DNA of 48,337 bases from Mageeibacillus sp. UBA1255 (GTDB lineage Bacteria > Bacillota > Clostridia > UBA1212 > UBA1255): assembly GCA_002308795.1 (NCBI GenBank), contig DBVV01000068.1, positions 1,076 to 49,412 of the forward strand. The letters run 5' to 3'. The translations under genes were made by a program, and so were the position numbers. Positions 1 through 48,337 of the stretch are shown here, piece by piece. The notes under the pieces were generated by a model. That model did not search any database. It saw nothing but the letters and a program-made list of their open reading frames with translations, and was not told the origin of the DNA. Every line of letters starts with the position of its first letter. Within the stretch, counting starts at the first letter, position 1.

Positions 1-389
1 CGGTACATCTGGTTGCGCATGTCGTAGGATATGTGCTGCGCGATCCAGTTGTTCAGATAGTTCTGCCCTACGCCGATCAGGTTCGATCCCAGGTGCAGCG
101 CTAGGGAGATCACGATCAGCCTGATCAGCGCGGCGATGCCGCTGCCGATCCAGCCGCCCATGTCCTTGCCCGTGAGCACGTCCACGATGCTGCCCGTCAG
201 GATCGACGGGAACAGGCTGCACACCGACGCTACCGCTATACAGGCGAGCACCAGCGCCAGCTGCTTCCAGTACGGCCGTATATACGAGAATATCCGCGCG
301 AGCAGCTCCTTTGTGACCTTCGGGGTATTCTTTTTTTCCTCGTCCGTGAGGTAGCTCCCCCTGCCGCCTCTTCCGCCGGGTCCCTGCAT
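1..389 (-). CDS. ABC exporter, N-terminal transmembrane domain (5' part of the gene; continues past the window start)
   Basis: My own reverse-complement translation from the ATG at 389-387, which is preceded by GGAGGAGG. It reads MQGPGGRGGRGSYLTDEEKKNTPKVTKELLARIFSYIRPYWKQLALVLAC...ISYDMRNQMY, a typical N-terminus of MsbA-type ABC exporter membrane domains. The ORF is open to the window edge, so it is missing from the ORF track. Confidence 0.75.
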   Translation of the reverse strand, partial: MQGPGGRGGRGSYLTDEEKKNTPKVTKELLARIFSYIRPYWKQLALVLACIAVASVCSLFPSILTGSIVDVLTGKDMGGWIGSGIAALIRLIVISLALHLGSNLIGVGQNYLNNWIAQHISYDMRNQMY

Positions 390-437
390 GGCCCCTCCTC
401 CTTCCGTCCGTTTCCGCCGTCCCTTTTCACCGCAGCG

Positions 438-1193
438 TCATTCCTTTACCGACCGCATCGCCAGGAACGTGGGGATGTGCAGCTCGTGCAGCCGCCCCGA
501 TCCGTTCGTGTCCTCGTACAGCTCCAGCAGCCTGAAGCCCGCCTCCAGCTGTCCTCCGATCTGCTCCTCCAGCGAATGGGAGAACTGCACCCCGGCGTCC
601 TGCTCCTCGAGCTGCCGCATCTGGTCCTCGTTGGCCAGCGGATCGAAGGGCAGCGAATTGACGATCGCCTTTTCCTCCTCGTCCACTATGTAGTTCACGT
701 AATGGTCCGTGCCCGCTATCAGGCAGCCCCCGCGCCTCAGCACGCGGTGACACTCCCTCCAGATCGGCCGCACCTCCCGCACGTAGCAGTTGGATACGGG
801 ATGGAACACGATATCGAACTCGCCGTCGGAAAAGGGCAGAGGCTTCGTCATATCCGCCCGTACGATGCGGATGGAGTAGCCTTCCCTTTCGCTGACGGCC
901 CGTTCGCTCTCGATCTGCCTGGACGAGTAATCCAGCACCGTGCACTCCGCGCCGAGCGCCGCGAACACCGGCATCTGCTGCCCGCCGCCGCTGGCGAGGC
1001 CCAGCACCTTTTTGCCGCGCAGGTCGCCGAACCAGCGGTGCGGAACGGGCTTTGTGGGGGTCAGGTATATCTCCCATTCGCCCCGTAACGCTTTCAGGTA
1101 CGCCTCGTGCGTGATGGGCTTTCCCCATTCCCAGCCCTCGTCGACCCATTTATCGATGGTCCTGGCGTTGACGTCCTGGTAATCTTCCCGCAT
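438..1193 (-). CDS. Class I SAM-dependent methyltransferase (small-molecule type)
   Basis: 251-aa ORF with the SAM-binding motif VLGLASGGGQQ and, downstream, FDIVFHPVSNCYV...RVLRRGGCL, typical of the Methyltransf_11 fold. It has no DNA-methyltransferase (D/N)PPY motif. Confidence 0.85.
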   Translation of the reverse strand: MREDYQDVNARTIDKWVDEGWEWGKPITHEAYLKALRGEWEIYLTPTKPVPHRWFGDLRGKKVLGLASGGGQQMPVFAALGAECTVLDYSSRQIESERAVSEREGYSIRIVRADMTKPLPFSDGEFDIVFHPVSNCYVREVRPIWRECHRVLRRGGCLIAGTDHYVNYIVDEEEKAIVNSLPFDPLANEDQMRQLEEQDAGVQFSHSLEEQIGGQLEAGFRLLELYEDTNGSGRLHELHIPTFLAMRSVKE

Positions 1194-1302
1194 GACCGCT
1201 CAATCCCTTCCGGCTCGTATTCGCCGCACAAGTGTACCACAAACGCGATAAAAAAATCAATCGCGGAAGAGCCCCGTCCCGCGCCTTCGAACGTCCGTTC
1301 GC

Positions 1303-1330
1303 TTGATTTTCCCGCAGGTTATGGTACAAT
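1303..1330 (+). promoter_or_regulatory. Sigma-70-type promoter for the TerB/ATPase/helicase operon
   Basis: TTGATT (1303-1308), a 16-nt spacer, then the extended -10 TGgTACAAT (1322-1330). It sits in a short AT-rich island inside a GC-rich region, 35 nt upstream of the RBS GGGAGG and the ATG at 1365. Confidence 0.6.
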
Positions 1331-1364
1331 ATAATGGGTGAATGAGCGGACGGGAGGTTGGAGC

Positions 1365-3218
1365 ATGCGCATAACGGAGCTCGCCGAATACGCAAAGGAA
1401 GCGTACGGGATCGAGCACACGGAGGAATGCGCCCGCGTCCCCTGCCGCTGCGTGCTGCGCGACCCCCGCACCGGCAGGCGCGTCGCCTCGCTGATCCGGG
1501 AGCGCGACGGGCGCACCGGGCGCGAGATCGAGCGATGCACGATCCGGTGCGGACGCCCCTCCGCCCTGCTGTGCGAAAAGCCGTACGTCACGCATCCCAT
1601 CCCCGGATACGACATAGACTGGGCGGCCGTGGAATTCACGGACGAGACGGAAAGAAGCGTTGTCGTCCGCCTGTTCGACAGGGCGATGGCGCTTTGCGGG
1701 GATATGTACACGGTGGTACTTGACACCCTCCGCGGCGCACAAGGAGCCTCCTCCTCCGACACGCCCCTTCCGTACTTCGGCAGGGCGAGCGGCATGCCGG
1801 CCCCCACCGTACCCGAGCGCATCGCACAGATGCGCCGCCTGTACGTGTACGGGAGCGAATCCCTGGAGAGCAGGGCCGAGAACTTCCGCCGCCAGGCCGC
1901 GTTCATGAAGGATTACGAGGACGAATACCCGTGGCCGGGCGAATGGACCAGGGCCTATCCCACGTACCACGACCTCACCACGCGCCAGCTGCGCGGATAC
2001 TTCTCCTGGCGCACCCGGGCGAGAAAGGGCGAGTTCCTGCCCATCTCCCCGTCTGCCGCGTATATCTACGTGTTCGAGCTGCTGAACGGGATCGGCGCAG
2101 GCACGCCTTCGGACGCGCTCGAAAAGCTCCTGGCGTTCGAACGCGGCTATGTCGACAAGGGGTACGGCGACGTATGGATGCGCGACAGGCTGCACAGCTG
2201 GATGCTGGCTCTTTCGGTGGTGAACGGACTCCCGCAGGAAGAAGCGCGGGAGTTCGCGGGCAGGGAGCTCACGGAGCAGGACCTGGCGGTCGAAGCGCTC
2301 CGCACCGCGCAGGAGCAGACAGACGAGGCCGTCTACCTGGCGCTCGCCCGTTTCGGAGGTGCGGCGCTTGCCCGCTCCCCCGTGCCGGCGAAGGACATGC
2401 AGCGCTGCGCGCGCCTTTTCGCGTCGGCCTGGAGGCACGCCGCCGCGGAATACGAAAAGGGCGGCCGGGACCTGTTCACGCTCTGCTTTTCCGAGCCTTC
2501 CTTCCGCCCCTGGTATCCGTTCACCGATGCGGTGTACCGCGGCGGGGAGGACAGGCGCGACCGCGTGTACGAGCTCGACCCGGTGCGGACCTACCGCTGC
2601 AGTGGCGGCAGGTGGGAGGTGAGCTCCTACGAGCGGCTCTACTTCGATACGAAGCTCCTCAAGTCCTTCCTGCGGGAGGCCGACCGCGTTTTCAGGCTGT
2701 ACCTGAAGACGGGCCGCCCCCTGAAGCCCGACCGGGAAGCCTCGTGGGCGACTCCCTTCGCGCGGAAGGCCTGCGAGGAGGACACGCTGTACCTGATCGA
2801 GCTTTCGCGGCCCCGCGTCACCATCGACGTATCGCTCCTTGACGGCATCCGGCAGGACGCGCTGGTCACGCAGAGCAGCCTCCTCGTCCCCGAAGAGGAG
2901 GAGCTCGCACTTCCCGGAACCGCGGTTCCCGAGGCAGCCGTGGATCCCGCATCCGCTCCCCGGGCGCCGGATGCCACCGGGACGTGCCTCGCGCTCGAGC
3001 CCGCGTACGAAGCGATCCTGCGGGAACTGCTCCGCGGCGGCGACGCGGCGGGAACGGCGTCCTCCCTGCACGTCATGCCGTCCATCGCGGCGGATGCGAT
3101 CAACGACGCGCTCTACGGCGCGATCGGCGACACGGCCGTCGAATGCGACGGGAACTCCCTCTGCCTGGTACCCGACTACGCGGACGACGTCGCGCGCATA
3201 CTCGGAGGCGAAGAATGA
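1365..3218 (+). CDS. TerB-N / TerB-C domain protein (Shango SngA-like)
   Basis: ORF 1338..3218. I prefer the ATG at 1365 because GGGAGG lies 7 nt upstream. The central segment YPTYHDLTTRQLRGYFSWRTRARKGEFLPISPSAAYIYVFELLNGIG resembles the TerB-N signature. The C-terminal part (VTIDVSLLDGIRQDALVTQSSLL...MPSIAADAINDALYGAIGDTAVE) resembles TerB-C. The stop overlaps the next start (ATGA at 3215-3218). Confidence 0.7.
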   Translation: MRITELAEYAKEAYGIEHTEECARVPCRCVLRDPRTGRRVASLIRERDGRTGREIERCTIRCGRPSALLCEKPYVTHPIPGYDIDWAAVEFTDETERSVVVRLFDRAMALCGDMYTVVLDTLRGAQGASSSDTPLPYFGRASGMPAPTVPERIAQMRRLYVYGSESLESRAENFRRQAAFMKDYEDEYPWPGEWTRAYPTYHDLTTRQLRGYFSWRTRARKGEFLPISPSAAYIYVFELLNGIGAGTPSDALEKLLAFERGYVDKGYGDVWMRDRLHSWMLALSVVNGLPQEEAREFAGRELTEQDLAVEALRTAQEQTDEAVYLALARFGGAALARSPVPAKDMQRCARLFASAWRHAAAEYEKGGRDLFTLCFSEPSFRPWYPFTDAVYRGGEDRRDRVYELDPVRTYRCSGGRWEVSSYERLYFDTKLLKSFLREADRVFRLYLKTGRPLKPDREASWATPFARKACEEDTLYLIELSRPRVTIDVSLLDGIRQDALVTQSSLLVPEEEELALPGTAVPEAAVDPASAPRAPDATGTCLALEPAYEAILRELLRGGDAAGTASSLHVMPSIAADAINDALYGAIGDTAVECDGNSLCLVPDYADDVARILGGEE

Positions 3219-4543
3219 CAGAAAACGTAAAGGTGCCCAAGCGGATATCGCAGGCCGTGCTCAATTCCCTTAAGGGCGGCGTGGTGCCCCGCGTAGGCCT
3301 TCCCTATATCGCCGTGGGCCGCAGGCTCGAGATCGAAGCGCTGCTGCACGACGTGGACGTGATCGCAGAGGGCGGCGCGTCGTTCCGGTTCGTCGTGGGG
3401 CGCTACGGCTCCGGCAAGAGCTTTCTTTTGCAGACCATGCGCAATCACGTGATGGACCGCGGCTTCGTGGTCGCGGACGCCGACCTGTCTCCCGAGCGCC
3501 GCTTCCAGGGAACGCGCGGGCAGGGGCTCGCCACGTACAGGGAGCTGATGGGGAACCTCTCCACCAAGACGAAGCCGGAGGGGGGCGCCCTGCCCCTCGT
3601 GCTGGACAGGTGGATCAACGCGGTGCAGGCGGAGGCGATGAAGGAGACGGGCCTTGCAGCAGGCGATCCCGCGCTCGCGGAGGAGACAGACCGCAGGATC
3701 CGGGCCGTCACCGCCTCCGTCAGCGAACTCGTGCACGGCTTCGAATTCGCAAAGCTCCTGTCCGCCTATTACCGCGCATACCTGAAAAGCGACGACGCGC
3801 TCAAGGCGAACGTGCTGCGCTGGTTCCGCGGCGAATACGCCACGAAGACGGAGGCGAAGGAGGCGCTGGGCGTCGGGATCGTGGTGACGGACGACGACTG
3901 GTACGATTACCTCAAGATCTTTGCGATCTTTTTCTGCATGGCCGGCTACAAGGGGCTCATGGTCATGGTCGACGAGCTGGTCAACCTGTACAAGATCCCG
4001 AACCCGGTCACCCGGCAGTACAACTACGAAAAGCTGCTCGCCATGTACAACGACGCGCTCCAGGGCAAGGCGCGGTACATCGGCTTCATCATGGGCTCCA
4101 CGCCCCAGGCGCTCGAGGATAAGCGGCGCGGCATATACAGCTACGAGGCGCTCCGCTCCCGCCTCACCGACGGGCGCTTCACCGGGCCCGGCGCGAGGGA
4201 CCTGCTGGCGCCCGTGATACGGCTCGAGCCCCTCACCGCGGAAGAGATGCTCGTGCTGTGCGAAAAACTCTCCGCCATGCACGCCGACCTGTACGGCAGC
4301 GAGCGTACGCTCACCTCCGGGGATCTGGCGGTCTTCGTCAAGGCGGAGTACGAAAGGATCGGCGCGGATCTCAACATCACGCCGCGCGAAGTGATCCGCG
4401 ACCTGATCGGGATCCTGGATATCCTATTCCAAAACCCCGGCATGAGCCTCACGGACGTGCTGGGATCGGACAAATTCACCTATTCCGTCTCGGACGAGGT
4501 GCCAAACGCCGCAGATCCCGGCTACGCGGAGTTTACGATATGA
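3215..4543 (+). CDS. P-loop ATPase, DUF2791 / BrxD-like (Shango SngB-like)
   Basis: The in-frame ATG at 3215 (MTENVKVPKR...) lies within ORF 2984..4543. Walker A is VVGRYGSGKSFLLQ and Walker B is GLMVMVDELVNL. The N-terminal GGVVPRVGLPYIAVGR is typical of this family. ATGA overlaps occur at both ends. Confidence 0.75.
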   Translation: MTENVKVPKRISQAVLNSLKGGVVPRVGLPYIAVGRRLEIEALLHDVDVIAEGGASFRFVVGRYGSGKSFLLQTMRNHVMDRGFVVADADLSPERRFQGTRGQGLATYRELMGNLSTKTKPEGGALPLVLDRWINAVQAEAMKETGLAAGDPALAEETDRRIRAVTASVSELVHGFEFAKLLSAYYRAYLKSDDALKANVLRWFRGEYATKTEAKEALGVGIVVTDDDWYDYLKIFAIFFCMAGYKGLMVMVDELVNLYKIPNPVTRQYNYEKLLAMYNDALQGKARYIGFIMGSTPQALEDKRRGIYSYEALRSRLTDGRFTGPGARDLLAPVIRLEPLTAEEMLVLCEKLSAMHADLYGSERTLTSGDLAVFVKAEYERIGADLNITPREVIRDLIGILDILFQNPGMSLTDVLGSDKFTYSVSDEVPNAADPGYAEFTI

Positions 4544-6795
4544 ACGTATTCGAGAGATACGCGCCCTTCATACAGGACTATATCTTCCGCAGCGGCTGGA
4601 GGAGCCTCAGAGCCGTGCAGAACGCCGCGGGAGAGGCGATATTCGGGACGGAGGACAACGTCCTGATCGCCGCATCCACCGCGTCGGGAAAGACCGAGGC
4701 GGCCTTCTTCCCCATCCTGACGCTCCTTTCCGAGGATATGCCCGGGTCCGTCGGCGCGCTTTACATCGCGCCGCTCAAGGCGCTGATCAACGACCAGTTC
4801 GGCCGCCTGAAAGAGCTCTGCGCTGAGGCGGACATACCCGTGACCCGCTGGCACGGCGACGCGCCGCGCACCGGCAAGCGCGCACTCCTCAAAAACCCCT
4901 CCGGCATCCTGCAGATCACGCCGGAATCCCTGGAATCGCTTTTGATCAACCGTTCCATGGAGGTCCCGTCCCTTTTCTGCGGCCTTCGCTTTATCGTGAT
5001 CGACGAGATCCACTCGCTCCTGCGCGGCGACCGGGGGCTTCAGACGTTCTGCCTGATCGAAAGGCTCTGCAGGCTTGCAGGATGCGATCCGAGGCGTATA
5101 GGATTATCTGCCACGATAGGCGATCCTGAGGCTGCGGGGAGATTTCTGGCATCGGGGAGCAATAAAAAAACGGTCATACCGAAGTTTAACGGCGGCAAGG
5201 AAGTCTGGCGGCTGTCAATGGAGCATTTTTTCAATTCTGATCCGCAGGCTTCCGAAGGAAGGGTGCTCCCGTTCCCTACCCCGCCTCAGGAAGAACCGAC
5301 AGATAAAGCTCCCAAGGCTGCCGATCCCGGAATGGGCTATATTTTTGAACATACAAAAGGTAAAAAGTGCCTGATATTTACAAACTCCCGGGAGGAGTGC
5401 GAATCGGTCTGCCAGAACCTCAGACAGTATTGCGAAGCGACGAATCAGCCCGACCGTTTCCTGATACACCACGGTAATCTATCCGCATCATACCGCGAAA
5501 GTGCCGAGGAGGATATGAAGGACGACGATTCTTTAAAATCGGTCTGCGCCACCGCGACGCTGGAACTCGGGATAGACATCGGGAGACTGGAGCGCGCGTT
5601 CCACGTTGACGCCCCGTTCACGGTTTCCGGATTTCTTCAGCGCCTTGGCCGCACCGGCCGCCGCGGAGATCCGTCCGAAATGTGGTTCGTCATGCGAGAG
5701 GAACACCAGGAGGCGCGGGCAATGCTTCCGGACAGCATTCCGTGGTACCTGATACAGGGGATCGCGCTTATACAGCTTTACATTGAAGAGCGTTTCGTGG
5801 AGCCGCCGCGTACCGACAGGCTTCCTTACAGTCTGCTTTACCATCAGACTATGAGCACGCTGGCCTCCTGCGGTGAGATGTCGCCAGGCGAGCTGGCATC
5901 AAAAGTTTTAACGCTGAACTGCTTCAAGCGCATAACGCAGGACGATTACAAGGTGCTTCTCCGACATCTTATAGAGATCGATCATATAAACCGCACAGAA
6001 AACGGAGGCCTGATCATGGGTCTTAGCGGAGAGCGCGTCGTAAATAATTTTAAATTCTACGCTGTTTTTCAGGAAAACGTGGAATATACCGTGCGCGCGG
6101 GATCAGAGCAGCTGGGGACGATCGTTAAGCCGCCTCCGGTCGGTGATAAGATCGCCATAGCGGGGCGTGTATGGGTCGTGGAGGAAGTTGACCATAAGCG
6201 GCACGAACTTTATTGTACGCTCGTTAAGGGCAATATCCCCGCATATTTCGGCGACGTTGCCGGAGACATACATACGCGCATTCTGGAGCGCATGTACCGC
6301 GTACTGAACGAGGACGATATATACCGTTATCTTATGCCTAACGCCGTTTTCAGACTGTCCGACGCGAGGGAAACGTTTGCCCGGTCAGGCATGTCAGGCC
6401 GCCCTATGATCAACCTGGGCGGTAATATGTGGGCGCTCTTCCCCTGGCTCGGCAGTTACGCATTTTTAGCTTTAGAACGGTTTTTAAAGATTCGGTGTGC
6501 AAAGAGGCTCGGATTAAAAGGGCTGAATTCGTCGAGGCCGTACTGGATCCAGTTCACGATGCAGGTAAGCGAAAAAGAGTTTTACGGCATCGTTCGTGAA
6601 GAGGCGGAGAAAGAATTCGATCCGCTTGAACTTGTGTATAAGGATGAGGTCCCGGTATTTGAAAAATATGACGAATTCGTTCCTCCTGAGCTTGTGCGCA
6701 AAGGATTTGCTTACGGCGTGCTGGATGTAGAGGGAATGAAGCAGCGAGTCGTTTCATGGGATCGTAATTATACGGAGGGCGTCCGGAATGATTAA
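4540..6795 (+). CDS. DEAD/DEAH-box SF2 helicase, Lhr / BrxHI-like (Shango SngC-like)
   Basis: The in-frame ATG at 4540 (MNVFERYAPF...) lies within ORF 4258..6795. Helicase motifs: I ASTASGKTEAAF, II VIDEIHS, III GLSATIG, IV LIFTNSREE, V ATLELGIDIG, VI LQRLGRTGRRG. A C-terminal region of about 330 aa has no motif I recognise. Confidence 0.85.
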   Translation: MNVFERYAPFIQDYIFRSGWRSLRAVQNAAGEAIFGTEDNVLIAASTASGKTEAAFFPILTLLSEDMPGSVGALYIAPLKALINDQFGRLKELCAEADIPVTRWHGDAPRTGKRALLKNPSGILQITPESLESLLINRSMEVPSLFCGLRFIVIDEIHSLLRGDRGLQTFCLIERLCRLAGCDPRRIGLSATIGDPEAAGRFLASGSNKKTVIPKFNGGKEVWRLSMEHFFNSDPQASEGRVLPFPTPPQEEPTDKAPKAADPGMGYIFEHTKGKKCLIFTNSREECESVCQNLRQYCEATNQPDRFLIHHGNLSASYRESAEEDMKDDDSLKSVCATATLELGIDIGRLERAFHVDAPFTVSGFLQRLGRTGRRGDPSEMWFVMREEHQEARAMLPDSIPWYLIQGIALIQLYIEERFVEPPRTDRLPYSLLYHQTMSTLASCGEMSPGELASKVLTLNCFKRITQDDYKVLLRHLIEIDHINRTENGGLIMGLSGERVVNNFKFYAVFQENVEYTVRAGSEQLGTIVKPPPVGDKIAIAGRVWVVEEVDHKRHELYCTLVKGNIPAYFGDVAGDIHTRILERMYRVLNEDDIYRYLMPNAVFRLSDARETFARSGMSGRPMINLGGNMWALFPWLGSYAFLALERFLKIRCAKRLGLKGLNSSRPYWIQFTMQVSEKEFYGIVREEAEKEFDPLELVYKDEVPVFEKYDEFVPPELVRKGFAYGVLDVEGMKQRVVSWDRNYTEGVRND

Positions 6796-7891
6796 AAAGC
6801 GAAGAAAGATATCATTCATACTGATTATGGCATTGTCCGCGGCGATTTGTTTTACAGGTTGTTTCGCGAATCGTTCTGCCGTTGATGATTACGGATCGCA
6901 GCCTGAAACCACCGATAATATTGACGTCGTGATCGTCACTCCCCTGCCGAACGGCGCCGGATCTCCGGAGGCCTCTTACCCGGTAAGTGAAACGCCGGAC
7001 GATGCCGCGACCACGCCGGACGAGCTTAACACTCCTGCCGGAACGGAAAACGCGACTGAAATACCGGGCACTAAGACTCCGGACCATAACGTAGTTCTTA
7101 AAGTCGATCCTGAGAAGCTCCACAGCAGAAGCGTGATGCTTAAAAATATCGATACGGGAAAGATAATGTACGAATTATCCGCAAGCACCAGAATATACCC
7201 CGCTTCGCTCACAAAAATGATGACCGGGCTGCTGGCTGCCGAGATGCTCAGCGCGGATAAAAAGTACGAAGTGACACGTGAGGCTATCGAACGGGCGTAC
7301 AGCCTTGGCGCCTCAACCGGTGGTTTTGAACCGGGTGAATACACGGACAAGGACGGCATTTTAGGCGGGATATTGATGTCTTCCGCGGCTGAGTGCAGTT
7401 TCACTGCGGCGATCGAGCTGTGTGGCTCCGAGGAAGCTTTCGTGGAGCTTATGAATAAAAGAGCTCAGGAGCTGGGTATGAGCAACACGCATTTTGTAAA
7501 CTGCACCGGGCTCCACAATGACGATCATTATTCCACAGTCGAAGATCTGATGAAGCTGGCGGAGCATGCGCTTCGGAATCCGGATTACGTCCGGTTTTTC
7601 ACGCTCGATACCTTTAAAGCATACACGGAGCCGTCACGGAAATACCAGCTGACGTTGACAAGCACTGTTTTTTCGGGCCTTGCCAATTACGATTACGGCG
7701 ACGTGGAAATCCTGGGTGGAAAGACCGGGTACACCAGGCAGGCGGGCCTCTGTCTTACTACTTACTCGCTGTACGCGGGCAATCACTATATATTGATCAC
7801 GGCGGACAATGACGGAAACCTGAACACGGATAAGTATCATTTTATTGACGCGGAATACATTTACAGAGTTTTGCAGGAGGAATTACGATGA
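6788..7891 (+). CDS. D-alanyl-D-alanine carboxypeptidase-like (peptidase S11) lipoprotein
   Basis: Signal peptide with the lipobox ICFTGC. SxxK motif ASLTKMM and KTG motif GGKTGYT are present. The SxN position reads SSA, so it may be divergent. The RBS GGAGGG lies inside the helicase 3' end, giving an 8-nt overlap. Confidence 0.75.
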   Translation: MIKKRRKISFILIMALSAAICFTGCFANRSAVDDYGSQPETTDNIDVVIVTPLPNGAGSPEASYPVSETPDDAATTPDELNTPAGTENATEIPGTKTPDHNVVLKVDPEKLHSRSVMLKNIDTGKIMYELSASTRIYPASLTKMMTGLLAAEMLSADKKYEVTREAIERAYSLGASTGGFEPGEYTDKDGILGGILMSSAAECSFTAAIELCGSEEAFVELMNKRAQELGMSNTHFVNCTGLHNDDHYSTVEDLMKLAEHALRNPDYVRFFTLDTFKAYTEPSRKYQLTLTSTVFSGLANYDYGDVEILGGKTGYTRQAGLCLTTYSLYAGNHYILITADNDGNLNTDKYHFIDAEYIYRVLQEELR

Positions 7892-8634
7892 GTGGTAATA
7901 AAGGCAAAGGGAACGTTATTGTCACCGGCGGTGCGACCGGAATCGGTATGGCGTGCGTAAAAGCGTTTGCGAAAAATGGTTACAACGTAGTGATCGGTTT
8001 TAATTCCTCCGGCGAGGCCGCGCGCGCACTCGTTCGTGAGCTGATAGCAGACGGGTCCGGGGCAATTGCGGTGAAGGCTGATGTTTCCCGCCCAGCCGAG
8101 GCTGAAAAGCTTGTTTTAAAATGCATCGAGGTCTTCGGCTTTCCGGATATCCTGGTGAACAATGCCGGTATCGCCCTTCCGCAGAAGCTTATCACCGAGA
8201 CGTCTTTTGACGAGTTTTTGCGTGTTATGAAGGTCAATGCCGGGGGCGCGTTTAATTGTTCTCGTGCGGTGCTTCCCCATATGATCCGGCGTCACTCCGG
8301 TTCCATTGTTAATATTTCTTCTGTCTGGGGCCGTGCCGGCGGTTCATGCGAGGTAGCATACAGCGCGTCTAAAGGGGCGGTCATAAGTTTTACAAAAGCG
8401 CTGGCAAAGGAGGTCGGCCCCTCAGGGATCCGCGTCAATTGCGTTGCTCCCGGCGTCATCGACACAAAAATGAACGCAGCCCTGAGTTCCGACGTTATGG
8501 CGGATCTGGCAGATGCTGCGTCTTTATGCCGCATAGGTAAACCCGAAGAGGTCGCCGATGCTGTTTATTACCTCGCCACCAGCGGCGCTTCGTTCATAAC
8601 CGGAGCGGTACTGGATGTGGACGGAGGGCTTTAA
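7888..8634 (+). CDS. SDR-family oxidoreductase (3-oxoacyl-ACP reductase FabG-like)
   Basis: TGGATGIGMA (TGxxxGxG), NNAG and YSASK (YxxxK) motifs. ATGA overlap with the upstream gene. Confidence 0.85.
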   Translation: MSGNKGKGNVIVTGGATGIGMACVKAFAKNGYNVVIGFNSSGEAARALVRELIADGSGAIAVKADVSRPAEAEKLVLKCIEVFGFPDILVNNAGIALPQKLITETSFDEFLRVMKVNAGGAFNCSRAVLPHMIRRHSGSIVNISSVWGRAGGSCEVAYSASKGAVISFTKALAKEVGPSGIRVNCVAPGVIDTKMNAALSSDVMADLADAASLCRIGKPEEVADAVYYLATSGASFITGAVLDVDGGL

Positions 8635-8641
8635 GAAAGTT

Positions 8642-8711
8642 GCAACTTTCAACTTGCCACTTGCAACTTTCAACTTGCCACTTGCAACTTTCAACTTTCA
8701 ACTTGCCACTT
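8642..8711. repeat. Tandem repeat: ten heptads N-C-[A/C]-A-C-T-T, organised as about 3.3 copies of a 21-bp unit
   Basis: Read directly as gcaactt tcaactt gccactt, repeated three times, with one extra tcaactt in the third unit. It fills nearly the whole 79-bp gap between the convergent stops at 8634 and 8714. A 16-bp palindrome, GAAAGTTGCAACTTTC, lies at 8635-8650. Confidence 0.9.
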
Positions 8712-8713
8712 AT

Positions 8714-9538
8714 TTATAGCTTCTCTATTTTCTCCTCAATATCATTCAGCCAGTTGCCATCAAACAACTCGATCATACCGCTATCGACCGCTGCTGTAAG
8801 TTTGGGATCGATCGGTATCTGCGCCGTCGTATCCACACCGAATTTTTTGGCGGTCTCATCAAGTTTACTGTCGCCGAACAGATATAGCTTCTTTCCGCAA
8901 TCGGGGCATGTCGCATAGCTCATGTTTTCAACCAGTGCGAGCACCGGAATTTTCATAAGCTCTGCCATCTTTACAGCTTTACCTACGATCATCGATACAA
9001 GGTCCTGAGGGCTAGTGACAACGATTATACCGTCTACAGGAAGGGACTGGAACACTGTAAGCGGAACATCACCTGTTCCGGGAGGCATATCCACAAACAT
9101 ATAATCCACGTCCGACCAGACGACGTCGGTCCAGAATTGCTTGACCGTGCCGGCAATGATCGGGCCTCTCCAGACTACCGGATCGGTCTCGTTTTCAAGC
9201 AGAAGATTCAGCGACATAACGTCGATACCTGTTTTAGTGACCTCGGGCAATATCCCGGCAGCGCTTCCTTTGGCTTTATCGTGGAGTCCGAAAGCCTCGG
9301 GAATCGACGGCCCGGTAATATCTGCGTCAAGTATTGCCGCCTTATATCCGCGGCGCTGCATTCCGACTGCCAGCAGCGACGTGACGAGAGATTTGCCCAC
9401 GCCACCTTTTCCGCTGACGACAGCTATGACCTTTCCGACTCTGCTGTATTCATTAAGTGATTCGTGCATATCCTGAGGTGACGTTCTGGAAGAACAGTTT
9501 TCCCCGCATGACGAACAATCGTGCGTACATTCGCTCAT
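8714..9538 (-). CDS. Mrp/NBP35-family iron-sulfur cluster carrier ATPase (ApbC-like)
   Basis: Deviant Walker A VVSGKGGVGKS, an N-terminal Cys-rich CTHDCSSCGENC and the C-terminal CPDCG motif. Confidence 0.9.
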   Translation of the reverse strand: MSECTHDCSSCGENCSSRTSPQDMHESLNEYSRVGKVIAVVSGKGGVGKSLVTSLLAVGMQRRGYKAAILDADITGPSIPEAFGLHDKAKGSAAGILPEVTKTGIDVMSLNLLLENETDPVVWRGPIIAGTVKQFWTDVVWSDVDYMFVDMPPGTGDVPLTVFQSLPVDGIIVVTSPQDLVSMIVGKAVKMAELMKIPVLALVENMSYATCPDCGKKLYLFGDSKLDETAKKFGVDTTAQIPIDPKLTAAVDSGMIELFDGNWLNDIEEKIEKL

Positions 9539-9600
9539 ATTACTATCTCCTCTGATGTCAATGATCTGACATTTTATTCGGTCGCTCTGCGACCCGGGCT

Positions 9601-9629
9601 ATTATACATCTTTGTTGTCAATGAGGCAA
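9601..9629 (-). promoter_or_regulatory. Candidate promoter for the Mrp-family gene
   Basis: On the minus strand: TTGCCT, 17 nt, TATAAT, about 60 nt upstream of the ATG at 9538. Confidence 0.45.
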
Positions 9630-9647
9630 GGCGCAGCATCAAGGCAC

Positions 9648-9677
9648 TTGAAAATGCGGTGTTTCGCGTTATATAAT
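9648..9677 (+). promoter_or_regulatory. Candidate promoter for the DUF4091 gene
   Basis: TTGAAA (9648-9653), an 18-nt spacer, then TATAAT (9672-9677). The RBS AGGAGAAAG precedes the ATG at 9716. Confidence 0.55.
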
Positions 9678-9715
9678 CTCACCGGACGATCATAAAAACG
9701 ACAGGAGAAAGAACA

Positions 9716-12019
9716 ATGAAAAAGAAATCAGTCAGAATACTCGTTATTGTCACCGGCCTGGTTATCGCAGCCGGGCTGATCGCGGGATGCGTTTCCGCGA
9801 ACAAGAGAACGACCGATGCCGCTCACGTCCACGCAGACGGTGACGCGATATTGAAATATATATCCGAAACCAATCTCTGCAAAGTATATTCTTCAAAAGA
9901 CAGACTCGAGGGCAATACCGTCGTTCTGGAAACAACAGATTATTCCGAAGATCCTTTCGCTTTCTTTAACTACGAAGGCTACGTGCGCTCGCTCGGATTC
10001 GAACCCGTATCCGCAGACGACTACAAAGTGATCGTTATAAAAGCAAAACAGGAGAACTGTTCAAACATCGAGTTTGAACTGTTTTACGCGGCAGGGAGCG
10101 TTCAGGGCGCGCAGGGAGACGCGAGCAGATCCGTATCATTCGATAACTCTACAGAAGACTGGCAGTATCTTATATTTGATCTCACGTCGGAAAACTTCCA
10201 CGGTACGGTCCACGGATTCAGGTTCGATTTCATGCGTTTTGCATCCTCCGCTGGAGAAAAATTCAGCATTGCCTCTATCACGTTCCTGAAAAACACTGCG
10301 GAAGCTGCTAAATTTATCACTTCTCAGAACGGGCCCGATCCCCATCTGCTCTCGGATAAGCAGCAAAAAGCAGCTGATGCTTTGCTTAAAACGGTATCTT
10401 TATCTGAGCCGGAGAATAAAAAACAGATCGCCCCGGGAGAAGATCCGTCTATCGATCTGTGGTTCGATCACACTTACACAAAAACTCCTGCCGAGTCGAC
10501 AAAATCAAGCGGGCGGCACACTTATAAGATGTATCTGGCGAAAAACGAGATAGAAGACTGCCAGTTTTTATTGTCGTCGACTTCCGACCGTGAAGGGCTT
10601 ACCGCCAGGATCACACCGTTCGTTAACGGCAAGGGCGAAACGCTTCGCACCGAGCTGTATTACGGCTATTATTTCGATGACGTTCAGGGAAAATCGATCG
10701 TCGATCCGATACCGAGGCTCGACGCACCGTTCTCATTGACCGCGAACAGAAGCAAGCTGTTTATTATTAAATTGTTTACGGAAGAGAGCAGTCAGGCGGG
10801 CGATTATACTGCAGAGTTAAGTATTATTGACTCCGACGGTACGGAACTGAAAAAAGCGACGGTCTACGCGTACGTGTATGATTTTGCGCTTCCTGAGGCG
10901 ACAACGTGCAAGACCCAGATGGATCTGTCGTGGTGGGCGGTATACGTGAATCACGAATTGTATGAAGGCGACGACGGTCTGATGTACAAAAAATACTATG
11001 ATCTGCTGCTTGAGAACCGCGTCTGCGCGTACACCCTCCCCTACAGCGATAACGGCGCATACGAAGATCCGCGCGTTCGTGAATACGTCGCTAACCCGAG
11101 AGTCGTGGCATTTAACCCAATCGGATGGAAAGTCGATCCGACGGTCGAAAACGTGAGTTCGGCGTACAGATACCTTTCTCAGAACCCCGAATGGCTCAAT
11201 AAAGCGTACTTTTATCACGTCGACGAACCCCTTTCGATGGAGGCGCTGAATCAGGTCAATTCAGAGGGTAAGCTGTTCGCGGACAATTTCCCGGGCTACC
11301 ACTATCTCGTGCCCATACACTATGACATGGCTCTCGATCAGGAGAGTAAGACGGACTTTTTCGAATACGTAAGTCAGTACGTGAATTCATGGTGCCCGCA
11401 TACGTTTTTCTATAACACGCTTGCTGATTACAAGCGAAATCCGATGCTTACTTACCGTGTAGGAGGTATGCTGGAAAAGAATCTGGGGACTTTCCCGGAG
11501 CGTATGGCAAAACATCAGTCCGAAGGTGACGACGTGTGGTGGTACGTTACGCGCTACCCTCAGTCGCCCGAGATCACGGTGTCAATAGAAACGCAGGCCG
11601 TTCGTTACCGCATCCTGTTCTGGCAGCAGAAACTGTACAACGTAAATCATTTCCTGTACTATCTTGTCAACGACTGGTTCCCGTCAACTGACGCGGCGGG
11701 AAATCCGGATTTCGGCTGGAATTCGAAGCATGAACAGGCTTCCGGGGCTACTCCGTATGACATCTACGGTAACGGCGTTCTGGTATACGCAGGTCATTAT
11801 ATCGGCGTAGAAGAACCGATCGGCTCCCTTCGCTTAGAATGCATACGTGACGGTATCGAGGACTTTGAGTACCTGACGCTGTTTGAGCAGCTTTACGGTT
11901 CTGATAAGCTGGAGCTGGTTATCAAGCAGGTCACCACGTCTTTAGGCGAGTACACTACCGACGAAGAGGTGTTCACCCGCATCCGCTGCCTGCTGGGCAT
12001 GCTGATCGAGGCGAAGTGA
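9716..12019 (+). CDS. Secreted lipoprotein-like DUF4091-domain protein (GH123-like putative glycoside hydrolase)
   Basis: Signal peptide with LIAGC. The C-terminal LECIRDGIEDFEYL segment is one I associate with DUF4091, the catalytic region of GH123 beta-N-acetylgalactosaminidases. The N-terminal region looks like a beta-sandwich. The family call is from memory only. Confidence 0.55.
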   Translation: MKKKSVRILVIVTGLVIAAGLIAGCVSANKRTTDAAHVHADGDAILKYISETNLCKVYSSKDRLEGNTVVLETTDYSEDPFAFFNYEGYVRSLGFEPVSADDYKVIVIKAKQENCSNIEFELFYAAGSVQGAQGDASRSVSFDNSTEDWQYLIFDLTSENFHGTVHGFRFDFMRFASSAGEKFSIASITFLKNTAEAAKFITSQNGPDPHLLSDKQQKAADALLKTVSLSEPENKKQIAPGEDPSIDLWFDHTYTKTPAESTKSSGRHTYKMYLAKNEIEDCQFLLSSTSDREGLTARITPFVNGKGETLRTELYYGYYFDDVQGKSIVDPIPRLDAPFSLTANRSKLFIIKLFTEESSQAGDYTAELSIIDSDGTELKKATVYAYVYDFALPEATTCKTQMDLSWWAVYVNHELYEGDDGLMYKKYYDLLLENRVCAYTLPYSDNGAYEDPRVREYVANPRVVAFNPIGWKVDPTVENVSSAYRYLSQNPEWLNKAYFYHVDEPLSMEALNQVNSEGKLFADNFPGYHYLVPIHYDMALDQESKTDFFEYVSQYVNSWCPHTFFYNTLADYKRNPMLTYRVGGMLEKNLGTFPERMAKHQSEGDDVWWYVTRYPQSPEITVSIETQAVRYRILFWQQKLYNVNHFLYYLVNDWFPSTDAAGNPDFGWNSKHEQASGATPYDIYGNGVLVYAGHYIGVEEPIGSLRLECIRDGIEDFEYLTLFEQLYGSDKLELVIKQVTTSLGEYTTDEEVFTRIRCLLGMLIEAK

Positions 12020-12055
12020 GGCTTCCGTCAGCCACATTCTCGATAATCCGCCATT

Positions 12056-12101
12056 GTAGCTGACAAAAACGCCTATTTTGTCAGCTACATTTTACGTTTT
12101 T
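12056..12101 (+). terminator. Rho-independent terminator
   Basis: Perfect 13-bp stem GTAGCTGACAAAA / TTTTGTCAGCTAC with a 7-nt loop, followed by the T-rich ATTTTACGTTTTT, 37 nt after the stop at 12019. Confidence 0.85.
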
Positions 12102-12172
12102 CGTGATTGCAGCTGATGCACTTTTTTCACCATATCGGATCGAGTACTGGAATCGAATCAAGCGCAAAAGCA

Positions 12173-12216
12173 TGCAACTAAATTCAGTTGCAAAATGATT
12201 TTATTAATGATATAAT
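12173..12216 (+). promoter_or_regulatory. hicAB promoter with an overlapping inverted-repeat operator
   Basis: TTGCAA (12188-12193), a 17-nt spacer, then TATAAT (12211-12216). The inverted repeat TGCAACT-6 nt-AGTTGCA (12173-12192) overlaps the -35 box. The RBS GGAGGG lies 9 nt before the GTG at 12241. Confidence 0.7.
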
Positions 12217-12240
12217 AAGCGACGTGGAGGGATATCTACA

Positions 12241-12498
12241 GTGAGCCAAAAAGATAAGTTGATAGCAAAACTACGTTCAAAGCCAAAAACGTTTACGTTT
12301 GATGAAGCTGAGCTTTTACTCGGGTATCTTTCTTATAGAAAGAGCGATAAAGGTAAAACAAGCGGCTCACGTGTTATGTTCGTAAGCGATGAACATAATT
12401 CCAAAATATTGTTACACAAACCTCACCCAAGAAAGGAACTTTTAGAATATCAGGTAAAGCAGCTATTAGAACAACTGGAACAGGAGGGTCTGATATGA
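12241..12498 (+). CDS. hicA: Type II toxin-antitoxin system, HicA-family mRNA interferase toxin
   Basis: 85 aa with a GTG start. Contains GSRVMF...LHKPHPRKEL, the HicA/YcfA-like signature. ATGA overlap with the downstream HicB gene. Confidence 0.8.
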   Translation: MSQKDKLIAKLRSKPKTFTFDEAELLLGYLSYRKSDKGKTSGSRVMFVSDEHNSKILLHKPHPRKELLEYQVKQLLEQLEQEGLI

Positions 12499-12839
12499 AT
12501 AATATGTTGCAATATAAAGGCTATTTAGGAAGCATTGAATTTTCTGAGGCTGACGGAGTATTTTATGGGAAAGTACAGGGAATTCGTTCTTTGATTTCTT
12601 ACGAAGGTGCTACCGCAAAGGCACTTTTAGAAGACTTCCACGGCGCGATTGACGATTATCTTGAATTATGTGCCGAAAATGGAATTAAACCCGAAACAGC
12701 GTATAAAGGAAGCCTTAATGTACGTCTTGGAACAGATCTTCACAGGCGCGCAGCTATTTTTGCGATCAACCACAGCCAAAGCCTCAACAGTTTTATTGAA
12801 GAAGCTGTACGGGACAAACTTGCGGCATCTAACGGATGA
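12495..12839 (+). CDS. hicB: HicB-family antitoxin with a C-terminal ribbon-helix-helix domain
   Basis: 114 aa. The N-terminal YKGYLGSIEFSEADGVFYGKVQGI is the HicB fold signature. The C-terminal SLNVRLGTDLHRRAAIFAINHSQSLNSFIEEAV is RHH/CopG-like. Confidence 0.8.
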   Translation: MNNMLQYKGYLGSIEFSEADGVFYGKVQGIRSLISYEGATAKALLEDFHGAIDDYLELCAENGIKPETAYKGSLNVRLGTDLHRRAAIFAINHSQSLNSFIEEAVRDKLAASNG

Positions 12840-12852
12840 TAGGTGATTTTAT

Positions 12853-13932
12853 TTGAAACGCAACGATCTGACGATACTTATCAAGCCAGTTTCCGGTCTG
12901 TGTCAACTATCCTGTAAGTATTGTTTTTACAAGGAGTTGGCCGGACTTAACGATATTAGGGAACAATTGATGCAGCCGGAAGTGGCAGACGGACTGATCA
13001 AAAAAGTCGGTGAAATCCTTGCCCCGGGGCAGCAGGTCAATTTCGCTTTTCAAGGCGGCGAACCGCTTCTGGCCGGGCCTGATTTCTACGTATCTTTTTT
13101 CGAAAAAGTAAAGAAAGCAAATATCAAAGCAACGTATCTTTTTCAAACAAACGGGATCGCGTTGACGTCGGAAAAATGTGAAGAATATTTAAAGCTGTTT
13201 AAAGAAAACAACTGCCTGATTGGTCTATCTGTTGACGGCCCGCGAAAAATGCATGATGCAAACCGCATTGACCATAACGGATCAGGTACGTATGATACGG
13301 TCATGCAGGCATACAAATTGCTCAAAAACGCAAATATAGAAGTAAATTTCCTGACAGTACTGTCTAAAGCCGTATTGACTCACCCGAAACTGCTTTACGA
13401 TTTTTACAGAAATTCTGGAATCAAATACGTCCAATTGATCCCGTGCCTTCCTCCTCTTAACGAAACAGAAAGAAAAGATAATAAATACAGCATGCTTCTT
13501 GCAGCATTCTGGATCCAATTTTATGATTTGTGGAAAAAGGATTTTTTAAGCGGAAAAAGCTATTTTGAAGTCAGAGAGTTCTCTGCCATTCTAAGCGGTC
13601 TTTCAGGGAAGCGTGTCGAAACGTGCATTTTCCCCGGAAAATGCAGCCCTCAGCTAGTTGTAGAGGCAGACGGAAGCACTTATCCGTGTGACTTTTATGT
13701 ACTCCCGCAATATCGAACCGGATCAGTATTGTCCGATTCACTCGAAGACACTTTACGCTCAGTCAATATGTTAAGATTCGCAAAAGATAACCCGCCCCTG
13801 CAGTCACAGTGCCTGCAATGCAGGTACAGCGTTTTATGCAAAGGCGGGTGCAGACGAATGCGTCAGCTTTGGCAAAGTGATCCGGAGAATTGTGCTATGA
13901 GGCTATTCCTGGACCACATTTGCGGCAATTAA
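12853..13932 (+). CDS. Anaerobic sulfatase-maturating enzyme (radical SAM/SPASM, anSME)
   Basis: TTG start. The CQLSCKYCFY radical SAM cluster motif, FQGGEPLL, the SPASM cysteines (YPCDFYV, CLQCRYSVLCKGGCRR) and end-to-end resemblance to clostridial anSME as I remember it. A Cys-type sulfatase is encoded 8 kb away. Confidence 0.8.
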   Translation: MKRNDLTILIKPVSGLCQLSCKYCFYKELAGLNDIREQLMQPEVADGLIKKVGEILAPGQQVNFAFQGGEPLLAGPDFYVSFFEKVKKANIKATYLFQTNGIALTSEKCEEYLKLFKENNCLIGLSVDGPRKMHDANRIDHNGSGTYDTVMQAYKLLKNANIEVNFLTVLSKAVLTHPKLLYDFYRNSGIKYVQLIPCLPPLNETERKDNKYSMLLAAFWIQFYDLWKKDFLSGKSYFEVREFSAILSGLSGKRVETCIFPGKCSPQLVVEADGSTYPCDFYVLPQYRTGSVLSDSLEDTLRSVNMLRFAKDNPPLQSQCLQCRYSVLCKGGCRRMRQLWQSDPENCAMRLFLDHICGN

Positions 13933-15602
13933 TATTCTTCTTTTTTCAAACGGTAAACTACGATTGCAAAGGCCGCAACAATGAGTACGACCAAAACAAA
14001 TGCAAATACGACAGGCGTATCCCCTGTTCCCGGATTCGTCGGTTCAGTCGTCTGTGCAGGCTCGTTCGTAGGTGTAGCTTCGGTTTCCTCAGTAACAACA
14101 GGTTCCGTTGTAGCTTCAGGTGCCGTCGTAGGTTCAGGTTCTGTCGTAGTTTCCGGCTCTGTCGTAGCATTTTCAGTTGGTTCTACTGCTTCAGTCTTTT
14201 CATAAAACGTGATCTGAGAGAAGGCAATCGCATTTGTATTACCCATGTATGCAAGATATACATTGCCGCTGTAATCAGTGTCAAGCGGTAATATGATCGT
14301 CTCGGCGGTACGGAAATCATCCTTGGCACCGACTTCTTTTGCCTCATCCAGAGACCAGAACGCCAGCTTGTTGATCCCTTCCCGCTCGACCTGTTTATTA
14401 TCGGTCGTATCCAATGAACCGGTAGAAGTAAGCGCAAAATTGACGCTTTCCGGAGTTAAAGTCCGAGCATTGCCGCAGGCCGCATCCCACCAGGTTATCG
14501 CCACACGGTCATACTTGCTCAGATCGATCGTCCCGAGATCAACAGCCATTCCGCCGCTGTTTCTAAAGTACACAAATGTGTCCATAGTCGGGAAACAACG
14601 CTTGGTGCTTTCGCCGCCCGTGAGCAGGCCGAGATTACCCGAACCATATTTCTTCATGCCTGTAGCAAGAACTTTCAGCGATTCCGAATAAACCGAGATC
14701 GCCTTATAGCACGTGCCGCTGACATTTCTGTGGCCAAATGCCACGCGTCCGTTTACTGCAGCCAGCGCATCCGTGACGGTCAATTTCTCTTCACCATCAG
14801 CGTCCGAAACGACAACATCCTTATAATACTGGGCATGGATCGGGACGTCAACATTTCCCGGAGCAGTCTCAAGCGCATCGTCGTACGTAGTTACGTTGCT
14901 GTACGAAATAACCGCTTTCACTTCGCCGTCAACATAAAACCGTACCGAACCCTTTCCGTTATCATAACAGGTAAATGTATGATAATCAGATGCCAGTGTT
15001 CCCTCGCCTTCGGCGTATGCGTCAATAAGTACGGCTTTAGTATTTACATGCCTGTCTTTCTCCGCATCAAAGCTCTTAACTGAAACCTGTATCTGGTGGT
15101 CATTATATACTCTGAAAGATATACCGCTTCCGCCTACACCTGAGCCCGCTCCAGAGCCATCCGTTTCGTACCAGTTCATCGTAGTTCCGTTTCGTTTAAG
15201 CACCTGTGAACCGCGAACAAACAGGTAATTATGGCCTTTTTCTCCGAATTTGCCGGTATATGAAACAGCATATGCTTCATCAGGACCAAAGAAGACATTT
15301 TTCAGCTCAACGGAGGAGTACTTATCAAACTGTACGAAATTACCGTCTGACGCCGTCTTAACTGCCGCGCTTCCTCCTCCGGCAAGGATCACAGACCAGT
15401 TATCCGCAAAAGCGGTCTCTGCCAAAGCAGCGTCTTGTGATTCACTGCTGAAATCATTTGCTGCAACGGTGTACATTAATGATATAATATCAGAAACATC
15501 CGCATCATTGCCGGATCCTTTGGCAGAAAAAGCCATCGCTCCTGATAATCCGATCACTACAAGCAGACATATCAGCCTGCATAATAATAGTCTTTTTTTC
15601 AT
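13929..15602 (-). CDS. Secreted LamG-like + beta-sandwich protein with a Pro/Thr/Glu linker and C-terminal membrane anchor (paralog 1)
   Basis: ORF 13929..15629. The ATG at 15602 (MKKRLLLCRLICLL...) aligns with the paralog 2 start and follows AGAGAGG. It has a signal peptide, the LamG-like YDNGKGSVRFYVDGE, a second domain (IDLSKYDRVAITWW...DTDYSGNVYLAY) and TEPETTTEPEPTTAPE repeats. The C-terminus has a hydrophobic helix followed by RLKKEEY. Confidence 0.8.
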   Translation of the reverse strand: MKKRLLLCRLICLLVVIGLSGAMAFSAKGSGNDADVSDIISLMYTVAANDFSSESQDAALAETAFADNWSVILAGGGSAAVKTASDGNFVQFDKYSSVELKNVFFGPDEAYAVSYTGKFGEKGHNYLFVRGSQVLKRNGTTMNWYETDGSGAGSGVGGSGISFRVYNDHQIQVSVKSFDAEKDRHVNTKAVLIDAYAEGEGTLASDYHTFTCYDNGKGSVRFYVDGEVKAVISYSNVTTYDDALETAPGNVDVPIHAQYYKDVVVSDADGEEKLTVTDALAAVNGRVAFGHRNVSGTCYKAISVYSESLKVLATGMKKYGSGNLGLLTGGESTKRCFPTMDTFVYFRNSGGMAVDLGTIDLSKYDRVAITWWDAACGNARTLTPESVNFALTSTGSLDTTDNKQVEREGINKLAFWSLDEAKEVGAKDDFRTAETIILPLDTDYSGNVYLAYMGNTNAIAFSQITFYEKTEAVEPTENATTEPETTTEPEPTTAPEATTEPVVTEETEATPTNEPAQTTEPTNPGTGDTPVVFAFVLVVLIVAAFAIVVYRLKKEEY

Positions 15603-15690
15603 TGTCAGACCTCTCTTTATGTTCGTCATTAACGAGCGGGCAACCCCAGAGTTACCCGCATCTCAAGCTATCAGTCCTGTCCAAAAAAGA

Positions 15691-15867
15691 TCAATCTGTT
15701 ACTTTTGAAAACAGTTCAACAGTAGGCAATCCGATTGTGCTGTCCTCTGTGTCCGTTTCAGGGAAAACATGTCTTAAAATATGATCCGGTGTACTTAATG
15801 TAAGCACATCATCGTCCGGGAGATAAACTACTGAAATCTCCGGTTCTTCATAGATTCTTTTTTTCAT
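15691..15867 (-). CDS. Small acidic hypothetical protein (58 aa)
   Basis: The ATG at 15867 lies 7 nt after a strong GGGAGGA RBS. Sequence: MKKRIYEEPEISVVYLPDDDVLTLSTPDHILRHVFPETDTEDSTIGLPTVELFSKVTD. It lies between paralogs 2 and 1 on the same strand. Confidence 0.5.
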   Translation of the reverse strand: MKKRIYEEPEISVVYLPDDDVLTLSTPDHILRHVFPETDTEDSTIGLPTVELFSKVTD

Positions 15868-15880
15868 AATTATCCTCCCA

Positions 15881-18211
15881 TTACTGTAATGAATCGACAT
15901 AATTCTGTGCTGCGTATCCGTACTTCATCAGTGCTTTAAGCAACGCCACAAGATTTGCATCGCTGCTGTTATTGATTGTTTCGTATGCATAAGACTCAAC
16001 GCTGTATGTAAGCACGTTGCTGACCTGCTGCGCACCAACATAAGCAGTGAATGTAATCGCTTCGCTCATTTCGGAAGCGTCAAATTCCTCAAAATACAAC
16101 GTATAGCAGTTGTCCCCTTCGGCGAAATCGTCGGCGGTATATTCTGTTATAACATTGCCCTTTTGTGCCTTAATAACCAGTCCTTCGGTGCTTGCGGCAG
16201 TAAATTTGACGCGCATAACAACAGAATTTCTAAGGATGAGTCCCACTGCAGTCCATTCAACATCCGGATCAGCTATCGTGTTTCCAATTCCATAAACAGA
16301 ACTAAGTACTGGATCAGTCGCTGTCCCGCAGTTCGCCTGCGCTGGAGTGAGATCACTGTTTACAAGGTTATCTGTATGGTAATTCGTATATGTCTGGCAC
16401 GCTGCACCGTAATTCAGCAGATCGACAAGCATCGTCTTGAATTCCGGACTGTTGTTTGCATAAGCGCCGTCGATCATTCCGTAGCAATACGATGCGATGC
16501 TGTACTCGATAGGCGCACTCGCGTATTCCACACCGTTCTGCGTCCCGAAAAGCGTGGCCGTAACTGCGTCGTTCATATAATGCGGGGCAATATGGTCAAA
16601 CGTGAAAACGTATTTGTCGCCGGAAGGTCTGCCTTCGACAATGTATTCTTTCCCGTGCATATTGAATCTCGCGTACACGTTATCAAACACGTTGTCAATT
16701 ATTGAACTGGACGTTTTGAAATTGATCGAGATATCGTTTTCCAGCGACAGAGAAGCAGCGGTAAAGCGGAGTGTCGAAGATTGTGCTGCTTTTTTATAGA
16801 AAGTGATCTGAGAAACAGCTATTCCTGTGTGATTTCCCATATACGCCAGATAAACATTACCGCTGTATGACGTATCAAGTGGAAGAATTATAGTCTCAGC
16901 AGAACGGAAATCTTCTTTAGCCGTTATCGTTTTGCTTTCCGGTAAAGACCAGTATGTCAGTTTGTTGACGCCTGCCTGCTCTACCCGTGGATCAGCAGTA
17001 GTATCGAGTGTACCCGTCGAAGTAAGTGCAAAATTAACGGTGCCTGCAGCTAAAGTACGCGGATTGCCGTAGGATGCATCCCACCACGTTATCGCCACAC
17101 GGTCATATTCACTCAAATCAATGTTCCCGATCGTAGCAGCCATTCCGCCGGTGTTTCTGAAATACACAAATGTATCGATGGACGGGAAGCAGCGTTTCTT
17201 ACTTTCATTGCCTGTGAGTTTTGAAAGATTCCCTGCTCCGTACTTCTGGGCATTCCGCATGGGTATTTTAAGAGTATCAGAATATACTGTTATATCTTTA
17301 TAACATGCCGCGGTAACGTTCCTGTGGCCAAACGCAACGCGTCCGTTTACAGCGATAAGCGCATTGGTAACAGTCAATTTTGATGTTCCGCCAGCATCAT
17401 ATACGACTGCATCTTTATAGTACTGTGCATGAATCGGGTCCGGGTTCGGGTTATTATCATCTTGCTGAGAGGTCTCATATGCGTCATCAGGGTACGTTGT
17501 AATATTGCCGTATTCAACAGATGCTTTCAGCTCTCCGTCGATGTAAAACTGGACTGTACCTTTTCCGTTATCATAGCAGGTATATGTATGATATGTTGAC
17601 ACAAGTGTGCCTTTCCCTTCAGCGTAAGCATCTATCAATACAGCACTAGTATCCACATGCCTGCTTATGCTCGAGTCATATTTTTTCACGGAAACCTGTA
17701 TCTTGTCATTATCGTAAACTCGAAAATATATTCCGCTCCCGCCAACGCCTGAACCGGCACCGGAACCATCCGCTTCATACCAGTTCATTACAGTACCATT
17801 GCGTTTAAGCACCTGCGTACCGCGAACGAACAAGTAATTATGTTTTTTCTCGCCGAATTTTCCCTGATATGAAACGGCATACGCTTCATTCGGGCCAAAG
17901 TAGATATCCTTCAGTTCCAGCGCCGAATACTTATCGAACTGTACGTAATTTCCGCCCGTTTCGGATTTTATGACCGCTGTTCCGCTCCCGGCAAGGATCA
18001 CTGACCAATCATCTAAAAAAGACGTCCCGGTCAACGGTGTGTCTGCCGCCTCTGAATCAAAATCGCTTGCCGCCAGAACATCCATTCCGGAAAGGATGTC
18101 GGAAAGAGACCCCGAGTTTCCGGATCCGGTGGCAAAAACGGTGGCTGATCCAGTCAGCACAATCACCAGCAGAAGACAAATCAGTCTGTACAACACAACC
18201 TTACTTTTCAT
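15881..18211 (-). CDS. Secreted LamG-like + beta-sandwich protein with an internally duplicated C-terminal module (paralog 2)
   Basis: 776 aa with a signal peptide. By eye, the first ~470 aa are roughly 70% identical to paralog 1. The C-terminal ~290 aa contains two related modules (LRFTAASLSL...LLNYGAACQTY and MRVKFTAAST...LMKYGYAAQNY). There is no membrane anchor. The RBS GGAGGA lies in the 3' end of the paralog 3 gene. Confidence 0.85.
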   Translation of the reverse strand: MKSKVVLYRLICLLLVIVLTGSATVFATGSGNSGSLSDILSGMDVLAASDFDSEAADTPLTGTSFLDDWSVILAGSGTAVIKSETGGNYVQFDKYSALELKDIYFGPNEAYAVSYQGKFGEKKHNYLFVRGTQVLKRNGTVMNWYEADGSGAGSGVGGSGIYFRVYDNDKIQVSVKKYDSSISRHVDTSAVLIDAYAEGKGTLVSTYHTYTCYDNGKGTVQFYIDGELKASVEYGNITTYPDDAYETSQQDDNNPNPDPIHAQYYKDAVVYDAGGTSKLTVTNALIAVNGRVAFGHRNVTAACYKDITVYSDTLKIPMRNAQKYGAGNLSKLTGNESKKRCFPSIDTFVYFRNTGGMAATIGNIDLSEYDRVAITWWDASYGNPRTLAAGTVNFALTSTGTLDTTADPRVEQAGVNKLTYWSLPESKTITAKEDFRSAETIILPLDTSYSGNVYLAYMGNHTGIAVSQITFYKKAAQSSTLRFTAASLSLENDISINFKTSSSIIDNVFDNVYARFNMHGKEYIVEGRPSGDKYVFTFDHIAPHYMNDAVTATLFGTQNGVEYASAPIEYSIASYCYGMIDGAYANNSPEFKTMLVDLLNYGAACQTYTNYHTDNLVNSDLTPAQANCGTATDPVLSSVYGIGNTIADPDVEWTAVGLILRNSVVMRVKFTAASTEGLVIKAQKGNVITEYTADDFAEGDNCYTLYFEEFDASEMSEAITFTAYVGAQQVSNVLTYSVESYAYETINNSSDANLVALLKALMKYGYAAQNYVDSLQ

Positions 18212-20003
18212 TGTTATTCCTCCTGTTTTTGTTCAATACAACAATTGCTATAGCCGCTATTGCAATGACGCCGGCTGCTATGGCAATGATAGTAATAACA
18301 GTTCCGTTTTTAGGCTTTTCATTCTTCGGGGCTTCGGTCGCTGCAGGAATATCTGTCGTCTCTGCAATATCCGTTGTTTGAGGTATTTCTGTAGTTTCAG
18401 TCTGCGTGGCAGTTTCCGTCGGACCGGCAGTTACTGCAGAATCGGTCTTTTCAGGCGCTGCTGTAACGTCAGGCTGCTGTGTTGTCTCCGGAGAAGCAGC
18501 ATCAGTAGCAGCTGTTTCCGCGGATTCGGTCACCTGAGGCTCGGGAGTCTGTTTCCCCGATTCAAGATAAACCGCCAGATCATCCAGATAATTGTCAGAA
18601 CCGCTGGTCTTCCTGAAGCCGATCGCTATCATACCCTCTGTAGAAAGTCTGGAATTATTAACTGTCGCAAGAACGTCTCCGTACGCGTTTTTAACTGTGA
18701 CAGTTTTGTAGAAAGGAAACGATTCGTCATCTGCCGGATCATCGTAATTGACCGGTTCCGCATAATCGACAATGGCAAACAGTGCGCCGTCAACATAATA
18801 CTTGATGGTCCCTTTTCCATTATCGTAAATAATGTAGTCGTGGAATGAACTGCCTACATCTGCTTTGACCGGAATATTGACGACGCGGGCGGCAATGTGT
18901 ACGCCGTCTACCTCGTATGTTTTGATTATCAGCGAAATGGCATCGTTGCTGTTGCCCTTCGTCAATGCGATACCACTCGCGCCGATCGTACCGCCTATTG
19001 CACCCTCAGCAGCTCCGCCGTTTTCCGTATACCAGTCTTTTTCATACCAGCCTATACTGGCTTCCTTCCAAGCGGGATTTTCTCTGATCACTGGTTCGGT
19101 GCCACGAACAAAGAAGCAGAACTTCGATGCTCCGATCAAAGCACGGAAAGAAAAGACGTATGCGTTATCTTCCATAACATCCAGATAATTTGTCTGGAAA
19201 TAGTTTTCTGAGTTGATTACCGCATACTTTTCCCCTTTTTCGTCTTCATGCACCAGGATCTGCGGTCCGCGGTCTACTCCCCAATACGTGTTAAACTCAC
19301 CCATATTATTACCGTCAGTTCCGTCATCTTCGTCTTCAAAATCGATGATACTGGCAAGTTCAAAACCTGGCAGATCTTCCCACGTTTCCACCGGCCTCGT
19401 TTCGATCTTATTGACGCAGTTAAAAACGATTTTTGAGACGACGAGAGAGTCAACTACAGGCGAACCGTTATTGTCCCGGACAATAGATCCGTATGCGAGA
19501 TACACGTCTCCGGAATAATCCGTATCCAATGTGATCGTAACTATCTGCTCACCTGAACCCCAGCGGCCCGGAGGCGCCGTAAGTTCTGCTTTGCCGATTA
19601 TTTTGGCGCTTTCTATAGGCGTGATGCCTTCCGTTTTATTTCCGGATGCAACCGGTCCGTTTGACGTTAGAGCAAGATATGCCTTTCCGCTCGAATTAGT
19701 AAATACCGCATTTGCACTTGATCCCACGTTGATAACGACTTTTTCGTATTTGGAAAGATCAAAGTTGCCCAGATAAATGTAACCGCACGCAGTCACCTGA
19801 AGGACCCAATGACCTTCGTTATACAATGCATCAGGGTATCCGTTTCTAACTGTAACCGCGTTTGATTCACCGTCAAGTTTTTCTATATCTATTTCCAGAT
19901 CCTCCGCGGATGTGGAAGCAAATATCGGGCAAAGCTGCATCGTCAATAATATTGCTGTTATCAAGCTCAAAGCACAGATTCTTTTAAGCAGGTGTTTTAT
20001 CAC
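18201..20003 (-). CDS. Secreted protein with the same two domains in swapped order, a Thr/Pro-rich linker and a C-terminal membrane anchor (paralog 3)
   Basis: GTG start 7 nt after AAGGAGGG. The N-terminal FDLSKYEKVVINV...DTDYSGDVYLAY domain is followed by the LamG-like YDNGKGTIKYYVDGA. Then come TETATQTETTEIPQTTDIAETTDIP and the helix ITIIAIAAGVIAIAAIAIVVL with an NKNRRNNNEK tail. Confidence 0.85.
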   Translation of the reverse strand: MIKHLLKRICALSLITAILLTMQLCPIFASTSAEDLEIDIEKLDGESNAVTVRNGYPDALYNEGHWVLQVTACGYIYLGNFDLSKYEKVVINVGSSANAVFTNSSGKAYLALTSNGPVASGNKTEGITPIESAKIIGKAELTAPPGRWGSGEQIVTITLDTDYSGDVYLAYGSIVRDNNGSPVVDSLVVSKIVFNCVNKIETRPVETWEDLPGFELASIIDFEDEDDGTDGNNMGEFNTYWGVDRGPQILVHEDEKGEKYAVINSENYFQTNYLDVMEDNAYVFSFRALIGASKFCFFVRGTEPVIRENPAWKEASIGWYEKDWYTENGGAAEGAIGGTIGASGIALTKGNSNDAISLIIKTYEVDGVHIAARVVNIPVKADVGSSFHDYIIYDNGKGTIKYYVDGALFAIVDYAEPVNYDDPADDESFPFYKTVTVKNAYGDVLATVNNSRLSTEGMIAIGFRKTSGSDNYLDDLAVYLESGKQTPEPQVTESAETAATDAASPETTQQPDVTAAPEKTDSAVTAGPTETATQTETTEIPQTTDIAETTDIPAATEAPKNEKPKNGTVITIIAIAAGVIAIAAIAIVVLNKNRRNNNEK

Positions 20004-20006
20004 GAT

Positions 20007-21104
20007 TTAACCCTCCTTGAAATTACGGTCAATATACTCGACCAGGTCTTGTACATAATTTGTCATTATCGCCGTGTCTCTAGCGGTAGAGAATTCGCTA
20101 AACACTTTTTGCTTTTCGTCTTCGGAAATACATTCACGCTCCAGCGATCCTGCATGTCTGCGTGTGTAAAAATACGGGCCGGTCTTTCCGAAGCGTTCCA
20201 GCATCTCTTTTCTGATCGAATCGACCATATCTTCCGGCATTTTGTATGCAAAAGAAAACGCTTCATAACATCCGGTCTCACATATGATTTTGTATATCGA
20301 AGGCCATTCTTCTGCAGGATTCATCTTATCCATTATGAAAAACGCTTTTCCGTCACATACTTTCAGTACTTCTTCAAGTGTCGGTATCTGATATTCAGTT
20401 ATGCACCCTTCTCTGAATTTTCTGCCTGCCTTCAGTCGGAGTTCTCTTAATTCATCATATGTCCAGTCGCTTAAATTATCTGATTCCGGAAGTCCGTTTT
20501 TCCCTTTTTTTAATGTCCAGTCGGTAGTCTGATGCAGGGTACTCCAATGCATCAGCACGATCCGTTTGTCTTTTGTATACCGGAAATCCAGTTCCATGAT
20601 ATCAGCGCCCATTTGTATGGAACTTATGATTGCTTCGATCGAATTTTCCGGATAATAATCGCCGCCTCCACGATGTGCCCAGCAAAAAGGTCTGTTCTTT
20701 TTAGGGAATGATTCTACTTTTTCTCTATAGTCCAGAAGCCATGACGGCGGAGTCCAAATATACTTCCAGACCGGAATAAAACGGGAACAATCCTGAATAT
20801 ATTGTTCCCGTTTCGGAAAAGCAAAAGCAGTATTTAGTTCCTCAAGAGTATATGTACGATCGGACAATTCACATTTCCAGATATATGAAAGAGCAAGATA
20901 TAACATTTCACCGTTAGACGCTTTGATATTAATTGCGCCGTCGCGGCAAATAATGTCATACCCTTTGAAAGCCTGCTCTTCGATCTTCTGACTACGGGTC
21001 AGCGTCACTTCCACAGGTAAACTGTTTATTATTTCAATGCATAATTCACTGTATTCCTTGGGATCAAAATTCTCAATAAACAGTTTTTCCCAGGCAAGAA
21101 TCAT
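20007..21104 (-). CDS. Glycerophosphodiester phosphodiesterase (GDPD) family protein, no signal peptide
   Basis: CWAHRGGGDYYPENSIEAIISSIQMGADIMELDFRYTKDKRIVLMH is the GDPD catalytic signature (HR...E...E.D...H). I prefer the ATG at 21104; the ORF track starts at the TTG at 21119. Confidence 0.75.
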   Translation of the reverse strand: MILAWEKLFIENFDPKEYSELCIEIINSLPVEVTLTRSQKIEEQAFKGYDIICRDGAINIKASNGEMLYLALSYIWKCELSDRTYTLEELNTAFAFPKREQYIQDCSRFIPVWKYIWTPPSWLLDYREKVESFPKKNRPFCWAHRGGGDYYPENSIEAIISSIQMGADIMELDFRYTKDKRIVLMHWSTLHQTTDWTLKKGKNGLPESDNLSDWTYDELRELRLKAGRKFREGCITEYQIPTLEEVLKVCDGKAFFIMDKMNPAEEWPSIYKIICETGCYEAFSFAYKMPEDMVDSIRKEMLERFGKTGPYFYTRRHAGSLERECISEDEKQKVFSEFSTARDTAIMTNYVQDLVEYIDRNFKEG

Positions 21105-21125
21105 ATCCTCTCCCCCCAAAGCAGG

Positions 21126-22067
21126 TTAATTATAACTTTTCCCTGCTCCCTCGTCTAATTCTATTTTGTTGCAGTTTGTATTACAAAAATTTATATCTTC
21201 ATAGATGTTTTTTAGTTCTTGAAACAGATCCGGATATGCAAATCCGGGACGGCAAATAAAATGAATACTGCGATCCATATTGACACCCTCCAGCGGCAGC
21301 GCAACAAGTTTGCCCTCGTTTATCTCTGCCTGGCAGGCGGCTACCTGCAGTATCGATATTCCTACATTGCCCTCGACAAGTTTTTTAATTACTTTCAGGC
21401 TGTTCGTTTCGACCACGACATTCAGATCGTCTGCCCTGAGTGACCCTTTTTGAAGTTCTTCATCCAGGACCTGCATCGCATAATTATTTTTATAGCAAAG
21501 GATCATTTTTTCTTTTTTAAACTGCTCAAAAGTGATCTTTTTCTCGTTTGCGAGAGGATGGTCAGGCGATACTATAACACGGCTTTTGTCTTTACAAAGC
21601 GGATATACGTTAAATCCTTCCGGCGCGGGATAATTGATAAGCACCCAATCTAATTCACAATCGATAAGTTTTTTTATAAGAGTCTTCCTGGAGTCACAAT
21701 ATATATCCAGCGTCAGATCGGGATGTTTCTGGCAATATACTGCCATGATGCCTGACAATATATTTTCTGCCAGGGTTATTGTTACACCTATTGAGAAGTG
21801 ACACGGTTTCTCCGCCATGACCCGAATATCGGACAAGAACGTATTTTCTATCGAGCGGGATTTCTCGGCATATTCGACGAGACGCATTCCGGCATCGGTA
21901 AGCCTAATATTTTTCCCGTTCTTTTCAAAAATACGGATCCCGTATTCTGTTTCAAGCTGTTTGATATGATGACTAACTGCAGGCTGAGTCAATGCAAGTT
22001 CGTTGGCCGAGCGCGTGAAATTTTTCGTTTGTGCTACGCTTAATAACGTTTTTAACCGTACGTCCAT
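21126..22067 (-). CDS. LysR-family transcriptional regulator
   Basis: The N-terminal wHTH FTRSANELALTQPAVSHHIKQLE is followed by a substrate-binding domain of typical length. The gene is on the same strand as the surrounding operon and embedded in it. Confidence 0.9.
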   Translation of the reverse strand: MDVRLKTLLSVAQTKNFTRSANELALTQPAVSHHIKQLETEYGIRIFEKNGKNIRLTDAGMRLVEYAEKSRSIENTFLSDIRVMAEKPCHFSIGVTITLAENILSGIMAVYCQKHPDLTLDIYCDSRKTLIKKLIDCELDWVLINYPAPEGFNVYPLCKDKSRVIVSPDHPLANEKKITFEQFKKEKMILCYKNNYAMQVLDEELQKGSLRADDLNVVVETNSLKVIKKLVEGNVGISILQVAACQAEINEGKLVALPLEGVNMDRSIHFICRPGFAYPDLFQELKNIYEDINFCNTNCNKIELDEGAGKSYN

Positions 22068-22084
22068 CAAAAATCACCACCGTT

Positions 22085-23503
22085 TTATATTTTAAGATTT
22101 TCTTCCAGATGTATTTGTGCCGCCCATTGTCTGCTGACCAGACAGAACGGGTCTCCTTCCAGGCATAAGATCTCAAGCAATCTTGCCCGGAGCGATCCTA
22201 TCACTTCGGTAAGGGCAGGTTCGTGTATTAGATTATTGATTTCCCACGGATCGTCGCACAAGTTATACAGTTCATCGGTATCCGTGGCATTCCATATATA
22301 TTTCCACTGATCTGTTTTGATACAGCGCTGAGTGAATAGCCCGAACTGTGCGCCATTCAGCGAAGAAACCGCCTCATTTCGTTCTCCGGACATGCCCGAA
22401 AGAACGTCTACAAAACTGATCCCGTGAAGCCCTGTGCCGCTCGGGTCAATATGATTTAGTTCCATGAGCGTCGGTCCCAGATCCAGATTGTGCATCGTAT
22501 ATGCTCCGGTTCTCCGGGGCACGTGTCGGCAAGTACCGTTTGCCGGTTTTACGATAAGCGGGACATGGATAACATCTTCGTAAAGCACATAATGCTTATC
22601 AAACATTTTATGATCCCCGCACATATCTCCGTGGTCGGAAGTGAATACTATAGTCGTATCGTCTTTTATTCCCAGATCTTTTAGCGAACCGATCATCTGT
22701 CCTATGTGATGATCCAGCTCCGAGATCTGGGCATAATATTTGCGAACTATCGGTTCCCAATCTTCCCAGGACTTGCTTCCGTTTTTCCAGTTGAAGATCT
22801 GCTGCCTCTGAATGTATGGCTTGCCTGCCAGCGGATCATCGAAGCCTCCCCACTTCAAAGCGCGATCATACATCTCGTAGAAACTTCGATGCGGCCTGTA
22901 AGGAGGATGGGGACTTGAAAAACACACTGTCATAAAGAACGGATCCGGACCCGTTTTCACCGCATTTTTGATTTCTTCTATTGCACACGCAGCCGTGAAT
23001 CCCGTCGGTGTTTCCGAGATATCACATTCATCTACCCAACCTTCAACCAGGTGTTTTCGTTCTTTGCAGACGCAGCTTTCTCCGTGTAAAAGCCGGTATT
23101 CCTCCCACGTGTCTCTTTGCCGAACATAGCCGTATTCAGTGCAGTCGTGTAAAGGGTTCAGTTCGGAGCGGCCTATGTGGATAGTGTTATACCCCGCTTC
23201 TCTAAAATCACGTACAAAAGAATAATCTTCGACAGGCAAGCCGCCGATAGGCATTGTTACATCATAATTCCAGTAAGAGCCGAAACTCTCGCTCCTTTTA
23301 CAGGCGTAGAAACTTTGCCTGGCCGGACAACATGTGGGAATCGACGTATACGCATTTTCGAAAAATGTACTTTCTTCCGCCAGAGCGTCAAGATTCGGCG
23401 TTAGTACCGGGATCTCATTCGAAAAGCCCATGCAATCGTATCTGAATTGGTCGGCGACAATTATTAAAACGTTCTTTTTTGGTTCTTCATTCATAGCAGT
23501 CAC
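22085..23503 (-). CDS. Cys-type sulfatase (formylglycine-dependent), apparently cytoplasmic
   Basis: LIIVADQFRYD, the sulfatase signature PTCCPARQSF (C-x-P-x-R), and DHGDMCGDHKM. I see no signal peptide. The start is either the GTG at 23503 (GTGA overlap with the upstream stop) or the ATG at 23494. Confidence 0.85.
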   Translation of the reverse strand: MTAMNEEPKKNVLIIVADQFRYDCMGFSNEIPVLTPNLDALAEESTFFENAYTSIPTCCPARQSFYACKRSESFGSYWNYDVTMPIGGLPVEDYSFVRDFREAGYNTIHIGRSELNPLHDCTEYGYVRQRDTWEEYRLLHGESCVCKERKHLVEGWVDECDISETPTGFTAACAIEEIKNAVKTGPDPFFMTVCFSSPHPPYRPHRSFYEMYDRALKWGGFDDPLAGKPYIQRQQIFNWKNGSKSWEDWEPIVRKYYAQISELDHHIGQMIGSLKDLGIKDDTTIVFTSDHGDMCGDHKMFDKHYVLYEDVIHVPLIVKPANGTCRHVPRRTGAYTMHNLDLGPTLMELNHIDPSGTGLHGISFVDVLSGMSGERNEAVSSLNGAQFGLFTQRCIKTDQWKYIWNATDTDELYNLCDDPWEINNLIHEPALTEVIGSLRARLLEILCLEGDPFCLVSRQWAAQIHLEENLKI

Positions 23504-24825
23504 TCATAGTTATATTTTGTGCTGATCCACTGTACACATTCATACGGATGATCCGTGAGCAGATTATTTCCCGCTTTATAGTATTGACCGAAGAAACTGT
23601 TCAGTTCGGTTTGTGTTTTTAACGTGATATCTTTTGACAGATCTCCCGTGTGTTTACGTGAATAATAATTCAGCGAAACAGGCAGTCCGTCTGAGGCCAT
23701 CTGCCTGCGGTAAGGTTCAAGATCTGCATCCGCGTCTTTAAAACTTTTGCCGAAAAGAAAATTCTGGGTGCTTTCGGTTTCTTTAAGGACTTTGTAAATA
23801 TCGTCCCAGTATTTGAGACAGTCGATCTTATCGAGATTGACAAAGATCCGGTTCCTGCACACTCTCATAACTTCTTTCAAAGTCGGGATCTTGTACGGTG
23901 TGATCTCGCCGGTTTCAGAAGAATATTGCCCGTAATTGAAACGCAAATTAAGTTCCAGCAGCTGTTCGTAGGTCCAACCGGCAACTTTCTGACTTTTGGG
24001 CAGGCCGTTCTTTCCTTTCTTTTCTGCCCAGTCAGTACATTCGTTCAAATCGCCGTGCATCAATATCAGCACGTCATCTTTTGTGCGCTGTATATCTATT
24101 TCGATAATATCGCAGCCCATTTTGATAGAACTGATAATGGATTCGATCGAATTCTCGGGATAGAATTGCAGACCGCCTCTGTGAGCGGTACACATCATGC
24201 GGCCTTTGGCTGTAAACGAATTTTGCTTTTCATTAAAATCCAGCATCCACGCCGGAGGTGTCCATTGATATTGCCACACCGGGGTAAAAAGTTCGATGTT
24301 TTTTATATAATCTTCTCTGTTAACTCTTTTTTCGGATATTCCCAGCGCTTGTATATTTTCAGATGTGACCCGAGCCGGATCACCGGAAAAATAATCATAT
24401 TTCAGGCGCATCGAAGCCAGATAGATCAGATCCGTGCTTGAAGCGGTGATACTGATCTCATCATTGCCGAACAATATGCTGTATCCATCCTGTGCGGCAT
24501 CCGTGTTTATATATATCGACAATATTCCATCCTGGCTTGAATTCTGTGATAATTGATCCAGCTCTGTAACCGTATAACTTGCCGCGAAAAAGTTCTTAAG
24601 TTCTTCCGCTGCTTTTGTTTCATATATTGATGGTTCTTCGGACAATACAAACACACATTTTGTATATTTATCCGGTTGCGGTGTCTTACTATTATCGTTT
24701 GTCGAAACAGGCGAGGTATTTTCATCAGGCGTTATTGGTTTTACTCCGTGCGAGCAACTGACAGTCATAGCGCAAATAACGATAATAACAATCAAACAAA
24801 GCATTCTCTTTGTCAAACCATTCAC
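23500..24825 (-). CDS. GDPD-family phosphodiesterase lipoprotein
   Basis: Signal peptide with the lipobox MTVSC. CTAHRGGLQFYPENSIESIISSIKMGCDIIEIDIQRTKDDVLILMHGD. It shares a pre-catalytic segment (TPVWQYQWTPPAWMLDF) with the other GDPD (IPVWKYIWTPPSWLLDY). The RBS is GGGAGGTGA. Confidence 0.8.
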   Translation of the reverse strand: MNGLTKRMLCLIVIIVICAMTVSCSHGVKPITPDENTSPVSTNDNSKTPQPDKYTKCVFVLSEEPSIYETKAAEELKNFFAASYTVTELDQLSQNSSQDGILSIYINTDAAQDGYSILFGNDEISITASSTDLIYLASMRLKYDYFSGDPARVTSENIQALGISEKRVNREDYIKNIELFTPVWQYQWTPPAWMLDFNEKQNSFTAKGRMMCTAHRGGLQFYPENSIESIISSIKMGCDIIEIDIQRTKDDVLILMHGDLNECTDWAEKKGKNGLPKSQKVAGWTYEQLLELNLRFNYGQYSSETGEITPYKIPTLKEVMRVCRNRIFVNLDKIDCLKYWDDIYKVLKETESTQNFLFGKSFKDADADLEPYRRQMASDGLPVSLNYYSRKHTGDLSKDITLKTQTELNSFFGQYYKAGNNLLTDHPYECVQWISTKYNYE

Positions 24826-24851
24826 CTCCCGATCCGAAAGTATCCGAGAGA

Positions 24852-24880
24852 ATTATATTTTAGAGCCGCTGCACTGTCAA
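24852..24880 (-). promoter_or_regulatory. Consensus sigma-70 promoter of the GDPD-sulfatase-LamG operon
   Basis: The minus strand reads TTGACA, 17 nt, TATAAT (both hexamers perfect). The -10 box ends about 25 nt upstream of the ATG at 24825. Confidence 0.75.
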
Positions 24881-24936
24881 ATTACAATTTTTTTGGATGG
24901 CAATAAATACTATTTAATACTTTCTTGATAATAAAT

Positions 24937-24986
24937 ATATCCGGCTGCCAAACCAGGTGGTTCACACCGATTTTACAGCCGGATAT
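24937..24986 (-). terminator. Probable htpG terminator (long inverted repeat)
   Basis: Perfect 11-bp arms ATATCCGGCTG / CAGCCGGATAT separated by 28 nt, followed on the minus strand by an A/T-rich tract. It lies between the htpG stop (25035) and the promoter at 24880. Confidence 0.5.
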
Positions 24987-25034
24987 TATCGTTTGATAGA
25001 TTATTATAGATGCATTACGAAGCAGATGCGGTTA

Positions 25035-27053
25035 TTACAGCATCAGGTCAGCCACCATCTCGCCGATCTCGGAGGCATTGTCGATCGAAAGGCCGCTTAT
25101 CAGGCGTGCCTGCGCGTATAGGATCTTTGTAAAGCGCGAAAGCTTGTCATTGTCCGTGCCGTAAAGCGATTTAAGTTTTGCTGCGATAGGATGATCGATA
25201 TTGACCTCGAGCACGAGCTGAGCCTTGATCCCGCCGTCTTCGACGCCGGGCATCTGCTTTAGCGTCTTCTCCATACCCATAGACAGCTCACCTTCGCTCG
25301 AAAGGCTGACGGGGTGGTTTTTAAGCGTATTTGTAAACCTTACGGACTTAACAGCGCCCCCGATTGCATTCTTCATCAGATCCAGCATATCGGCGTTCTT
25401 TTCGTTCTCCTGCTTGATCGTCTCCTTCTCTTCGTCGGTGGCGATGTCAAGCTCGTCGCGTTGTACGTTAAGGAATTCTTTATCGTTATATGTCCTTAGC
25501 ATCTGGAGCGCGAATTCGTCAACGTCTTCGGTCAGGTACAGCACTTCGCAGCCGTGGGCCAGCACCGCTTCCACCTGAGGCAGGAGCTTGATCTGGTTGA
25601 TGCTCTCGCCGGAAGCATAATATATCTTCTTCTGATCTTCCTTCATGCGGGAGACATACTCTTTGAGGGTCACGCCCCGGCTGCCGTCGGGGGCCTGCTT
25701 CACTTCTTCAGCATTCGCTTCTGTCTCAGCCTTCGCCTCTGCGTCGTCCTCCGCCTTCTCTTCGGCTTTCGCCGGAGCCTCGTACGATGACTTCAGCAGC
25801 AGCAGATCCTGGAGCACGTCTTTATGAGAGCCGTAATCCATATAGAGGCCGTACTTTAATTGACGCCCGAAAGCCTTGAAAAACTGTTCATATTTCTCCC
25901 GGTCGTTTTCAAGCATTTTCGCAAGTTCTGCAGCGATCTTCTTCTCGACAGCTTTAGCGATCGCCTTTAACTGACGGTCGTGCTGCAGCATCTCACGTGA
26001 AATATTAAGCGAAAGATCGGCGCTGTCAACGAGTCCCCTTACGAAGCTGAAATAGTCCGGCAGGAGTTCTTTGCATTTTTCCATGATAAGCACGCCGCTC
26101 GAATAAAGCTGGAGCCCCTTTTCGTATTCGCGGCTGTAATAATCGAACGGAGCATGCGCCGGTATGAACATCAGCGATTCGAAACTGGATAAGCCTTCGG
26201 TTTTCTGGCGGATCACCTTGAGAGGCGCTTCGTAATCGTAAAATTTATTGCGATAAAAGTCTGCGTATTCGTCGTCGGTCACCTGGTCCTGGGGGCGCTT
26301 CCAGATCGGTACCATCGTGTTGAGCGTCTCGTCCTCGGTGTAACTCTCGTACTCGGGCTTATCATCCGGGCTCCCTTCTTTTTTGCGCGATTTCGTCACT
26401 TCCATCCTGATAGGATAGCGGATGTAATCACTGTACTTTTTAACCAGTTCGCGTATGCGCCACTCGTCAAGGAACTCGCCGTAGTTTTCCTCGTCACCGT
26501 CCGGTTTGAGATGCAGTGTGACAACGGTGCCGTTGTCTTCTTTTTCGCACGGGTCAATGCTGTACCCGTCTGCTCCGGACGATCTCCAGCACCATGCCGA
26601 ATCGCTTCCCCAGGCGCGGCTCTCGACCGTCACCAGGTCGCTCACCATGAACGCTGAGTAGAAACCGACGCCGAACTGACCGATGATATCTATATCTGCA
26701 TTGCCGCCCGCCGGGTCGGGATCGCCGGCCTTATCGTCGCCTTTTTTGAATTCAAAAGAACCGCTTTTTGCGATAGTACCGAGGTTATTCTCCAATTCAT
26801 CCCTGGTCATACCGATGCCGTTGTCCCTGATCTCCAGAGTGCGGTTATCTTTATCTGCCGTGATCCGGATCTCATAATCCGAACGCGAAAGCGTGATGCT
26901 TCCGTCTGTGAGCGATCTGAAATACAGTTTATCGATCGCGTCGCTGGCATTGGAAATAAGTTCTCTCAAGAAGATCTCTTTGTGGGTATAGATGGAGTTG
27001 ATCATCATATCCAGCAGCTTTTTCGATTCAGTTTTGAATTGTTTTTTGGACAT
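25035..27053 (-). CDS. htpG: Molecular chaperone HtpG (Hsp90)
   Basis: FKTESKKLLDMMINSIYTHKEIFLRELISNASDAIDKL and IGQFGVGFYSAFMV are Hsp90 signatures. I prefer the ATG at 27053 (MSKKQF...), which follows AAGGAAGGAA. Confidence 0.95.
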   Translation of the reverse strand: MSKKQFKTESKKLLDMMINSIYTHKEIFLRELISNASDAIDKLYFRSLTDGSITLSRSDYEIRITADKDNRTLEIRDNGIGMTRDELENNLGTIAKSGSFEFKKGDDKAGDPDPAGGNADIDIIGQFGVGFYSAFMVSDLVTVESRAWGSDSAWCWRSSGADGYSIDPCEKEDNGTVVTLHLKPDGDEENYGEFLDEWRIRELVKKYSDYIRYPIRMEVTKSRKKEGSPDDKPEYESYTEDETLNTMVPIWKRPQDQVTDDEYADFYRNKFYDYEAPLKVIRQKTEGLSSFESLMFIPAHAPFDYYSREYEKGLQLYSSGVLIMEKCKELLPDYFSFVRGLVDSADLSLNISREMLQHDRQLKAIAKAVEKKIAAELAKMLENDREKYEQFFKAFGRQLKYGLYMDYGSHKDVLQDLLLLKSSYEAPAKAEEKAEDDAEAKAETEANAEEVKQAPDGSRGVTLKEYVSRMKEDQKKIYYASGESINQIKLLPQVEAVLAHGCEVLYLTEDVDEFALQMLRTYNDKEFLNVQRDELDIATDEEKETIKQENEKNADMLDLMKNAIGGAVKSVRFTNTLKNHPVSLSSEGELSMGMEKTLKQMPGVEDGGIKAQLVLEVNIDHPIAAKLKSLYGTDNDKLSRFTKILYAQARLISGLSIDNASEIGEMVADLML

Positions 27054-27178
27054 AGAAAATTCCTTCCTTCTTATAACTATATATGGCATTCCGGCGCCGC
27101 CGCGGTGCTGCTTGAACATCGGGCTTCACCGGAACCGTGCTGCCTAGTTATTATTATACGACTTCGTGTCAATACTTA

Positions 27179-28627
27179 TTACCGGTTAGAGTCTGATAAA
27201 TGTGCAGACCTTCCGTACATCATATTCTGCCTTTTCCAGTATCCGCGGTCGATCAGCCCGAGCTGTTTTTCCGTGAACCTGATCGCCCAGTTGCCTGCCT
27301 GTTTTCCGGGCGTATTCATTCTGGTGTCCATCCCGTACTCGAGAAGATCCTGCACCGGGAATATGACCCTTACGGCATTCGATCGCATCAGTGTTTTTAT
27401 TATATACGGGCAGGCGTATTTTCCGTCTGTCCCGGGATATCCTATGTAGTCAAGCATCCTGTTCCTGTCTTCGAAACTCATATCAAAAATGTACCCGAGC
27501 AGAGTGTTGTTATCATGCGTACCGGAATACGCGACAACGTTTTCAGGATAATTATGCGGAAGGTGCGGATTCTCTTCGGACAAGAACGCAAACTGAAACA
27601 CTCTCATGCCCGGGAGACCGGTATCGGACAGAAGTTTACGGACGCCGTCGTCAATATCCCCGAGGTCTTCTGCTATGATCAGTCTGCCCCTCGCCTCTGC
27701 CTTTAAGGTTTCTACGAACGCGAAGCCCGGACCTTCCTCCCAGCGTCCCTCTTTCGCTGTTTTCGTACCGGCGGGTATTGCCCAGTATGCGGAAAAAGCG
27801 CGGAAATGGTCGATCCTGACTCCGTCAAACAGCATAAGCTGATGGCGGATGCGGTCTCTCCACCAGCGGTATCCGTCCTTTTTCATATTGTCCCAATTAT
27901 ATAACGGATTGCCCCAGAGCTGTCCGTCCTCGGCGAAGTAATCCGGCGGAACACCCGCGACTGCAGTCGGTTTACCGGTATCCGGATCGATCATAAACAG
28001 ATCGGGATGGAAACGGACGTCCGCCGAATCCAGATCGGTGTAGATCGGTATGTCTCCGATGATCTCGATCCCCTTTTTATTTGCGTACGCTTTAACGCAG
28101 AGCCACTCGCGCAGGAACTCATATTGAATAAATTCGTGTGTGAATATCGCTTCATCCGTATCAGCCGCACCCGTACCGGAAGACGAATCGGCTTCCCGCT
28201 CAGCCATAAAAACACAGAAATCAAACAGTTCCGGATAATCACGTATCTTTTTATCGATTTCTTCACGTTCTTCGTTGGCCACGCGCCCGGCTGCTTTTCT
28301 GAGCAGCTCAATGCGTTCGGCGAATAATCTTTCATACTCGCAAAGATAAGGCGTTTTCTGCCTTGCCCCGTCGAGCTCGCTTTTGGTGATCAGTCCCTTT
28401 TCGTATAACGTCGGAAGGTCAATAAAAAACGGGTTTCCGGCGAATCCGGACAATGATTTATAAGGCGAACCGTTTACGTCCGGCCAGTTGAACGGGAGCG
28501 TCTGCCACATTGAAAATCCGCAGTCTGAGAGGAGGTCAACGAACCTGAGCGCCTCTTTTCCGAACGATCCGCAAGAATAATCTCCGGGAAGAGTGGAAAT
28601 ATGCATAAGAATACCTGACCGTCTCAT
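27179..28627 (-). CDS. malQ: 4-alpha-glucanotransferase (amylomaltase, GH77)
   Basis: The N-terminal RRSGILMHISTLPG, WQTLPFN and the length fit GH77. ATGA overlap with the upstream peptidase gene. Confidence 0.9.
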   Translation of the reverse strand: MRRSGILMHISTLPGDYSCGSFGKEALRFVDLLSDCGFSMWQTLPFNWPDVNGSPYKSLSGFAGNPFFIDLPTLYEKGLITKSELDGARQKTPYLCEYERLFAERIELLRKAAGRVANEEREEIDKKIRDYPELFDFCVFMAEREADSSSGTGAADTDEAIFTHEFIQYEFLREWLCVKAYANKKGIEIIGDIPIYTDLDSADVRFHPDLFMIDPDTGKPTAVAGVPPDYFAEDGQLWGNPLYNWDNMKKDGYRWWRDRIRHQLMLFDGVRIDHFRAFSAYWAIPAGTKTAKEGRWEEGPGFAFVETLKAEARGRLIIAEDLGDIDDGVRKLLSDTGLPGMRVFQFAFLSEENPHLPHNYPENVVAYSGTHDNNTLLGYIFDMSFEDRNRMLDYIGYPGTDGKYACPYIIKTLMRSNAVRVIFPVQDLLEYGMDTRMNTPGKQAGNWAIRFTEKQLGLIDRGYWKRQNMMYGRSAHLSDSNR

Positions 28628-29130
28628 TTTTCGCCTCCGCTCCCCCGGTCTTCGGAATGATCCGGCGCAGCATGCTTTTTTTTGAATATTTTACGGTATA
28701 CGCGTCCCGCAAAACTTCTCAGCCTGAGTTTAAGACTAACGACCGGATGAATAAAGACAATAAAACGCGAATAAAAGCGGTAACCTTTTTCATTAACAGA
28801 ATGTTCCCTGCCCCTGTGAACGAACGAAGTCATGACAGCGATCATATCATTGTCCGTGACACCTAATTCCTTCCTGATGCAATTGTCGCCCCGGATAACG
28901 TATCCATCCGGCAGCACCTTTATCACGCGATGAAGCACGTATTTACCGGGAGGCCTGCGGTACAGCACAGTATCGTACTTTTCAGGGCGCTGACCATCCT
29001 CTAGTCTGGTTAAAGTAAAAAGGTCTCTTCCCTGCTTCAGCAGGGGCATCATGCTTACCCCCACGTTTGAATAGGTCAGAGTACCGTTTTCACTAAGATA
29101 TTCTTCGAACGAAGGTCTTTTCTCTCCCAC
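28624..29130 (-). CDS. S24/S26-family (signal-peptidase/LexA-like) serine peptidase
   Basis: 168 aa with a GTG start. The Ser motif is GVSMMPLL, the candidate Lys is in LHRVIKVLPDGYVIRGDN, and there is a C-terminal hydrophobic stretch FYSRFIVFIHPVVSL. Confidence 0.65.
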   Translation of the reverse strand: MGEKRPSFEEYLSENGTLTYSNVGVSMMPLLKQGRDLFTLTRLEDGQRPEKYDTVLYRRPPGKYVLHRVIKVLPDGYVIRGDNCIRKELGVTDNDMIAVMTSFVHRGREHSVNEKGYRFYSRFIVFIHPVVSLKLRLRSFAGRVYRKIFKKKHAAPDHSEDRGSGGEK

Positions 29131-29136
29131 GCCCGC

Positions 29137-29397
29137 TCAATCCTCCAGCGCGTCGATCCCGCGCAGTTTTTCTATCACTTTATCTACGTCTGCCGCGATC
29201 ACTTCTTTCGGGGCGTCAAACTTTTCGAACATGGCGTCAACGATCTCGTCGCGCGTCGTTTCTTTTTTGAGAAGCTCCACGATCATTCCTGCCGTTTTAT
29301 TACCGCGTATCATTCCGTTGAAGCCCGAACCTCCGGTGCTGACGGTGATGTGCTCGTCGCCTTTATCGTAAGTTATGAATTGTTTTTTCAGCTTCAT
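29137..29397 (-). CDS. PqqD-family peptide-binding protein (RiPP recognition element-like)
   Basis: 86 aa. NKTAGMIVELLKKETTRDEIVDAMFEKFDAPKEVIAADVDKVIEKLRGIDAL matches the PqqD-family pattern and size. The RBS is AAGGGGAG. Confidence 0.7.
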   Translation of the reverse strand: MKLKKQFITYDKGDEHITVSTGGSGFNGMIRGNKTAGMIVELLKKETTRDEIVDAMFEKFDAPKEVIAADVDKVIEKLRGIDALED

Positions 29398-29426
29398 TGC
29401 TATTTACTCCCCTTTTGAAGTGTGGT

Positions 29427-30197
29427 TTATTCATTCATTCCGCCGCTTATTCCGCCGTTCATTCCGCCGTATGATACCATGGCGGCTTCAGGCTCCATGT
29501 TGCAGTAAAGCCTGTACATCCCCGCCTGCTCGGAGACGCGGTCAATAAGCCCGAGCGTCGTTCTAAGCATTTCGGGGTCGTGCGGTCTGTAAGACTGTTT
29601 CAGAAGCGTAGGGAACGCCTCACGAGACGTTATCCCGGAAATACTGTTATTTTCCCCTCTTTCAAGGAGGCATACCGCTTTAAGAGGCACGCAGATATTT
29701 GCGCCAAGACCGTGCTTTCCGTTCCATGGCGAACCGCATACAAAAACGCCGTTATCAGAGACGCGGATAAAAGGCTTATCGTCATTGACCATGACTGCCC
29801 TCTCCCCGAAAAGATCTCTCCACAGCGATACGTGCGTAGATTTCCCCGTGCCGCTCGGTGCGGTAAAAATATACCCCTCGCCGTCAACGCTGATCGCGGA
29901 TCCGTGCATCAGAAAGCGGCCGAACTGCGGCAATGCCTCGGCGATCTTTCTGAATATCGCCATTGCCTCGATATATGCGGGATGCCTAACTGATTCCGGA
30001 TCTTCAGGTAAATACTTCTTTTCCCCTTCCATATCTTCATCAGTTACTTCGACGGATATATCCGGCATGCTGCCGTCATCGTCCGTCTGCTCCGAATCAT
30101 CCTTTTTGAGATAATTCGCACAGATACGGGCGATATACCCGTATCTGTGGTTTATCCTTATATTCAGTCCCGCAATATACGTGTCCAGAGTATTCAT
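29427..30197 (-). CDS. HPr kinase C-terminal domain-like P-loop kinase
   Basis: LMHGSAISVDGEGYIFTAPSGTGKSTHVSLW resembles the HprK-like kinases found beside PqqD proteins, for example lasso-peptide precursor kinases. It has an acidic insert and a Gly/Met/Asn-rich tail, GGMNGGISGGMNE. Confidence 0.65.
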   Translation of the reverse strand: MNTLDTYIAGLNIRINHRYGYIARICANYLKKDDSEQTDDDGSMPDISVEVTDEDMEGEKKYLPEDPESVRHPAYIEAMAIFRKIAEALPQFGRFLMHGSAISVDGEGYIFTAPSGTGKSTHVSLWRDLFGERAVMVNDDKPFIRVSDNGVFVCGSPWNGKHGLGANICVPLKAVCLLERGENNSISGITSREAFPTLLKQSYRPHDPEMLRTTLGLIDRVSEQAGMYRLYCNMEPEAAMVSYGGMNGGISGGMNE

Positions 30198-30204
30198 TAC
30201 CGGA

Positions 30205-31269
30205 TTACACCCTGACGGTCCAGTTCATCGTATCCGGAAGCTTTCCGGACTGTATACCGGTTATCGAATCGTAAAGTTTCTGAGAGATCGGGCCTATCTC
30301 GCCGTTATTGATGGTCATCTTATGGCCTTCCCAGTTGAGCTCTCCGACAGGAGAGATGACAGCAGCGGTACCTGTTCCGAACACTTCGTCCAGCTTACCG
30401 GCCTCGTATGCGTCGTAAACTTCCTTTATACCCAGTTTTCTCTCTTCGACTTTATAGCCCCAGCTCTTAAGAAGCTGTATCGAAGAATCTCTGGTAACAC
30501 CGGCGAGGATGCTGCCGTTGAGCGCGGGCGTAACGATCGTACCGTCGATCACGAAGAAAACGTTCATCGTCCCGACTTCCTCGATATACTTACGCTCTAC
30601 ACCGTCCAGCCACAACACCTGCGTATATCCGAGTTCCGCCGCTTTCTCCTGCGCACGTATCGATGCTGCGTAGTTACCGGGAGTCTTTGCAAAACCGATA
30701 CCGCCTTTAACAGCTCTTACGTAATCGTCTTCAACGTATATTTTAACCGGATTAAGTCCCTCGGGATAGTAAGCTCCGACCGGTGACAATATGATCATAA
30801 ACAGATAATGGCTCGCGGGATGTACGCCGAGCTGAGGGTCAACGGCGATAATAAACGGTCTTACGTACAAAGATGTTCCGGGATTGGTCGGTACCCAGTC
30901 GATATCGATGCGGACAAGCTCTTTAAGTGCTTCGAGTGCGAATTCTTCGTCGATAGGCGGAATGCACAGGCGCTCGTTAGAGATGTTCGCTCTTTCAAAG
31001 TTTTTCTGAGGTCTGAACAGCAGCGTACGTCCGTCAGGCGTGCGGTATGCTTTCATTCCCTCGAAAATTCCCTGACCGTAATGGAAAATCATTGCGGAAG
31101 GATCCAGCGAAATAGGTCCGTACGGTACGATGCGTGCGTCGTGCCATCCCTGGCCCTTATCATAGTCCATTATGAACATATGATCCGTAAAGATCTTCCC
31201 GAATCCCAGTTTGCTCTGATCCTGCGGTTTTTCTTTAGGAGTTTTGATGCGTTCAACTTTTATTTCCAT
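30205..31269 (-). CDS. ilvE: Branched-chain amino acid aminotransferase
   Basis: FGKIFTDHMF, the length (354 aa) and the class IV aminotransferase pattern (EGMKAYR, NVFFVIDG). The RBS is AGGGAGGA. Confidence 0.9.
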   Translation of the reverse strand: MEIKVERIKTPKEKPQDQSKLGFGKIFTDHMFIMDYDKGQGWHDARIVPYGPISLDPSAMIFHYGQGIFEGMKAYRTPDGRTLLFRPQKNFERANISNERLCIPPIDEEFALEALKELVRIDIDWVPTNPGTSLYVRPFIIAVDPQLGVHPASHYLFMIILSPVGAYYPEGLNPVKIYVEDDYVRAVKGGIGFAKTPGNYAASIRAQEKAAELGYTQVLWLDGVERKYIEEVGTMNVFFVIDGTIVTPALNGSILAGVTRDSSIQLLKSWGYKVEERKLGIKEVYDAYEAGKLDEVFGTGTAAVISPVGELNWEGHKMTINNGEIGPISQKLYDSITGIQSGKLPDTMNWTVRV

Positions 31270-31333
31270 AATTCAGTCCTCCCTGTTAAAAGCATCGTAA
31301 AAAGTGATCATCGGAGTTTTTCCGATCAACGTG

Positions 31334-31362
31334 AGTATATCACTTATGAGCTTTTCAGTCAA
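31334..31362 (-). promoter_or_regulatory. Promoter for ilvE and the downstream minus-strand genes
   Basis: The minus strand reads TTGACT, 17 nt, TATACT, about 60 nt upstream of the ilvE ATG. Confidence 0.6.
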
Positions 31363-31469
31363 TCCGCTTTTGGGCTCTTTTCCTTCCCTTTGATAAATAC
31401 GTACTGTTTGTGATAATATAATAAACGCGGCCGGAACAGCCTGCGGCTGCATGGGAGGCGGATCATATC

Positions 31470-32804
31470 GTGGCTCTGACAGTGGGGATCTGCACACTCG
31501 GGTGCAAGGTCAATTTTTATGAAAGCGAATGCATTAAAGAGCTTCTGGAAAAGGAAGGATTTGAGATCCGTGATTTTTCGGAGAAGTGTGATATTTATAT
31601 AATCAATTCATGCACCGTTACCGGAGAAGGTGACAGAAAAGTAAAGCAGGCATGCCGCCGGGCTGTAAAAACGAACCCGGGAGCGTTTGTTTGCGTAACG
31701 GGCTGCACCGCACAGATCGCCCCCGAAAAGCTGGCCGGAATAAGCGGGATAGGATATATATGCGGAAACAGATCAAAAAAAGCTATTGTCGACCGCATAC
31801 TCGAATATGCGAAAGGAGTACGCGGAAGCAGCGAAAACGCCGAGATCGACGTTCAGGACTTTGGCCCCGCGCCCGAATACGAACCGCTGAAATTGTCCGC
31901 GACGGGTCATACAAGAGCATTCATAAAAATCGAAGACGGCTGCAACAGTTCGTGCTCATACTGCATAATCCATACCGCGAGAGGCCCCGCGAGATCAAGG
32001 CCGGAAGACGATATACTTGACGAGATACGCAGAATGGCGAAGGCCGGATACAAAGAAGTGATCCTGACCGGGATCGAATTGTCATCGTATGAAGGAGACA
32101 TACCCGGGCTCGCGAAAAAAGCCGGAGAAATACCCGGGATAGAAAGGATCAGGCTCGGATCGCTTGACCCCGCATATATAACAAAAGAGCGGATAATGCG
32201 TCTGAAAGAAGCGCCTAAGCTGATGCCGCATTTCCACATCTCGCTTCAGAGCGGAAGTTCACACGTTCTGGCGGCAATGAAACGTAAGTATAATGCCAAA
32301 ACCGCGCTCGATCGTATTATGTTTTTAAAGCAGACGTTCCCGGATGCTTCTCTGTTTGCGGATATAATCGTAGGATTCCCGGGAGAGACCGAACAGGATT
32401 TTAACGAAACATTAGAATTTATCAAAAAGATCCGTTTCCTTCACCTGCACATATTCCCCTACTCCAGAAGGAACGGTACGATCGCGGCTTCGATGCCGGG
32501 TCAGCTTTCTTCTGCCGAGAAGCGGCGAAGGGCCGGGGCTCTGGCGGAGATCCAGCGCTCGATCAAGCGCAGCATTCTTGAGCAGGCCGTGAAAGCCGGT
32601 CAGGAAGGGCGTCTTTTAAAAGTGCTGTTTGAAGAAGGCCGCACGGGACATTCCGAAGAATTTTTCAAAATAAAAGCAGAGGATGCCGGATCGACACCCT
32701 CTGCCGCTAAAATGTCCGAAAAAGGTACGATAAGCCTGTGCAGACCCCTTTACACAGACGGAGACGTTATTTACGTCATGCCTGCAGAGGTACTCGTACC
32801 GTAA
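31470..32804 (+). CDS. mtaB: tRNA t6A37 methylthiotransferase MtaB (MiaB-like radical SAM)
   Basis: GTG start. The N-terminal TLGCKVNFYESE, the radical SAM motif CNSSCSYCII and a C-terminal TRAM-like region. Confidence 0.85.
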   Translation: MALTVGICTLGCKVNFYESECIKELLEKEGFEIRDFSEKCDIYIINSCTVTGEGDRKVKQACRRAVKTNPGAFVCVTGCTAQIAPEKLAGISGIGYICGNRSKKAIVDRILEYAKGVRGSSENAEIDVQDFGPAPEYEPLKLSATGHTRAFIKIEDGCNSSCSYCIIHTARGPARSRPEDDILDEIRRMAKAGYKEVILTGIELSSYEGDIPGLAKKAGEIPGIERIRLGSLDPAYITKERIMRLKEAPKLMPHFHISLQSGSSHVLAAMKRKYNAKTALDRIMFLKQTFPDASLFADIIVGFPGETEQDFNETLEFIKKIRFLHLHIFPYSRRNGTIAASMPGQLSSAEKRRRAGALAEIQRSIKRSILEQAVKAGQEGRLLKVLFEEGRTGHSEEFFKIKAEDAGSTPSAAKMSEKGTISLCRPLYTDGDVIYVMPAEVLVP

Positions 32805-32805
32805 T

Positions 32806-32822
32806 ATCCGGGAATACCGGAT
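32806..32822. terminator. Short bidirectional hairpin between convergent genes
   Basis: ATCCGG-gaata-CCGGAT, followed on the plus strand by CACATATTTTTG. The stem is only 6 bp. Confidence 0.35.
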
Positions 32823-33379
32823 CACATATTTTTGCGGTTTGTCTCAACTTCGTTGTAAGTCTTCGCAAGAAATTCGCTGAGACCGAGCAGAGTATTGTCA
32901 ACATACTCCCTGGTGCCCTGCTTGATTTCCTTAGCCCTTGACCCCGCCTCGGCGACGATCTTCTCAGCCTGAACCTGCGCGGCCTGGGTGATCTCATGCT
33001 CGTCTATCAGCTGCTTCCTGCGCGTCTCGGCATCCTGGATAATAAGCTCAGCCTGATTATGCGCGTCGCTTACGATGGCATTGGCCTCGTCCTTCGCCTG
33101 GCTGATAATATCGTCCGCATCCTCTTTTGCTTTGGTGACAACGTCATCCGCGCTGTCGTTCGCCCTGCTCCAGACTTCGCGGCTCTTTTTATAGAACTCG
33201 TTGGCTCTGACCGTCTCATCAGGAATGGTGTTTCTGAGTTCGTCAATGATTCCCAGAACTTCGTCCCTGTCTACCGAGACTTTGTTGTTAAACATTGATT
33301 TCTTCGCCTCGCTGATCATGCTCTGGAGCATATCCAGCAGATCGATACTCTGAACATCCTGTTCTTCCATAAACTGCAC
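32822..33379 (-). CDS. Coiled-coil protein of unknown function (resembles ATP synthase subunit b/H-like annotations)
   Basis: 185 aa. Ala/Asp/Glu/Lys-rich heptad-like repeats (AKEDADDIISQAKDEANAIVSDAHNQAELIIQDAE). The RBS is AAGAAGGAG. It lies downstream of rsmD-coaD. Confidence 0.5.
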   Translation of the reverse strand: MQFMEEQDVQSIDLLDMLQSMISEAKKSMFNNKVSVDRDEVLGIIDELRNTIPDETVRANEFYKKSREVWSRANDSADDVVTKAKEDADDIISQAKDEANAIVSDAHNQAELIIQDAETRRKQLIDEHEITQAAQVQAEKIVAEAGSRAKEIKQGTREYVDNTLLGLSEFLAKTYNEVETNRKNM

Positions 33380-33475
33380 TCCTTCTTATCCCTTTTTTAT
33401 TTAATCACGCATCCGGACTTCCGCACGCCATACGGCCTGACCGTCTGCAGTATGATCCCGAACTACGATATCCGG

Positions 33476-34637
<1,162 letters not shown>

Positions 34638-34739
34638 CACAAGCTCCTCCTTTTTCTATTCTACCACAAAAAACCATCCCGCAACAGTGGAAACTCGTAA
34701 AATAACTTTAAAATACATTTCAGTTTTCAAAAAAAGTGG

Positions 34740-34768
34740 TTGCTTTTCTTTTTCGTACGTGGTAGAAT
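34740..34768 (+). promoter_or_regulatory. rpmB promoter
   Basis: TTGCTT (34740-34745), a 17-nt spacer, then TAGAAT (34763-34768) with an extended -10 TG. The RBS AAGGAGGTG precedes the ATG at 34806. Confidence 0.65.
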
Positions 34769-34805
34769 AGCCCCCGCTGTTTAAATATTCAAGGAGGTGT
34801 TTTAA

Positions 34806-35027
34806 ATGGCAAAGTGCGAGTTTTGTACAAAAGGAATGCTTTACGGCCGCCATATCAGCATTACCCGTTCTCAGGTCAGCAGACGCGCAAAGAGAAACTG
34901 GAAGCCCAACGTGCGTCGCGTAAAGATCATGGACGGACAGACACCCCGTTACGCATATGTATGCACAGCATGCCTTAGGTCCGGTAAAGTTGACCGCGCC
35001 GTTAAAGAGCAGAAAGTTGCCGGCTGA
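34806..35027 (+). CDS. rpmB: 50S ribosomal protein L28
   Basis: MAKCEFCTKGMLYGRHISITRSQVSRRAKRNWKPNVRRVK matches the L28 pattern. It has a C-terminal extension carrying a second Cys pair (CTAC). Confidence 0.9.
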   Translation: MAKCEFCTKGMLYGRHISITRSQVSRRAKRNWKPNVRRVKIMDGQTPRYAYVCTACLRSGKVDRAVKEQKVAG

Positions 35028-35061
35028 TGAACAGACGCCTATATTGCGAGAAAGAATAATG

Positions 35062-35093
35062 CGATCCTGAAAACGGGTCGTATTTTTCGTTTT
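35062..35093 (+). terminator. Probable rpmB terminator
   Basis: The stem CGATCC/GGGTCG (one G-U pair) has a 7-nt loop and is followed by TATTTTTCGTTTT. Confidence 0.45.
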
Positions 35094-35112
35094 ACATACA
35101 ACCGGAGGGAAT

Positions 35113-35982
35113 ATGAAAACAGGAATCGGATGGAGCCCGGAAAACATAAAAGACATTGACAACGCCGAAAGATCGCTCACCGAGATCAGATCGCTCGGTT
35201 ATGACTGCGTCGATCTTCAGTCGTTCTGCAACACCGGAGACGTTTTTTTTAACGGCAGCATAGCGGATATGGAGAAGCTGCTTTTGAGGATCAGGTCCGC
35301 GGCTGACAATGCCGGTATCACGATCTCTCAGACGCACGGTCCCTGGCGCTGGCCTCCCAGAGACGGGACGAAGGAAGAGCGCGACGAACGGTTTGAAAAA
35401 ATGACCCGTTCTCTTGAAGGTACCGCGATGGCAGGATGTACCGATATGGTCATCCACCCGATCATGCCGTTCGGCGATAACAGTAATCCCGATCCGGACC
35501 GGTTCATGGAGATGAACCTTGAATTCTTCACGAGACTGACCGCTAAAGCCCGAAGCTTCGGCGTAACGATAGATTTCGAAAACATGCCCATGCCGGTATT
35601 GACGCTCGCGACACCGCACCAGATACTCGAATTCGCTAAAAAGATCGATTCTCCGTTTTTCCGAGTCTGCCTTGACACCGGACACTGCACGATGAACCAC
35701 GTTGACCCCGCCGATGCCGTACGAGAGATCGGAAAGCAGTACCTTCGAGTGCTTCACGTGCACGATAATAACGGTGTGAGCGACCTGCACTGGCTGCCCG
35801 AGACCGGCGTGATAGACTGGAAGGCATTTTCACGGGCGCTTCAGGAGATAGGATACGACGGAGTGTTCTCGCTCGAGACGAACGTTAAGCGCGAAAATCT
35901 TTCAGATGATGAGTTTCTGCAAAAAAAGTTGGAACTGTCCGCAGTCGCACGCAGGCTGGCTAATCCTGCCACTTCGGAATAA
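35113..35982 (+). CDS. Sugar phosphate isomerase/epimerase (xylose isomerase-like TIM barrel)
   Basis: VIHP..., FENMP, CLDTGHC and HVHDNNG are typical AP_endonuc_2-fold motifs. The RBS is GGAGGG. Confidence 0.8.
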   Translation: MKTGIGWSPENIKDIDNAERSLTEIRSLGYDCVDLQSFCNTGDVFFNGSIADMEKLLLRIRSAADNAGITISQTHGPWRWPPRDGTKEERDERFEKMTRSLEGTAMAGCTDMVIHPIMPFGDNSNPDPDRFMEMNLEFFTRLTAKARSFGVTIDFENMPMPVLTLATPHQILEFAKKIDSPFFRVCLDTGHCTMNHVDPADAVREIGKQYLRVLHVHDNNGVSDLHWLPETGVIDWKAFSRALQEIGYDGVFSLETNVKRENLSDDEFLQKKLELSAVARRLANPATSE

Positions 35983-36910
35983 AGCTTTCGCTGATCGTTC
36001 CGCCTTCCTGGATATACGCGTATTCAGGCGCCAATTCTTCCAGTGTTTTTACGGCTTTTCTGTATTCTCCCCTGCCTACCGGACGCATCAGTTCGGGAAA
36101 GGCCGAAAGACGCGGATCTGCATCCGGTATCGGAGTATACTGGTTCATAAGACTGTAAATAATACCGTCACCGAATTTTGAATATATTTTTTTAATTATT
36201 TTAGAGGCGGCGTACGATCTTCCCGGAAGCACGAGATGGCGTACGATCACGCCTCTTTTCAGCATTCCGTCGCTGTCGAATTCAAGACCGCGGCCTGTTA
36301 TCTCGAACATCTTTTCGAGCGCTCTTTCAGCGTTTTGCACGTATTTATCCGTTCCGGAGTATTTGAGCGCGGTGGCGTCGGTCAGGTATTTGAAGTCTGT
36401 CAGGAATATCTGGACGGTGCCTTCCAGCTTCCCGATCATCTCTGCTCTCTCGAATCCGCCGGTATTGTAGACCAGAGGCACGTTTAGACCGCGTTTGCGA
36501 GCGTTTTTAGCCGCCGTTACGATCGAGGGCATATAATGAGTGGGTGTGACGAGATTCACGTTGTAGGCCCCGTCAGCCTCCAATTTGAGCATCGCGTTTT
36601 CGAGCTGCGCGGTATCGGGATATTCCGTCACCTGCCGGGCGCAAGAGATCGCACCGGGACGGCTGATCTCATGATTCTGGCAGTAGACACATCCGAGTGA
36701 ACAATGCCTGAAAAAGATCGCCCCCGAGCCGCGCGACGGATCGCTTCCGGAAATACACGGTTCCTCCCATTTGTGGAGCATGCAAAGAGCGATCTCGGCA
36801 TTTACGCCGCTGCCGCAATACCCGCGAAAACCGCCCGTCCGGTCGACCCCGCACATTCGGGGGCATAATTCACATTTTCTATATAATTCCTCGATCCCGG
36901 TATCGTCCAT
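35960..36910 (-). CDS. Radical SAM protein, PflX-like (homolog of pyruvate formate-lyase activase)
   Basis: The N-terminal CELCPRMCGVDR, the radical SAM motif CSLGCVYCQN and the size fit the PflX group. The gene begins 2 nt after the Sel1-repeat gene ends, and its 3' end overlaps the convergent isomerase gene by 23 nt. Confidence 0.75.
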   Translation of the reverse strand: MDDTGIEELYRKCELCPRMCGVDRTGGFRGYCGSGVNAEIALCMLHKWEEPCISGSDPSRGSGAIFFRHCSLGCVYCQNHEISRPGAISCARQVTEYPDTAQLENAMLKLEADGAYNVNLVTPTHYMPSIVTAAKNARKRGLNVPLVYNTGGFERAEMIGKLEGTVQIFLTDFKYLTDATALKYSGTDKYVQNAERALEKMFEITGRGLEFDSDGMLKRGVIVRHLVLPGRSYAASKIIKKIYSKFGDGIIYSLMNQYTPIPDADPRLSAFPELMRPVGRGEYRKAVKTLEELAPEYAYIQEGGTISESFIPKWQD

Positions 36911-36912
36911 GA

Positions 36913-39900
36913 TCAGAACGCGATCTCAAGCTCTCTGCAAAGATCTGCGGCATCCCTGCTGCCGTGTATAGCCGCACGTTTAAGATACAGCCTGGCTTCG
37001 TCGCCTTCGATCTCGAACAGTTTCCTCTCAGTGTACATCGCCAGCTCCGCCTTCGCGTTCTCAAGCTGCGCAGACTTGAAGATCATTTCTTTTGCCTTAT
37101 CGAGAGCGTCGCGGTCTGTTACTTTTCCGTTCCCGGCATTTCTTGACCGCCTGAGATATATCTCGCCTGCACCGTATCTGGCCGCTCCGTCGCCGCGGTT
37201 CACACCTATAGTATACCATCCGAGCGCCTCATCATCCTCGAATAACCCGGCGATCTCACAGATCCGTCCGGCGGAATAGGCGTCGATCTGCACGGTGCAT
37301 TTAGCGTCTTTTCTGTAACCGCCCAGCAGATACCTGTATCCTCTGCGCCATATGTCTTTCAGTTCGTCTTCCCCGAACGTGTCGGGAACGTCATACGCGC
37401 GGATCAGAATGTCCGCCAGCTCGAACCTGACGTTATCGCGGCCGTATTCATCAAATACCGCGGTGAATTCTTTATCTGCTTTTTTGAGAAGCTGCGCGGC
37501 CTCGTCGGCATGCCTCTCACCTGCTTCCGCTGCTCTCCTCAACGCGTCCATACCCTCGATCTCGTGCCTGAGCTGTTCGGGATCTCCGAATTCATTGTCC
37601 GGCGGCAATATCCTTGCCGCGGCTTTAACGTCTTTTTCGCATCCGACGCCCAGGTAAAGTGCGCATGCGGAATAGTACTGGGCTCGCGGCGAGGACAATG
37701 CCGGTGTTTTGAGCGTTGCATACGCGCCGGTCTTCTCGACAGCGCCCGACGGTTTTGCGTCCGCGTTTTCTGCCATCGCTTTCAGCTGTTTTTTATACAG
37801 TATCACGCCGTATTCTTCCAAAGCGGCCGGTATCCTGCGCTCAGCACACGTTTTTACAGCCCATTCCTTATATCCGTCGCCGTCGGGAAGAGCCATCGCC
37901 TGCGTAAACACATCCTGCCACTGAGCAGGTTTGAAATAATTTTCCGCCGCCCTGCGCTTATCGATCGACGCGTCGCTGAGTTTATATCCTGCGTTTTCGG
38001 CTCTTTCCAGCCAGTAAAGGTACCTGGGGACGTTCTTCTCGCCGGTAAGAAGGCCGCTGTAATAAAGCTCGGCATTGTCCTTCATCGCTCTTGCACCGGC
38101 GTTCCTGTCGTCGGGATCTTCCGCGTTTTCTCCCGCATCGGCGCACATACTGTAATATTTGAATGCCTCTTCGTAATCGGCGGTCTGCTGACAGGTGCTG
38201 CCTGCGAAATACATGCTCTGGACGTCCTTACGTGATGCACCAAGCGCATAATGACGGAGGGCAAGTGAATTGTCCGCGCCGTTCTCCGGGAGCGAATAAT
38301 ACCGTCCAAGTACGCGTGCGGCTACGGGGCTGCCAAGTTTTTCGGCTGCATCGTATATTTTAAGCATAGCATCGTCATTGCCCTCTTTATGGAACATGGC
38401 GCCGAGCCTCAGAAGTTCGGACGTGCGCGTTTCGGTAAGTGCGAGCAGTCTCGATGCCTTGCGGTAATATCTTGAGTCCGCAGGGATCAGTTTAAGGAGT
38501 TTTTTACCCTGCTCCGTATCACGCTGTTCCCCTTCCGCGGTGATCATATAGAGAGCGTAAGCATAGAATGATTCGTACGGCATAAAATCCGGCCCATCGC
38601 AGAACGTTTCGGCAGGAGATCCTGCTTCGTATGCTTCATCACCGTCATCGGGTCCGTCTGCTTTTTCTGCTTCAGTGGAATCGCCGGCGTTCGTTTCTTC
38701 AACGGCATCGTCAGCTATTTTCCCCTCTTCCGAAGGCAGTGCCGCGGGCTCGTCCAGATCGTTACCGGTGATTTTCGCATCTTCTTCTGCCGAAGAGTCA
38801 GCGTCAGCTGCCTCCTCCGCCAATGCATCAGCCTCAGGCGCCGTTTCTTCCACCGCCGAATCCTCCGCCGCTGCATCCTCCTGCTCTTTTACAGGATCGC
38901 TTTCTTCGGCGGTTTTTTCGAGGTCAACATCATCCGGCTCGGAGGTTTCTATTTCTCCGTCCGGTGTATCAGGGGTCAATGCCTGTTCGGCGGCCGGAGC
39001 GTATTTCTCACAAAGCTCTTTATATATCGAAATAGCGCGCTCGCGGTCTTCTCCGGTGCCGAAGCCCGCCGCATACAGACGTGCCAGGACCTGCCGCCTG
39101 GGATCGGACTGCGCGTCGCATAAGAACCACATAAAAACGCTGAGCTTCTGTTCTTCGGTAAGCGCCGGGATCTTCAGCTCTTTCTGTTCCGACAATTCTT
39201 CCAGTTCGTCTATCATGTCGCGGTCATAGCATAATTTTTCGAGCAGTTCTCCGAGTTTTTCGTATACCTCGGAGTTTATTTCCTGAGATATCACGCTGAA
39301 CGGGACGCGCACGTTTCCGAAAGAATACCAGTTACCCGGATCGACGATCCCTTCAAAAAGGAAACGCATCATTTTGTTGAAATCGAATGAATCGTACGCC
39401 GAATAATGCTCGGCAGCGGCGATCTGCGCGATCCTGTCGCCATTGTCCGCCGCGTTTTCCAGAAGAGCGAGCGTCTCGGCCTGGCTTCTCGAAGTTTTAA
39501 GCAGGAAGGAACGCGTACGCATTGCCCCCGGATGGCCGGAAAGCTTTTCAGTATCGAATAATTCGCTGATTTCCTCGTCCGGAACACCGTTCTCGCCTTC
39601 GCGATGTGCCTTTTTTAAAGTTTTTTCAAAGCGCTTGTATGCTTTCAGTTCGGCTTTTCTGTTCCTTTTCGCGAACAGACCTGACGTGAGAGCAACGTAA
39701 GATGCCGCGCTTTCAACGTTTCCCAGAAGTGCGGAACGGAAAAATGCCGCGGCGGCTTCGTCGTTTTTACCGCAGAGTCGGGCGGCCCTTCCTTCGTTGG
39801 CATATTTTCTTGCAAGCGCATAACCGTTTTCCGTATACGGCTGCCAGTCGAGTTCATCGAGAAGCTGCTTCGGCGAGATCCCTGCGACGCCCAGAGCCTG

Positions 39901-40416
39901 CCTGACCTCATCAGACGTCTCAGAACGCGCAAGAAGATCTTCGATGGCATTCCTGAGCTGCTCTACCGTCATTCCGTCCTGCTCGAACCTTGCCCCGAGA
40001 CCAGGTGAGACCACGTCGCCTACGTACAGGTCACACAGAACGGCCTGAAGCGCAGGGTCGCCCTGGTCGGCTCCGGCACGCACTAACTCATATATAAAAT
40101 CCTGCCTGAAGACAGTATCGAAATCGAGGTCCGGGTCAATGCCGATCGCTTCGTTTATATTATCGACTGCGACCGTTCCGGCAGATTCGTTTTCCCCGCC
40201 CTTGAGCCTTAAAAAACCTACTGCTGCGGCAATGAGTATTTCTGCCGGTTCGTTACCGAGCTTCAGCGACAGTTTTTCGATATCCACGTTCATCAGCTTG
40301 TCGAGCGCTGTTTTTACGTCTGTTTCGCCTGATTCCGGCGTCAATAAAACATCGATATAATTTGAGATCTTCCGGCCCAACTTCTCTGTCAGCGCCGTTT
40401 TATCGAATAGTATCAT
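36913..40416 (-). CDS. Large Sel1/TPR-like repeat protein with a central acidic low-complexity region
   Basis: The ORF reaches 40434 (TTG). I prefer the ATG at 40416 (6 nt after GGAGGG). Sel1-like repeats include LARLYAAGFGTGEDRERAISIYKELCE, LGRYYSLPENGADNSLALRHY and YGAGEIYLRRS. Roughly residues 490-600 are an Asp/Glu/Ala-rich tract. There is no signal peptide. Confidence 0.7.
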   Translation of the reverse strand: MILFDKTALTEKLGRKISNYIDVLLTPESGETDVKTALDKLMNVDIEKLSLKLGNEPAEILIAAAVGFLRLKGGENESAGTVAVDNINEAIGIDPDLDFDTVFRQDFIYELVRAGADQGDPALQAVLCDLYVGDVVSPGLGARFEQDGMTVEQLRNAIEDLLARSETSDEVRQALGVAGISPKQLLDELDWQPYTENGYALARKYANEGRAARLCGKNDEAAAAFFRSALLGNVESAASYVALTSGLFAKRNRKAELKAYKRFEKTLKKAHREGENGVPDEEISELFDTEKLSGHPGAMRTRSFLLKTSRSQAETLALLENAADNGDRIAQIAAAEHYSAYDSFDFNKMMRFLFEGIVDPGNWYSFGNVRVPFSVISQEINSEVYEKLGELLEKLCYDRDMIDELEELSEQKELKIPALTEEQKLSVFMWFLCDAQSDPRRQVLARLYAAGFGTGEDRERAISIYKELCEKYAPAAEQALTPDTPDGEIETSEPDDVDLEKTAEESDPVKEQEDAAAEDSAVEETAPEADALAEEAADADSSAEEDAKITGNDLDEPAALPSEEGKIADDAVEETNAGDSTEAEKADGPDDGDEAYEAGSPAETFCDGPDFMPYESFYAYALYMITAEGEQRDTEQGKKLLKLIPADSRYYRKASRLLALTETRTSELLRLGAMFHKEGNDDAMLKIYDAAEKLGSPVAARVLGRYYSLPENGADNSLALRHYALGASRKDVQSMYFAGSTCQQTADYEEAFKYYSMCADAGENAEDPDDRNAGARAMKDNAELYYSGLLTGEKNVPRYLYWLERAENAGYKLSDASIDKRRAAENYFKPAQWQDVFTQAMALPDGDGYKEWAVKTCAERRIPAALEEYGVILYKKQLKAMAENADAKPSGAVEKTGAYATLKTPALSSPRAQYYSACALYLGVGCEKDVKAAARILPPDNEFGDPEQLRHEIEGMDALRRAAEAGERHADEAAQLLKKADKEFTAVFDEYGRDNVRFELADILIRAYDVPDTFGEDELKDIWRRGYRYLLGGYRKDAKCTVQIDAYSAGRICEIAGLFEDDEALGWYTIGVNRGDGAARYGAGEIYLRRSRNAGNGKVTDRDALDKAKEMIFKSAQLENAKAELAMYTERKLFEIEGDEARLYLKRAAIHGSRDAADLCRELEIAF

Positions 40417-40472
40417 CAGGATCCCTCCGGTCAAAATCGGTTAGAATTCTTGGCGGTCTTCCGTCTTTTAAT

Positions 40473-40501
40473 ATAATACCAAAAATCGGCGCGGCTTGCA
40501 A
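40473..40501 (-). promoter_or_regulatory. Promoter for the Sel1-repeat / PflX operon
   Basis: The minus strand reads TTGCAA, 17 nt, TATTAT, with an extended -10 TG. Confidence 0.6.
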
Positions 40502-40550
40502 GTTTTTATAGCAGCAGAGATAGAGGCAAAAGATCAAAAGATCACGGATG

Positions 40551-40580
40551 TTGACCGCGGGCAGAGCGAGCGAGTATAAT
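40551..40580 (+). promoter_or_regulatory. Promoter for the MFS transporter gene
   Basis: TTGACC (40551-40556), an 18-nt spacer, then TATAAT (40575-40580). The leader to the ATG at 40663 is about 80 nt. Confidence 0.6.
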
Positions 40581-40662
40581 GGTCAACGCGCGGCAGGACG
40601 ATCGCGTCATCCCGCCGGCAGAACATTTCCGGAAGACAGCCAAGTGGTAAAACGCGGCAGAT

Positions 40663-41979
40663 ATGAGCAAAATGGGTACTCTTAAAGCGAACAATGCTTC
40701 AAAAATCAAAGCGATGCTGATGGCTATATATACCGCCAGCTATCTTTGCCGTTACAGCTACGCGACCGTGCTCCCGGAAATGGTTAAAAGCACCGGGAAA
40801 ACGAAAACGGAATTGTCCGTGGCGGTCACGTGTCTGTTCGTATGCTACGGGATAGGCCAGCTGATCAGCGGCTTTCTCGGTGACAGGGTGCCTCCCAAGC
40901 GTCTTATAATCGCCGGTATGGCGTCGAGCATATGCCTTAACTGTATCGTCCCGTTCGTTCACACGACGTGGATCATCAACGTCATCTGGTGCCTTAACGG
41001 CCTTTCACAAGCATTTATATGGCCTCCCGTCGTTGCCCTCCTGGCAGCGCTCCTGACTTCCGAGGAGTATTCAAAAGGTGTGGTCTGGGTCTCGTACGGC
41101 GGTTATCTGGGCACAATACTGCTGTACCTTCTTTCTCCTCTTTTCATCCGCCTCTGGTCATGGCAGGGCACGTTCATATTCAGCGGCGTATGCGGACTTA
41201 TAATCATACTGTTCTTTGCTTTTTCGTTTCCTGACGTTCCTCCTGTGAAGCCGATGAAAAAGAGCCCGCCGCCTGCAGTCTCCGGTGAGCATGACGTTCC
41301 TGCGGAGTCTTCCCCTTCCTGCGATACCGCCGTTTCCACAAAGCCCGCTTCTTCGCCGGAGCCTCAAAAAAACGTCCGGTTCATCGCGCTCATAAGCCCG
41401 TCGCTGATAATCATAATGCTTTGCATTATAGCTCAGGGATTCATAAAAGACGGTATCACCACGTGGATGCCTACGTATATTTCGGAACTTTTCAATATCG
41501 ATTCGGCTGCATCTATCCTTACAGGCGTCCTGCTTCCGGTCTTCGCCATGATCTGTCTAAAACTGGCAAACGTGTTAAACCGCAAAGCGATCACCAATCC
41601 GATCACCTGCGCCGCCGCACTTTTCGGAGCAGGAGCTGTCTGTGCGCTGGCGCTTTTCATAATCAAAAGCGGAGCAGCACCGCTGACCGTATTGTTTTCT
41701 GTTCTGCTAACGGGGTCAATGCACGGCGTTAACCTTATGCTAATCTGTATGCTTCCGCTGTATTTCAAGGAAACGGGCAACGTTTCTACCGCTTCCGGTC
41801 TGCTGAATTTCACGACTTACGTAGGCAGTTCCGCATCGGCGTACGTGCTGGCGGCAATGTCGGAGAATATGAGCTGGAACACGATCTTCCTCATCATCGC
41901 CGCGATCGCTTTTATCGCAGGCATCGTCTGCATACTGGTGCGTAATTACAAAGCCGGTATCCGCGGAAGAAATAAGTGA
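40663..41979 (+). CDS. MFS transporter
   Basis: 438 aa with about 12 hydrophobic segments. The motif GFLGDRVPPKRL lies between TM2 and TM3. A central Pro/Ser-rich loop separates the two six-helix halves. Confidence 0.85.
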   Translation: MSKMGTLKANNASKIKAMLMAIYTASYLCRYSYATVLPEMVKSTGKTKTELSVAVTCLFVCYGIGQLISGFLGDRVPPKRLIIAGMASSICLNCIVPFVHTTWIINVIWCLNGLSQAFIWPPVVALLAALLTSEEYSKGVVWVSYGGYLGTILLYLLSPLFIRLWSWQGTFIFSGVCGLIIILFFAFSFPDVPPVKPMKKSPPPAVSGEHDVPAESSPSCDTAVSTKPASSPEPQKNVRFIALISPSLIIIMLCIIAQGFIKDGITTWMPTYISELFNIDSAASILTGVLLPVFAMICLKLANVLNRKAITNPITCAAALFGAGAVCALALFIIKSGAAPLTVLFSVLLTGSMHGVNLMLICMLPLYFKETGNVSTASGLLNFTTYVGSSASAYVLAAMSENMSWNTIFLIIAAIAFIAGIVCILVRNYKAGIRGRNK

Positions 41980-41986
41980 GCGGCGG

Positions 41987-42937
41987 TCAGTCAAAGTCCA
42001 GTGAGATAGTTTTTCCGTCGAAACCGCATTCCGCTCCGGGAAATGCATCGGCGGCCCGGTCAACGTATTCTTCGGGATCGTTCATACGCTGAGAGAAATG
42101 CGTGAGCCACAGCCTTTTAGCGCCTCCCGCTGACGCGATCCTTCCTGCCTGTGAAAACGTCATGTGACAGTATTCTTTCGCAGTCTCCGCATTTTCGTCA
42201 GATCCGTACGTAGCGTCGCAGATAAAAAGATCCGCGCCTTTAGCGGCCTGTTCAAGAGAAGGGCAGATACGCGTATCACCTGTAAATGAGATCTTTATGC
42301 CTTTTCTCGGCTTACCGAGGACGTCCGACGGAACGGCAGTTTTTTGATTGCCCTCCGCATCTGTATAAGTAACTTCGTTGCCTTCCTGGAGCATGTGCCA
42401 CAGCTGCTTCGGTATTCCTGCGGCCAATGCCTTTTTAGGCTGGAATTGACCTCTCCTGCCGAGAGTAAAAGTATAGCCGCAGCTTGTGACGCGATGATCC
42501 GTTTCGAAAGTGTAAAGGCGCGCCAGAGAAGGCCATTCGGGTATCTCTTTGCATAGTTCCAGACCGCCGTCTGGTATCGTCATCAGCCTTATTTCGTAAT
42601 CAAGATTACCGGCAAGAGCGAGCAGCGGGGCAAGTTCCTGAAGGAGCGTTCCCCCCTGTCTCACCGGTCCGACCAGATATAGCGGCCTTTCGCGTTCGCC
42701 CAGGTTCAGGCTTTGGAGCAGTCCCGGAATTCCGAAAACATGGTCGCCGTGATAATGCGTGAGTGCGATAACGTCGGTTCGCATCAGATTCACGCCTGCT
42801 TTTTTAGCCGCGGTCTGCGTGCCTTCACCGCAATCTAAAAGGATCGAACGGCCGTTAAGCGTTATGACGCACGAACTGAGCGCTCTTTCAGGCAGCGGGA
42901 CAGCCCCGGCGGTTCCTATAAGTGTTACATCGATCAT
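41987..42937 (-). CDS. rnz: Ribonuclease Z (metallo-beta-lactamase fold tRNA 3' endonuclease)
   Basis: VTLIGTAGAVP, LLDCGEGTQ and THYHGDHVFGIPGLLQS (HxHxDH). ATGA overlap with cca. Confidence 0.85.
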   Translation of the reverse strand: MIDVTLIGTAGAVPLPERALSSCVITLNGRSILLDCGEGTQTAAKKAGVNLMRTDVIALTHYHGDHVFGIPGLLQSLNLGERERPLYLVGPVRQGGTLLQELAPLLALAGNLDYEIRLMTIPDGGLELCKEIPEWPSLARLYTFETDHRVTSCGYTFTLGRRGQFQPKKALAAGIPKQLWHMLQEGNEVTYTDAEGNQKTAVPSDVLGKPRKGIKISFTGDTRICPSLEQAAKGADLFICDATYGSDENAETAKEYCHMTFSQAGRIASAGGAKRLWLTHFSQRMNDPEEYVDRAADAFPGAECGFDGKTISLDFD

Positions 42938-44250
42938 ACTATTTCACCGTTCTTAACTGCATTGACAACGATTTCCAAAGCATTGTCCCTGTCGATTCCC
43001 TGAAGCCGCAGCTTTTCTCCGAATTTTACGGCTTTCCCGATCACCGGTCCCGGCTCGATCCCGGATTTCAGAAGATCCTGTCCCGTGACGGCAGATCTTC
43101 CGACCCTTTCTTTATAAAGTGTAAGTGCGTCCCTTTTTTCGTCAAACGATACAGAAGCATTTGTGAGCGTTTCGCTCCGGTCCGGAAATGCGGCGCGAAG
43201 AGATGAAGCTACGATCTCCGAAAGCGAGAGCGCGTCATCCGGTGCATCAGTGCTTTCGAATATCTCAAGAAGTTTAAGAGTTCTTGAGGATCTTCTTTTA
43301 GGCAGCCGCCCGCATACAAGTTTCGCACAGGCTAAGGACGTCTTTTCGCAGTATTTTAAAAGTCTTCCGTTGCTGCTGATCCTTCTAAGCCAGGCGCATC
43401 CCGGCCTGACAGACTTCGCCGAGGAGGCCGTCACTGCTGCGCACATAAATCCGAGTTTGAAATCCGCGTCCGTGCATGCAGCCTTTGAAAGGATATCACG
43501 CATCAGAGACACCGACCGTTCATCGGCGTACGAGGCATCTATCTCGGGAAACCAGTATGATAATTGACCGATATCATGAAGGATGCCGAAAAAAACCGAC
43601 GGGTCGCGCGATTTTAAAAGCGCTTTTTCGAGTTCTCCGAATATACGTTCTTTGGAAAGCGCGGTAACGTCCATACCGGAACAAAGCTTCATTGTCGCCG
43701 GATCCGGCGTAAAACCGAAGCGCGCGGCGAACTGGGCCATTCTGAATACTCTCAAAGGATCTTCTGCGAAGCTCGTGTCGTCAACGTGTCTCAGGATACC
43801 GTTTTTCAGGTCGTCCTGACCGCCGAAGAAATCGAGTATCTCTCCGGTCAATACGTTCTGCATCAGTGCGTTTACGGTAAAATCGCGCCTTTTTGCGGCG
43901 TTTTTCTCTCCTATGAACGGGTCAACGTATACGGTGAAGTCCCTGTGGCCTCTCCCGGTTGCGTGTTCTCTCCTGGGCATCGCGATGTCGATATTATAAT
44001 GCCTTAAACTGAAAATCCCGAAACTCACGCCCATTGACACGACTTCGCCGAGATCAGAGAGCACTTCCTTCAGCTCTTCCGGCCTGATCCCGTGTACCTC
44101 GATATCGACGTCCATAGAATCACTGTCATTGCCCATAAGCATATCGCGAACAAAACCGCCGACAAAATAAGCGCAGCCGCCTCGCTGCGCCACTCTTCGG
44201 GCGATCTTCCGGGACATTTCTATGTTATTGATATCTGATCCGTTAAACAA
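42934..44250 (-). CDS. cca: CCA-adding tRNA nucleotidyltransferase
   Basis: YFVGGFVRDMLMG, DVDIEV and RRDFTVNAL, plus a C-terminal HD-like region. The start is either the TTG at 44250 or the ATG at 44217. Confidence 0.85.
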   Translation of the reverse strand: MFNGSDINNIEMSRKIARRVAQRGGCAYFVGGFVRDMLMGNDSDSMDVDIEVHGIRPEELKEVLSDLGEVVSMGVSFGIFSLRHYNIDIAMPRREHATGRGHRDFTVYVDPFIGEKNAAKRRDFTVNALMQNVLTGEILDFFGGQDDLKNGILRHVDDTSFAEDPLRVFRMAQFAARFGFTPDPATMKLCSGMDVTALSKERIFGELEKALLKSRDPSVFFGILHDIGQLSYWFPEIDASYADERSVSLMRDILSKAACTDADFKLGFMCAAVTASSAKSVRPGCAWLRRISSNGRLLKYCEKTSLACAKLVCGRLPKRRSSRTLKLLEIFESTDAPDDALSLSEIVASSLRAAFPDRSETLTNASVSFDEKRDALTLYKERVGRSAVTGQDLLKSGIEPGPVIGKAVKFGEKLRLQGIDRDNALEIVVNAVKNGEIV

Positions 44251-45426
44251 TTAACCACCGATATATTTGAGCGGTGACTGGGTCTCACCGTTCAGTATGA
44301 CCTCAAAGTGAAGATGAGGACCGGTAGCTCTGCCGGTCATTCCGGAATAAGCGATCCTCTCACCCTTCTGGACCTCTTCACCGACTTTAACTAATATTCT
44401 AGAAAGATGAGCGTATCTTGTCTTAAAACCGTTTCCGTGGTCAATAAGCACGCAATATCCGTACGACCCTTTTTCTCCCGCTTCAACGACCGTACCGGAA
44501 GCGGAGGCCCATACCGATGAACCGTGGTCACAACCGATATCGAGGCCTGAGTGGAATTTGGGTTCGCCTGTGAACGGATCTCTTCTCCATCCGTACGAAG
44601 ACGTGACGGCGATACCGTTAACAGGATAATAGTCGGGATAATGATCGAGATAGTAGCTTATCTCGGAGGACTCTTCTTCAAGATGCTGTATAAGGCCGTC
44701 CGCCTGGTCGGTCTCGCCGAGCACGTTCCTGATTATTTCAGCTGCGTAATCTGTTTCGCGGGCTGCTAAATACAGGTCGCCGGACCTTGAAGCAACGGAG
44801 TCGAAAATATCCAGGTCATTTATCATATCGACCAGTTCCTGGAGCTTCGCCTCTTCCGCCTGGGTTATCTCTGAAAGGTCCTTCTGATGTTTTTCTTCGA
44901 GTTCTTCTATATAGGCTTTGGTCTTGAGAATATCTTCTTCACGGTCTTTAAGCTGCTCTTTTTGCTCCGCCGTAAGCTTCTCGTAGTCTTCGATGACGTT
45001 GTGGAGCGCGGCGATATTAGCCGTAAGTGTATTCTTTACGTCAGTGTATTCTTCGCCGAGATTCTCATTGCTGAGCCTTAATTCTTCGTTGGCTTTCCGC
45101 ATGCTGCAGAATCCGATGGCGATCGCAAGTATGAGGCCGATGGCACATACCGCGCCGATGGATTCGATCAGTGATCTTCCGAATATTTTATCGATGCCGG
45201 AGCGGACTGAACGCGTTGAAAAAGCCTTTCTGCGTACGTATACTTTCCGGGCGGTGCGTTTACTCACACGTCCGTCGGCTACGTCCATCCAGAGGCGGTC
45301 AACTATCTTTTTTGATTCTTTTTTATCTGCCGCGTAAAACCGCATTCTTCCTGCTACTTCCATCCGTGCCGGGGAGACTTCAAAGCGTAGATATCCGATC
45401 GTCGGTCTGCCCTTTTTTTGCTGCAT
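44251..45426 (-). CDS. M23-family metallopeptidase with an N-terminal membrane anchor and coiled coil
   Basis: HSGLDIG...GYCVLIDHGNGFKTRYAHL...GRATGPHLHFEV (HxxxD and HxH). It has a transmembrane segment, AVCAIGLILAIAIGF. I prefer the ATG at 45426 because the TTG at 45456 lies almost at the predicted transcription start. Confidence 0.85.
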   Translation of the reverse strand: MQQKKGRPTIGYLRFEVSPARMEVAGRMRFYAADKKESKKIVDRLWMDVADGRVSKRTARKVYVRRKAFSTRSVRSGIDKIFGRSLIESIGAVCAIGLILAIAIGFCSMRKANEELRLSNENLGEEYTDVKNTLTANIAALHNVIEDYEKLTAEQKEQLKDREEDILKTKAYIEELEEKHQKDLSEITQAEEAKLQELVDMINDLDIFDSVASRSGDLYLAARETDYAAEIIRNVLGETDQADGLIQHLEEESSEISYYLDHYPDYYPVNGIAVTSSYGWRRDPFTGEPKFHSGLDIGCDHGSSVWASASGTVVEAGEKGSYGYCVLIDHGNGFKTRYAHLSRILVKVGEEVQKGERIAYSGMTGRATGPHLHFEVILNGETQSPLKYIGG

Positions 45427-45465
45427 ACGTAAACCCGCCCGGTTTTCACCGGACAAGACTTTTGG

Positions 45466-45494
45466 ATTATACCATACTATTTTTTTAAATGCAA
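45466..45494 (-). promoter_or_regulatory. Promoter for the M23 peptidase gene, overlapping the ecfT stop
   Basis: The minus strand reads TTGCAT, 17 nt, TATAAT, with an extended -10 TG. The -35 box overlaps the last ecfT codons (GCI*). Confidence 0.6.
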
Positions 45495-46294
45495 CCCGTA
45501 AAAACGTACGTGAGCAGTATTATCCCGGCCGCATATGCCAGGAATACCGCCAGTGCGATAAGATCGAGACGCGAAAATTTCATTACCCTGTACCTTGTCC
45601 GGCCCTCGCCGCCGCGGTAGCACCTGGCGTTCATTGCCTGCGCCAGTTCGTCTGCCCTTCTCCACGCGCTTATAAAAAGCGGGATCAGGACAGGTATGTA
45701 GCTCTTTACACGCTCGATCAGCTTTTTGCTGTCGAAATCGGAGCCGCGCGCCGTCTGGGCTTTCATAATACGGTCGGTCTCGTCTGCGAAGATCGGAATG
45801 AATTTGAGCGCGATACCCATCATCATTGCCGCCTCATGCACGGGAAATCTGACGACCTTAAGAGGCTTCATCAGCGACTCGAGACCGTCGGTGAGATTGA
45901 CCGAAGTGGTCGTATAGGTAACGACCGAGGCTCCGATTACGAGTGAAAGTATCCTGAGCGCCATTTTAGTGCTGAATATCAGGCCGTCCTTATATATGTG
46001 TATGAACCGCCATGACCAGAGAAGTTCTTTTCCCTGGTAGAAGAAAATATTTATCACAAACGTGACGGCAATAATGAAAATGACGGCTTTTATGCTTTTC
46101 AGCACGTATTTGAACGGTATTTTCGCCGAAATGAATACCGCTGCGAGGAATACTGCCGTCAGCGCGTATCCCGTGAAAGACTTGATCAGAAGGACCAGGA
46201 CCATAAACGCGAGCGTGCCGAGAAGTTTCGTGCGCGGATCAAGGCGGTGGATGAACGAATCGCCGGGGATGTATTGACCGAATGTTGCTCTCAT
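45485..46294 (-). CDS. ecfT: Energy-coupling factor transporter transmembrane component EcfT
   Basis: GQYIPGDSFIHRLDPRTKLL, multiple transmembrane segments and the conserved ARG...F region. ATGA overlap with the upstream ATPase gene. Confidence 0.9.
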   Translation of the reverse strand: MRATFGQYIPGDSFIHRLDPRTKLLGTLAFMVLVLLIKSFTGYALTAVFLAAVFISAKIPFKYVLKSIKAVIFIIAVTFVINIFFYQGKELLWSWRFIHIYKDGLIFSTKMALRILSLVIGASVVTYTTTSVNLTDGLESLMKPLKVVRFPVHEAAMMMGIALKFIPIFADETDRIMKAQTARGSDFDSKKLIERVKSYIPVLIPLFISAWRRADELAQAMNARCYRGGEGRTRYRVMKFSRLDLIALAVFLAYAAGIILLTYVFTGCI

Positions 46295-48237
46295 TGTCCG
46301 GCCACCACCCCTTCATCGCTCTTCCTGCCTAAAATCGACAGCAGCTCGTCGACTCCGTCGTCTACCGTATAGATCTTTCTTGAGATATTGACGTCGGGCA
46401 GCGCTTCGTTCAGGCGGTGGAACAGATCGGAAAGCTGCGGGACGGTCAGACCCATTTCAATAAGTTCCTGCCGGTTTTCAAACACTTTGGACGGTTCGTC
46501 GAACATGCGTACGGCAGAATGATCCATAACAAGTATGCGGTCGCAGATGCGGGCAACGTCATCCATGCTGTGGGATACGAGTATGACGGTGTTTCCGTTT
46601 TTGTTCAGTTCGCGGCATATTTCCAGAATGCTGTCACGTCCGGCGGGGTCAAGTCCGGCGGCAGGTTCGTCGAGTACGAGTATTCCGGGGCGCATGACGA
46701 GTATACCTGCGATGGCGACGCGCCTTTTCTGACCTCCGGACAGGTCGTAGATCGATTTCTCACGCACGTTCTCCGGATCGAGTCCTACCGCTTTTAACGC
46801 CTCGTCCACTCTCGCCGCGGTCTCTTCTTCGGTAAGACCGTCGTTCCTTATTCCAAACGCCACGTCTTTTGCTACGGTAGATTCGAACAGCTGGTATTCA
46901 GGATACTGAAACACGAGTCCGACGCGGCGTCTCATAGATTTAACGTTTGACGTGCCCATCTCCTCTCCGCCGATCTTTATGCTCCCCTCCTGCGGCTTCA
47001 GAAGCCCGTTGAGATGCTGGACAAGAGTTGATTTTCCGCAGCCGGTATGACCGATGATGCCGATAAACTCGCCGTCGCCGGCGTGAAAACTCACGCTATC
47101 GACCGCCTTTTTAGGAGTCTGGTTGACCGAAGGGTATGAATAAGAGATATTGACCGCTTCGACCGAGTTGGGGCCTTCACGAAATACATACGGATCCCCG
47201 GCCGTGCGCCTCAGAAGCTCGCGCTTTTGCATTGCCTCGCTCGTACATCTGACCGGATCGGCTTCCTTTTCTATGATCTTCAGCAGAGCCTCTTCGGCTT
47301 CAGCGACGGTTATGACGTCCGCGGGGATATCTACACCGGAATTCCTGAGCGCTTCGGCAAGTGCGGTGACCTGCGGTACCTCGAGCCCGTACAGGCGCAT
47401 CTCAGCTGGCTTTGAAAACAATTCCCGCGGTGTTCCTGAAAGCACCGGCCTCCCGCCGTCGATAACTATCGCACGGTCGCATCCGGCGACTTCATCCATA
47501 TGGTGTGTTATGTGGACGATGGTGATGCCGTGCTCTTTATTCAGCATACCGGCTACCTTCATTACTTCCTTGCGTCCGACCGGATCGAGCATCGCAGTAG
47601 CTTCATCGAGAACGATGCATTTGGGCTTCATGGCGAGTATTCCTGCGATAGCGAGGCGCTGTTTCTGCCCCCCGGACATAAGATTAGGCTCTTTCTTCAG
47701 CCTGTCGCCCAGCCCGACAGTTTCCGCCGCTTCTTTTACCCTCACGACCATTTCCGGCCTCGGGACGCCTATATTTTCAAGTCCGAACGCTATATCTTCT
47801 TCGACCGAAGCGCCGATTATCTGATTATCGGGATTCTGGAAGACCATTCCTACGCGCGAGCGTATCTCCCACTCCATCTCTTCGCGCGACGTGTCGATGC
47901 CGTCGACAATAAGCGTGCCTTTGGATGGTATGAGCAGCGCGTTCATAAGTTTGGCAAGCGTCGATTTCCCCGATCCGTTTCGTCCGATGACGGCAATGAA
48001 TTCTCCGCTGTTTATAGTGAGGTCAACGTTTTCGAGCGCTTTTACGTATCTTTTTCCGTCGCGTATCTCGTCGCCCGTTTCCGCGTTTTTTCCGTCTTCG
48101 TCTTCATCGTATGACAATTCGTAGGAATACGAAACGTTATCGAATGATATGAACCCATTCGATCCATCGGACACTATTTGCGGCTCCTGTGCAGGAGGCA
48201 TTTCGGTTAACTGCTTTTTTTTCTTCTTCCCAAACAT
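46291..48237 (-). CDS. Fused tandem ECF transporter ATPase (EcfA-EcfA' in one polypeptide)
   Basis: Two complete ABC cassettes. The first has GRNGSGKSTL / LSGGQKQR / VLDEATAMLD. The second has GHTGCGKSTL / LSGGQKRR / VLDEPAAGLD. Each is followed by the ECF-type C-terminal helices. The RBS is GGAGGG. Confidence 0.9.
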   Translation of the reverse strand: MFGKKKKKQLTEMPPAQEPQIVSDGSNGFISFDNVSYSYELSYDEDEDGKNAETGDEIRDGKRYVKALENVDLTINSGEFIAVIGRNGSGKSTLAKLMNALLIPSKGTLIVDGIDTSREEMEWEIRSRVGMVFQNPDNQIIGASVEEDIAFGLENIGVPRPEMVVRVKEAAETVGLGDRLKKEPNLMSGGQKQRLAIAGILAMKPKCIVLDEATAMLDPVGRKEVMKVAGMLNKEHGITIVHITHHMDEVAGCDRAIVIDGGRPVLSGTPRELFSKPAEMRLYGLEVPQVTALAEALRNSGVDIPADVITVAEAEEALLKIIEKEADPVRCTSEAMQKRELLRRTAGDPYVFREGPNSVEAVNISYSYPSVNQTPKKAVDSVSFHAGDGEFIGIIGHTGCGKSTLVQHLNGLLKPQEGSIKIGGEEMGTSNVKSMRRRVGLVFQYPEYQLFESTVAKDVAFGIRNDGLTEEETAARVDEALKAVGLDPENVREKSIYDLSGGQKRRVAIAGILVMRPGILVLDEPAAGLDPAGRDSILEICRELNKNGNTVILVSHSMDDVARICDRILVMDHSAVRMFDEPSKVFENRQELIEMGLTVPQLSDLFHRLNEALPDVNISRKIYTVDDGVDELLSILGRKSDEGVVAGQ

Positions 48238-48268
48238 AAAAATGCGCCCTCCGCAAAGGCGTGAGCGT

Positions 48269-48297
48269 ATTTTAGCATTTTTATCCGCTTAGTGCAA
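48269..48297 (-). promoter_or_regulatory. Promoter for the ecfAA'-ecfT operon
   Basis: The minus strand reads TTGCAC, 17 nt, TAAAAT, about 30 nt upstream of the ATG at 48237. Confidence 0.55.
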
Positions 48298-48337
48298 CGG
48301 AGATGTGGGTAAAGGCTCTACTCCCAAAATCGTAACA

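What the first reader, a model, noticed from the sequence alone, without database searches (positions are those of the whole stretch)
1303..6795. Self-contained TerB-N/TerB-C + DUF2791 ATPase + Lhr-like helicase operon (Shango-like anti-phage candidate)
Seen in the sequence: three co-directional genes sit behind their own promoter. They are joined by ATGA start/stop overlaps at 3215-3218 and 4540-4543, which implies translational coupling and fixed stoichiometry. Gene 1 has TerB-N-like (YFSWRTRARKGEF...YIYVFELLNG) and TerB-C-like regions. Gene 2 has Walker A GRYGSGKSF and Walker B VMVDEL, like BrxD/DUF2791 ATPases. Gene 3 has all the SF2 helicase motifs plus an uncharacterised C-terminal third.

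Established knowledge: the DUF2791 ATPase (BrxD) and Lhr-like helicase (BrxHI) pair occurs in type 2 BREX/Pgl. To my recollection, a TerB-domain + ATPase + helicase triad is the architecture named Shango (SngA/B/C), whose mechanism is unresolved.

Inference: this is a stand-alone defence module. The window contains no PglX methyltransferase, PglZ or other BREX genes, and no terC/terD/terZ tellurite-resistance genes.
Basis: partly seen in the sequence, partly recalled or inferred. Interest (0 to 1): 0.75.

Follow-up and report, generated by a model that had tools for sequence, protein, structure and literature searches.

The report
Shango phage-defence operon, spliced copy
This is a three-gene Shango-type phage-defence operon of a kind common in rumen and gut bacteria, so the system itself is ordinary, but this copy is joined from two unrelated lineages in the middle of its helicase gene, and that join is either a natural recombinant or an assembly error.

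Summary
Three co-directional genes (1365-3218, 3215-4543, 4540-6795) sit behind a promoter-like site at 1303-1330 and are joined by ATGA overlaps.

The interpretation also holds. The best PADLOC matches of the three proteins are SngA (2.7e-60), SngB (1.2e-183) and SngC (9.6e-277). The window has no BREX or ter genes. Shango is a published, experimentally validated system, so novelty is low.

Three things are new:
- **Mosaic operon.** At nt 4996, the VIDEIH helicase motif II, GC3 falls from 0.85 to 0.57. DNA identity to a 53% GC lineage seen in six other contigs rises from about 75% to about 99%. Window 1-4995 therefore has a different origin from the rest. A Logan assembly of run SRR5324878, which holds this sequence, breaks at this point. 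Natural recombinant (about 0.6) and chimeric assembly (about 0.4) cannot be separated without the reads.
- **Different SngA architecture.** In this rumen/gut clade SngA has a YjbR-fold N-domain, TerB_N and TerB_C. It has no TerB core and no membrane segment, which argues for DNA sensing.
- **Candidate SOS control.** A perfect LexA box abuts the -35 element.

SngA diverges far faster (median 50% identity) than SngB and SngC (about 85%).

The parts
1288..1301 (.). Candidate LexA/SOS (Cheo-type) operator CGAACGTCCGTTCG, abutting the -35 element.
   Evidence: It is the only CGAAC-N4-GTTCG in the 48 kb window. The same box lies at the same distance (-76/-77 from the sngA start) in L017 and L018, and a one-mismatch box occurs in L025. 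That makes 4 of 51 loci against 0.16 expected. LexA binding was not tested.
1303..1330 (+). Promoter-like site TTGATT-16-(TG)gTACAAT.
   Evidence: Consensus scan. A matching promoter-like pattern lies upstream of sngA in 23 of 51 related loci against 0.5 expected, and upstream of the native low-GC copy L091.
1365..3218 (+). sngA, 617 aa. Domains: YjbR-fold domain (aa 1-115), disordered linker (116-142), TerB_N helical domain (145-375), beta-rich insert plus helices (379-506), linker (510-539), and a C-terminal winged-helix-like part of TerB_C (545-612).
   Evidence: PADLOC SngA 2.7e-60. Pfam TerB_N and TerB_C. AF2 model with pLDDT 86.6. Foldseek matches to 3h9x and 2fki, the YjbR fold, with TMt 0.74 and 0.64. 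Pfam YjbR matches weakly in 14 of 52 homologs. No PF05099 TerB hit. Maximum Kyte-Doolittle score over a 19-aa window is 1.09, so no membrane helix is indicated.
3215..4543 (+). sngB, 442 aa, a BrxC/BrxD-family (DUF2791) P-loop ATPase. Walker A is at nt 3398-3421 and Walker B at nt 3962-3979.
   Evidence: Pfam BrxC_BrxD 9.8e-164. PADLOC SngB 1.2e-183. Motif positions.
4540..6795 (+). sngC, 751 aa, an Lhr-like SF2 helicase. Motif I is at nt 4672-4704, motif II VIDEIH at 4996-5013 and motif VI at 5638-5664. The C-terminal part (aa 461-751) has no solved relative detectable by sequence but is shared with BrxHI and with proteobacterial SngC.
   Evidence: PADLOC SngC 9.6e-277 over aa 3-735. Best PDB sequence matches are Lhr 5v9x and 7lhl and MrfA 6znp, over the helicase core only. 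The C-terminal 291 aa give no PDB hit. Identity to Klebsiella plasmid SngC is 30% over the full length.
4996..5033 (.). Junction of two lineages inside sngC. To the left is a high-GC origin (GC3 about 0.85). To the right is the about 50% GC lineage of the rest of the window.
   Evidence: GC3 profile. Per-segment protein identity to P0001 is 83.5% for aa 1-170 and 97-100% for the later segments. DNA mismatches against L001 number 18-38 per 100 nt to the left and 0-3 per 100 nt to the right. The last lineage-specific difference is at 4995. Logan contigs L002 (ending at 5033) and L003 (starting at 5004) overlap by exactly 30 nt.

Best explanation
The locus is a Shango (SngA-SngB-SngC) system. It belongs to a large clade carried as a compact three-gene cassette, often with its own promoter, by rumen and gut bacteria of several phyla.

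**Shown:**
- Gene order, intact ATPase and helicase motifs, translational coupling and family membership.
- SngA here is a soluble multi-domain protein: a YjbR-fold N-domain, TerB_N, and TerB_C ending in a winged-helix-like module. It lacks the TerB core.
- SngA evolves much faster than SngB and SngC.
- This copy is a hybrid. The promoter, sngA, sngB and the first ~152 codons of sngC come from a high-GC lineage. The rest of sngC and everything downstream come from a ~50% GC lineage. The join lies exactly at helicase motif II.

**Inferred mechanism:**
- SngA is the specificity subunit. It recognises a feature of invading or damaged DNA through its two putative DNA-binding modules.
- This switches the BrxD-like ATPase SngB, which licenses or loads the Lhr-like 3'-5' translocase SngC onto that DNA.
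- No nuclease domain is present. Protection would therefore come from helicase-driven disruption of phage replication or handing DNA to host nucleases, not from direct cleavage.
- The LexA box suggests that this copy is repressed until the SOS response is triggered.

I put the hybrid being a real recombinant in a cell at about 0.6. The confidence of 0.8 refers to the identification as a Shango system of this clade; the mechanistic steps carry the lower probabilities given in the full report.
For: **Family membership**
- PADLOC top hits are SngA, SngB and SngC, and the Pfam domains agree.
- No BREX or ter partners are in the window.
- Published Shango systems protect E. coli and P. aeruginosa 10-100 fold (PMC10250203; 10.1101/2022.05.11.491447).

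**Cassette**
- The sngA-sngB-sngC order is kept in nearly all of 80 loci from Lachnospiraceae, Ruminococcaceae, Erysipelotrichaceae, Treponema, Flexilinea, Bacteroidales, Desulfovibrio and Victivallales.
- This window's flanking genes are not conserved next to the module elsewhere.
- The promoter-like pattern recurs and the start/stop overlaps are conserved.

**Specificity subunit**
- Among 50 modules the median pairwise identity is 50% for SngA, 85% for SngB and 84% for SngC.

**SngA architecture**
-.

**Hybrid**
-.

**Evidence that the hybrid is real**
- In the Logan k=31 assembly of run SRR5324878, which holds this sequence, the high-GC contig L002 runs through the shared 38 nt to 5033. It does not stop at 5025. 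So no native low-GC left arm joins the graph there.
- The run appears to be of low complexity. Its contig numbers are 30-608, against 1,164,744 in a rumen metagenome.

**SOS box**
-. LexA-like genes lie directly upstream of sngA in L015 and L054.
Against: - No member of this clade has been tested against phage.
- The nearest neighbours of the module are mostly housekeeping genes, not defence genes.
- The window holds no other clear defence system.
- The mechanism is inference from domain content. No effector domain was found.
- The SngC model was poor (pLDDT 51), so its C-terminal third remains uncharacterised.
- The YjbR assignment rests on fold similarity and weak Pfam hits. DNA binding by YjbR proteins is itself only predicted.
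- The hybrid version is seen only in this one contig and in run SRR5324878. Six contigs from other assemblies carry the non-hybrid low-GC version.
- The high-GC arm includes ordinary chromosomal-looking genes (an ABC transporter and a methyltransferase). It lies at the contig end. Both points fit a misassembly.
- No other partial high-identity exchange was found among 50 modules.
- SngA, SngB and SngC distances co-vary (rho about 0.7), so cassette swapping is not pervasive.
Confidence: 0.8

Rival explanations
1. The operon as written is an assembly chimera. Two organisms in the sample each carry their own complete Shango locus, one at about 65% GC and one at about 53% GC. The assembler joined them through the stretch of identical sequence at helicase motif II. 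Under this reading each half is real Shango, but no cell contains this exact operon or this hybrid SngC.
For: - GC3 steps abruptly from 0.85 to 0.57 and identity from about 75% to about 99%, exactly at an invariant motif.
- The high-GC arm is at most about 6 kb and sits at the end of a 49,412-nt contig.
- It carries ordinary chromosomal-type genes at a donor-like GC, just like resident Shango loci in 62% GC rumen genomes.
- The Logan assembly of run SRR5324878, which holds this sequence, breaks at the junction with a k-1 overlap, so the graph branches there.
- Four independent assemblies of the low-GC lineage all break inside sngB, which shows that this conserved locus tangles assembly graphs.
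- The hybrid protein occurs only in this contig. The native form occurs in five other contigs.
Against: - A four-way junction would end the high-GC contig at 5025. It runs to 5033, so the native low-GC left arm is absent from the cleaned graph of that run.
- The run looks like a single-genome-scale data set.
- The demonstrable shared stretch is only about 38 nt. That is short for a large-k assembler to cross without read support (inference).
Confidence: 0.4
2. In this clade the cassette is primarily a DNA-damage response or repair module, not an anti-phage system. The proposed parts are an SOS-controlled Lhr/MrfA-like helicase, an ATPase partner, and a YjbR/MmcQ-like DNA-binding adaptor.
For: - A perfect LexA box sits at the promoter, and the association with LexA boxes or LexA-like genes recurs in a minority of loci.
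- The nearest solved relatives of SngC are Lhr and MrfA. From my own knowledge, MrfA is a mitomycin repair helicase.
- SngA has a YjbR/MmcQ-fold domain.
- The module sits among housekeeping genes, and its GC tracks the host's (r = 0.90).
- SngB and SngC are under strong purifying selection across phyla.
Against: - All three proteins score best against Shango models built from defence loci.
- Homologous systems protect against phage in two species (PMC10250203; 10.1101/2022.05.11.491447).
- The distribution is patchy and crosses phyla, and relatives sit on 542 conjugative plasmids. This fits a mobile accessory function.
- Fast-evolving SngA fits an arms race.
- The LexA box occurs in only about 8% of loci.
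Confidence: 0.1
3. The locus is a remnant of a type 2 BREX/Pgl system that kept only its BrxD and BrxHI genes.
For: SngB and SngC also match BrxD (7.7e-46) and BrxHI (1.1e-116).
Against: - The Sng models score far higher.
- The BrxD equivalog scores 157 bits against a cut-off of 350.
- No PglX, PglZ, PglW or PglY is present in the 48 kb window.
- None is among the 116 nearest-neighbour proteins of 67 related loci, which instead always carry sngA.
Confidence: 0.02

Closest known systems
Shango (SngABC) of E. coli and P. aeruginosa PA14 (Millman et al. 2022; Johnson et al. 2023), represented here by the homolog on Klebsiella IncF plasmid pNB05-2 (L090)
   Same: - The gene order is the same: a TerB_N/TerB_C protein, a DUF2791 ATPase and a DEAD/DEAH helicase.
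- Sizes and start/stop overlaps are similar.
- SngB is 40% identical and SngC 30% identical over the full length.
- The window proteins match the PADLOC Sng models.
   Different: - SngA is not alignable by BLASTP.
- The proteobacterial SngA (769 aa) has a TerB core domain (PF05099, 31.8 bits) between TerB_N and TerB_C.
- The window clade has none. It carries an N-terminal YjbR-fold domain instead.
- This copy also has a LexA box and is a hybrid of two lineages.
BrxD and BrxHI of type 2 BREX/Pgl
   Same: Both have the same ATPase family (Pfam BrxC_BrxD) and the same helicase clade. A published helicase phylogeny groups SngC with BrxHI, DruE and DpdJ (PMC12278908). The C-terminal part of SngC is covered by the BrxHI model.
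   Different: No methyltransferase, PglZ, PglW or PglY is present. The BrxD equivalog threshold is not met. A TerB_N/TerB_C protein is present instead.
Lhr-core and MrfA (YprA) helicases (PDB 5v9x, 7lhl, 6znp)
   Same: The SF2 helicase core is related (1.2e-30 to 4.6e-24). There is a weak WH_Lhr match at aa 417-477.
   Different: Only the motor aligns. The last 291 aa have no detectable solved relative. Those enzymes are stand-alone repair helicases without SngA or SngB partners.
Other TerB-named defence systems (Bunzi BnzA, Dionysus DinB)
   Same: They are grouped with Shango in the literature as 'TerB' systems proposed to survey the membrane (10.1101/2022.05.11.491447; 10.1101/2025.09.30.679545).
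   Different: Those proteins carry the TerB core, with transmembrane or pore-forming partners. This SngA has no TerB core and no hydrophobic segment, so the membrane-surveillance idea does not transfer.
YjbR/MmcQ family (PDB 2fki, 3h9x)
   Same: The fold of SngA aa 1-115 matches (TMt 0.64-0.74, probability 1.00).
   Different: Those are stand-alone proteins of about 120 aa. Here the domain is fused to TerB_N and TerB_C. The Pfam match is below threshold, and in the window copy many of the clade's conserved aromatic residues are replaced.

Membership tests
Shango (SngABC) | Three adjacent co-directional genes in the order TerB_N/TerB_C protein, ATPase, SF2 helicase. | tested here: met
   The ORFs are 1365-3218, 3215-4543 and 4540-6795. 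Pfam domains agree. The same order holds in nearly all of 80 related loci.
Shango (SngABC) | Each protein scores best against the SngA, SngB or SngC profile. | tested here: met
   SngA 2.7e-60, SngB 1.2e-183 and SngC 9.6e-277. The next-best families are far weaker.
Shango (SngABC) | Intact Walker A/B motifs in SngB and helicase motifs I, II, III and VI in SngC. | tested here: met
   Motif positions are listed.
Shango (SngABC) | A TerB core domain (PF05099) in SngA, as in the proteobacterial homolog. | tested here: not met
   PF05099 is found in Klebsiella plasmid SngA (2e-7, above the cut-off). It is absent from the window protein and from all 52 clade members at E <= 0.05. The system is defined operationally by the Sng profiles, so I treat this as a difference of variant, not an exclusion.
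Shango (SngABC) | Protection against phage when expressed. | not testable with these tools
   Protection is published only for the E. coli and P. aeruginosa systems (PMC10250203; 10.1101/2022.05.11.491447).
BREX type 2 / Pgl | PglX methyltransferase, PglZ, PglW and PglY encoded alongside BrxD and BrxHI. | tested here: not met
   None appears among the 32 other ORFs of the window or among the 116 nearest-neighbour proteins of 67 related loci.
BREX type 2 / Pgl | BrxD equivalog score at or above the curated cut-off. | tested here: not met
   NF033438 scores 157.4 bits against a cut-off of 350.
Tellurite-resistance (ter) cluster | terZABCDE or TerD/TerC family genes nearby. | tested here: not met
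   No such Pfam family is among the listed hits for the window ORFs (only the top 25 of 47 families are shown). The TerB core is absent.
Lhr-core helicase | Helicase core followed by the Lhr winged-helix domain and domain 4. | tested here: inconclusive
   The core matches 5v9x at 1.2e-30. WH_Lhr scores 18 bits against a cut-off of 27. The AF2 model is too poor (pLDDT 51) to judge the C-terminal domains.
YjbR/MmcQ domain family | YjbR fold and sequence profile. | tested here: inconclusive
   The fold matches (3h9x TMt 0.74, 2fki TMt 0.64). The Pfam profile matches only weakly and below the cut-off, in 14 of 52 homologs and not in the window copy itself.

The most novel reading that the evidence does not exclude
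The window has caught a natural hybrid Shango operon. By recombination within the invariant VIDEIH motif, a resident system exchanged its whole 'front half' for that of a distant high-GC lineage. The exchanged half comprises the SOS-box promoter, sngA (only 34% identical to the resident allele), sngB, and the first ~152 codons of sngC.

If so, Shango would diversify its specificity by swapping a sensor cassette onto a conserved helicase body. This rumen/gut clade would sense DNA (YjbR-fold plus winged-helix SngA, with no TerB core) under LexA control, not membrane state.
Probability: 0.25. Interest if true: 0.55.

Novelty: new member of a known kind. Interest (0 to 1): 0.3.

Why it matters
As a system call this adds little. 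Any run of PADLOC or DefenseFinder would label the locus Shango.

Three points could still matter, because the mechanism of Shango is unknown:
- **DNA sensing, not membrane sensing.** A very large rumen/gut clade has an SngA without the TerB core and with two putative DNA-binding modules. This speaks against the 'membrane surveillance' idea, at least for this clade, and gives a concrete binding hypothesis to test.
- **Which subunit sets specificity.** SngA shows about 50% identity between modules while SngB and SngC show about 85%. That nominates SngA as the specificity subunit and SngB/SngC as a conserved engine.
- **A natural domain swap, or a warning.** If the junction at motif II is biological, it is a natural domain-swap experiment showing which parts are interchangeable. 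If it is an artefact, it warns that highly conserved defence genes seed chimeric contigs in metagenome-derived genomes.

Tried and rejected
- **Exact look-up of the hybrid SngC.** It is not on record as a called gene. Only the cluster listing shows it on the 49,412-nt NCBI contig.
- **Junction-side search in JGI metagenomes.** A 49-nt high-GC-specific pattern next to the junction gave no match. Neither the donor nor an independent copy of the junction was found.
- **The high-GC parent.** No other protein resembles the high-GC arm closely. The best identities are 54% to its SngA, 78% to its SngB and 87% to the N-terminal part of its SngC.
- **Other recent partial exchanges.** Among 50 modules only one near-identical full-length pair turned up.
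- **AF2 model of SngC.** The alignment of 80-95% identical sequences was too shallow (pLDDT 51). The fold search on it only recovers the helicase core, so the C-terminal third stays unassigned.
- **Downstream genes as a fourth component.** The Peptidase_S11 and short-chain dehydrogenase genes that overlap the sngC stop are not found next to Shango in the 80 other genomes. They are the same neighbours as in the native low-GC lineage.
- **Defence-island context.** The window and the neighbours of related loci are mostly housekeeping genes.
- **Phage carriage.** No SngB relative occurs in 50,697 phage records.
- **RNA genes.** None are present in the window.
- **Long antisense ORFs within 1257-4282.** I regard these as by-products of high GC.
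- **Anantharaman et al. 2012 paper on Ter systems.** It could not be retrieved.

Full report
**1. The observation**

- Three + strand ORFs run 1338/1365-3218, 3215-4543 and 4540-6795.
- Gene 1 most likely starts at ATG 1365, preceded by GGGAGG. Homologs begin at the equivalent residue.
- The ATGA overlaps at 3215-3218 and 4540-4543 are real.
- All quoted motifs are present.
- A promoter-like TTGATT-16-TACAAT with an upstream TG lies at 1303-1330.
- These features are more than chance. A matching promoter-like pattern lies 50-85 nt upstream of sngA in 23 of 51 related loci, against 0.5 expected. The sngB/sngC ATGA overlap recurs in 57 of 78 loci, and sngA/sngB overlap by 1-14 nt in 49 of 79.

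One correction concerns the 3' end. A Peptidase_S11 gene (6788-7891) overlaps the sngC stop by 8 nt. A short-chain dehydrogenase gene (7888-8634) overlaps that one by 4 nt. No terminator-like site intervenes. So transcription probably continues past 6795.

**2. What it is**

- Pfam finds TerB_N and TerB_C in protein 1, BrxC_BrxD (DUF2791) at 9.8e-164 in protein 2, and DEAD plus Helicase_C with a weak WH_Lhr in protein 3.
- Against PADLOC the top hits are SngA (2.7e-60), SngB (1.2e-183) and SngC (9.6e-277). BrxD (7.7e-46) and BrxHI (1.1e-116) are far behind.
- The NCBIfam BrxD equivalog is not reached (157 bits against a cut-off of 350).
- The other 32 ORFs of the window are housekeeping genes (an Hsp90-family protein, a 4-alpha-glucanotransferase, a ParA-type ATPase, radical SAM enzymes, transporters). 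None is a Pgl, BREX or ter gene.

Shango was described as a TerB-like protein plus ATPase plus helicase system. It protects E. coli and P. aeruginosa about 10-100 fold, by an unknown mechanism (10.1101/2022.05.11.491447; PMC10250203). I found no later mechanistic study in the library.

**3. The clade**

- SngC has thousands of relatives at over 80% identity in rumen and gut assemblies.
- 536 candidate stretches in the collection of GTDB species genomes encode an SngB relative. The best 80 are 74-78% identical. They come from Lachnospiraceae, Ruminococcaceae/Oscillospiraceae, Erysipelotrichaceae, Treponema, Flexilinea, Bacteroidales, Desulfovibrio, Victivallales and a Myxococcota MAG.
- The order sngA-sngB-sngC is kept in nearly all of these loci.
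- The genes that flank the module in this window are not conserved elsewhere. The three-gene cassette with its promoter is therefore the unit.
- The nearest neighbours in 67 loci are mostly unrelated housekeeping genes. An HxlR-type regulator lies just downstream of sngC in 9 loci, and there are only a few defence-type neighbours (Card1-like proteins, methyltransferases). There is no strong defence-island signal.
- SngB relatives sit on 697 plasmids, 542 of them conjugative, and in none of 50,697 phage records.
- Module GC follows host GC (r = 0.90) but is always somewhat higher, by 4 points on average.
- Among 50 complete modules the median pairwise identity is 50% for SngA, 85% for SngB and 84% for SngC. 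The three distance sets are correlated (rho about 0.7).

The cassette is thus mostly inherited as a unit: SngB and SngC are strongly conserved, while SngA changes fast.

**4. SngA architecture**

An AlphaFold model built on 52 homologs (pLDDT 86.6) shows the following parts:

- an alpha/beta N-domain (aa 1-115);
- a disordered linker;
- a large helical domain that corresponds to TerB_N;
- a beta-rich insert with helices;
- a second linker;
- a small C-terminal domain within TerB_C.

The N-domain matches the YjbR fold (3h9x TMt 0.74, 2fki TMt 0.64, probability 1.00). Pfam YjbR matches weakly in 14 of 52 homologs. The C-terminal 70 residues resemble LysR-type winged-helix DNA-binding domains, but only at about 0.5 probability. 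No hydrophobic segment reaches membrane-helix level.

The TerB core (PF05099) is absent from the whole clade. It is present in the SngA of a Klebsiella IncF plasmid Shango. That system's SngB and SngC are 40% and 30% identical to the window's, while its SngA does not align by BLASTP at all.

So this clade is a domain-architecture variant. The 'TerB means membrane surveillance' idea from the literature does not apply to it directly.

**5. The mosaic**

- GC is 63-68% up to about 5000 and about 50% afterwards. GC3 within sngC drops from 0.83-0.90 to 0.43-0.63 between codons 151 and 181.
- The closest SngC in the database, P0001, is 97-100% identical in the segments of aa 171-751 but only 83.5% identical to aa 1-170.
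- Its contig L001 (uniformly about 53% GC) aligns to window 3929-8666. There are 18-38 mismatches per 100 nt to the left of about 4996 and 0-3 per 100 nt to the right.
- Four contigs of this low-GC lineage from separate assemblies agree. The last lineage-specific difference is at 4995, and VIDEIH starts at 4996.
- All of them share the window's downstream genes.
- The native left half of that lineage is on L091. Its SngA is 34% identical and its SngB 74% identical to the window's.
- The high-GC arm continues leftwards through a methyltransferase gene. In Logan contig L007 it continues into an ABC transporter gene beyond the window start.
- The window is nearly the whole of a 49,412-nt NCBI contig.

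**6. Recombinant or chimera?**

For a chimera:
- The break lies at an invariant motif.
- The foreign arm is short, terminal and looks like ordinary chromosome.
- The hybrid is seen only here.
- The Logan assembly of run SRR5324878, the one run that holds these exact sequences, breaks at the junction with a 30-nt (k-1) overlap between L002 and L003, so the graph branches there.

For a real recombinant:
- If both parents were present, the high-GC contig should end at 5025 (4995 plus 30). It runs to 5033. So the only branch is at 5034, and no native low-GC left arm enters the graph.
- The run's contig numbers (30, 287, 418, 549, 608) imply roughly a thousand contigs or fewer. A rumen metagenome reaches 1,164,744. 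This looks like a single-genome-scale data set.
- A shared stretch of about 38 nt is short for a large-k assembler to cross without read support (inference).

A search of JGI metagenomes for the junction-side sequence found nothing. No other recent partial exchange was seen among 50 modules. I put the real recombinant at about 0.6 and the chimera at about 0.4. Only the reads can decide. Either way, both parents carry complete Shango systems.

**7. Regulation**

Directly upstream of the -35 element lies CGAACGTCCGTTCG (1288-1301). From my own knowledge this is a perfect match to the Gram-positive LexA (Cheo) box, CGAAC-N4-GTTCG. It is the only such site in the window.

The same box sits at the same distance from sngA in L017 and L018, and a one-mismatch box is in L025. 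That is 4 of 51 loci against 0.16 expected. In L015 and L054 a LexA-like S24 peptidase gene lies immediately upstream of sngA, co-directional. A minority of these cassettes therefore appears wired to the SOS response. Binding was not tested.

**8. How it most likely works**

Shown:
- There are three translationally coupled proteins.
- The ATPase and helicase motifs are intact.
- No nuclease or other effector domain is detectable.
- SngA is soluble and variable.
- SngB and SngC are conserved.

Inferred:
- SngA recognises invading or damaged DNA, or a phage factor, through its YjbR-fold and winged-helix-like modules. It sets specificity (about 0.6).
- The BrxD-like ATPase SngB converts this into loading or activation of the Lhr-like helicase SngC (about 0.5).
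- Protection comes from helicase action on phage replication intermediates, or from recruiting host nucleases, not from direct cleavage or cell suicide (about 0.4).
- In this copy expression would rise on SOS induction (about 0.4).

The main functional rival is a DNA-damage repair role (about 0.1). It is favoured by the LexA box, the Lhr/MrfA and YjbR/MmcQ resemblances and the housekeeping context. It is disfavoured by the validated phage protection of homologs, the mobile cross-phylum distribution and the rapid evolution of SngA.

**9. Verdict**

This is a confirmed Shango system and a new member of a known kind, so overall interest is low to moderate. The three points worth following are the TerB-less, YjbR-bearing SngA architecture of a very large rumen/gut clade, the candidate SOS control, and the two-lineage junction at helicase motif II. 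That junction must be checked against the reads before this hybrid operon is used for anything.

Noticed in passing
window 1-5033 versus 5034-48337: The left 5 kb is 63-68% GC (GC3 about 0.85) and the rest is about 50% GC. The left part comprises a methyltransferase gene on the - strand, sngA, sngB and the 5' part of sngC. The switch falls inside sngC at motif II.
   Followed up: yes
window 1288-1301; L017, L018, L025, L015, L054: A perfect LexA/SOS box lies at the sngA promoter, and the same box lies at the same distance in two other loci. LexA-like S24 peptidase genes lie directly upstream of sngA in two further loci.
   Followed up: partly
window 6788-8634: Peptidase_S11 and short-chain dehydrogenase genes overlap sngC and each other by 8 and 4 nt, so they are probably co-transcribed with Shango. 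The same arrangement occurs in the native low-GC lineage but not next to Shango in other genomes.
   Followed up: yes
window 8640-8711: A tandem repeat (7-nt unit TTGCAAC, 21-nt super-unit, about 3.4 copies) lies between the convergent dehydrogenase and ParA/Mrp-like genes. Two Logan contigs end and begin here.
   Followed up: no
window about 12241-12839: A HicA/HicB toxin-antitoxin pair, called on Logan contig L088, is followed by a radical SAM/SPASM gene at 12853-13932.
   Followed up: no
window about 12000-25000: A lower-GC block (41-48%) carries large - strand ORFs (566, 776 and 600 aa) with no Pfam hit on record, plus two GDPD-family genes. It may be a separate island.
   Followed up: no
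window 41987-42937 (- strand): A metallo-beta-lactamase-fold gene has a precomputed match to the Anti-Pycsar Apyc1 family. The identical neighbourhood occurs in cow rumen run SRR094926.
   Followed up: no
L020, L021, L023, L031, L035, L041, L046, L050, L065, L081 (just downstream of sngC): A co-directional ORF of about 130 aa follows sngC within a few nucleotides in ten loci. Nine neighbour proteins are HxlR-type regulators and are probably these ORFs. This may be a lineage-specific regulator of the cassette.
   Followed up: partly
upstream of sngA in L021, L023, L031, L037, L041, L050 and others: In many loci the -10 element of the recurring promoter lies inside a palindrome (for example GGTATAAT.ATTATACC). 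This suggests an operator different from the LexA box of the window copy.
   Followed up: no
L001, L004, L005, L006 (left ends): All four independent assemblies of the low-GC lineage break inside sngB. The highly conserved Shango genes seem to fragment or tangle metagenome assembly graphs.
   Followed up: partly
window 1365-1709 (SngA aa 1-115): In the window copy many residues that are nearly invariant in the clade's N-domain are replaced. Examples are K21, W22, F25, G27, F28, S29, W39 and W47, mostly changed to R, C, E or V. This fits high-GC drift or relaxed constraint, although the fold is still predicted with pLDDT 77-93.
   Followed up: partly

What the first reader, a model, noticed from the sequence alone, without database searches (positions are those of the whole stretch)
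5040..5100. Abrupt codon-usage and GC breakpoint inside the helicase gene
From 1 to about 5040, coding third positions are almost all G or C. My hand counts of 60-nt samples gave 62-70% GC. Leu is nearly always CTG/CTC and Ile is mostly ATC. Within about 60-100 nt after helicase motif II (VIDEIHS, about 5000-5020) and around motif III (GLSATIG, 5101-5121), usage switches to mixed codons. TTA, CTT, ATA, AAA and GAT become common, and sampled 60-nt windows ranged from 38 to 63% GC. The rest of the window then stays at roughly 37-57%.

So the partial ABC exporter, the methyltransferase, both upstream defence genes and only the N-terminal RecA-like half of the helicase share one compositional regime. 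The helicase C-terminal half shares the regime of its downstream neighbours.

This suggests either a recombination junction placed at conserved helicase motifs (swapping the specificity-bearing part of a defence system for a high-GC donor version) or a chimeric assembly joined at a conserved stretch. The reading frame is intact across the junction.
Basis: seen in the sequence. Interest (0 to 1): 0.7.

Follow-up and report, generated by a model that had tools for sequence, protein, structure and literature searches.

The report
Two-lineage junction inside Shango helicase gene
A three-gene anti-phage system (Shango) in an uncultured rumen Clostridia contig switches at a 38-base identical stretch in its helicase gene from a high-GC foreign version to the organism's own version, which is either a recent recombination swapping the front of the system or a mis-joined contig, and only read mapping can say which.

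Summary
GC falls from 64.6% to about 50% at nt ~5096. Inside the helicase gene (4540..6795), GC3 falls from 0.85 to 0.59 at ~5074.

The genes are a Shango defence system: SngA 1365..3218, SngB 3215..4543 and SngC 4540..6795.

At least five independent assemblies of the same rumen Clostridia lineage carry a uniformly ~52% GC "B-type" Shango. It differs from the window by about 25-28% left of nt 4996 and by about 1% to the right. The window is therefore a mosaic. The ABC exporter, methyltransferase, SngA, SngB and SngC residues 1-152 are foreign ("A-type"). The rest is native. The join lies in a 38-nt stretch (4996..5033, helicase motif II) that is identical in both types.

Whether the join is real is unresolved:
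- **In-vivo recombination, about 0.5.** In an independent k=31 assembly of run SRR5324878, the A-type contig runs unbroken to 5033 and no native left arm enters. My simulation gives this pattern in 0-9% of runs if only two separate parents are present.
- **Chimeric join, about 0.42.** The foreign block sits at the contig end. It occurs in one sample only. It brings non-Shango flank genes where native loci have a tmRNA gene.

Either way this is ordinary biology or an artefact, so interest is modest.

The parts
1..389 (-). N-terminal part of an ABC exporter (MsbA-like). It runs off the left end of the window and belongs to the high-GC 'A' regime.
   Evidence: Translation. Logan contig L086 extends the gene 564 nt beyond the window at 100% identity and 61-64% GC. 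GC3 is 0.90.
438..1193 (-). Class I SAM-dependent methyltransferase, 'A' regime. It is not part of Shango.
   Evidence: Pfam Methyltransf_11, E 8e-18. GC3 0.85. It is a singleton 90% cluster and its best relative elsewhere is 84% identical.
1365..3218 (+). SngA (TerB_N + TerB_C protein) of Shango, A-type.
   Evidence: PADLOC SngA E 2.7e-60; Pfam TerB_N and TerB_C. It is only 33% identical to the native B-type SngA of L084. GC3 0.86.
3215..4543 (+). SngB (BrxC/BrxD-like ATPase) of Shango, A-type.
   Evidence: PADLOC SngB E 2e-183; Pfam BrxC_BrxD E 2e-163. It is 71-74% identical to B-type SngB. The exact protein is found only in run SRR5324878 and the source contig.
4540..6795 (+). SngC (DEAD/DEAH helicase, 751 aa), a mosaic. 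Residues 1-152 are A-type and residues from about 165 onward are B-type.
   Evidence: PADLOC SngC E 1e-276. Identity to P0001 is 84% over aa 1-178 and 99% over aa 179-751. Motif positions: I GKT 4687-4695, II DEIH 5002-5013, III SAT 5107-5115, VI 5638-5661.
4996..5033 (.). Junction interval. This 38-nt stretch (encoding VIDEIHSLLRGD plus the first two bases of the next Arg codon) is identical in the A-type contig and in B-type loci. The crossover or mis-join lies here.
   Evidence: The last dense mismatch against B-type loci is at 4995. Logan contig L002 ends at 5033 and L003 starts at 5004, a 30-nt (k-1) overlap. It is the longest exact run shared by the two types in the known part; the next longest are 26 nt or less.
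5034..8669 (+). Native 'B' block next to the junction: the SngC C-terminal part, D-Ala-D-Ala carboxypeptidase 6788..7891 (its start overlaps the SngC stop by 8 nt) and SDR 7888..8634.
   Evidence: It matches L001, L087, L088 and L089 at about 99% DNA identity, and those loci share the gene order (L087 also carries the next gene, Mrp). L084 matches over the SngC N-terminal 543 residues that it covers. Pfam hits. GC3 0.57-0.59.

Best explanation
The window carries a mosaic Shango anti-phage locus.

**The native locus.** The resident organism is an uncultured rumen Clostridia bacterium of about 50% GC. It normally has a B-type Shango operon lying between its tmRNA gene and a D-Ala-D-Ala carboxypeptidase gene.

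**What is different here.** Everything left of helicase motif II comes from a different lineage of about 65% GC. That covers SngA, SngB, the first ~152-164 codons of SngC, and at least 2.5 kb of unrelated flank (a methyltransferase and an ABC exporter).

**Most likely mechanism (inferred, not shown).** Incoming DNA from the high-GC donor recombined with the resident locus. The right-hand crossover was resolved in the 38-nt stretch of perfect identity at motif II (4996-5033), the longest identical run the two versions share. The left-hand crossover lies beyond the contig end and was not seen.

**Consequence (inferred).** The product is an in-frame hybrid helicase: motifs I-II are foreign, and motifs III-VI and the C-terminal domain are native. 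It is paired with a foreign ATPase and a foreign, very different TerB protein. The putative sensing and front end of the system has been exchanged while the helicase core and its coupling to the downstream host gene are kept.
For: **Shown: the identity step.**
- 243 of 856 sites differ to the left of 4996, against 19 of 1800 to the right (Fisher p = 1e-105).
- The switch is in frame and at homologous positions.

**Shown: the native state.**
- The native B-type left arm joined to the B-type right part of SngC is seen in at least 5 independent assemblies, all with uniform ~52% GC.

**Supporting a physical join in the sample.**
- An independent k=31 assembly (Logan) of run SRR5324878 holds both halves at 100% identity.
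- The A-type contig L002 runs unbroken to 5033. The B-right contig L003 starts at 5004.
- Any native left arm entering this region would have forced L002 to stop at 5025.
- My simulation of a k=31 graph with Minia-like tip clipping gave the observed contig ends in 0-1% of runs at 10x or more, and 9% at 6x, when only two separate parents were present. It gave them in 49-94% of runs when a true A-left-to-B-right molecule plus the A parent were present.
- The B side is well covered (12.6-kb Logan contig), so random loss of the native left arm is unlikely.

**Context.**
- Shango of this type has spread across phyla at 73-78% SngB identity.
- Relatives sit on 697 plasmids, most of them predicted conjugative.
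- SngA is the hypervariable component, so front-end exchange is a plausible route to diversification.
Against: - The mosaic is known from one sample and one assembly only. No second sample reproduces the junction.
- The foreign block reaches the contig end, so no left boundary back into native DNA is seen.
- The foreign block carries non-Shango chromosomal-looking genes. The native locus L084 has a tmRNA gene about 190 nt upstream of SngA instead, and the window has no tmRNA gene.
- The right-hand homology is only 38 nt inside roughly 75%-identical DNA, a poor substrate for RecA-type recombination.
- The Logan assembly breaks exactly at the junction, so another molecule sharing nt ...5033 is present in the sample.
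- The A-left contigs show one coverage gap (L086 and L002 overlap by only 14 nt). This hints at lower coverage than the B side. Local GC of 76% could also explain it.
- The graph argument assumes SRR5324878 is raw, unfiltered data and that Logan contigs behave as strict simplified unitigs. I could not verify either assumption.
Confidence: 0.5

Rival explanations
1. Chimeric contig (inter-genome mis-join). The sample holds two organisms, each with its own Shango. The assembler walked from the ~50% GC Clostridia contig through the 38-nt shared motif-II stretch into a low-coverage contig of a ~65% GC organism. No such DNA molecule exists. A variant is an in-vitro template-switch chimera, if the library was amplified.
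For: - The join is exactly at the longest exact stretch the two versions share.
- The foreign 5-6 kb sits at the contig end, with uniform foreign composition and foreign housekeeping-type flank genes.
- Native loci have a tmRNA gene where the window has the methyltransferase and ABC exporter.
- The junction occurs in one assembly only, while at least 5 assemblies show the unmixed B-type.
- The independent k=31 assembly of the same run does not cross the junction and shows a branch there.
- There is a coverage gap inside the A-left part.
- Contigs of this lineage repeatedly break inside SngB or SngC in other metagenomes. Truncated SngC fragments of 169-173 aa are over-represented among partial hits (11 of 120).
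- Inter-genome translocations are the commonest metagenome misassembly in CAMI benchmarks (PMC9661791).
Against: - If both unmixed parents were in the reads, the native left arm should enter the k=31 graph at 4996 and cut the A-left contig at 5025. The contig actually runs to 5033.
- In simulation the observed pattern arose in only 0-9% of two-parent runs.
- A 38-nt repeat is shorter than the final k of current metagenome assemblers, so a mis-join also needs the native left arm to be missing.
- The Logan contig numbers (30, 418, 549, 608) suggest a low-complexity run, in which a second Shango-bearing organism is less expected. This is a hint only.
Confidence: 0.42
2. No foreign origin. One ancestral gene in which codon usage differs along its length, through local selection, expression-linked bias or incomplete amelioration of an old transfer.
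For: The stretch 4996-5073 is GC3-rich (0.92) even in the low-GC native version, so some local codon bias exists in the family. Mean GC3 of other loci is 0.74-0.80 there.
Against: - The step coincides with a jump from about 1% to about 25-28% divergence against at least 5 near-identical relatives. Codon bias cannot produce that.
- The native versions have uniform GC3 of 0.60-0.68 across SngA, SngB and the SngC N-part.
- The high-GC regime also covers unrelated neighbouring genes.
Confidence: 0.02

Closest known systems
Shango anti-phage system (SngA/SngB/SngC; Millman et al. 2022, bioRxiv 10.1101/2022.05.11.491447; Johnson et al. 2023, PMC10250203)
   Same: The three-gene operon matches: a TerB-domain protein, a BrxC/D-like ATPase and a DEAD/DEAH helicase. 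All three genes hit the PADLOC Sng models very strongly. The gene order is the same in all 80 related loci.
   Different: This is a gut and rumen clade, not the tested E. coli or P. aeruginosa systems. The helicase here is a two-lineage hybrid. Activity was not tested.
Mosaic genes made by interspecies homologous recombination (for example mosaic penicillin-binding-protein genes of Streptococcus and Neisseria; from my own knowledge)
   Same: An in-frame block replacement from a roughly 15-25% divergent donor. The identity breakpoint is sharp and falls in a conserved motif. The protein stays full length.
   Different: Only one of the two crossovers is visible. Donor and recipient differ by about 15 points of GC. 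The foreign block includes flanking non-homologous genes. There is no population evidence.
Inter-genome translocation misassembly in metagenome contigs (metaMIC benchmark, PMC9661791)
   Same: Two genomes are joined at a short shared sequence. The foreign part is at a contig end. Composition steps abruptly at the join.
   Different: The independent k=31 graph of the same run lacks the competing native arm that such a mis-join normally leaves.
tmRNA-flanked core defence hotspot (cDHS2 of P. aeruginosa, PMC10250203)
   Same: In the native locus (L084) Shango lies directly beside the ssrA gene. A core non-coding RNA gene flanks variable defence cargo in the same way.
   Different: Here Shango is on the 5' side of ssrA and divergent from it. 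No integrase or repeats were seen. The window itself lacks ssrA.

Membership tests
Shango defence system | TerB-domain protein (SngA) | tested here: met
   Pfam TerB_N 1.2e-18 and TerB_C 3.1e-14; PADLOC SngA 2.7e-60.
Shango defence system | BrxC/BrxD-like P-loop ATPase (SngB) | tested here: met
   Pfam BrxC_BrxD 1.7e-163; PADLOC SngB 2.1e-183.
Shango defence system | DEAD/DEAH helicase (SngC) with intact motifs | tested here: met
   PADLOC SngC 9.6e-277. Motifs I, II, III and VI are present in one open frame of 751 aa.
Shango defence system | Three genes in one operon in the order A-B-C | tested here: met
   There are 4-nt overlaps at the A/B and B/C boundaries. The order is the same in 80 genome loci.
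Shango defence system | Protects against phage | not testable with these tools
   Shown only for the E. coli and P. aeruginosa systems (PMC10250203).
Recombination mosaic gene | Sharp change of identity to a parental allele at a homologous, in-frame position | tested here: met
   About 28% versus about 1% divergence across 4995/4996.
Recombination mosaic gene | Foreign block bounded on both sides by recipient DNA | tested here: not met
   The high-GC block runs to the window start and 564 nt beyond in L086. No left boundary was seen.
Recombination mosaic gene | Junction present on real molecules (spanning reads, or found in independent samples) | tested here: inconclusive
   Not found in any other assembly. 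The ends of the Logan contigs favour a physical join, but reads could not be inspected.
Inter-genome chimeric contig | Join at a sequence shared exactly by both source genomes | tested here: met
   The 38-nt stretch 4996-5033 is identical in the A-left contig and in B-type loci L087-L089. L001 has one mismatch.
Inter-genome chimeric contig | Both unmixed parents present in the same read set | tested here: inconclusive
   A branch at 5033/5034 shows that a second continuation exists. No contig with the native left arm was found, and the graph shows no entry for one.
Inter-genome chimeric contig | Coverage step and lack of spanning read pairs at the join | not testable with these tools
   No read-level access. 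The only indirect hint is one coverage gap in A-left.

The most novel reading that the evidence does not exclude
A very recent, natural exchange of the front module of a Shango system (SngA, SngB and helicase motifs I-II) between a ~65% GC and a ~50% GC rumen bacterium, resolved in a 38-nt identity at helicase motif II. This would show that conserved helicase motifs act as recombination joints that re-assort the hypervariable TerB component with a resident helicase core, and that an intradomain hybrid SngC is tolerated.
Probability: 0.45. Interest if true: 0.5.

Novelty: new member of a known kind. Interest (0 to 1): 0.3.

Why it matters
If the junction is real, it is a caught-in-the-act example of modular exchange inside a defence operon between distantly related gut bacteria. 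It would point to SngA, and perhaps SngB and the helicase N-terminus, as the part under diversifying pressure. It would also supply a natural hybrid helicase for testing which Shango parts must match each other.

If it is a mis-join, the first ~5 kb of the contig is contamination. The contig should be split at nt ~5000 before the genome is used for taxonomy, GC statistics or defence-system catalogues. It would also warn that widely shared, highly conserved defence genes are places where metagenome assemblies fuse genomes.

Tried and rejected
**Searches that found no junction or donor.**
- An exact look-up of the hybrid SngC in the gene-position index found nothing. The protein is in the protein collection only, from the source NCBI contig of 49,412 nt.
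- A search for a close high-GC donor failed everywhere:
  - The best N-part relative is 84-85% identical.
  - The best SngB in 185,579 species genomes is 78% identical.
  - A JGI metagenome scan with the 38-mer found only two B-type contigs.
  - The methyltransferase, SngA and SngB are singleton clusters.
  - The best methyltransferase relative is 84% identical and unnamed.
- No paper mentions run SRR5324878.

**Attempts to find the native left arm in the same run.**
- Such partial products are not stored in the protein collection. The control fragments were absent too, so that test was uninformative.

**Look-ups that gave nothing useful.**
- The look-up of the 25035-27119 ORF (HtpG) found nothing on record. 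Its product was not checked in the protein collection, and an over-long ORF start is possible.
- The MalQ look-up also found nothing on record. Its product exists only from the NCBI contig, so the gene is probably not intact in the Logan contigs.

**Hypotheses tested and not supported.**
- Motif II is not a family-wide DNA homology hotspot. Exact runs of 31 nt or more occur at many places, and this region is not enriched.
- Similar sharp mosaics are not common among the 72 aligned loci. Only closely related pairs showed patchy identity.
- Phage carriage: none in IMG/VR.
- No tRNA genes are in the window. Pfam scans of the large ORFs gave no integrase or transposase.
- Codon-usage likelihood cannot place the junction more finely than 5034-5076, because both parents share that stretch.
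Full report
**1. The observation**

The compositional break is real and large. A two-segment change-point analysis of GC puts it at nt 5096, with 64.6% GC to the left and 49-51% to the right. The helicase ORF listed as 4258..6795 really starts at the ATG at 4540 (751 aa). Upstream of that, the frame shows the inverted GC1/GC3 pattern of a non-coding frame. Within 4540..6795, GC3 falls from 0.85 to 0.59 at nt 5074, with support 5038-5077. The log-likelihood gain is 23.6, against at most 9.2 in 500 permutations.

Every gene to the left has GC3 of 0.84-0.90. These are the ABC exporter, the methyltransferase, SngA, SngB and SngC residues 1-152. The helicase remainder and ten further genes, out to 48 kb, have GC3 of 0.53-0.61.

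**2. What the genes are**

PADLOC and Pfam identify a complete Shango anti-phage system:

| Gene | Coordinates | Evidence |
|---|---|---|
| SngA | 1365..3218 | TerB_N/TerB_C; PADLOC SngA 3e-60 |
| SngB | 3215..4543 | BrxC_BrxD ATPase; PADLOC SngB 2e-183 |
| SngC | 4540..6795 | DEAD/DEAH helicase; PADLOC SngC 1e-276 |

Upstream and divergent lie a SAM methyltransferase (438..1193, minus strand) and the start of an ABC exporter (389..1, minus strand). Downstream are ordinary chromosomal genes: a D-Ala-D-Ala carboxypeptidase whose start overlaps the SngC stop, an SDR, Mrp/ParA, HtpG, MalQ, MtaB, RNase Z, the CCA-adding enzyme and ABC-F. No tRNA or Rfam RNA genes were found, and the Pfam scans of the large ORFs showed no integrase or transposase. 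Named cluster mates of the right-hand proteins are all "MAG: Clostridia bacterium" from ruminant gut surveys.

**3. The window is a mosaic of two Shango lineages**

The best database hit to SngC (P0001, from MAG GCA_016291965.1) is 99% identical over residues 179-751 but only 84% identical over residues 1-178. Its 4.8-kb contig (L001) has uniform 52.6% GC. At the DNA level it differs from the window at 20-38 sites per 100 nt up to position 4995, and at about 1 site per 100 nt from 4996 onward.

Four further independent contigs from other studies show the same "B-type" arrangement and the same step: L084 and L087-L089. Counted over the aligned stretch, 243 of 856 sites differ on the left and 19 of 1800 on the right (p = 1e-105).

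The native state of this lineage is therefore a uniformly low-GC Shango. The window carries a foreign "A-type" left part. The two types are 33% identical in SngA, 71-74% in SngB and 82% in the SngC N-part.

The stretch 4996..5033 is identical in both types. It encodes VIDEIHSLLRGD plus the first two bases of the next Arg codon, and spans helicase motif II. It is the longest exact run the two types share; the next longest are 26 nt or less. The compositional step lags the identity step because 4996-5073 is GC3-rich (0.92) in the native version too. Codon-usage likelihood therefore cannot refine the junction beyond 5034-5076.

**4. Native context**

L084 reaches 450 nt upstream of B-type SngA. 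There it carries a tmRNA gene (Rfam RF00023, 69.7 bits, cut by the contig end), divergent from SngA and about 190 nt away. The window has no tmRNA gene. At the corresponding place it has the high-GC methyltransferase and ABC exporter. So the foreign block is not just a Shango cassette. It brings at least 2.5 kb of unrelated flank, and with L086 it extends at least 5.6 kb left of the junction without returning to native composition.

**5. Where the foreign part occurs**

The A-type methyltransferase, SngA and SngB are each singleton clusters at 90% identity among about 15 billion proteins. They are known only from the source NCBI contig (49,412 nt) and from the Logan assembly of run SRR5324878. 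No species-representative genome has an SngB above 78% identity. A JGI metagenome scan with the junction 38-mer found only B-type contigs. The donor lineage is thus unsampled elsewhere, and the mosaic is seen in one sample only.

**6. Evidence from the independent assembly of the same run**

Logan (k=31) contigs of SRR5324878 match the window at 100% identity:

| Logan contig | Window coordinates |
|---|---|
| L086 | -563..2961 |
| L002 | 2948..5033 |
| L003 | 5004..8669 |
| L090 | 8668..21267 |

L002 and L003 overlap by exactly 30 nt (k-1). The graph therefore branches exactly at the junction. Position 5034 is a synonymous site.

The important detail is that L002 runs through to 5033. If a native left arm were present in the reads, it would merge with the A-type path at 4996, and the A-left contig would have to stop at 5025.

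I simulated a k=31 graph with abundance of at least 2 and Minia-like tip clipping:

| Molecules in the sample | Coverage | Runs giving the observed contig ends |
|---|---|---|
| Two unmixed parents only | 10x or more for the B-type parent | 0-1% |
| Two unmixed parents only | 6x each | 9% |
| True A-left-to-B-right molecule plus A parent | all tested | 49-94% |

The B side is well covered (a 12.6-kb contig). This favours a physically real join.

Caveats:
- I could not see reads or the run's metadata. The very low Logan contig numbers suggest a low-complexity or possibly pre-filtered read set.
- The simulation is a simplification.
- L086 and L002 overlap by only 14 nt. That is a coverage gap within the A-left part, at a spot with 76% local GC. 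Lower A-side coverage would be more natural under a mis-join.

**7. Weighing the two explanations**

For a mis-join:
- the foreign block is at the contig end;
- the shared stretch is short;
- the foreign flank replaces the native tmRNA context;
- the mosaic occurs once;
- the graph branches at the exact spot;
- contigs of this lineage break inside SngB or SngC in all other assemblies;
- truncated SngC fragments of 169-173 aa are over-represented (11 of 120);
- inter-genome mis-joins are the commonest metagenome assembly error (PMC9661791).

For real recombination:
- the graph has no native left arm (section 6);
- two assemblies are consistent with the same adjacency;
- a 38-nt repeat is too short to fool modern assemblers unless the native arm is missing;
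- this Shango clade is clearly mobile. SngB is 73-78% identical across Firmicutes, Bacteroidales, Treponema, Chloroflexi, Desulfovibrio, Myxococcota and Victivallales, and relatives sit on 697 plasmids, most of them predicted conjugative.

I put real recombination at about 0.5, a chimeric join at about 0.42, and anything else at under 0.1. A purely selective or codon-bias origin is excluded by the identity step.

**8. How the hybrid would work, if real (inferred)**

Motifs I, Ia and II of RecA domain 1 would come from the donor. Motif III onward, RecA domain 2 and the roughly 350-residue C-terminal region would be native. The two N-parts are 82% identical, so folding is plausible.

The functional change would lie mainly in the wholesale replacement of SngA, and of SngB at about 72% identity. 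SngA is the hypervariable component across the family (32-48% identity, against 73-78% for SngB and 75-84% for SngC). It is the likeliest determinant of what the system senses. The mechanism of Shango itself is unknown. Protection has been shown only for the E. coli and P. aeruginosa systems (PMC10250203).

**9. Novelty and interest**

Shango is known. Mosaic genes and chimeric contigs are both well known. Nothing here is outside known kinds.

If real, it is a tidy natural example of module exchange at a helicase motif. If not, it is a contamination flag for the first ~5 kb of the contig. Interest 0.3.

Noticed in passing
L084 5053-5312 (+), next to B-type SngA at L084 2966-4864 (-): In the native low-GC locus, Shango lies directly beside the tmRNA (ssrA) gene, divergent from it and about 190 nt away. 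This recalls the ssrA-flanked core defence hotspot cDHS2 of P. aeruginosa. The window itself has no tmRNA gene.
   Followed up: partly
window 8640-8711: A 21-nt tandem repeat (TTGCAACTTTCAACTTGCCAC, 3.4 copies, with a 7-nt sub-period TTGCAAC) lies in the intergenic space between the SDR and Mrp genes. Logan contigs L003 and L090 end here. Similarity to L001 is lost from about 8629, near that contig's end.
   Followed up: partly
window 12241-12839: A HicA/HicB toxin-antitoxin pair (Pfam HicA_toxin 3e-07, HicB 2e-18) sits at the start of a lower-GC stretch.
   Followed up: partly
window 12000-25000: A second compositional regime (41-50% GC against about 51% around it). It holds a radical-SAM/SPASM enzyme, three large proteins with no significant Pfam match (557, 776 and 600 aa), two GDPD phosphodiesterases, a sulfatase and a LysR regulator. 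It may be an accessory island.
   Followed up: no
loci L004-L083 (Shango operons of 80 species genomes): This gut and rumen Shango clade is strikingly conserved across phyla (SngB 73-78%, SngC 75-84% amino-acid identity to the window). SngA is only 32-48% identical. The pattern is a conserved motor with a hypervariable TerB component.
   Followed up: partly
window 6788-6795, and the same place in L001, L087-L089: The SngC stop codon overlaps the start of the D-Ala-D-Ala carboxypeptidase gene by 8 nt, in the window and in the four native loci that reach it. The defence operon therefore looks translationally coupled to a host cell-wall gene.
   Followed up: no
hits (partial SngC proteins): Among 120 truncated SngC N-terminal fragments from many metagenomes, lengths cluster at 169-173 aa (11) and 276-278 aa (6). 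Contigs from many assemblies seem to end at the same conserved spots of this gene.
   Followed up: no
window 36913-40434 (-): A 1173-aa ORF with no Pfam match at E up to 0.01, in an otherwise housekeeping neighbourhood.
   Followed up: no

Follow-up and report, generated by a model that had tools for sequence, protein, structure and literature searches.

The gene cassette described here is best read, with a probability of roughly 55%, as a mobile catabolic island under LysR control in anaerobic gut Clostridia, where an organic ester substrate would be processed in two compartments. It occupies part of a 48,337-nucleotide stretch of DNA from Mageeibacillus sp. UBA1255, called the window below. 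The constant combination of enzymes, regulator and binding proteins points to a natural substrate not yet described. No description of such a locus was found in the searchable literature, in agreement with a first-pass annotation that had called the locus not a described type.

Cassette layout, promoter and distribution

All genes reported by the first-pass annotation are present. The features of the cassette are as follows.

24888..24909, minus strand: candidate LysR operator, dyad TATTTAT-N8-AAAAAAA in T-N11-A register, from promoter alignment
24852..24880, minus strand: sigma-70-type promoter, TTGACA-17-TATAAT, the sole 12/12 match in the window
23500..24816, minus strand: GDPD1, lipoprotein GDPD-family enzyme with N-terminal alpha/beta domain (Pfam GDPD, 72 bits)
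22085..23494, minus strand: Cys-type S1 sulfatase-family formylglycine hydrolase, cytoplasmic (Pfam Sulfatase, 128 bits)
21126..22070, minus strand: LysR-type regulator, inside the operon (HTH_1 and LysR_substrate domains)
20007..21104, minus strand: GDPD2, cytoplasmic GDPD-family phosphodiesterase (Pfam GDPD, 78 bits)
18201..20003, minus strand: surface paralog, 600 aa, with signal peptide, CBM-like domain, ConA-like beta-sandwich, PT-rich stalk and C-terminal TM helix
15881..18211, minus strand: secreted paralog, 776 aa, with signal peptide, beta-sandwich, CBM-like domain and two C-terminal repeats of about 150 aa
15691..15867, minus strand: 58-aa ORF, N-terminal motif conserved, C-terminus variable (strong RBS GGGAGG)
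13929..15602, minus strand: surface paralog, 557 aa, with signal peptide, ConA-like beta-sandwich, CBM-like domain, PT-rich stalk and TM helix
12853..13932, plus strand: radical-SAM/SPASM enzyme of anaerobic sulfatase-maturase (anSME) type (NCBIfam TIGR03942, PRK13758)

Eight minus-strand genes, GDPD1 to the 557-aa paralog in the order listed, are tightly packed downstream of the promoter. The gaps, in gene order from GDPD1, are 5, 14, 21, 3, -11, 13 and 88 nt, which fits the earlier description of overlaps or gaps of about 90 nt or less, and this spacing suggests co-transcription as an operon. The gene order given earlier stands except for the 58-aa ORF, which had been placed last and sits between the second and third paralogs. 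An anSME had been described as converging on the operon end; the radical-SAM/SPASM gene does so, overlapping the 557-aa paralog gene by 4 nt, and is convergent at the cassette end in all cases. The GC content of the cassette is 41-48%, against about 50% in the flanks, which favours the island reading.

The perfect promoter noted earlier at 24880-24852 has no second copy in the window; shuffled sequences predict 0.01 such sites. In 8 orthologous loci the -35 hexamer is identical, the -10 hexamer is nearly so, and the distance to GDPD1 is the same; GDPD1 probably starts at the TTG at 24816, which follows GGAGG by 7 nt. Alignment of 9 cassette promoters shows the columns TTTAT and C.AAA as the sole conserved positions upstream of the -35 region, with no conservation further upstream than the dyad that they form part of, whose centre lies about 20 nt upstream of the -35 hexamer. 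This dyad is a candidate site for the cassette LysR, itself the best-conserved cassette protein (73-76% identity).

The cassette was found in only 4 of 185,579 species representatives, all of them Clostridia/Oscillospiraceae MAGs, and ruminant hindgut samples are named for two carriers. Every carrier is a MAG or metagenome contig and offers no physiology to draw on, which counts against the catabolic reading. Counting for it, all loci of sufficient length share one gene order, with proteins 54-76% identical. The comparison with relatives proposed in the first-pass annotation was thus strongly positive, returning a conserved co-directional unit with a convergent maturase. At least four unrelated flanking contexts occur: htpG/HicAB in the window, pheT/rpoB, a mobile element with transposase, integrase and relaxase, and a fourth. 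The 12-kb cassette is therefore horizontally mobile among uncultured ruminant-gut Clostridia, a property not mentioned previously. A divergent variant (L022), with a sulfatase 59% identical to that of the window, keeps the GDPD-sulfatase-LysR-GDPD genes, the radical-SAM gene and single-domain relatives of the surface proteins, and adds an MFS/GPH-type transporter, a further point for catabolism.

The formylglycine hydrolase and its maturase

The sulfatase carries TCCPARQ, in line with its earlier assignment as a Cys-type CCPAR enzyme, and has no signal peptide. The closest described counterpart of the sulfatase-maturase pair is that of Clostridium perfringens, also a Gram-positive anaerobe, in which a CxPxR arylsulfatase adjoins its radical-SAM/SPASM maturase anSMEcpe. 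The corresponding models, PRK13759 and PRK13758, are the best-scoring in NCBIfam for the window proteins (TIGR03942 scores higher for the maturase), but the scores fall well under the equivalog cutoffs: 226 bits against 481 for the sulfatase and 269 against 441 for the maturase. In addition, the window pair is one part of a larger conserved cassette that includes GDPDs, LysR and surface proteins, and its sulfatase has G-R-S-E in place of the canonical catalytic motif G-K-x-H. The same replacement occurs in every homolog of at least 49% identity; the remaining S-site residues are kept. The first-pass annotation did not mention this non-canonical motif. Without the canonical Lys/His pair, the chemistry of the enzyme may be weak or other than sulfate-ester hydrolysis, which counts against the catabolic reading.

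The motif brings in a reading that we consider distinctly unlikely, that the enzyme is a phospho(di)ester or phosphonate-ester hydrolase and that the island breaks down a phosphodiester polymer, for example teichoic acid, with no sulfate involved. Formylglycine phosphonate-monoester hydrolases and phosphodiesterases do exist, Rhizobium leguminosarum PMH and PehA among them, and PMHs have altered Lys/His positions. They share the S1 fold and changed Lys/His positions with the cassette enzyme and appear among its weaker matches (2vqr and 2w8s, E about 1e-20; PehA, 115 bits against a cutoff of 900), and the sulfatase gene lies between two phosphodiesterase genes. The relationship is distant, however, and the substitutions are other than G-R-S-E. 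The best matches are bona fide sulfatases (the exo-2S-carrageenan sulfatase, 7oz8 [deposited as choline-sulfatase], and choline sulfatases), the other S-site residues are retained, and Arg can stand in for Lys in anion binding. A relative with 62% identity lies with a GH43-like protein and an MFS transporter, a setting that fits a sulfated glycoside. Partner sulfatases in GDPD fusions and in a Parabacteroides distasonis PUL, described below, are of ordinary type, one close to GlcNAc-6-sulfatase.

The radical-SAM/SPASM enzyme has CX3CX2C, starting at residue 17, and the full SPASM cysteine pattern, and scores 280 bits with TIGR03942 (anaerobic sulfatase maturase; cutoff 349). That it might instead be a peptide maturase, with the 58-aa ORF as its RiPP precursor, is scarcely credible. 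The ORF does have a leader-like conserved N-terminus and a variable C-terminus; locus L006 has a 42-aa counterpart at the same position, with the common motif [YF]EE..[IL].[IV]V[YF]....DV[IL]TLS, and after anSME the families that score next best are cyclophane-forming SPASM maturases. But the anSME models are far ahead (280 and 269 bits, with DynA at 163), the enzyme lacks an N-terminal RRE extension, and the two genes are not adjacent. In two-paralog cassettes the 58-aa ORF and the middle paralog are missing together, and where the small ORF is absent, the radical-SAM gene and the Cys-type sulfatase both remain.

Two phosphodiesterases and their coupling to sulfatases

GDPD1 and GDPD2 are 38% identical over 333 aa and share the N-terminal domain, for which some relatives match PF12971 (NAGLU_N). 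GDPD1 has a lipoprotein signal, with the lipobox Cys present in every ortholog, as suits the catabolic island; GDPD2 has no signal peptide. The catalytic His/Arg/Glu/Asp/His columns are invariant, which argues that both enzymes are competent. The AF2 model of GDPD2 (pLDDT 93.6) shows the N-terminal alpha/beta domain, after which strands and helices alternate through the rest of the protein, and its best Foldseek matches are the solved GDPDs 3i10 and 3mz2, with about 290 columns aligned. The fold and catalytic residues are common to Escherichia coli GlpQ/UgpQ and to Bacillus subtilis GlpQ, a teichoic-acid exo-hydrolase. E. coli pairs an exported GDPD (periplasmic GlpQ) with a cytoplasmic one (UgpQ), the same split as in the cassette. 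The cassette GDPDs differ from GlpQ/UgpQ by the extra N-terminal domain and a conserved KKGKNGLP insertion, and score far under equivalog cutoffs.

An S1 sulfatase is fused to the GDPD or lies within 500 nt of it in 7 of the 23 informative metagenomic lineages of this GDPD subfamily. Single-ORF fusions occur in both domain orders, with CAPSR and HRGG motifs intact. In one case, from P. distasonis, a PUL reads SusC-SusD-sulfatase-sulfatase-GDPD (BDI_3922), and its GDPD, of the same subfamily as that of the window, matches PDB 3mz2 at E=7e-196. Sulfatase and phosphodiesterase are therefore functionally coupled across phyla, on the basis of adjacency and fusions, and the link between them drawn by the first-pass annotation is borne out. 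That the coupling is not unique to this Gram-positive locus had been missed. Bacteroidota sulfatase PULs likewise couple surface glycan-binding capture proteins to sulfatases. The window locus differs from these PULs in having no SusC/SusD and in using capture proteins of an unrelated family that lacks annotation. It also has a cytoplasmic sulfatase where theirs are periplasmic, a local maturase where they have a genome-wide anSME, and a regulator of LysR rather than HTCS or ECF type.

These associations bear on an explanation that we regard as unlikely, co-regulated nutrient scavenging with no common substrate. The GDPDs would draw on deacylated phospholipids or teichoic acid for glycerol-3-phosphate, the sulfatase would separately draw on unrelated sulfate esters for sulfate or carbon, and the surface proteins would be general adhesins. 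GDPDs and arylsulfatases are classic scavenging enzymes: GlpQ/UgpQ are members of the Pho regulon, and LysR regulators of CysB/Cbl type control the Ats enzymes. The resemblance to the GlpQ/UgpQ pair and the occurrence of the sulfatase subclade without GDPD also fit. However, a common substrate or pathway is indicated by independent fusions in both domain orders and by the 7/23-lineage adjacency, and parts with unrelated functions would not be expected to stay together so strictly as one mobile unit. Phosphate and sulfate are also unlikely to be limiting in the gut. Against the catabolic island itself, no sulfatase neighbours the GDPDs that are the closest Clostridial relatives outside the cassette, and close relatives of the sulfatase occur without any GDPD, either with an anSME only or with the GH43-like protein and MFS transporter.

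Proposed pathway and surface proteins

Gene content, conserved order, mobility, retained catalytic motifs, predicted protein localisation and the GDPD-sulfatase coupling across phyla are established here, whereas we infer the order of steps, the LysR target and a single substrate with both ester types. Outside the cell, two membrane-tethered and one free beta-sandwich proteins would bind the substrate, and GDPD1 would cut a phosphodiester bond. The released fragment would enter through a transporter whose gene lies outside the cassette in this genome or, in one cassette variant, through the GPH-type MFS importer from within the cassette. Inside, GDPD2 would cut the remaining phosphodiester and the formylglycine hydrolase would remove the sulfate ester, having been activated without oxygen by the convergent anSME, which would convert the Cys of CCPAR to formylglycine. 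LysR would sense a pathway compound and act at the T-N11-A dyad just upstream of the -35 hexamer.

Because the sulfatase and GDPD2 are cytoplasmic, their substrate must be small enough for import. The most plausible candidates are sulfated glycoconjugates of host or dietary origin, or lipid head groups, that contain a glycerophospho- or sugar-phosphodiester link. The polymer with sulfate and phosphodiester groups proposed earlier is not established, given the cytoplasmic location of these two enzymes and the lack of any transporter, CAZyme or glycoside hydrolase in the window's cassette, a lack that also counts against the catabolic reading. The first-pass annotation saw a puzzle in the sulfatase and one GDPD not being exported. 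There is none: the whole sulfatase clade is without signal peptides, which favours the catabolic island, and the GDPD split parallels GlpQ/UgpQ. The puzzle dissolves further because one variant carries its own importer.

Three exported paralogs had been reported, and each has a signal peptide. Their description as membrane-anchored holds for the 600-aa and 557-aa proteins, in which a PT-rich stalk precedes the TM helix, but not for the 776-aa protein, which has no anchor. "LamG-like" is right only as to a generic beta-sandwich fold, seen for the 557-aa paralog in an AF2 model and Foldseek search; none of the three has a Pfam or NCBIfam match. A very different role, in which the paralogs serve as adhesins or in the envelope while the enzymes reshape polymers of the cell's own wall, is very improbable. 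The paralogs are the least conserved cassette parts (54-63% identity), they bear stalks and TM anchors, and distant relatives carry dockerin or cohesin modules, all as such a role would predict. Yet two of the three enzymes are cytoplasmic, the cassette has no wall-biosynthesis genes, and the operon-embedded LysR and the transporter of one variant fit catabolism better.

The paralogs belong to a very rare family of beta-sandwich proteins with two domains. The 600-aa protein has both domains of the others in swapped order, and the 776-aa protein has an internal repeat (E=6e-8). For the 557-aa paralog, 19 homologs were found among 5.8e9 proteins, and an exhaustive search returned 80 of 1.84e9 representatives at E<=1e-3.

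Gene content and regulation of the cassette

The cassette, spanning 12853-24880 of the window, consists of eight co-directional minus-strand ORFs running from 24825 to 13929 and a plus-strand ORF that converges on them. Genes recognized by Pfam or NCBIfam models, together with the smallest ORF, are as follows.

23500-24816, minus strand: GDPD1, the lipoprotein GDPD (Pfam GDPD, 72 bits)
22085-23494, minus strand: sulfatase (Pfam, 128 bits; motif TCCPARQ; best NCBIfam model, arylsulfatase PRK13759)
21126-22070, minus strand: LysR regulator (HTH_1 and LysR_substrate)
20007-21104, minus strand: GDPD2, the cytoplasmic GDPD (Pfam GDPD, 78 bits)
15691-15867, minus strand: 58-aa ORF with a strong RBS
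12853-13932, plus strand: radical SAM plus SPASM protein, the anSME-like maturase (best models TIGR03942, 280 bits, and PRK13758, 269 bits)

The other minus-strand genes encode paralogous surface proteins of 600, 776 and 557 residues; these three proteins and the 58-aa ORF have zero Pfam or NCBIfam matches. The same models bear out the first-pass annotation in its proposal of a Cys-type sulfatase, two GDPDs, an embedded LysR gene and a convergent anSME. That annotation had made the 58-aa ORF the last gene of the series; it sits instead between the second and third paralogs. Across homologous loci on other contigs the small ORF occurs only alongside the middle paralog. Its counterpart in one such locus (L006, 9850-9978) encodes 42 residues, matches no family, and shares with the window version the N-terminal motif [YF]EE..[IL].[IV]V[YF]....DV[IL]TLS; the two C-termini are unrelated, so that the pair resembles a leader plus core arrangement.

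Spacing between consecutive cassette genes is 5, 14, 21, 3, -11, 13 and 88 nt. A Shine-Dalgarno sequence is recognisable for every gene but the sulfatase, which is probably translationally coupled to GDPD1 because its start lies only 5 nt past that gene. Gene callers choose the ATG at 23494 as this start; a GTG alternative was rejected, as an exact look-up of that version gave no match.

The promoter sequence TTGACA-17-TATAAT at 24880-24852 is the sole perfect match in the 48-kb window, with 0.01 expected from shuffles, and a terminator-like hairpin belonging to htpG, the next gene upstream, stands ahead of it. ORF calls, shuffles and spacing confirm the earlier reading of a promoter followed by eight minus-strand ORFs. 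When nine cassette promoters are aligned, TTGACA, a T[GA]TAAT preceding it and the -10 hexamer are all conserved. The nine also have in common a dyad, TTTAT-N7-C-N-AAA in a T-N11-A register (24888-24909 in the window), and the alignment contains no conserved positions farther upstream. The position and form of the dyad are those expected for recognition by a LysR protein, but the region is AT-rich and the dyad is only a candidate LysR site. The cassette's own regulator matches both the HTH_1 (68 bits) and the LysR substrate-binding (119 bits) domains.

The formylglycine enzyme and its maturase

By domain content (PF00884, against a cutoff of 25 bits, with SGSH_C also matched), formylglycine motif and metal ligands, the product of 22085-23494 is a putative S1 formylglycine-dependent sulfatase. 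TCCPARQ is invariant in 120 homologs, and the metal ligands and second His/Lys are kept in the conserved segments ADQFRYD, SSPHPPY and SDHGDMCGDHKMFDKH. The canonical sulfate-site Lys/His pair, which as G-K-x-H supplies Lys123 and His125 of human ARSA, is missing from the window sulfatase, where the motif reads G-R-S-E. In alignment, the window's HIGRSELNP lies opposite GKWHL of 6pt4 and GKMHW of 7oz8. Within the 120-homolog set, proteins at 49% identity or more always have Glu at the His position, and their Lys position is occupied by R, I, K, V or H. A wider clade at 38-49% identity, from Paenibacillus, Cohnella, Treponema and Clostridia, keeps GKW, the next residue being H, G, D or S. Signal peptides are found in neither the close subclade nor the wider clade. 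The G-R-S-E deviation is noteworthy in view of a preprint on Bacteroides sulfatases, which describes the sulfate site as invariant throughout S1 (10.1101/2021.07.23.453482). The formylglycine enzyme with its re-modelled active site may have a new specificity. One rival explanation of the island gives this enzyme a phosphoesterase role. The altered-motif subclade could widen the known chemistry of formylglycine enzymes.

The convergent gene encodes a protein with Radical_SAM and SPASM Pfam matches and a complete SPASM cysteine set: C-QLS-C-KY-C, then C-x5-C-x14-C, then C-x2-C-x5-C-x3-C...C, a pattern that we take to correspond to that of anSMEcpe. Scores fall below the curated equivalog cutoffs (280 vs 349 bits for TIGR03942, 269 vs 441 for PRK13758), and these are clearly the best families, the next being DynA at 163 bits. 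The gene is located at the cassette end in every sulfatase-carrying locus. An alternative explanation, that the radical-SAM gene and the small ORF form a RiPP system, is the weakest of those considered and was rejected, since both the radical-SAM gene and the Cys-type sulfatase persist in cassettes without the small ORF. The CX3CX2C motif, moreover, lies 17 residues from the start of the protein, which leaves no RRE-type leader-binding domain.

Inheritance of sulfatase and anSME as one ancestral module was considered and discarded: in L023, a locus with a sulfatase 57% identical to that of the window, the maturase is only 34% identical. Directly upstream of the maturase gene in the window, co-directional and separated by a 13-nt gap, lies a HicA/HicB toxin-antitoxin pair (12241-12839) that is absent from other cassette contexts. 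In this genome the maturase may be transcribed by read-through from the toxin-antitoxin promoter.

Surface proteins, conservation and a proposed pathway

For the 557-aa protein, AF2 predicts (pLDDT 68) a signal helix, two beta-sandwich domains whose local confidence is high, a PT-rich stalk that is disordered, and a C-terminal TM helix. In the 600-aa paralog the order of these two domains is reversed. Foldseek matches to the 557-aa model (tandem CBM22, the calreticulin lectin domain, clostridial neurotoxin Hc, GH16 and reelin repeats) are all generic jelly-rolls of low TM-score, and therefore no function can be transferred to it. These matches do make "lectin-like" acceptable as a description of fold; the more specific label LamG-like is unsupported, there being no LamG or Laminin_G match. 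Membrane anchoring, proposed for all three proteins, holds for those of 600 and 557 residues; the 776-aa paralog lacks an anchor. Its C-terminal third (15884-16804) contains two unannotated repeats of about 150 residues (26% identity, E=6e-8), each ending ...L..L..YG.AAQ.Y.

The family is small. Only 19 homologs of the 776-aa protein occur among 5.8 billion clustered proteins, and a profile search of 1.84 billion representatives returned 80 sequences at E<=1e-3, just 4 of them at E<=1e-30. Distant relatives are mostly single-domain proteins of 350-400 residues; a few have dockerin, cohesin, CBM6 or CBM35 modules, a content that fits extracellular carbohydrate-related roles in Clostridia. One distant 1260-aa homolog, P0019, was set aside as a clue because its genomic context is unrelated. 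An envelope or adhesion role for the island is a rival to the degradative reading developed below.

Every sufficiently long contig with a close homolog begins in the order GDPD1, sulfatase, LysR, GDPD2, 600-type paralog, and continues with an optional 641/776-type paralog and its small ORF, a 557-type paralog and the convergent radical-SAM gene. LysR is the most conserved product, at 73-76% identity to the window protein, followed by the sulfatase (68-70%), GDPD2 (66-70%), the maturase (61-65%), GDPD1 (55-61%) and the surface proteins (53-63%). Flanking genes differ: htpG and HicAB at the window locus, pheT and rpoB in several MAGs, transposase, integrase and relaxase genes at L009/L010, and still others at L016/L019. 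Cassette GC is 41-48%, against about 50% for the surrounding region. A co-occurrence check, set beforehand with absence as the refuting outcome, found the cassette genes always together in related loci. As a unit, the cassette is both conserved and mobile. When one genome per species was scanned, the surface-protein family turned up in 4 of 185,579 species, all Clostridia or Oscillospiraceae MAGs; sources on record for two of these are water-deer rectum and water-buffalo caecum.

A more divergent locus, L022, whose sulfatase is 59% identical to that of the window, retains the GDPD-sulfatase-LysR-GDPD series and a radical-SAM gene. The surface proteins are represented there by single-domain relatives, 392 and 386 residues long, and the locus adds a TetR regulator and an MFS transporter with distant kinship to the GPH family. 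The transporter speaks for uptake of a small and possibly glycosidic product. The window cassette itself does not classify as a polysaccharide utilisation locus (PUL), as Pfam and NCBIfam searches found no SusC/D, CAZyme or transporter in it.

The best-supported model for the cassette is an inducible pathway running from outside to inside the cell. The paralogs would bind substrate at the surface, lipoprotein GDPD1 would cleave a phosphodiester extracellularly, the product would be taken up, and GDPD2 and the anSME-activated formylglycine hydrolase would then cleave it in the cytoplasm.

GDPD-sulfatase coupling beyond the cassette

GDPD1 and GDPD2 are paralogs, 38% identical. Both exceed the PF03009 cutoff of 23.6 bits through the N-terminal half of the HMM only, with a weak PI-PLC-X match alongside, and both score far under the NCBIfam equivalog cutoffs for GlpQ and UgpQ. 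A lipoprotein signal is present in all GDPD1 orthologs and absent from GDPD2. Across a 38-sequence alignment, the catalytic and metal-binding residues H144, R145, E171, D173 and H186 are invariant, E153 is nearly so, and a clade-specific KKGKNGLP insertion is mostly invariant. The AF2 model of GDPD2 (pLDDT 93.6) begins with an alpha/beta domain of roughly 95 residues, continues in alternating strands and helices, and aligns to solved GDPD structures over some 290 columns; some longer relatives match PF12971, NAGLU_N. By both sequence and structure, its best matches are 3mz2 and 3i10, in the PDB since 2009-2010. To our knowledge, neither has an assigned function.

A metagenome scan with the GDPD alignment yielded 80 loci, whose ORFs were searched by HMM and clustered at 70% identity. 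An S1 sulfatase was fused to the GDPD or within 500 nt of it in 7 of 23 informative GDPD lineages; wherever a GDPD locus contained a sulfatase, the sulfatase was the immediate neighbour. The genes around the nearest Clostridial GDPDs outside the cassette (L027, L035) were uninformative. Three loci encode both domains, each with its Pfam match, in a single ORF, and a further arrangement is found in Parabacteroides distasonis.

L073, 9854-12085: fusion, GDPD then sulfatase
L081, 251-2602: fusion, GDPD then sulfatase, 77% identical to that of L073
L087, 438-2651: fusion, sulfatase then GDPD
L090, 2077-10786: Parabacteroides distasonis PUL, SusC-SusD-sulfatase-sulfatase-GDPD

Signal peptides and CAPSR formylglycine motifs are present in the fusion proteins, and their HRGG/PEN/ExD GDPD motifs are intact. 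Because both domain orders occur, at least two independent fusion events took place, and these constitute Rosetta-stone evidence for a shared GDPD-sulfatase pathway. A rival proposal is that phosphorus and sulfur are scavenged independently. Close sulfatase relatives in L023/L024 have a maturase and no GDPD, and the relative in L105 has a GH43-like protein and an MFS transporter, again without GDPD; the sulfatase subclade is thus not obligatorily tied to GDPDs. In L105 (3913-11407) the sulfatase, 62% identical to the cassette's and with motif G-I-N-E, adjoins the latter two genes, and a glycyl-radical enzyme and its activase lie just upstream under AraC regulators.

The PUL belongs to a sixteen-locus group that includes many contigs from human-gut metagenomes. 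Its GDPD matches 3mz2, Parabacteroides distasonis BDI_3922, at E=7e-196, and one of its sulfatases matches both the "mucin-desulfating sulfatase" 7p24 (E=6e-165) and the N-acetylglucosamine-6-sulfatase 5g2v. As a lead only, accession arithmetic would place the gene for 3i10 near BT3160, a GH110 named among the O-glycan PUL enzymes of B. theta. A literature search for GDPD-sulfatase pairing, DUF4996 and BDI_3922 found nothing relevant.

The pair takes several forms: neighbouring genes, fusions of either domain order, part of a Bacteroidota PUL and part of the Clostridial island. Tentatively, with a probability of roughly 0.3, we propose that a GDPD-family phosphodiesterase and an S1 sulfatase form an unrecognised cross-phylum two-enzyme module targeting compounds that contain both a phosphodiester and a sulfate ester. 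We know of no degradation pathway for such compounds. The Clostridial version of the module would add a new surface-binding family and a formylglycine enzyme in which Glu replaces the catalytic His.

Every individual part is of a known kind; the mobile conserved combination, the cross-phylum coupling, the altered sulfatase motif and the unannotated surface family appear to be undescribed. In the gut, sulfatases gate access to the sulfated glycans of host and diet, and what is known of their mechanisms comes, so far as we are aware, almost entirely from Bacteroidota. As a defined Firmicutes system, the island is compact and mobile and brings together a local maturase, a dedicated regulator and surface capture proteins; these proteins would also provide an annotation handle for a family currently without a Pfam model. 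Recurrent coupling to one GDPD subfamily, gene fusions included, implies a substrate class or pathway absent from current models, and identifying the island's substrate would annotate 3i10 and 3mz2 as well.

Several other features of the window were recorded. A 1173-aa minus-strand ORF (36913-40434) has no match in Pfam. A 767-aa lipoprotein encoded at 9716-12019 resembles the GH123 catalytic domain only weakly (E=4.5e-4) and adjoins the cassette in this genome only. The first 5500 nt have a GC content of 63-68%, against about 50% for the contig, and include three ORFs.

1338-3218: TerB-N/TerB-C protein
2984-4543: BrxC/BrxD-like ATPase (PF10923, E=1.7e-163)
4258-6795: DEAD/Helicase_C protein, the ORF spanning the GC transition

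Either horizontal acquisition of a defence-type island or an assembly chimera could account for this segment.

What the first reader, a model, noticed from the sequence alone, without database searches (positions are those of the whole stretch)
28624..30197. Orphan PqqD + HprK-like kinase + S24/S26 peptidase trio with no visible precursor, wedged between ilvE and malQ
Seen in the sequence: three small genes are packed tightly between housekeeping genes on the same strand. The gaps are 7 nt after ilvE, 29 nt and 6 nt within the trio, and an ATGA overlap into malQ. The only obvious promoter lies upstream of ilvE.

Established knowledge: PqqD-like domains are the peptide-leader recognition elements of many RiPP pathways. 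HprK-like kinases next to them phosphorylate precursor peptides in some lasso-peptide clusters (the paeninodin type). S24/S26 Ser-Lys peptidases could remove a leader.

What is missing here: a lasso cyclase (asparagine synthetase homolog), a B2 protease, a radical SAM partner, an exporter, and any short ORF that could be the substrate.

Inference: this may be a minimal recognise-phosphorylate-cleave module acting on a peptide or protein encoded elsewhere. The kinase also has an unusual acidic insert and a GGMNGGISGGMNE tail.
Basis: partly seen in the sequence, partly recalled or inferred. Interest (0 to 1): 0.65.

Follow-up and report, generated by a model that had tools for sequence, protein, structure and literature searches.

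The report
LPP-like phosphopeptide maturation gene trio
The three small genes are the kinase, leader-binding protein and leader peptidase of a peptide-maturation pathway first described in 2026 (linear polyphosphorylated peptides), and a likely substrate peptide is encoded about 13 kb away in the same window.

Summary
Three tightly packed minus-strand genes lie between ilvE and malQ: a P-loop kinase-fold protein (29427-30197), a PqqD leader-recognition protein (RRE, 29137-29397) and an S26-type peptidase (28624-29130).

Popov et al. (Nat Commun 2026, PMC13381572) showed that lppK-lppB-lppS, in this gene order, makes linear polyphosphorylated peptides (LPPs) in Bacilli.

- **Peptidase.** It aligns with LppS (hhalign 97.8%). 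It carries a Ser26/His67/Glu88 triad, so it is the archaeal Ser-His type, not Ser-Lys.
- **RRE.** It keeps the Asn33 and Asp70 residues that LppB uses to bind a YxxP leader.
- **Kinase.** It folds like PEPCK/HprK and keeps its P-loop.

The window belongs to a large Clostridial sister clade: more than 6,000 kinase homologues and more than 4,000 precursor-like peptides. Its leader, YExPxMEVVxFxxEDVITTS, differs from the Bacilli one, and the paper did not class this clade as LPP.

"No visible precursor" is true only locally. A conserved 58-aa ORF with a strong ribosome-binding site at 15691-15867 carries this leader in register.

No exporter or NTP-transferase gene is in the window. Bare trios recur in 7 of 41 fully flanked loci. 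Assigning the 58-aa peptide as substrate is inference.

The parts
29427..30197 (-). lppK-like P-loop kinase (ScmC/TIGR04249-type, HprK/PEPCK fold), 256 aa
   Evidence: The best NCBIfam hit is TIGR04249 ScmC (E=1.3e-4), followed by HprK models. All 120 listed homologues carry Pfam PF27840 'ScmC'. The AF2 model has pLDDT 92.8. Foldseek matches PEPCK (E=5e-7, TMq 0.55) and HprK/P (E=8e-6). H98-G99, the Walker A motif S115-G-T-G-K-S-T121 and N138-D-D-K-P142 are invariant across 120 sequences, apart from T117, which is conserved in at least 90%.
29137..29397 (-). lppB-like discrete RRE (PqqD family), 86 aa
   Evidence: Pfam PqqD E=4e-13, above the cutoff. In alignment with LppB, Asn33 and Asp70 fall on LppB N33 and D70, the residues that hydrogen-bond the leader YxxP motif; the paeninodin RRE PbaB1 has Gly and Gln at these positions. 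The protein is 87-92% identical in relatives whose kinase is only 65-67% identical.
28624..29130 (-). lppS-like archaeal/ER-type S26 leader peptidase, 168 aa (GTG start)
   Evidence: G24-x-S26-M-x-P29, H67-R68, G81-D82 and E88 are invariant (N83 at least 90%) across the 39 homologues aligned (near-identical result for 57). The family profile matches SEC11A/C and SpsB in the PDB. BLASTP against LppS gives E=4e-9, and hhalign gives probability 97.8%, E=1.3e-12. S26/H67/E88 align with the LppS catalytic residues S29/H68/D93. It is 35% identical (E=5e-23) to Ruminococcus SpI SCH01704.1 from the paper's SSN cluster 9.
15691..15867 (-). Candidate precursor peptide (lppA-like), 58 aa: MKKRIYEEPEISVVYLPDDDVLTLS/TPDHILRHVFPETDTEDSTIGLPTVELFSKVTD. 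The leader is encoded at about 15793-15867.
   Evidence: The peptide aligns without gaps, from Tyr to Ser, to the Clostridial leader family. The PSSM score is 21.3 bits, against -0.7 +/- 2.9 (maximum 7.3) for the best hit in shuffled windows. Divergent leaders that sit next to kinase genes score 19-26 bits. Gene callers in public assemblies already call this ORF. It is conserved in relatives, with an in-frame 4-codon indel and 9 synonymous against 6 non-synonymous codon changes. Members of this leader family sit beside K-B-S clusters in 3 of 3 independently chosen cases.
15874..15879 (-). Shine-Dalgarno GGGAGG, 6 nt upstream of the candidate precursor's ATG
   Evidence: Read directly from the sequence. 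The same GGGAGG is conserved in L095.
31334..31362 (-). Promoter-like site upstream of ilvE; the probable promoter of an ilvE-K-B-S-malQ transcript
   Evidence: TTGACT-17-TATACT with an extended TG, 10 of 12 matches. It is the only minus-strand site in 26500-32000. This is a consensus match only.
30205..31269 (-). ilvE (class IV aminotransferase); upstream co-oriented neighbour, 7 nt from the kinase gene
   Evidence: Pfam Aminotran_4 E=1.3e-31. The same ilvE-K-B-S-malQ order is seen in L088 and L090.
27179..28627 (-). malQ (4-alpha-glucanotransferase); downstream neighbour, overlapping the peptidase stop codon by ATGA
   Evidence: Pfam Glyco_hydro_77 E=2.5e-136. The synteny is conserved.

Best explanation
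**What the trio is.** It is a reduced, chromosomally embedded version of a linear polyphosphorylated peptide (LPP)-type RiPP maturation system, consisting of lppK-, lppB- and lppS-like genes.

**Mechanism by homology (inferred for this locus).**
1. The 86-aa PqqD protein binds the YxxP-containing leader of a small precursor as an added beta-strand. Asn33 and Asp70 fix the Pro kink and the Tyr hydroxyl.
2. The 256-aa P-loop kinase transfers one or more phosphates from ATP to a Ser near the leader/core junction. The best candidate is the family-invariant Ser. It lies 19 residues after the Tyr; in LppA the phospho-acceptor Ser3 lies 18 residues after it.
3. The RRE presents the junction to the 168-aa archaeal-type S26 peptidase (Ser26/His67/Glu88), which removes the leader.

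**Expression (inferred).** The three genes are probably read through from the ilvE promoter.

**Substrate (inferred, about 50-60% likely).** The most likely substrate in this window is the 58-aa peptide at 15691-15867. It is encoded between surface-protein genes 13 kb away.

**Missing parts.** The usual exporter (lppD) and NTP-transferase (lppN) are not in the window. They may lie elsewhere in the genome or be dispensable.

**Shown versus inferred.** The gene identities, conserved catalytic motifs, co-occurrence and leader family are shown here. The phosphorylation and cleavage chemistry is shown only for the Paenibacillus homologues.
For: **Domain set and order.** The domains and their order match the published lppA-K-B-S-D-N cluster. 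In the paper's RODEO analysis the kinases are annotated by TIGR04249/TIGR04352, the peptidase by TIGR02228, the RRE by PqqD, the transferase by NTP_transf_5 and the pump by MsbA models TIGR02203/02204. The window proteins and their relatives give the same best hits.

**Match to the characterised proteins.**
- Peptidase against LppS: hhalign probability 97.8%, with the catalytic residues aligned.
- RRE: N33 and D70 are conserved.
- Kinase: confident PEPCK/HprK fold with an intact P-loop.

**Co-occurrence.** The kinase gene is followed by the PqqD gene in 70 of 88 fetched sources (84 non-redundant) and by the S26-like gene in 65. NTP_transf_5 is present in 40 and an ABC exporter in 30 loci. Single ORFs matching both the kinase and PqqD profiles (L020), both kinase and S26 (L081), and both S26 and NTP_transf_5 (L054, L055) suggest gene fusions.

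**Precursors.** Small ORFs bearing the leader lie just upstream of the kinase gene in 37 of 84 loci. In the reverse direction, 3 of 3 precursor-family members chosen only for contig length lie next to K-B-S(-D)-N.

**Window peptide.**

**Selection on the trio.** The ilvE-K-B-S-malQ order and intact ORFs persist in lineages whose kinase is 65-67% identical.

**Precedent for split systems.** Bare K-B-S trios are the commonest pattern among fully flanked loci (7 of 41). The paper's own table lists RREs and precursors encoded elsewhere in the genome.
Against: - There are no biochemical data for any member of the Clostridial clade.
- The Clostridial leader profile shows no significant similarity to LppA beyond the YxxP-hydrophobic motif (hhalign probability 0.2%).
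- The paper classed Ruminococcus-type RREs as "other", not as LPP RREs.
Its TIGR04249 score (21.5 bits) is far below the cutoff (125).
- The window peptide scores only about 20 bits, against 40-70 for typical leaders. It has Leu where Phe is nearly invariant, and a longer core.
- The window peptide lies 13 kb from the trio, in another operon, and its subfamily occurs only in close relatives. On those contigs no trio is visible.
- No exporter or NTP-transferase is present in the window.
Confidence: 0.75

Rival explanations
1. The trio is an active LPP-like module, but its substrate is a different peptide or protein encoded outside the window. The 58-aa ORF is then unrelated, for example a small secreted or surface-associated peptide, or a substrate of another enzyme.
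For: The leader match is weak (about 20 bits against 40-70). The peptide sits in a separate operon 13 kb away. Contigs of relatives that carry the peptide show no trio within 10 kb. Six other bare K-B-S loci have no leader-type ORF within 6 kb of the kinase gene, so remote substrates are the norm for this arrangement.
Against: The ungapped, in-register match of Tyr, Pro, the hydrophobic positions, Asp-Val and the invariant Ser far exceeds shuffled controls. Equally divergent leaders are found adjacent to kinase genes. The leader family is tightly tied to K-B-S clusters. No other candidate exists in 48 kb.
Confidence: 0.3
2. The trio is a decaying remnant of a once-complete cluster that has lost its precursor, exporter and NTP-transferase. 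It has no current function and is merely carried along in the ilvE-malQ transcript.
For: No precursor, ABC exporter or NTP_transf_5 gene is adjacent or in the window. The paper infers frequent gain and loss for LPP systems.
Against: All three ORFs are intact with invariant catalytic residues. The same five-gene order persists at 65-67% kinase identity, with the RRE 87-92% identical. Translational coupling is retained through the short gaps and the ATGA overlap. Bare trios recur in many lineages.
Confidence: 0.07
3. The trio serves a radical-SAM RiPP pathway of the SynChlorMet-cassette type. The PqqD protein acts in trans for the RRE-less rSAM/SPASM enzyme at 12853-13932, which would modify the neighbouring 58-aa peptide. 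The kinase-fold protein and the peptidase would then be accessory.
For: The kinase's best NCBIfam hit is ScmC of the SCM cassette. Some related loci pair K-B-S with one or two rSAM/SPASM maturases and Cys-containing cores that carry the same leader. The window rSAM lacks an N-terminal RRE and lies convergent to the peptide's operon, also in relatives. Its weaker hits include RRE-less cyclophane-forming maturases.
Against: The window rSAM's best match by far is anaerobic sulfatase maturase (E=2e-83). A Cys-type sulfatase sits in the same neighbourhood. The peptide core has no Cys. The rSAM gene appears split in L091, where the peptide is intact. rSAMs in related clusters are a different type, about 450 aa long with N-terminal extensions.
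Confidence: 0.06
4. The genes are tailoring and processing parts of a lasso-peptide pathway of the paeninodin/pseudomycoidin type, whose cyclase and B2 protease lie elsewhere.
For: HprK-like kinases, PqqD B1 proteins and NTP_transf_5 are typical of Firmicutes lasso clusters. The leaders share the YxxP motif and a Thr near the junction.
Against: No asparagine-synthetase-like cyclase or transglutaminase B2 was found in the window or as a recurrent neighbour in 84 loci. SpI-type peptidases mark the cyclase-independent LPP pathway. The RRE has the Tyr-type Asn33/Asp70, not the paeninodin-type Gly/Gln. Many cores are too short, or lack a positioned Asp/Glu, for a lasso fold.
Confidence: 0.04

Closest known systems
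LPP (linear polyphosphorylated peptide) cluster lppA-K-B-S-D-N of Paenibacillus alginolyticus DSM5050 (Popov et al., Nat Commun 2026, PMC13381572)
   Same: Both have the gene order kinase, discrete PqqD RRE, archaeal-type SpI peptidase, and in relatives also an MsbA-like pump and NTP_transf_5. The best-hit models are the same (TIGR04249, PqqD, TIGR02228). The peptidase catalytic triad aligns. The RRE Asn33/Asp70 are conserved. The leader has YxxP-hydrophobic, with a conserved Ser 18-19 residues after the Tyr. Some clusters are linked to polysaccharide loci or VanZ.
   Different: The peptidase is only 24% identical. The third triad residue is Glu, not Asp. The leader consensus is YExPxMEVVxFxxEDVITTS, not YxxPxVLxHQxIxFETxxS, and profile similarity is not significant. 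Cores are mostly short and acidic. The host is Clostridia, whose SpI/RRE pairs the paper left outside its LPP set. In this window the D, N and adjacent A genes are missing, and the trio sits in a housekeeping operon.
Paeninodin/pseudomycoidin-type lasso peptide clusters (PadeK/PsmK kinase, PsmN nucleotidyltransferase, B1 RRE)
   Same: Both have an HprK-like kinase that phosphorylates a precursor Ser, a discrete PqqD RRE that reads a [Y/W]xxP leader, and NTP_transf_5 and an ABC exporter in relatives.
   Different: There is no macrolactam cyclase and no transglutaminase-type B2 protease. The leader is removed by a serine S26 peptidase. The RRE has the Tyr-type determinants rather than the Trp pocket.
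SynChlorMet (SCM) cassette: ScmC, ScmD (PqqD-like), ScmE/ScmF radical SAM/SPASM (TIGR04249 and TIGR04250; the cassette's composition is from my own knowledge)
   Same: The kinase-fold protein's best curated hit is ScmC, and it is paired with a PqqD protein. Some related loci add two rSAM/SPASM genes.
   Different: The score is far below the ScmC cutoff (21.5 against 125 bits). No ScmE/F genes are adjacent. An S26 peptidase is present, which to my knowledge the SCM cassette does not include.
ER/archaeal-type signal peptidases (SipW, SEC11A/C; S26B)
   Same: They share the GxSMxP nucleophile motif, the HR box with His as general base, the GDN box and an acidic third residue. The profile matches SEC11A/C.
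   Different: The window protein has no N-terminal membrane anchor and is 168 aa long. It is genetically coupled to an RRE and a kinase. By homology it cuts an RRE-presented leader rather than a Sec signal peptide.
HPr kinase/phosphorylase and ATP-dependent PEPCK
   Same: They share the fold, the P-loop (SGTGKST) and the preceding H-G-S motif.
   Different: The window protein is below the Pfam Hpr_kinase_C threshold, has no HprK N-terminal domain, and has only 12-20% identity in structural alignments. Its substrate is predicted to be a peptide.

Membership tests
LPP-type RiPP cluster (Popov et al. 2026) | Archaeal-type SpI (S26, SipW-like) leader peptidase with a Ser/His/acid triad | tested here: met
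   S26, H67 and E88 are invariant. They align with LppS S29/H68/D93, whose mutation abolishes cleavage. The top NCBIfam hit is TIGR02228, the model that marks SpI in the paper.
LPP-type RiPP cluster (Popov et al. 2026) | Discrete PqqD-type RRE next to the peptidase, with the Asn/Asp pair that fixes a YxxP leader | tested here: met
   Pfam PqqD is above its cutoff. N33 and D70 align with LppB N33 and D70. Pairwise similarity to LppB is weak (E=0.003), and the paper classed a Ruminococcus-type RRE as "other".
LPP-type RiPP cluster (Popov et al. 2026) | HprK-like kinase (annotated by TIGR04249/TIGR04352) with an intact nucleotide-binding site | tested here: met
   The best hit is TIGR04249, as for 67 of the kinases in the paper's table. 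The fold is PEPCK/HprK. The P-loop and NDDKP are invariant. No direct comparison with LppK was possible because its sequence is not held.
LPP-type RiPP cluster (Popov et al. 2026) | Precursor with leader YxxPxVLxHQxIxFETxxS encoded in the cluster | tested here: inconclusive
   No small ORF is adjacent. The candidate at 15691-15867 has YEEPEI and a Ser 19 residues after the Tyr (18 in LppA). The rest follows the Clostridial consensus, not the published one, and the profile against LppA is not significant.
LPP-type RiPP cluster (Popov et al. 2026) | MsbA-like exporter (LppD) and NTP_transf_5 (LppN) in the cluster | tested here: not met
   No NTP_transf_5 was found in the window. The only ABC hit is an ECF ATPase next to CbiQ. 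Both genes are present in many related loci.
LPP-type RiPP cluster (Popov et al. 2026) | Polyphosphorylation of a core Ser, and RRE-dependent leader cleavage | not testable with these tools
   This needs heterologous expression with mass spectrometry, as.
Lasso peptide cluster | Asparagine-synthetase-like macrolactam cyclase and transglutaminase-type B2 protease | tested here: not met
   Neither was found among the window ORFs scanned. Neither appears among the annotated recurrent neighbour families in 84 loci.
SynChlorMet cassette | ScmC above its model cutoff, together with ScmD and two rSAM/SPASM genes (ScmE, ScmF) | tested here: not met
   TIGR04249 scores 21.5 bits against a cutoff of 125. 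No rSAM gene is adjacent. The window's rSAM/SPASM is anSME-like and 15 kb away.
HPr kinase/phosphorylase (Pfam Hpr_kinase_C) | Score above the Pfam gathering threshold | tested here: not met
   12.8 bits against a cutoff of 33.3; TIGR00679 scores 17.2 against 240. Relatedness is at fold level only.
S24 (LexA-like) / bacterial S26A signal peptidase | Ser-Lys catalytic dyad | tested here: not met
   The general-base position holds an invariant His (H67 in the HR box), aligned with SEC11 His and LppS H68. No Pfam Peptidase_S24 or S26 hit was found.

The most novel reading that the evidence does not exclude
The Clostridial K-B-S clade may be a distinct and very abundant gut/rumen RiPP subfamily that has not been recognised as LPP. 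Its features are its own leader (YExPxMEVVxFxxEDVITTS), an invariant junction Ser as phospho-acceptor, and tiny acidic cores. In this lineage it may have been domesticated: a bare kinase-RRE-peptidase trio expressed constitutively with ilvE/malQ would mature, in trans, a peptide co-transcribed with cell-surface proteins, without a dedicated exporter. That would point to a cell-envelope or physiological role rather than a secreted antibiotic.
Probability: 0.25. Interest if true: 0.6.

Novelty: new variant of a known kind. Interest (0 to 1): 0.4.

Why it matters
The biological role of LPPs is unknown, and the published work covers about 126 mostly Bacilli clusters. This window shows that the same kinase-RRE-peptidase logic is very widespread in uncultured gut and rumen Clostridia. 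There it uses a different leader and thousands of short acidic cores, is sometimes combined with radical-SAM enzymes, and often occurs as a bare trio away from its substrate.

This gives a concrete, testable enzyme-substrate pair: three small genes plus one 58-aa peptide. It also gives a leader motif for mining. It cautions that cluster-based genome mining will miss both the substrates and the products of such split systems.

Tried and rejected
- **Leader search in the window.** A strict regular expression for the leader found nothing. An HMM and an ungapped PSSM then found the ORF at 15691-15867. The second-best PSSM hit (47239-47301, 15.2 bits) lies inside the EcfA gene and was dismissed.
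- **Literature.** Searches on motif strings, 'ScmC', 'SynChlorMet' and 'PF14907' led nowhere. The relevant paper surfaced only through 'paeninodin/pseudomycoidin'.
- **Precursor family models.** No NCBIfam model, and no significant Pfam hit (best E=0.14), matches the six to eight precursor sequences scanned.
- **Exporter candidate.** The window ABC protein at 46291-48237 was considered. It is a duplicated ECF ATPase next to CbiQ.
- **Maturase candidate.** The rSAM/SPASM at 12853-13932 was considered as a peptide maturase. Its best match is anaerobic sulfatase maturase, and a sulfatase lies nearby.
- **RRE against the PDB.** A sequence search with the PqqD protein gave nothing useful.
- **Leader against LppA.** The leader profile against LppA was not significant.
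- **Peptide homologues.** A single-sequence search with the 58-aa peptide found only close relatives, so its link to K-B-S clusters in other lineages could not be tested directly.
- **RNA elements.** Rfam found no RNA element in the window.
- **Lasso machinery.** A lasso cyclase and B2 protease were looked for and not found.

Full report
**1. The observation**

The minus strand carries, in order:
- ilvE (30205-31269)
- a 256-aa ORF (29427-30197)
- an 86-aa ORF (29137-29397)
- a 168-aa ORF with a GTG start (28624-29130)
- malQ (27179-28627)

The only sigma-70-like minus-strand site in 26500-32000 lies upstream of ilvE. No minus-strand terminator-like hairpin separates the five genes. Both are consensus scans only. 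Rfam finds nothing in the window.

**2. What the three proteins are**

*The 86-aa protein* is a PqqD-family RRE (Pfam 49.9 bits against a cutoff of 23.4).

*The 256-aa protein* misses the Hpr_kinase_C threshold. Its best curated hit is ScmC (TIGR04249, E=1.3e-4), followed by HprK models.
- It has 6,191 homologues in the protein collection. The 120 listed all carry the precomputed Pfam family PF27840, which the tool's contig tables label 'ScmC'.
- An AlphaFold2 model built on 120 sequences is confident (pLDDT 92.8). It matches ATP-dependent PEPCK (E=5e-7, TMq about 0.55) and HprK/P (E=8e-6).
- H98-G99, the Walker A motif S115-GTGKST and N138-DDKP are invariant, apart from T117, which is conserved in at least 90%.
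- The PDB profile search aligns the H-G-S...SGTGKST stretch with the PEPCK nucleotide site.
- The acidic insert (about residues 31-48) and the GGMNGGISGGMNE tail are variable, low-confidence segments.

*The 168-aa protein* has only weak library hits (archaeal signal peptidase I, TIGR02228, E=6.6e-5).
- Alignments of 57 and 39 homologues show invariant G24-x-S26-M-x-P29, H67-R68, G81-D82 and E88; N83 is nearly invariant.
- The family profile hits bacterial signal peptidase I and human SEC11A/C, with S26 and H67 on the catalytic Ser and His.
- It is therefore an ER/archaeal-type Ser-His S26 peptidase, not a Ser-Lys enzyme.

**3. The neighbourhood in other genomes**

I fetched 80 genome loci holding kinase homologues, plus several metagenome contigs.
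- The kinase gene is followed by the PqqD gene in 70 of 88 fetched sources (84 non-redundant) and by the S26-like gene in 65, usually with gaps of a few bases.
- NTP_transf_5 is present in 40, and an MsbA-like ABC exporter in 30 loci.
- One or two rSAM/SPASM maturases of about 450 aa occur in a minority.
- No lasso cyclase or B2 protease appears among the recurrent neighbour families that were annotated.
- Single ORFs match two profiles at once: kinase and PqqD (L020), kinase and S26 (L081), S26 and NTP_transf_5 (L054, L055). These suggest gene fusions.

The ilvE-K-B-S-malQ order of the window recurs in contigs whose kinase is only 65-67% identical. In those contigs the RRE is 87-92% identical. 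Among 41 loci with at least 5 kb upstream and 6 kb downstream, a bare K-B-S trio is the commonest single pattern (7 loci).

**4. Precursors**

Just upstream of the kinase gene many loci carry one to six ORFs of 32-50 aa. They share the leader M-x-K-Y-E-x-P-x-M-E-V-V-x-F-x-x-E-D-V-I-T-T-S, followed by a short, variable, mostly acidic or Gly-rich core. This holds for 37 of 84 loci.

A profile of 30 such peptides finds 4,319 proteins in the collection. All listed hits are unnamed or called only 'hypothetical protein' and carry no Pfam domain. No NCBIfam model, and no significant Pfam hit (best E=0.14), matches the sequences scanned. Three family members, chosen only because their contigs were long, all lie within about 3.4 kb of K-B-S(-D)-N genes.

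In the window a strict pattern found nothing. An HMM and an ungapped 21-column PSSM then single out one place, 15793-15855 on the minus strand.
- It scores 21.3 bits. The best hit in each of 40 shuffled windows averages -0.7 +/- 2.9, with a maximum of 7.3.
- It is the N-terminus of a 58-aa ORF (15691-15867): MKKRIYEEPEISVVYLPDDDVLTLSTPDHILRHVFPETDTEDSTIGLPTVELFSKVTD.
- A GGGAGG sits 6 nt before its ATG, directly after the stop codon of a 776-aa surface-protein gene.
- MAFFT aligns it to the family without gaps from Tyr to Ser.
- Equally low-scoring leaders (19-26 bits) occur right next to kinase genes elsewhere.
- The ORF is already called in public assemblies.
- It is conserved in close relatives at the same position between two large surface-protein genes. 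There is an in-frame 4-codon indel, 9 synonymous against 6 non-synonymous codon changes, and the same ribosome-binding site.

**5. Comparison with what is known**

The decisive reference is Popov et al., Nat Commun 2026 (PMC13381572).

[quoted passage not shown] Only a third of these are linked to lasso genes. They named the products linear polyphosphorylated peptides.

They expressed lppA-K-B-S-D-N from Paenibacillus alginolyticus in B. subtilis and found:
- LppK adds up to four phosphates to core Ser3.
- LppS cleaves after Thr-1 and needs LppB.
- The S29A, H68A and D93A mutants of LppS are inactive.
- LppB binds the leader YxxP through N33 and D70.
- LppN showed no activity.

The paper's domain table annotates the kinases by TIGR04249/TIGR04352, the peptidase by TIGR02228 and the pump by TIGR02203/02204. 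The window proteins and their relatives give the same best hits.

Direct comparisons with sequences from the paper's supplement:
- Window peptidase against LppS: BLASTP E=4e-9 (24% identity) and hhalign probability 97.8%. S26, H67 and E88 fall on S29, H68 and D93.
- Window RRE against LppB: weak pairwise similarity (E=0.003), but N33 and D70 are aligned and conserved. The paeninodin RRE has Gly and Gln there.

The leaders differ. The published consensus is YxxPxVLxHQxIxFETxxS, and a profile comparison with LppA is not significant. However, the conserved Ser lies 18 residues after the Tyr in LppA and 19 in the Clostridial family and the window peptide. I therefore infer that this invariant Ser is the phospho-acceptor. 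The exact cleavage site remains open.

The paper's dataset contains two Clostridial SpIs of this type, in SSN cluster 9. One of them (SCH01704.1) is 35% identical to the window protein (E=5e-23). Both are listed with RRE 'others', no LPP RRE, and precursors not determined. The dataset also lists cases in which the RRE and precursor lie elsewhere in the genome.

**6. Interpretation**

The trio is an lppK-lppB-lppS-like recognise-phosphorylate-cleave module of a Clostridial sister clade of the published LPP family.
- Shown here: the gene identities, conserved catalytic residues, genomic coupling and the leader family.
- Inferred by homology: the chemistry.
- Inferred, at roughly even odds or a little better: the 58-aa peptide as substrate.

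No exporter or NTP-transferase is in the window. The one ABC protein is an ECF ATPase.

Rival readings:
- A different, unlinked substrate is the main alternative.
- A decaying remnant is unlikely, given the conserved synteny and motifs.
- A radical-SAM partnership with the anSME-like enzyme at 12853-13932 is unlikely. That enzyme matches sulfatase maturase at E=2e-83, a sulfatase is nearby, and the peptide has no Cys.
- A lasso accessory role is not supported, because no cyclase or B2 was found.

**7. Verdict**

What remains new:
- the size and distinct leader of the Clostridial clade;
- its unrecognised status in the paper;
- the recurrent bare-trio arrangement inside a housekeeping operon;
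- a concrete candidate substrate encoded among surface-protein genes.

Interest is moderate (0.4). I rate the novelty as a new variant of a known kind.

Noticed in passing
window 13929-15629, 15881-18211, 18201-20003 (all minus strand): Three paralogous large proteins (566, 776 and 600 aa) have N-terminal hydrophobic segments and, in two of them, Thr/Pro/Glu-rich linkers with C-terminal anchors. None has a Pfam hit. The candidate precursor gene is nested between two of them. In L098 a precursor likewise follows a 1341-aa repeat-containing surface protein. A possible functional link between such peptides and surface proteins is unexplained.
   Followed up: partly
window 12853-13932 (+), 22085-23503 (-), 20007-21119 (-), 23500-24825 (-), 21126-22070 (-): An RRE-less rSAM/SPASM enzyme has anaerobic sulfatase maturase as its best match (E=2e-83, below the model cutoff). 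It lies near an arylsulfatase-like gene with a CxPxR motif, two GDPD phosphodiesterases and a LysR regulator. This neighbourhood is conserved in relatives. The rSAM gene appears split into two ORFs in L091.
   Followed up: partly
window 2984-4543 (+) and 4258-6795 (+): A BrxC/BrxD-family ATPase (PF10923, E=1.7e-163) lies next to a DEAD/Helicase_C protein. This may be a fragment of a phage-defence locus. The listed ORFs overlap by about 285 nt, so the start codons are uncertain.
   Followed up: no
L020 1935-2906; L081 9947-11176; L054 1068-2561; L055 10993-12546; L010 11023-14004: Single ORFs match two profiles at once: kinase + PqqD (L020), kinase + S26 (L081), and S26 + NTP_transf_5 (L054, L055). 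L010 has a 994-aa ORF that begins with the S26 domain. These appear to be gene fusions supporting functional coupling, but they were not checked for sequencing or frame errors.
   Followed up: no
L001 12130-13646; L041 11464-14406; L051 5477-8449; L038 8347-9899: In clusters that add one or two rSAM/SPASM maturases, the precursors keep the same leader but their cores contain Cys, for example PQGCGGCNNETAELEI and GDNCCDNGGSLAEGS. The best, sub-threshold maturase hits are TIGR04463, TIGR04280 and CefB. This suggests one leader/RRE system feeding different chemistries.
   Followed up: partly
L017 2284-3223; L047 766-1336: There are tandem arrays of six (L017) and five (L047) precursor genes, with near-identical leaders and diversified short cores, directly upstream of the kinase gene.
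   Followed up: no
L003 1728-9373; L073 16171-16884; L100 547-6923: Some Clostridial K-B(-S) loci lie next to capsule or exopolysaccharide genes (Wzz, CpsB, epimerases, a Polysacc_synt flippase, an NTP_transf_5 inside the polysaccharide locus) or next to VanZ. This echoes the polysaccharide and VanZ association reported for Bacilli LPP clusters.
   Followed up: no
window 12495-12839 (+): A HicB-family antitoxin gene lies immediately upstream of the rSAM gene (Pfam HicB, E=2.4e-18). In L091 a 53-aa ORF is called next to the HicB-family gene.
   Followed up: no
window 47239-47301 (-): This is the second-best leader-PSSM hit (15.2 bits, EAEEALLKIIEKEADPVRCTS). It lies inside the 648-aa ECF ATPase gene and is taken as a chance match. 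It shows that real coding sequence can exceed the shuffled-sequence maximum of 7.3 bits.
   Followed up: yes
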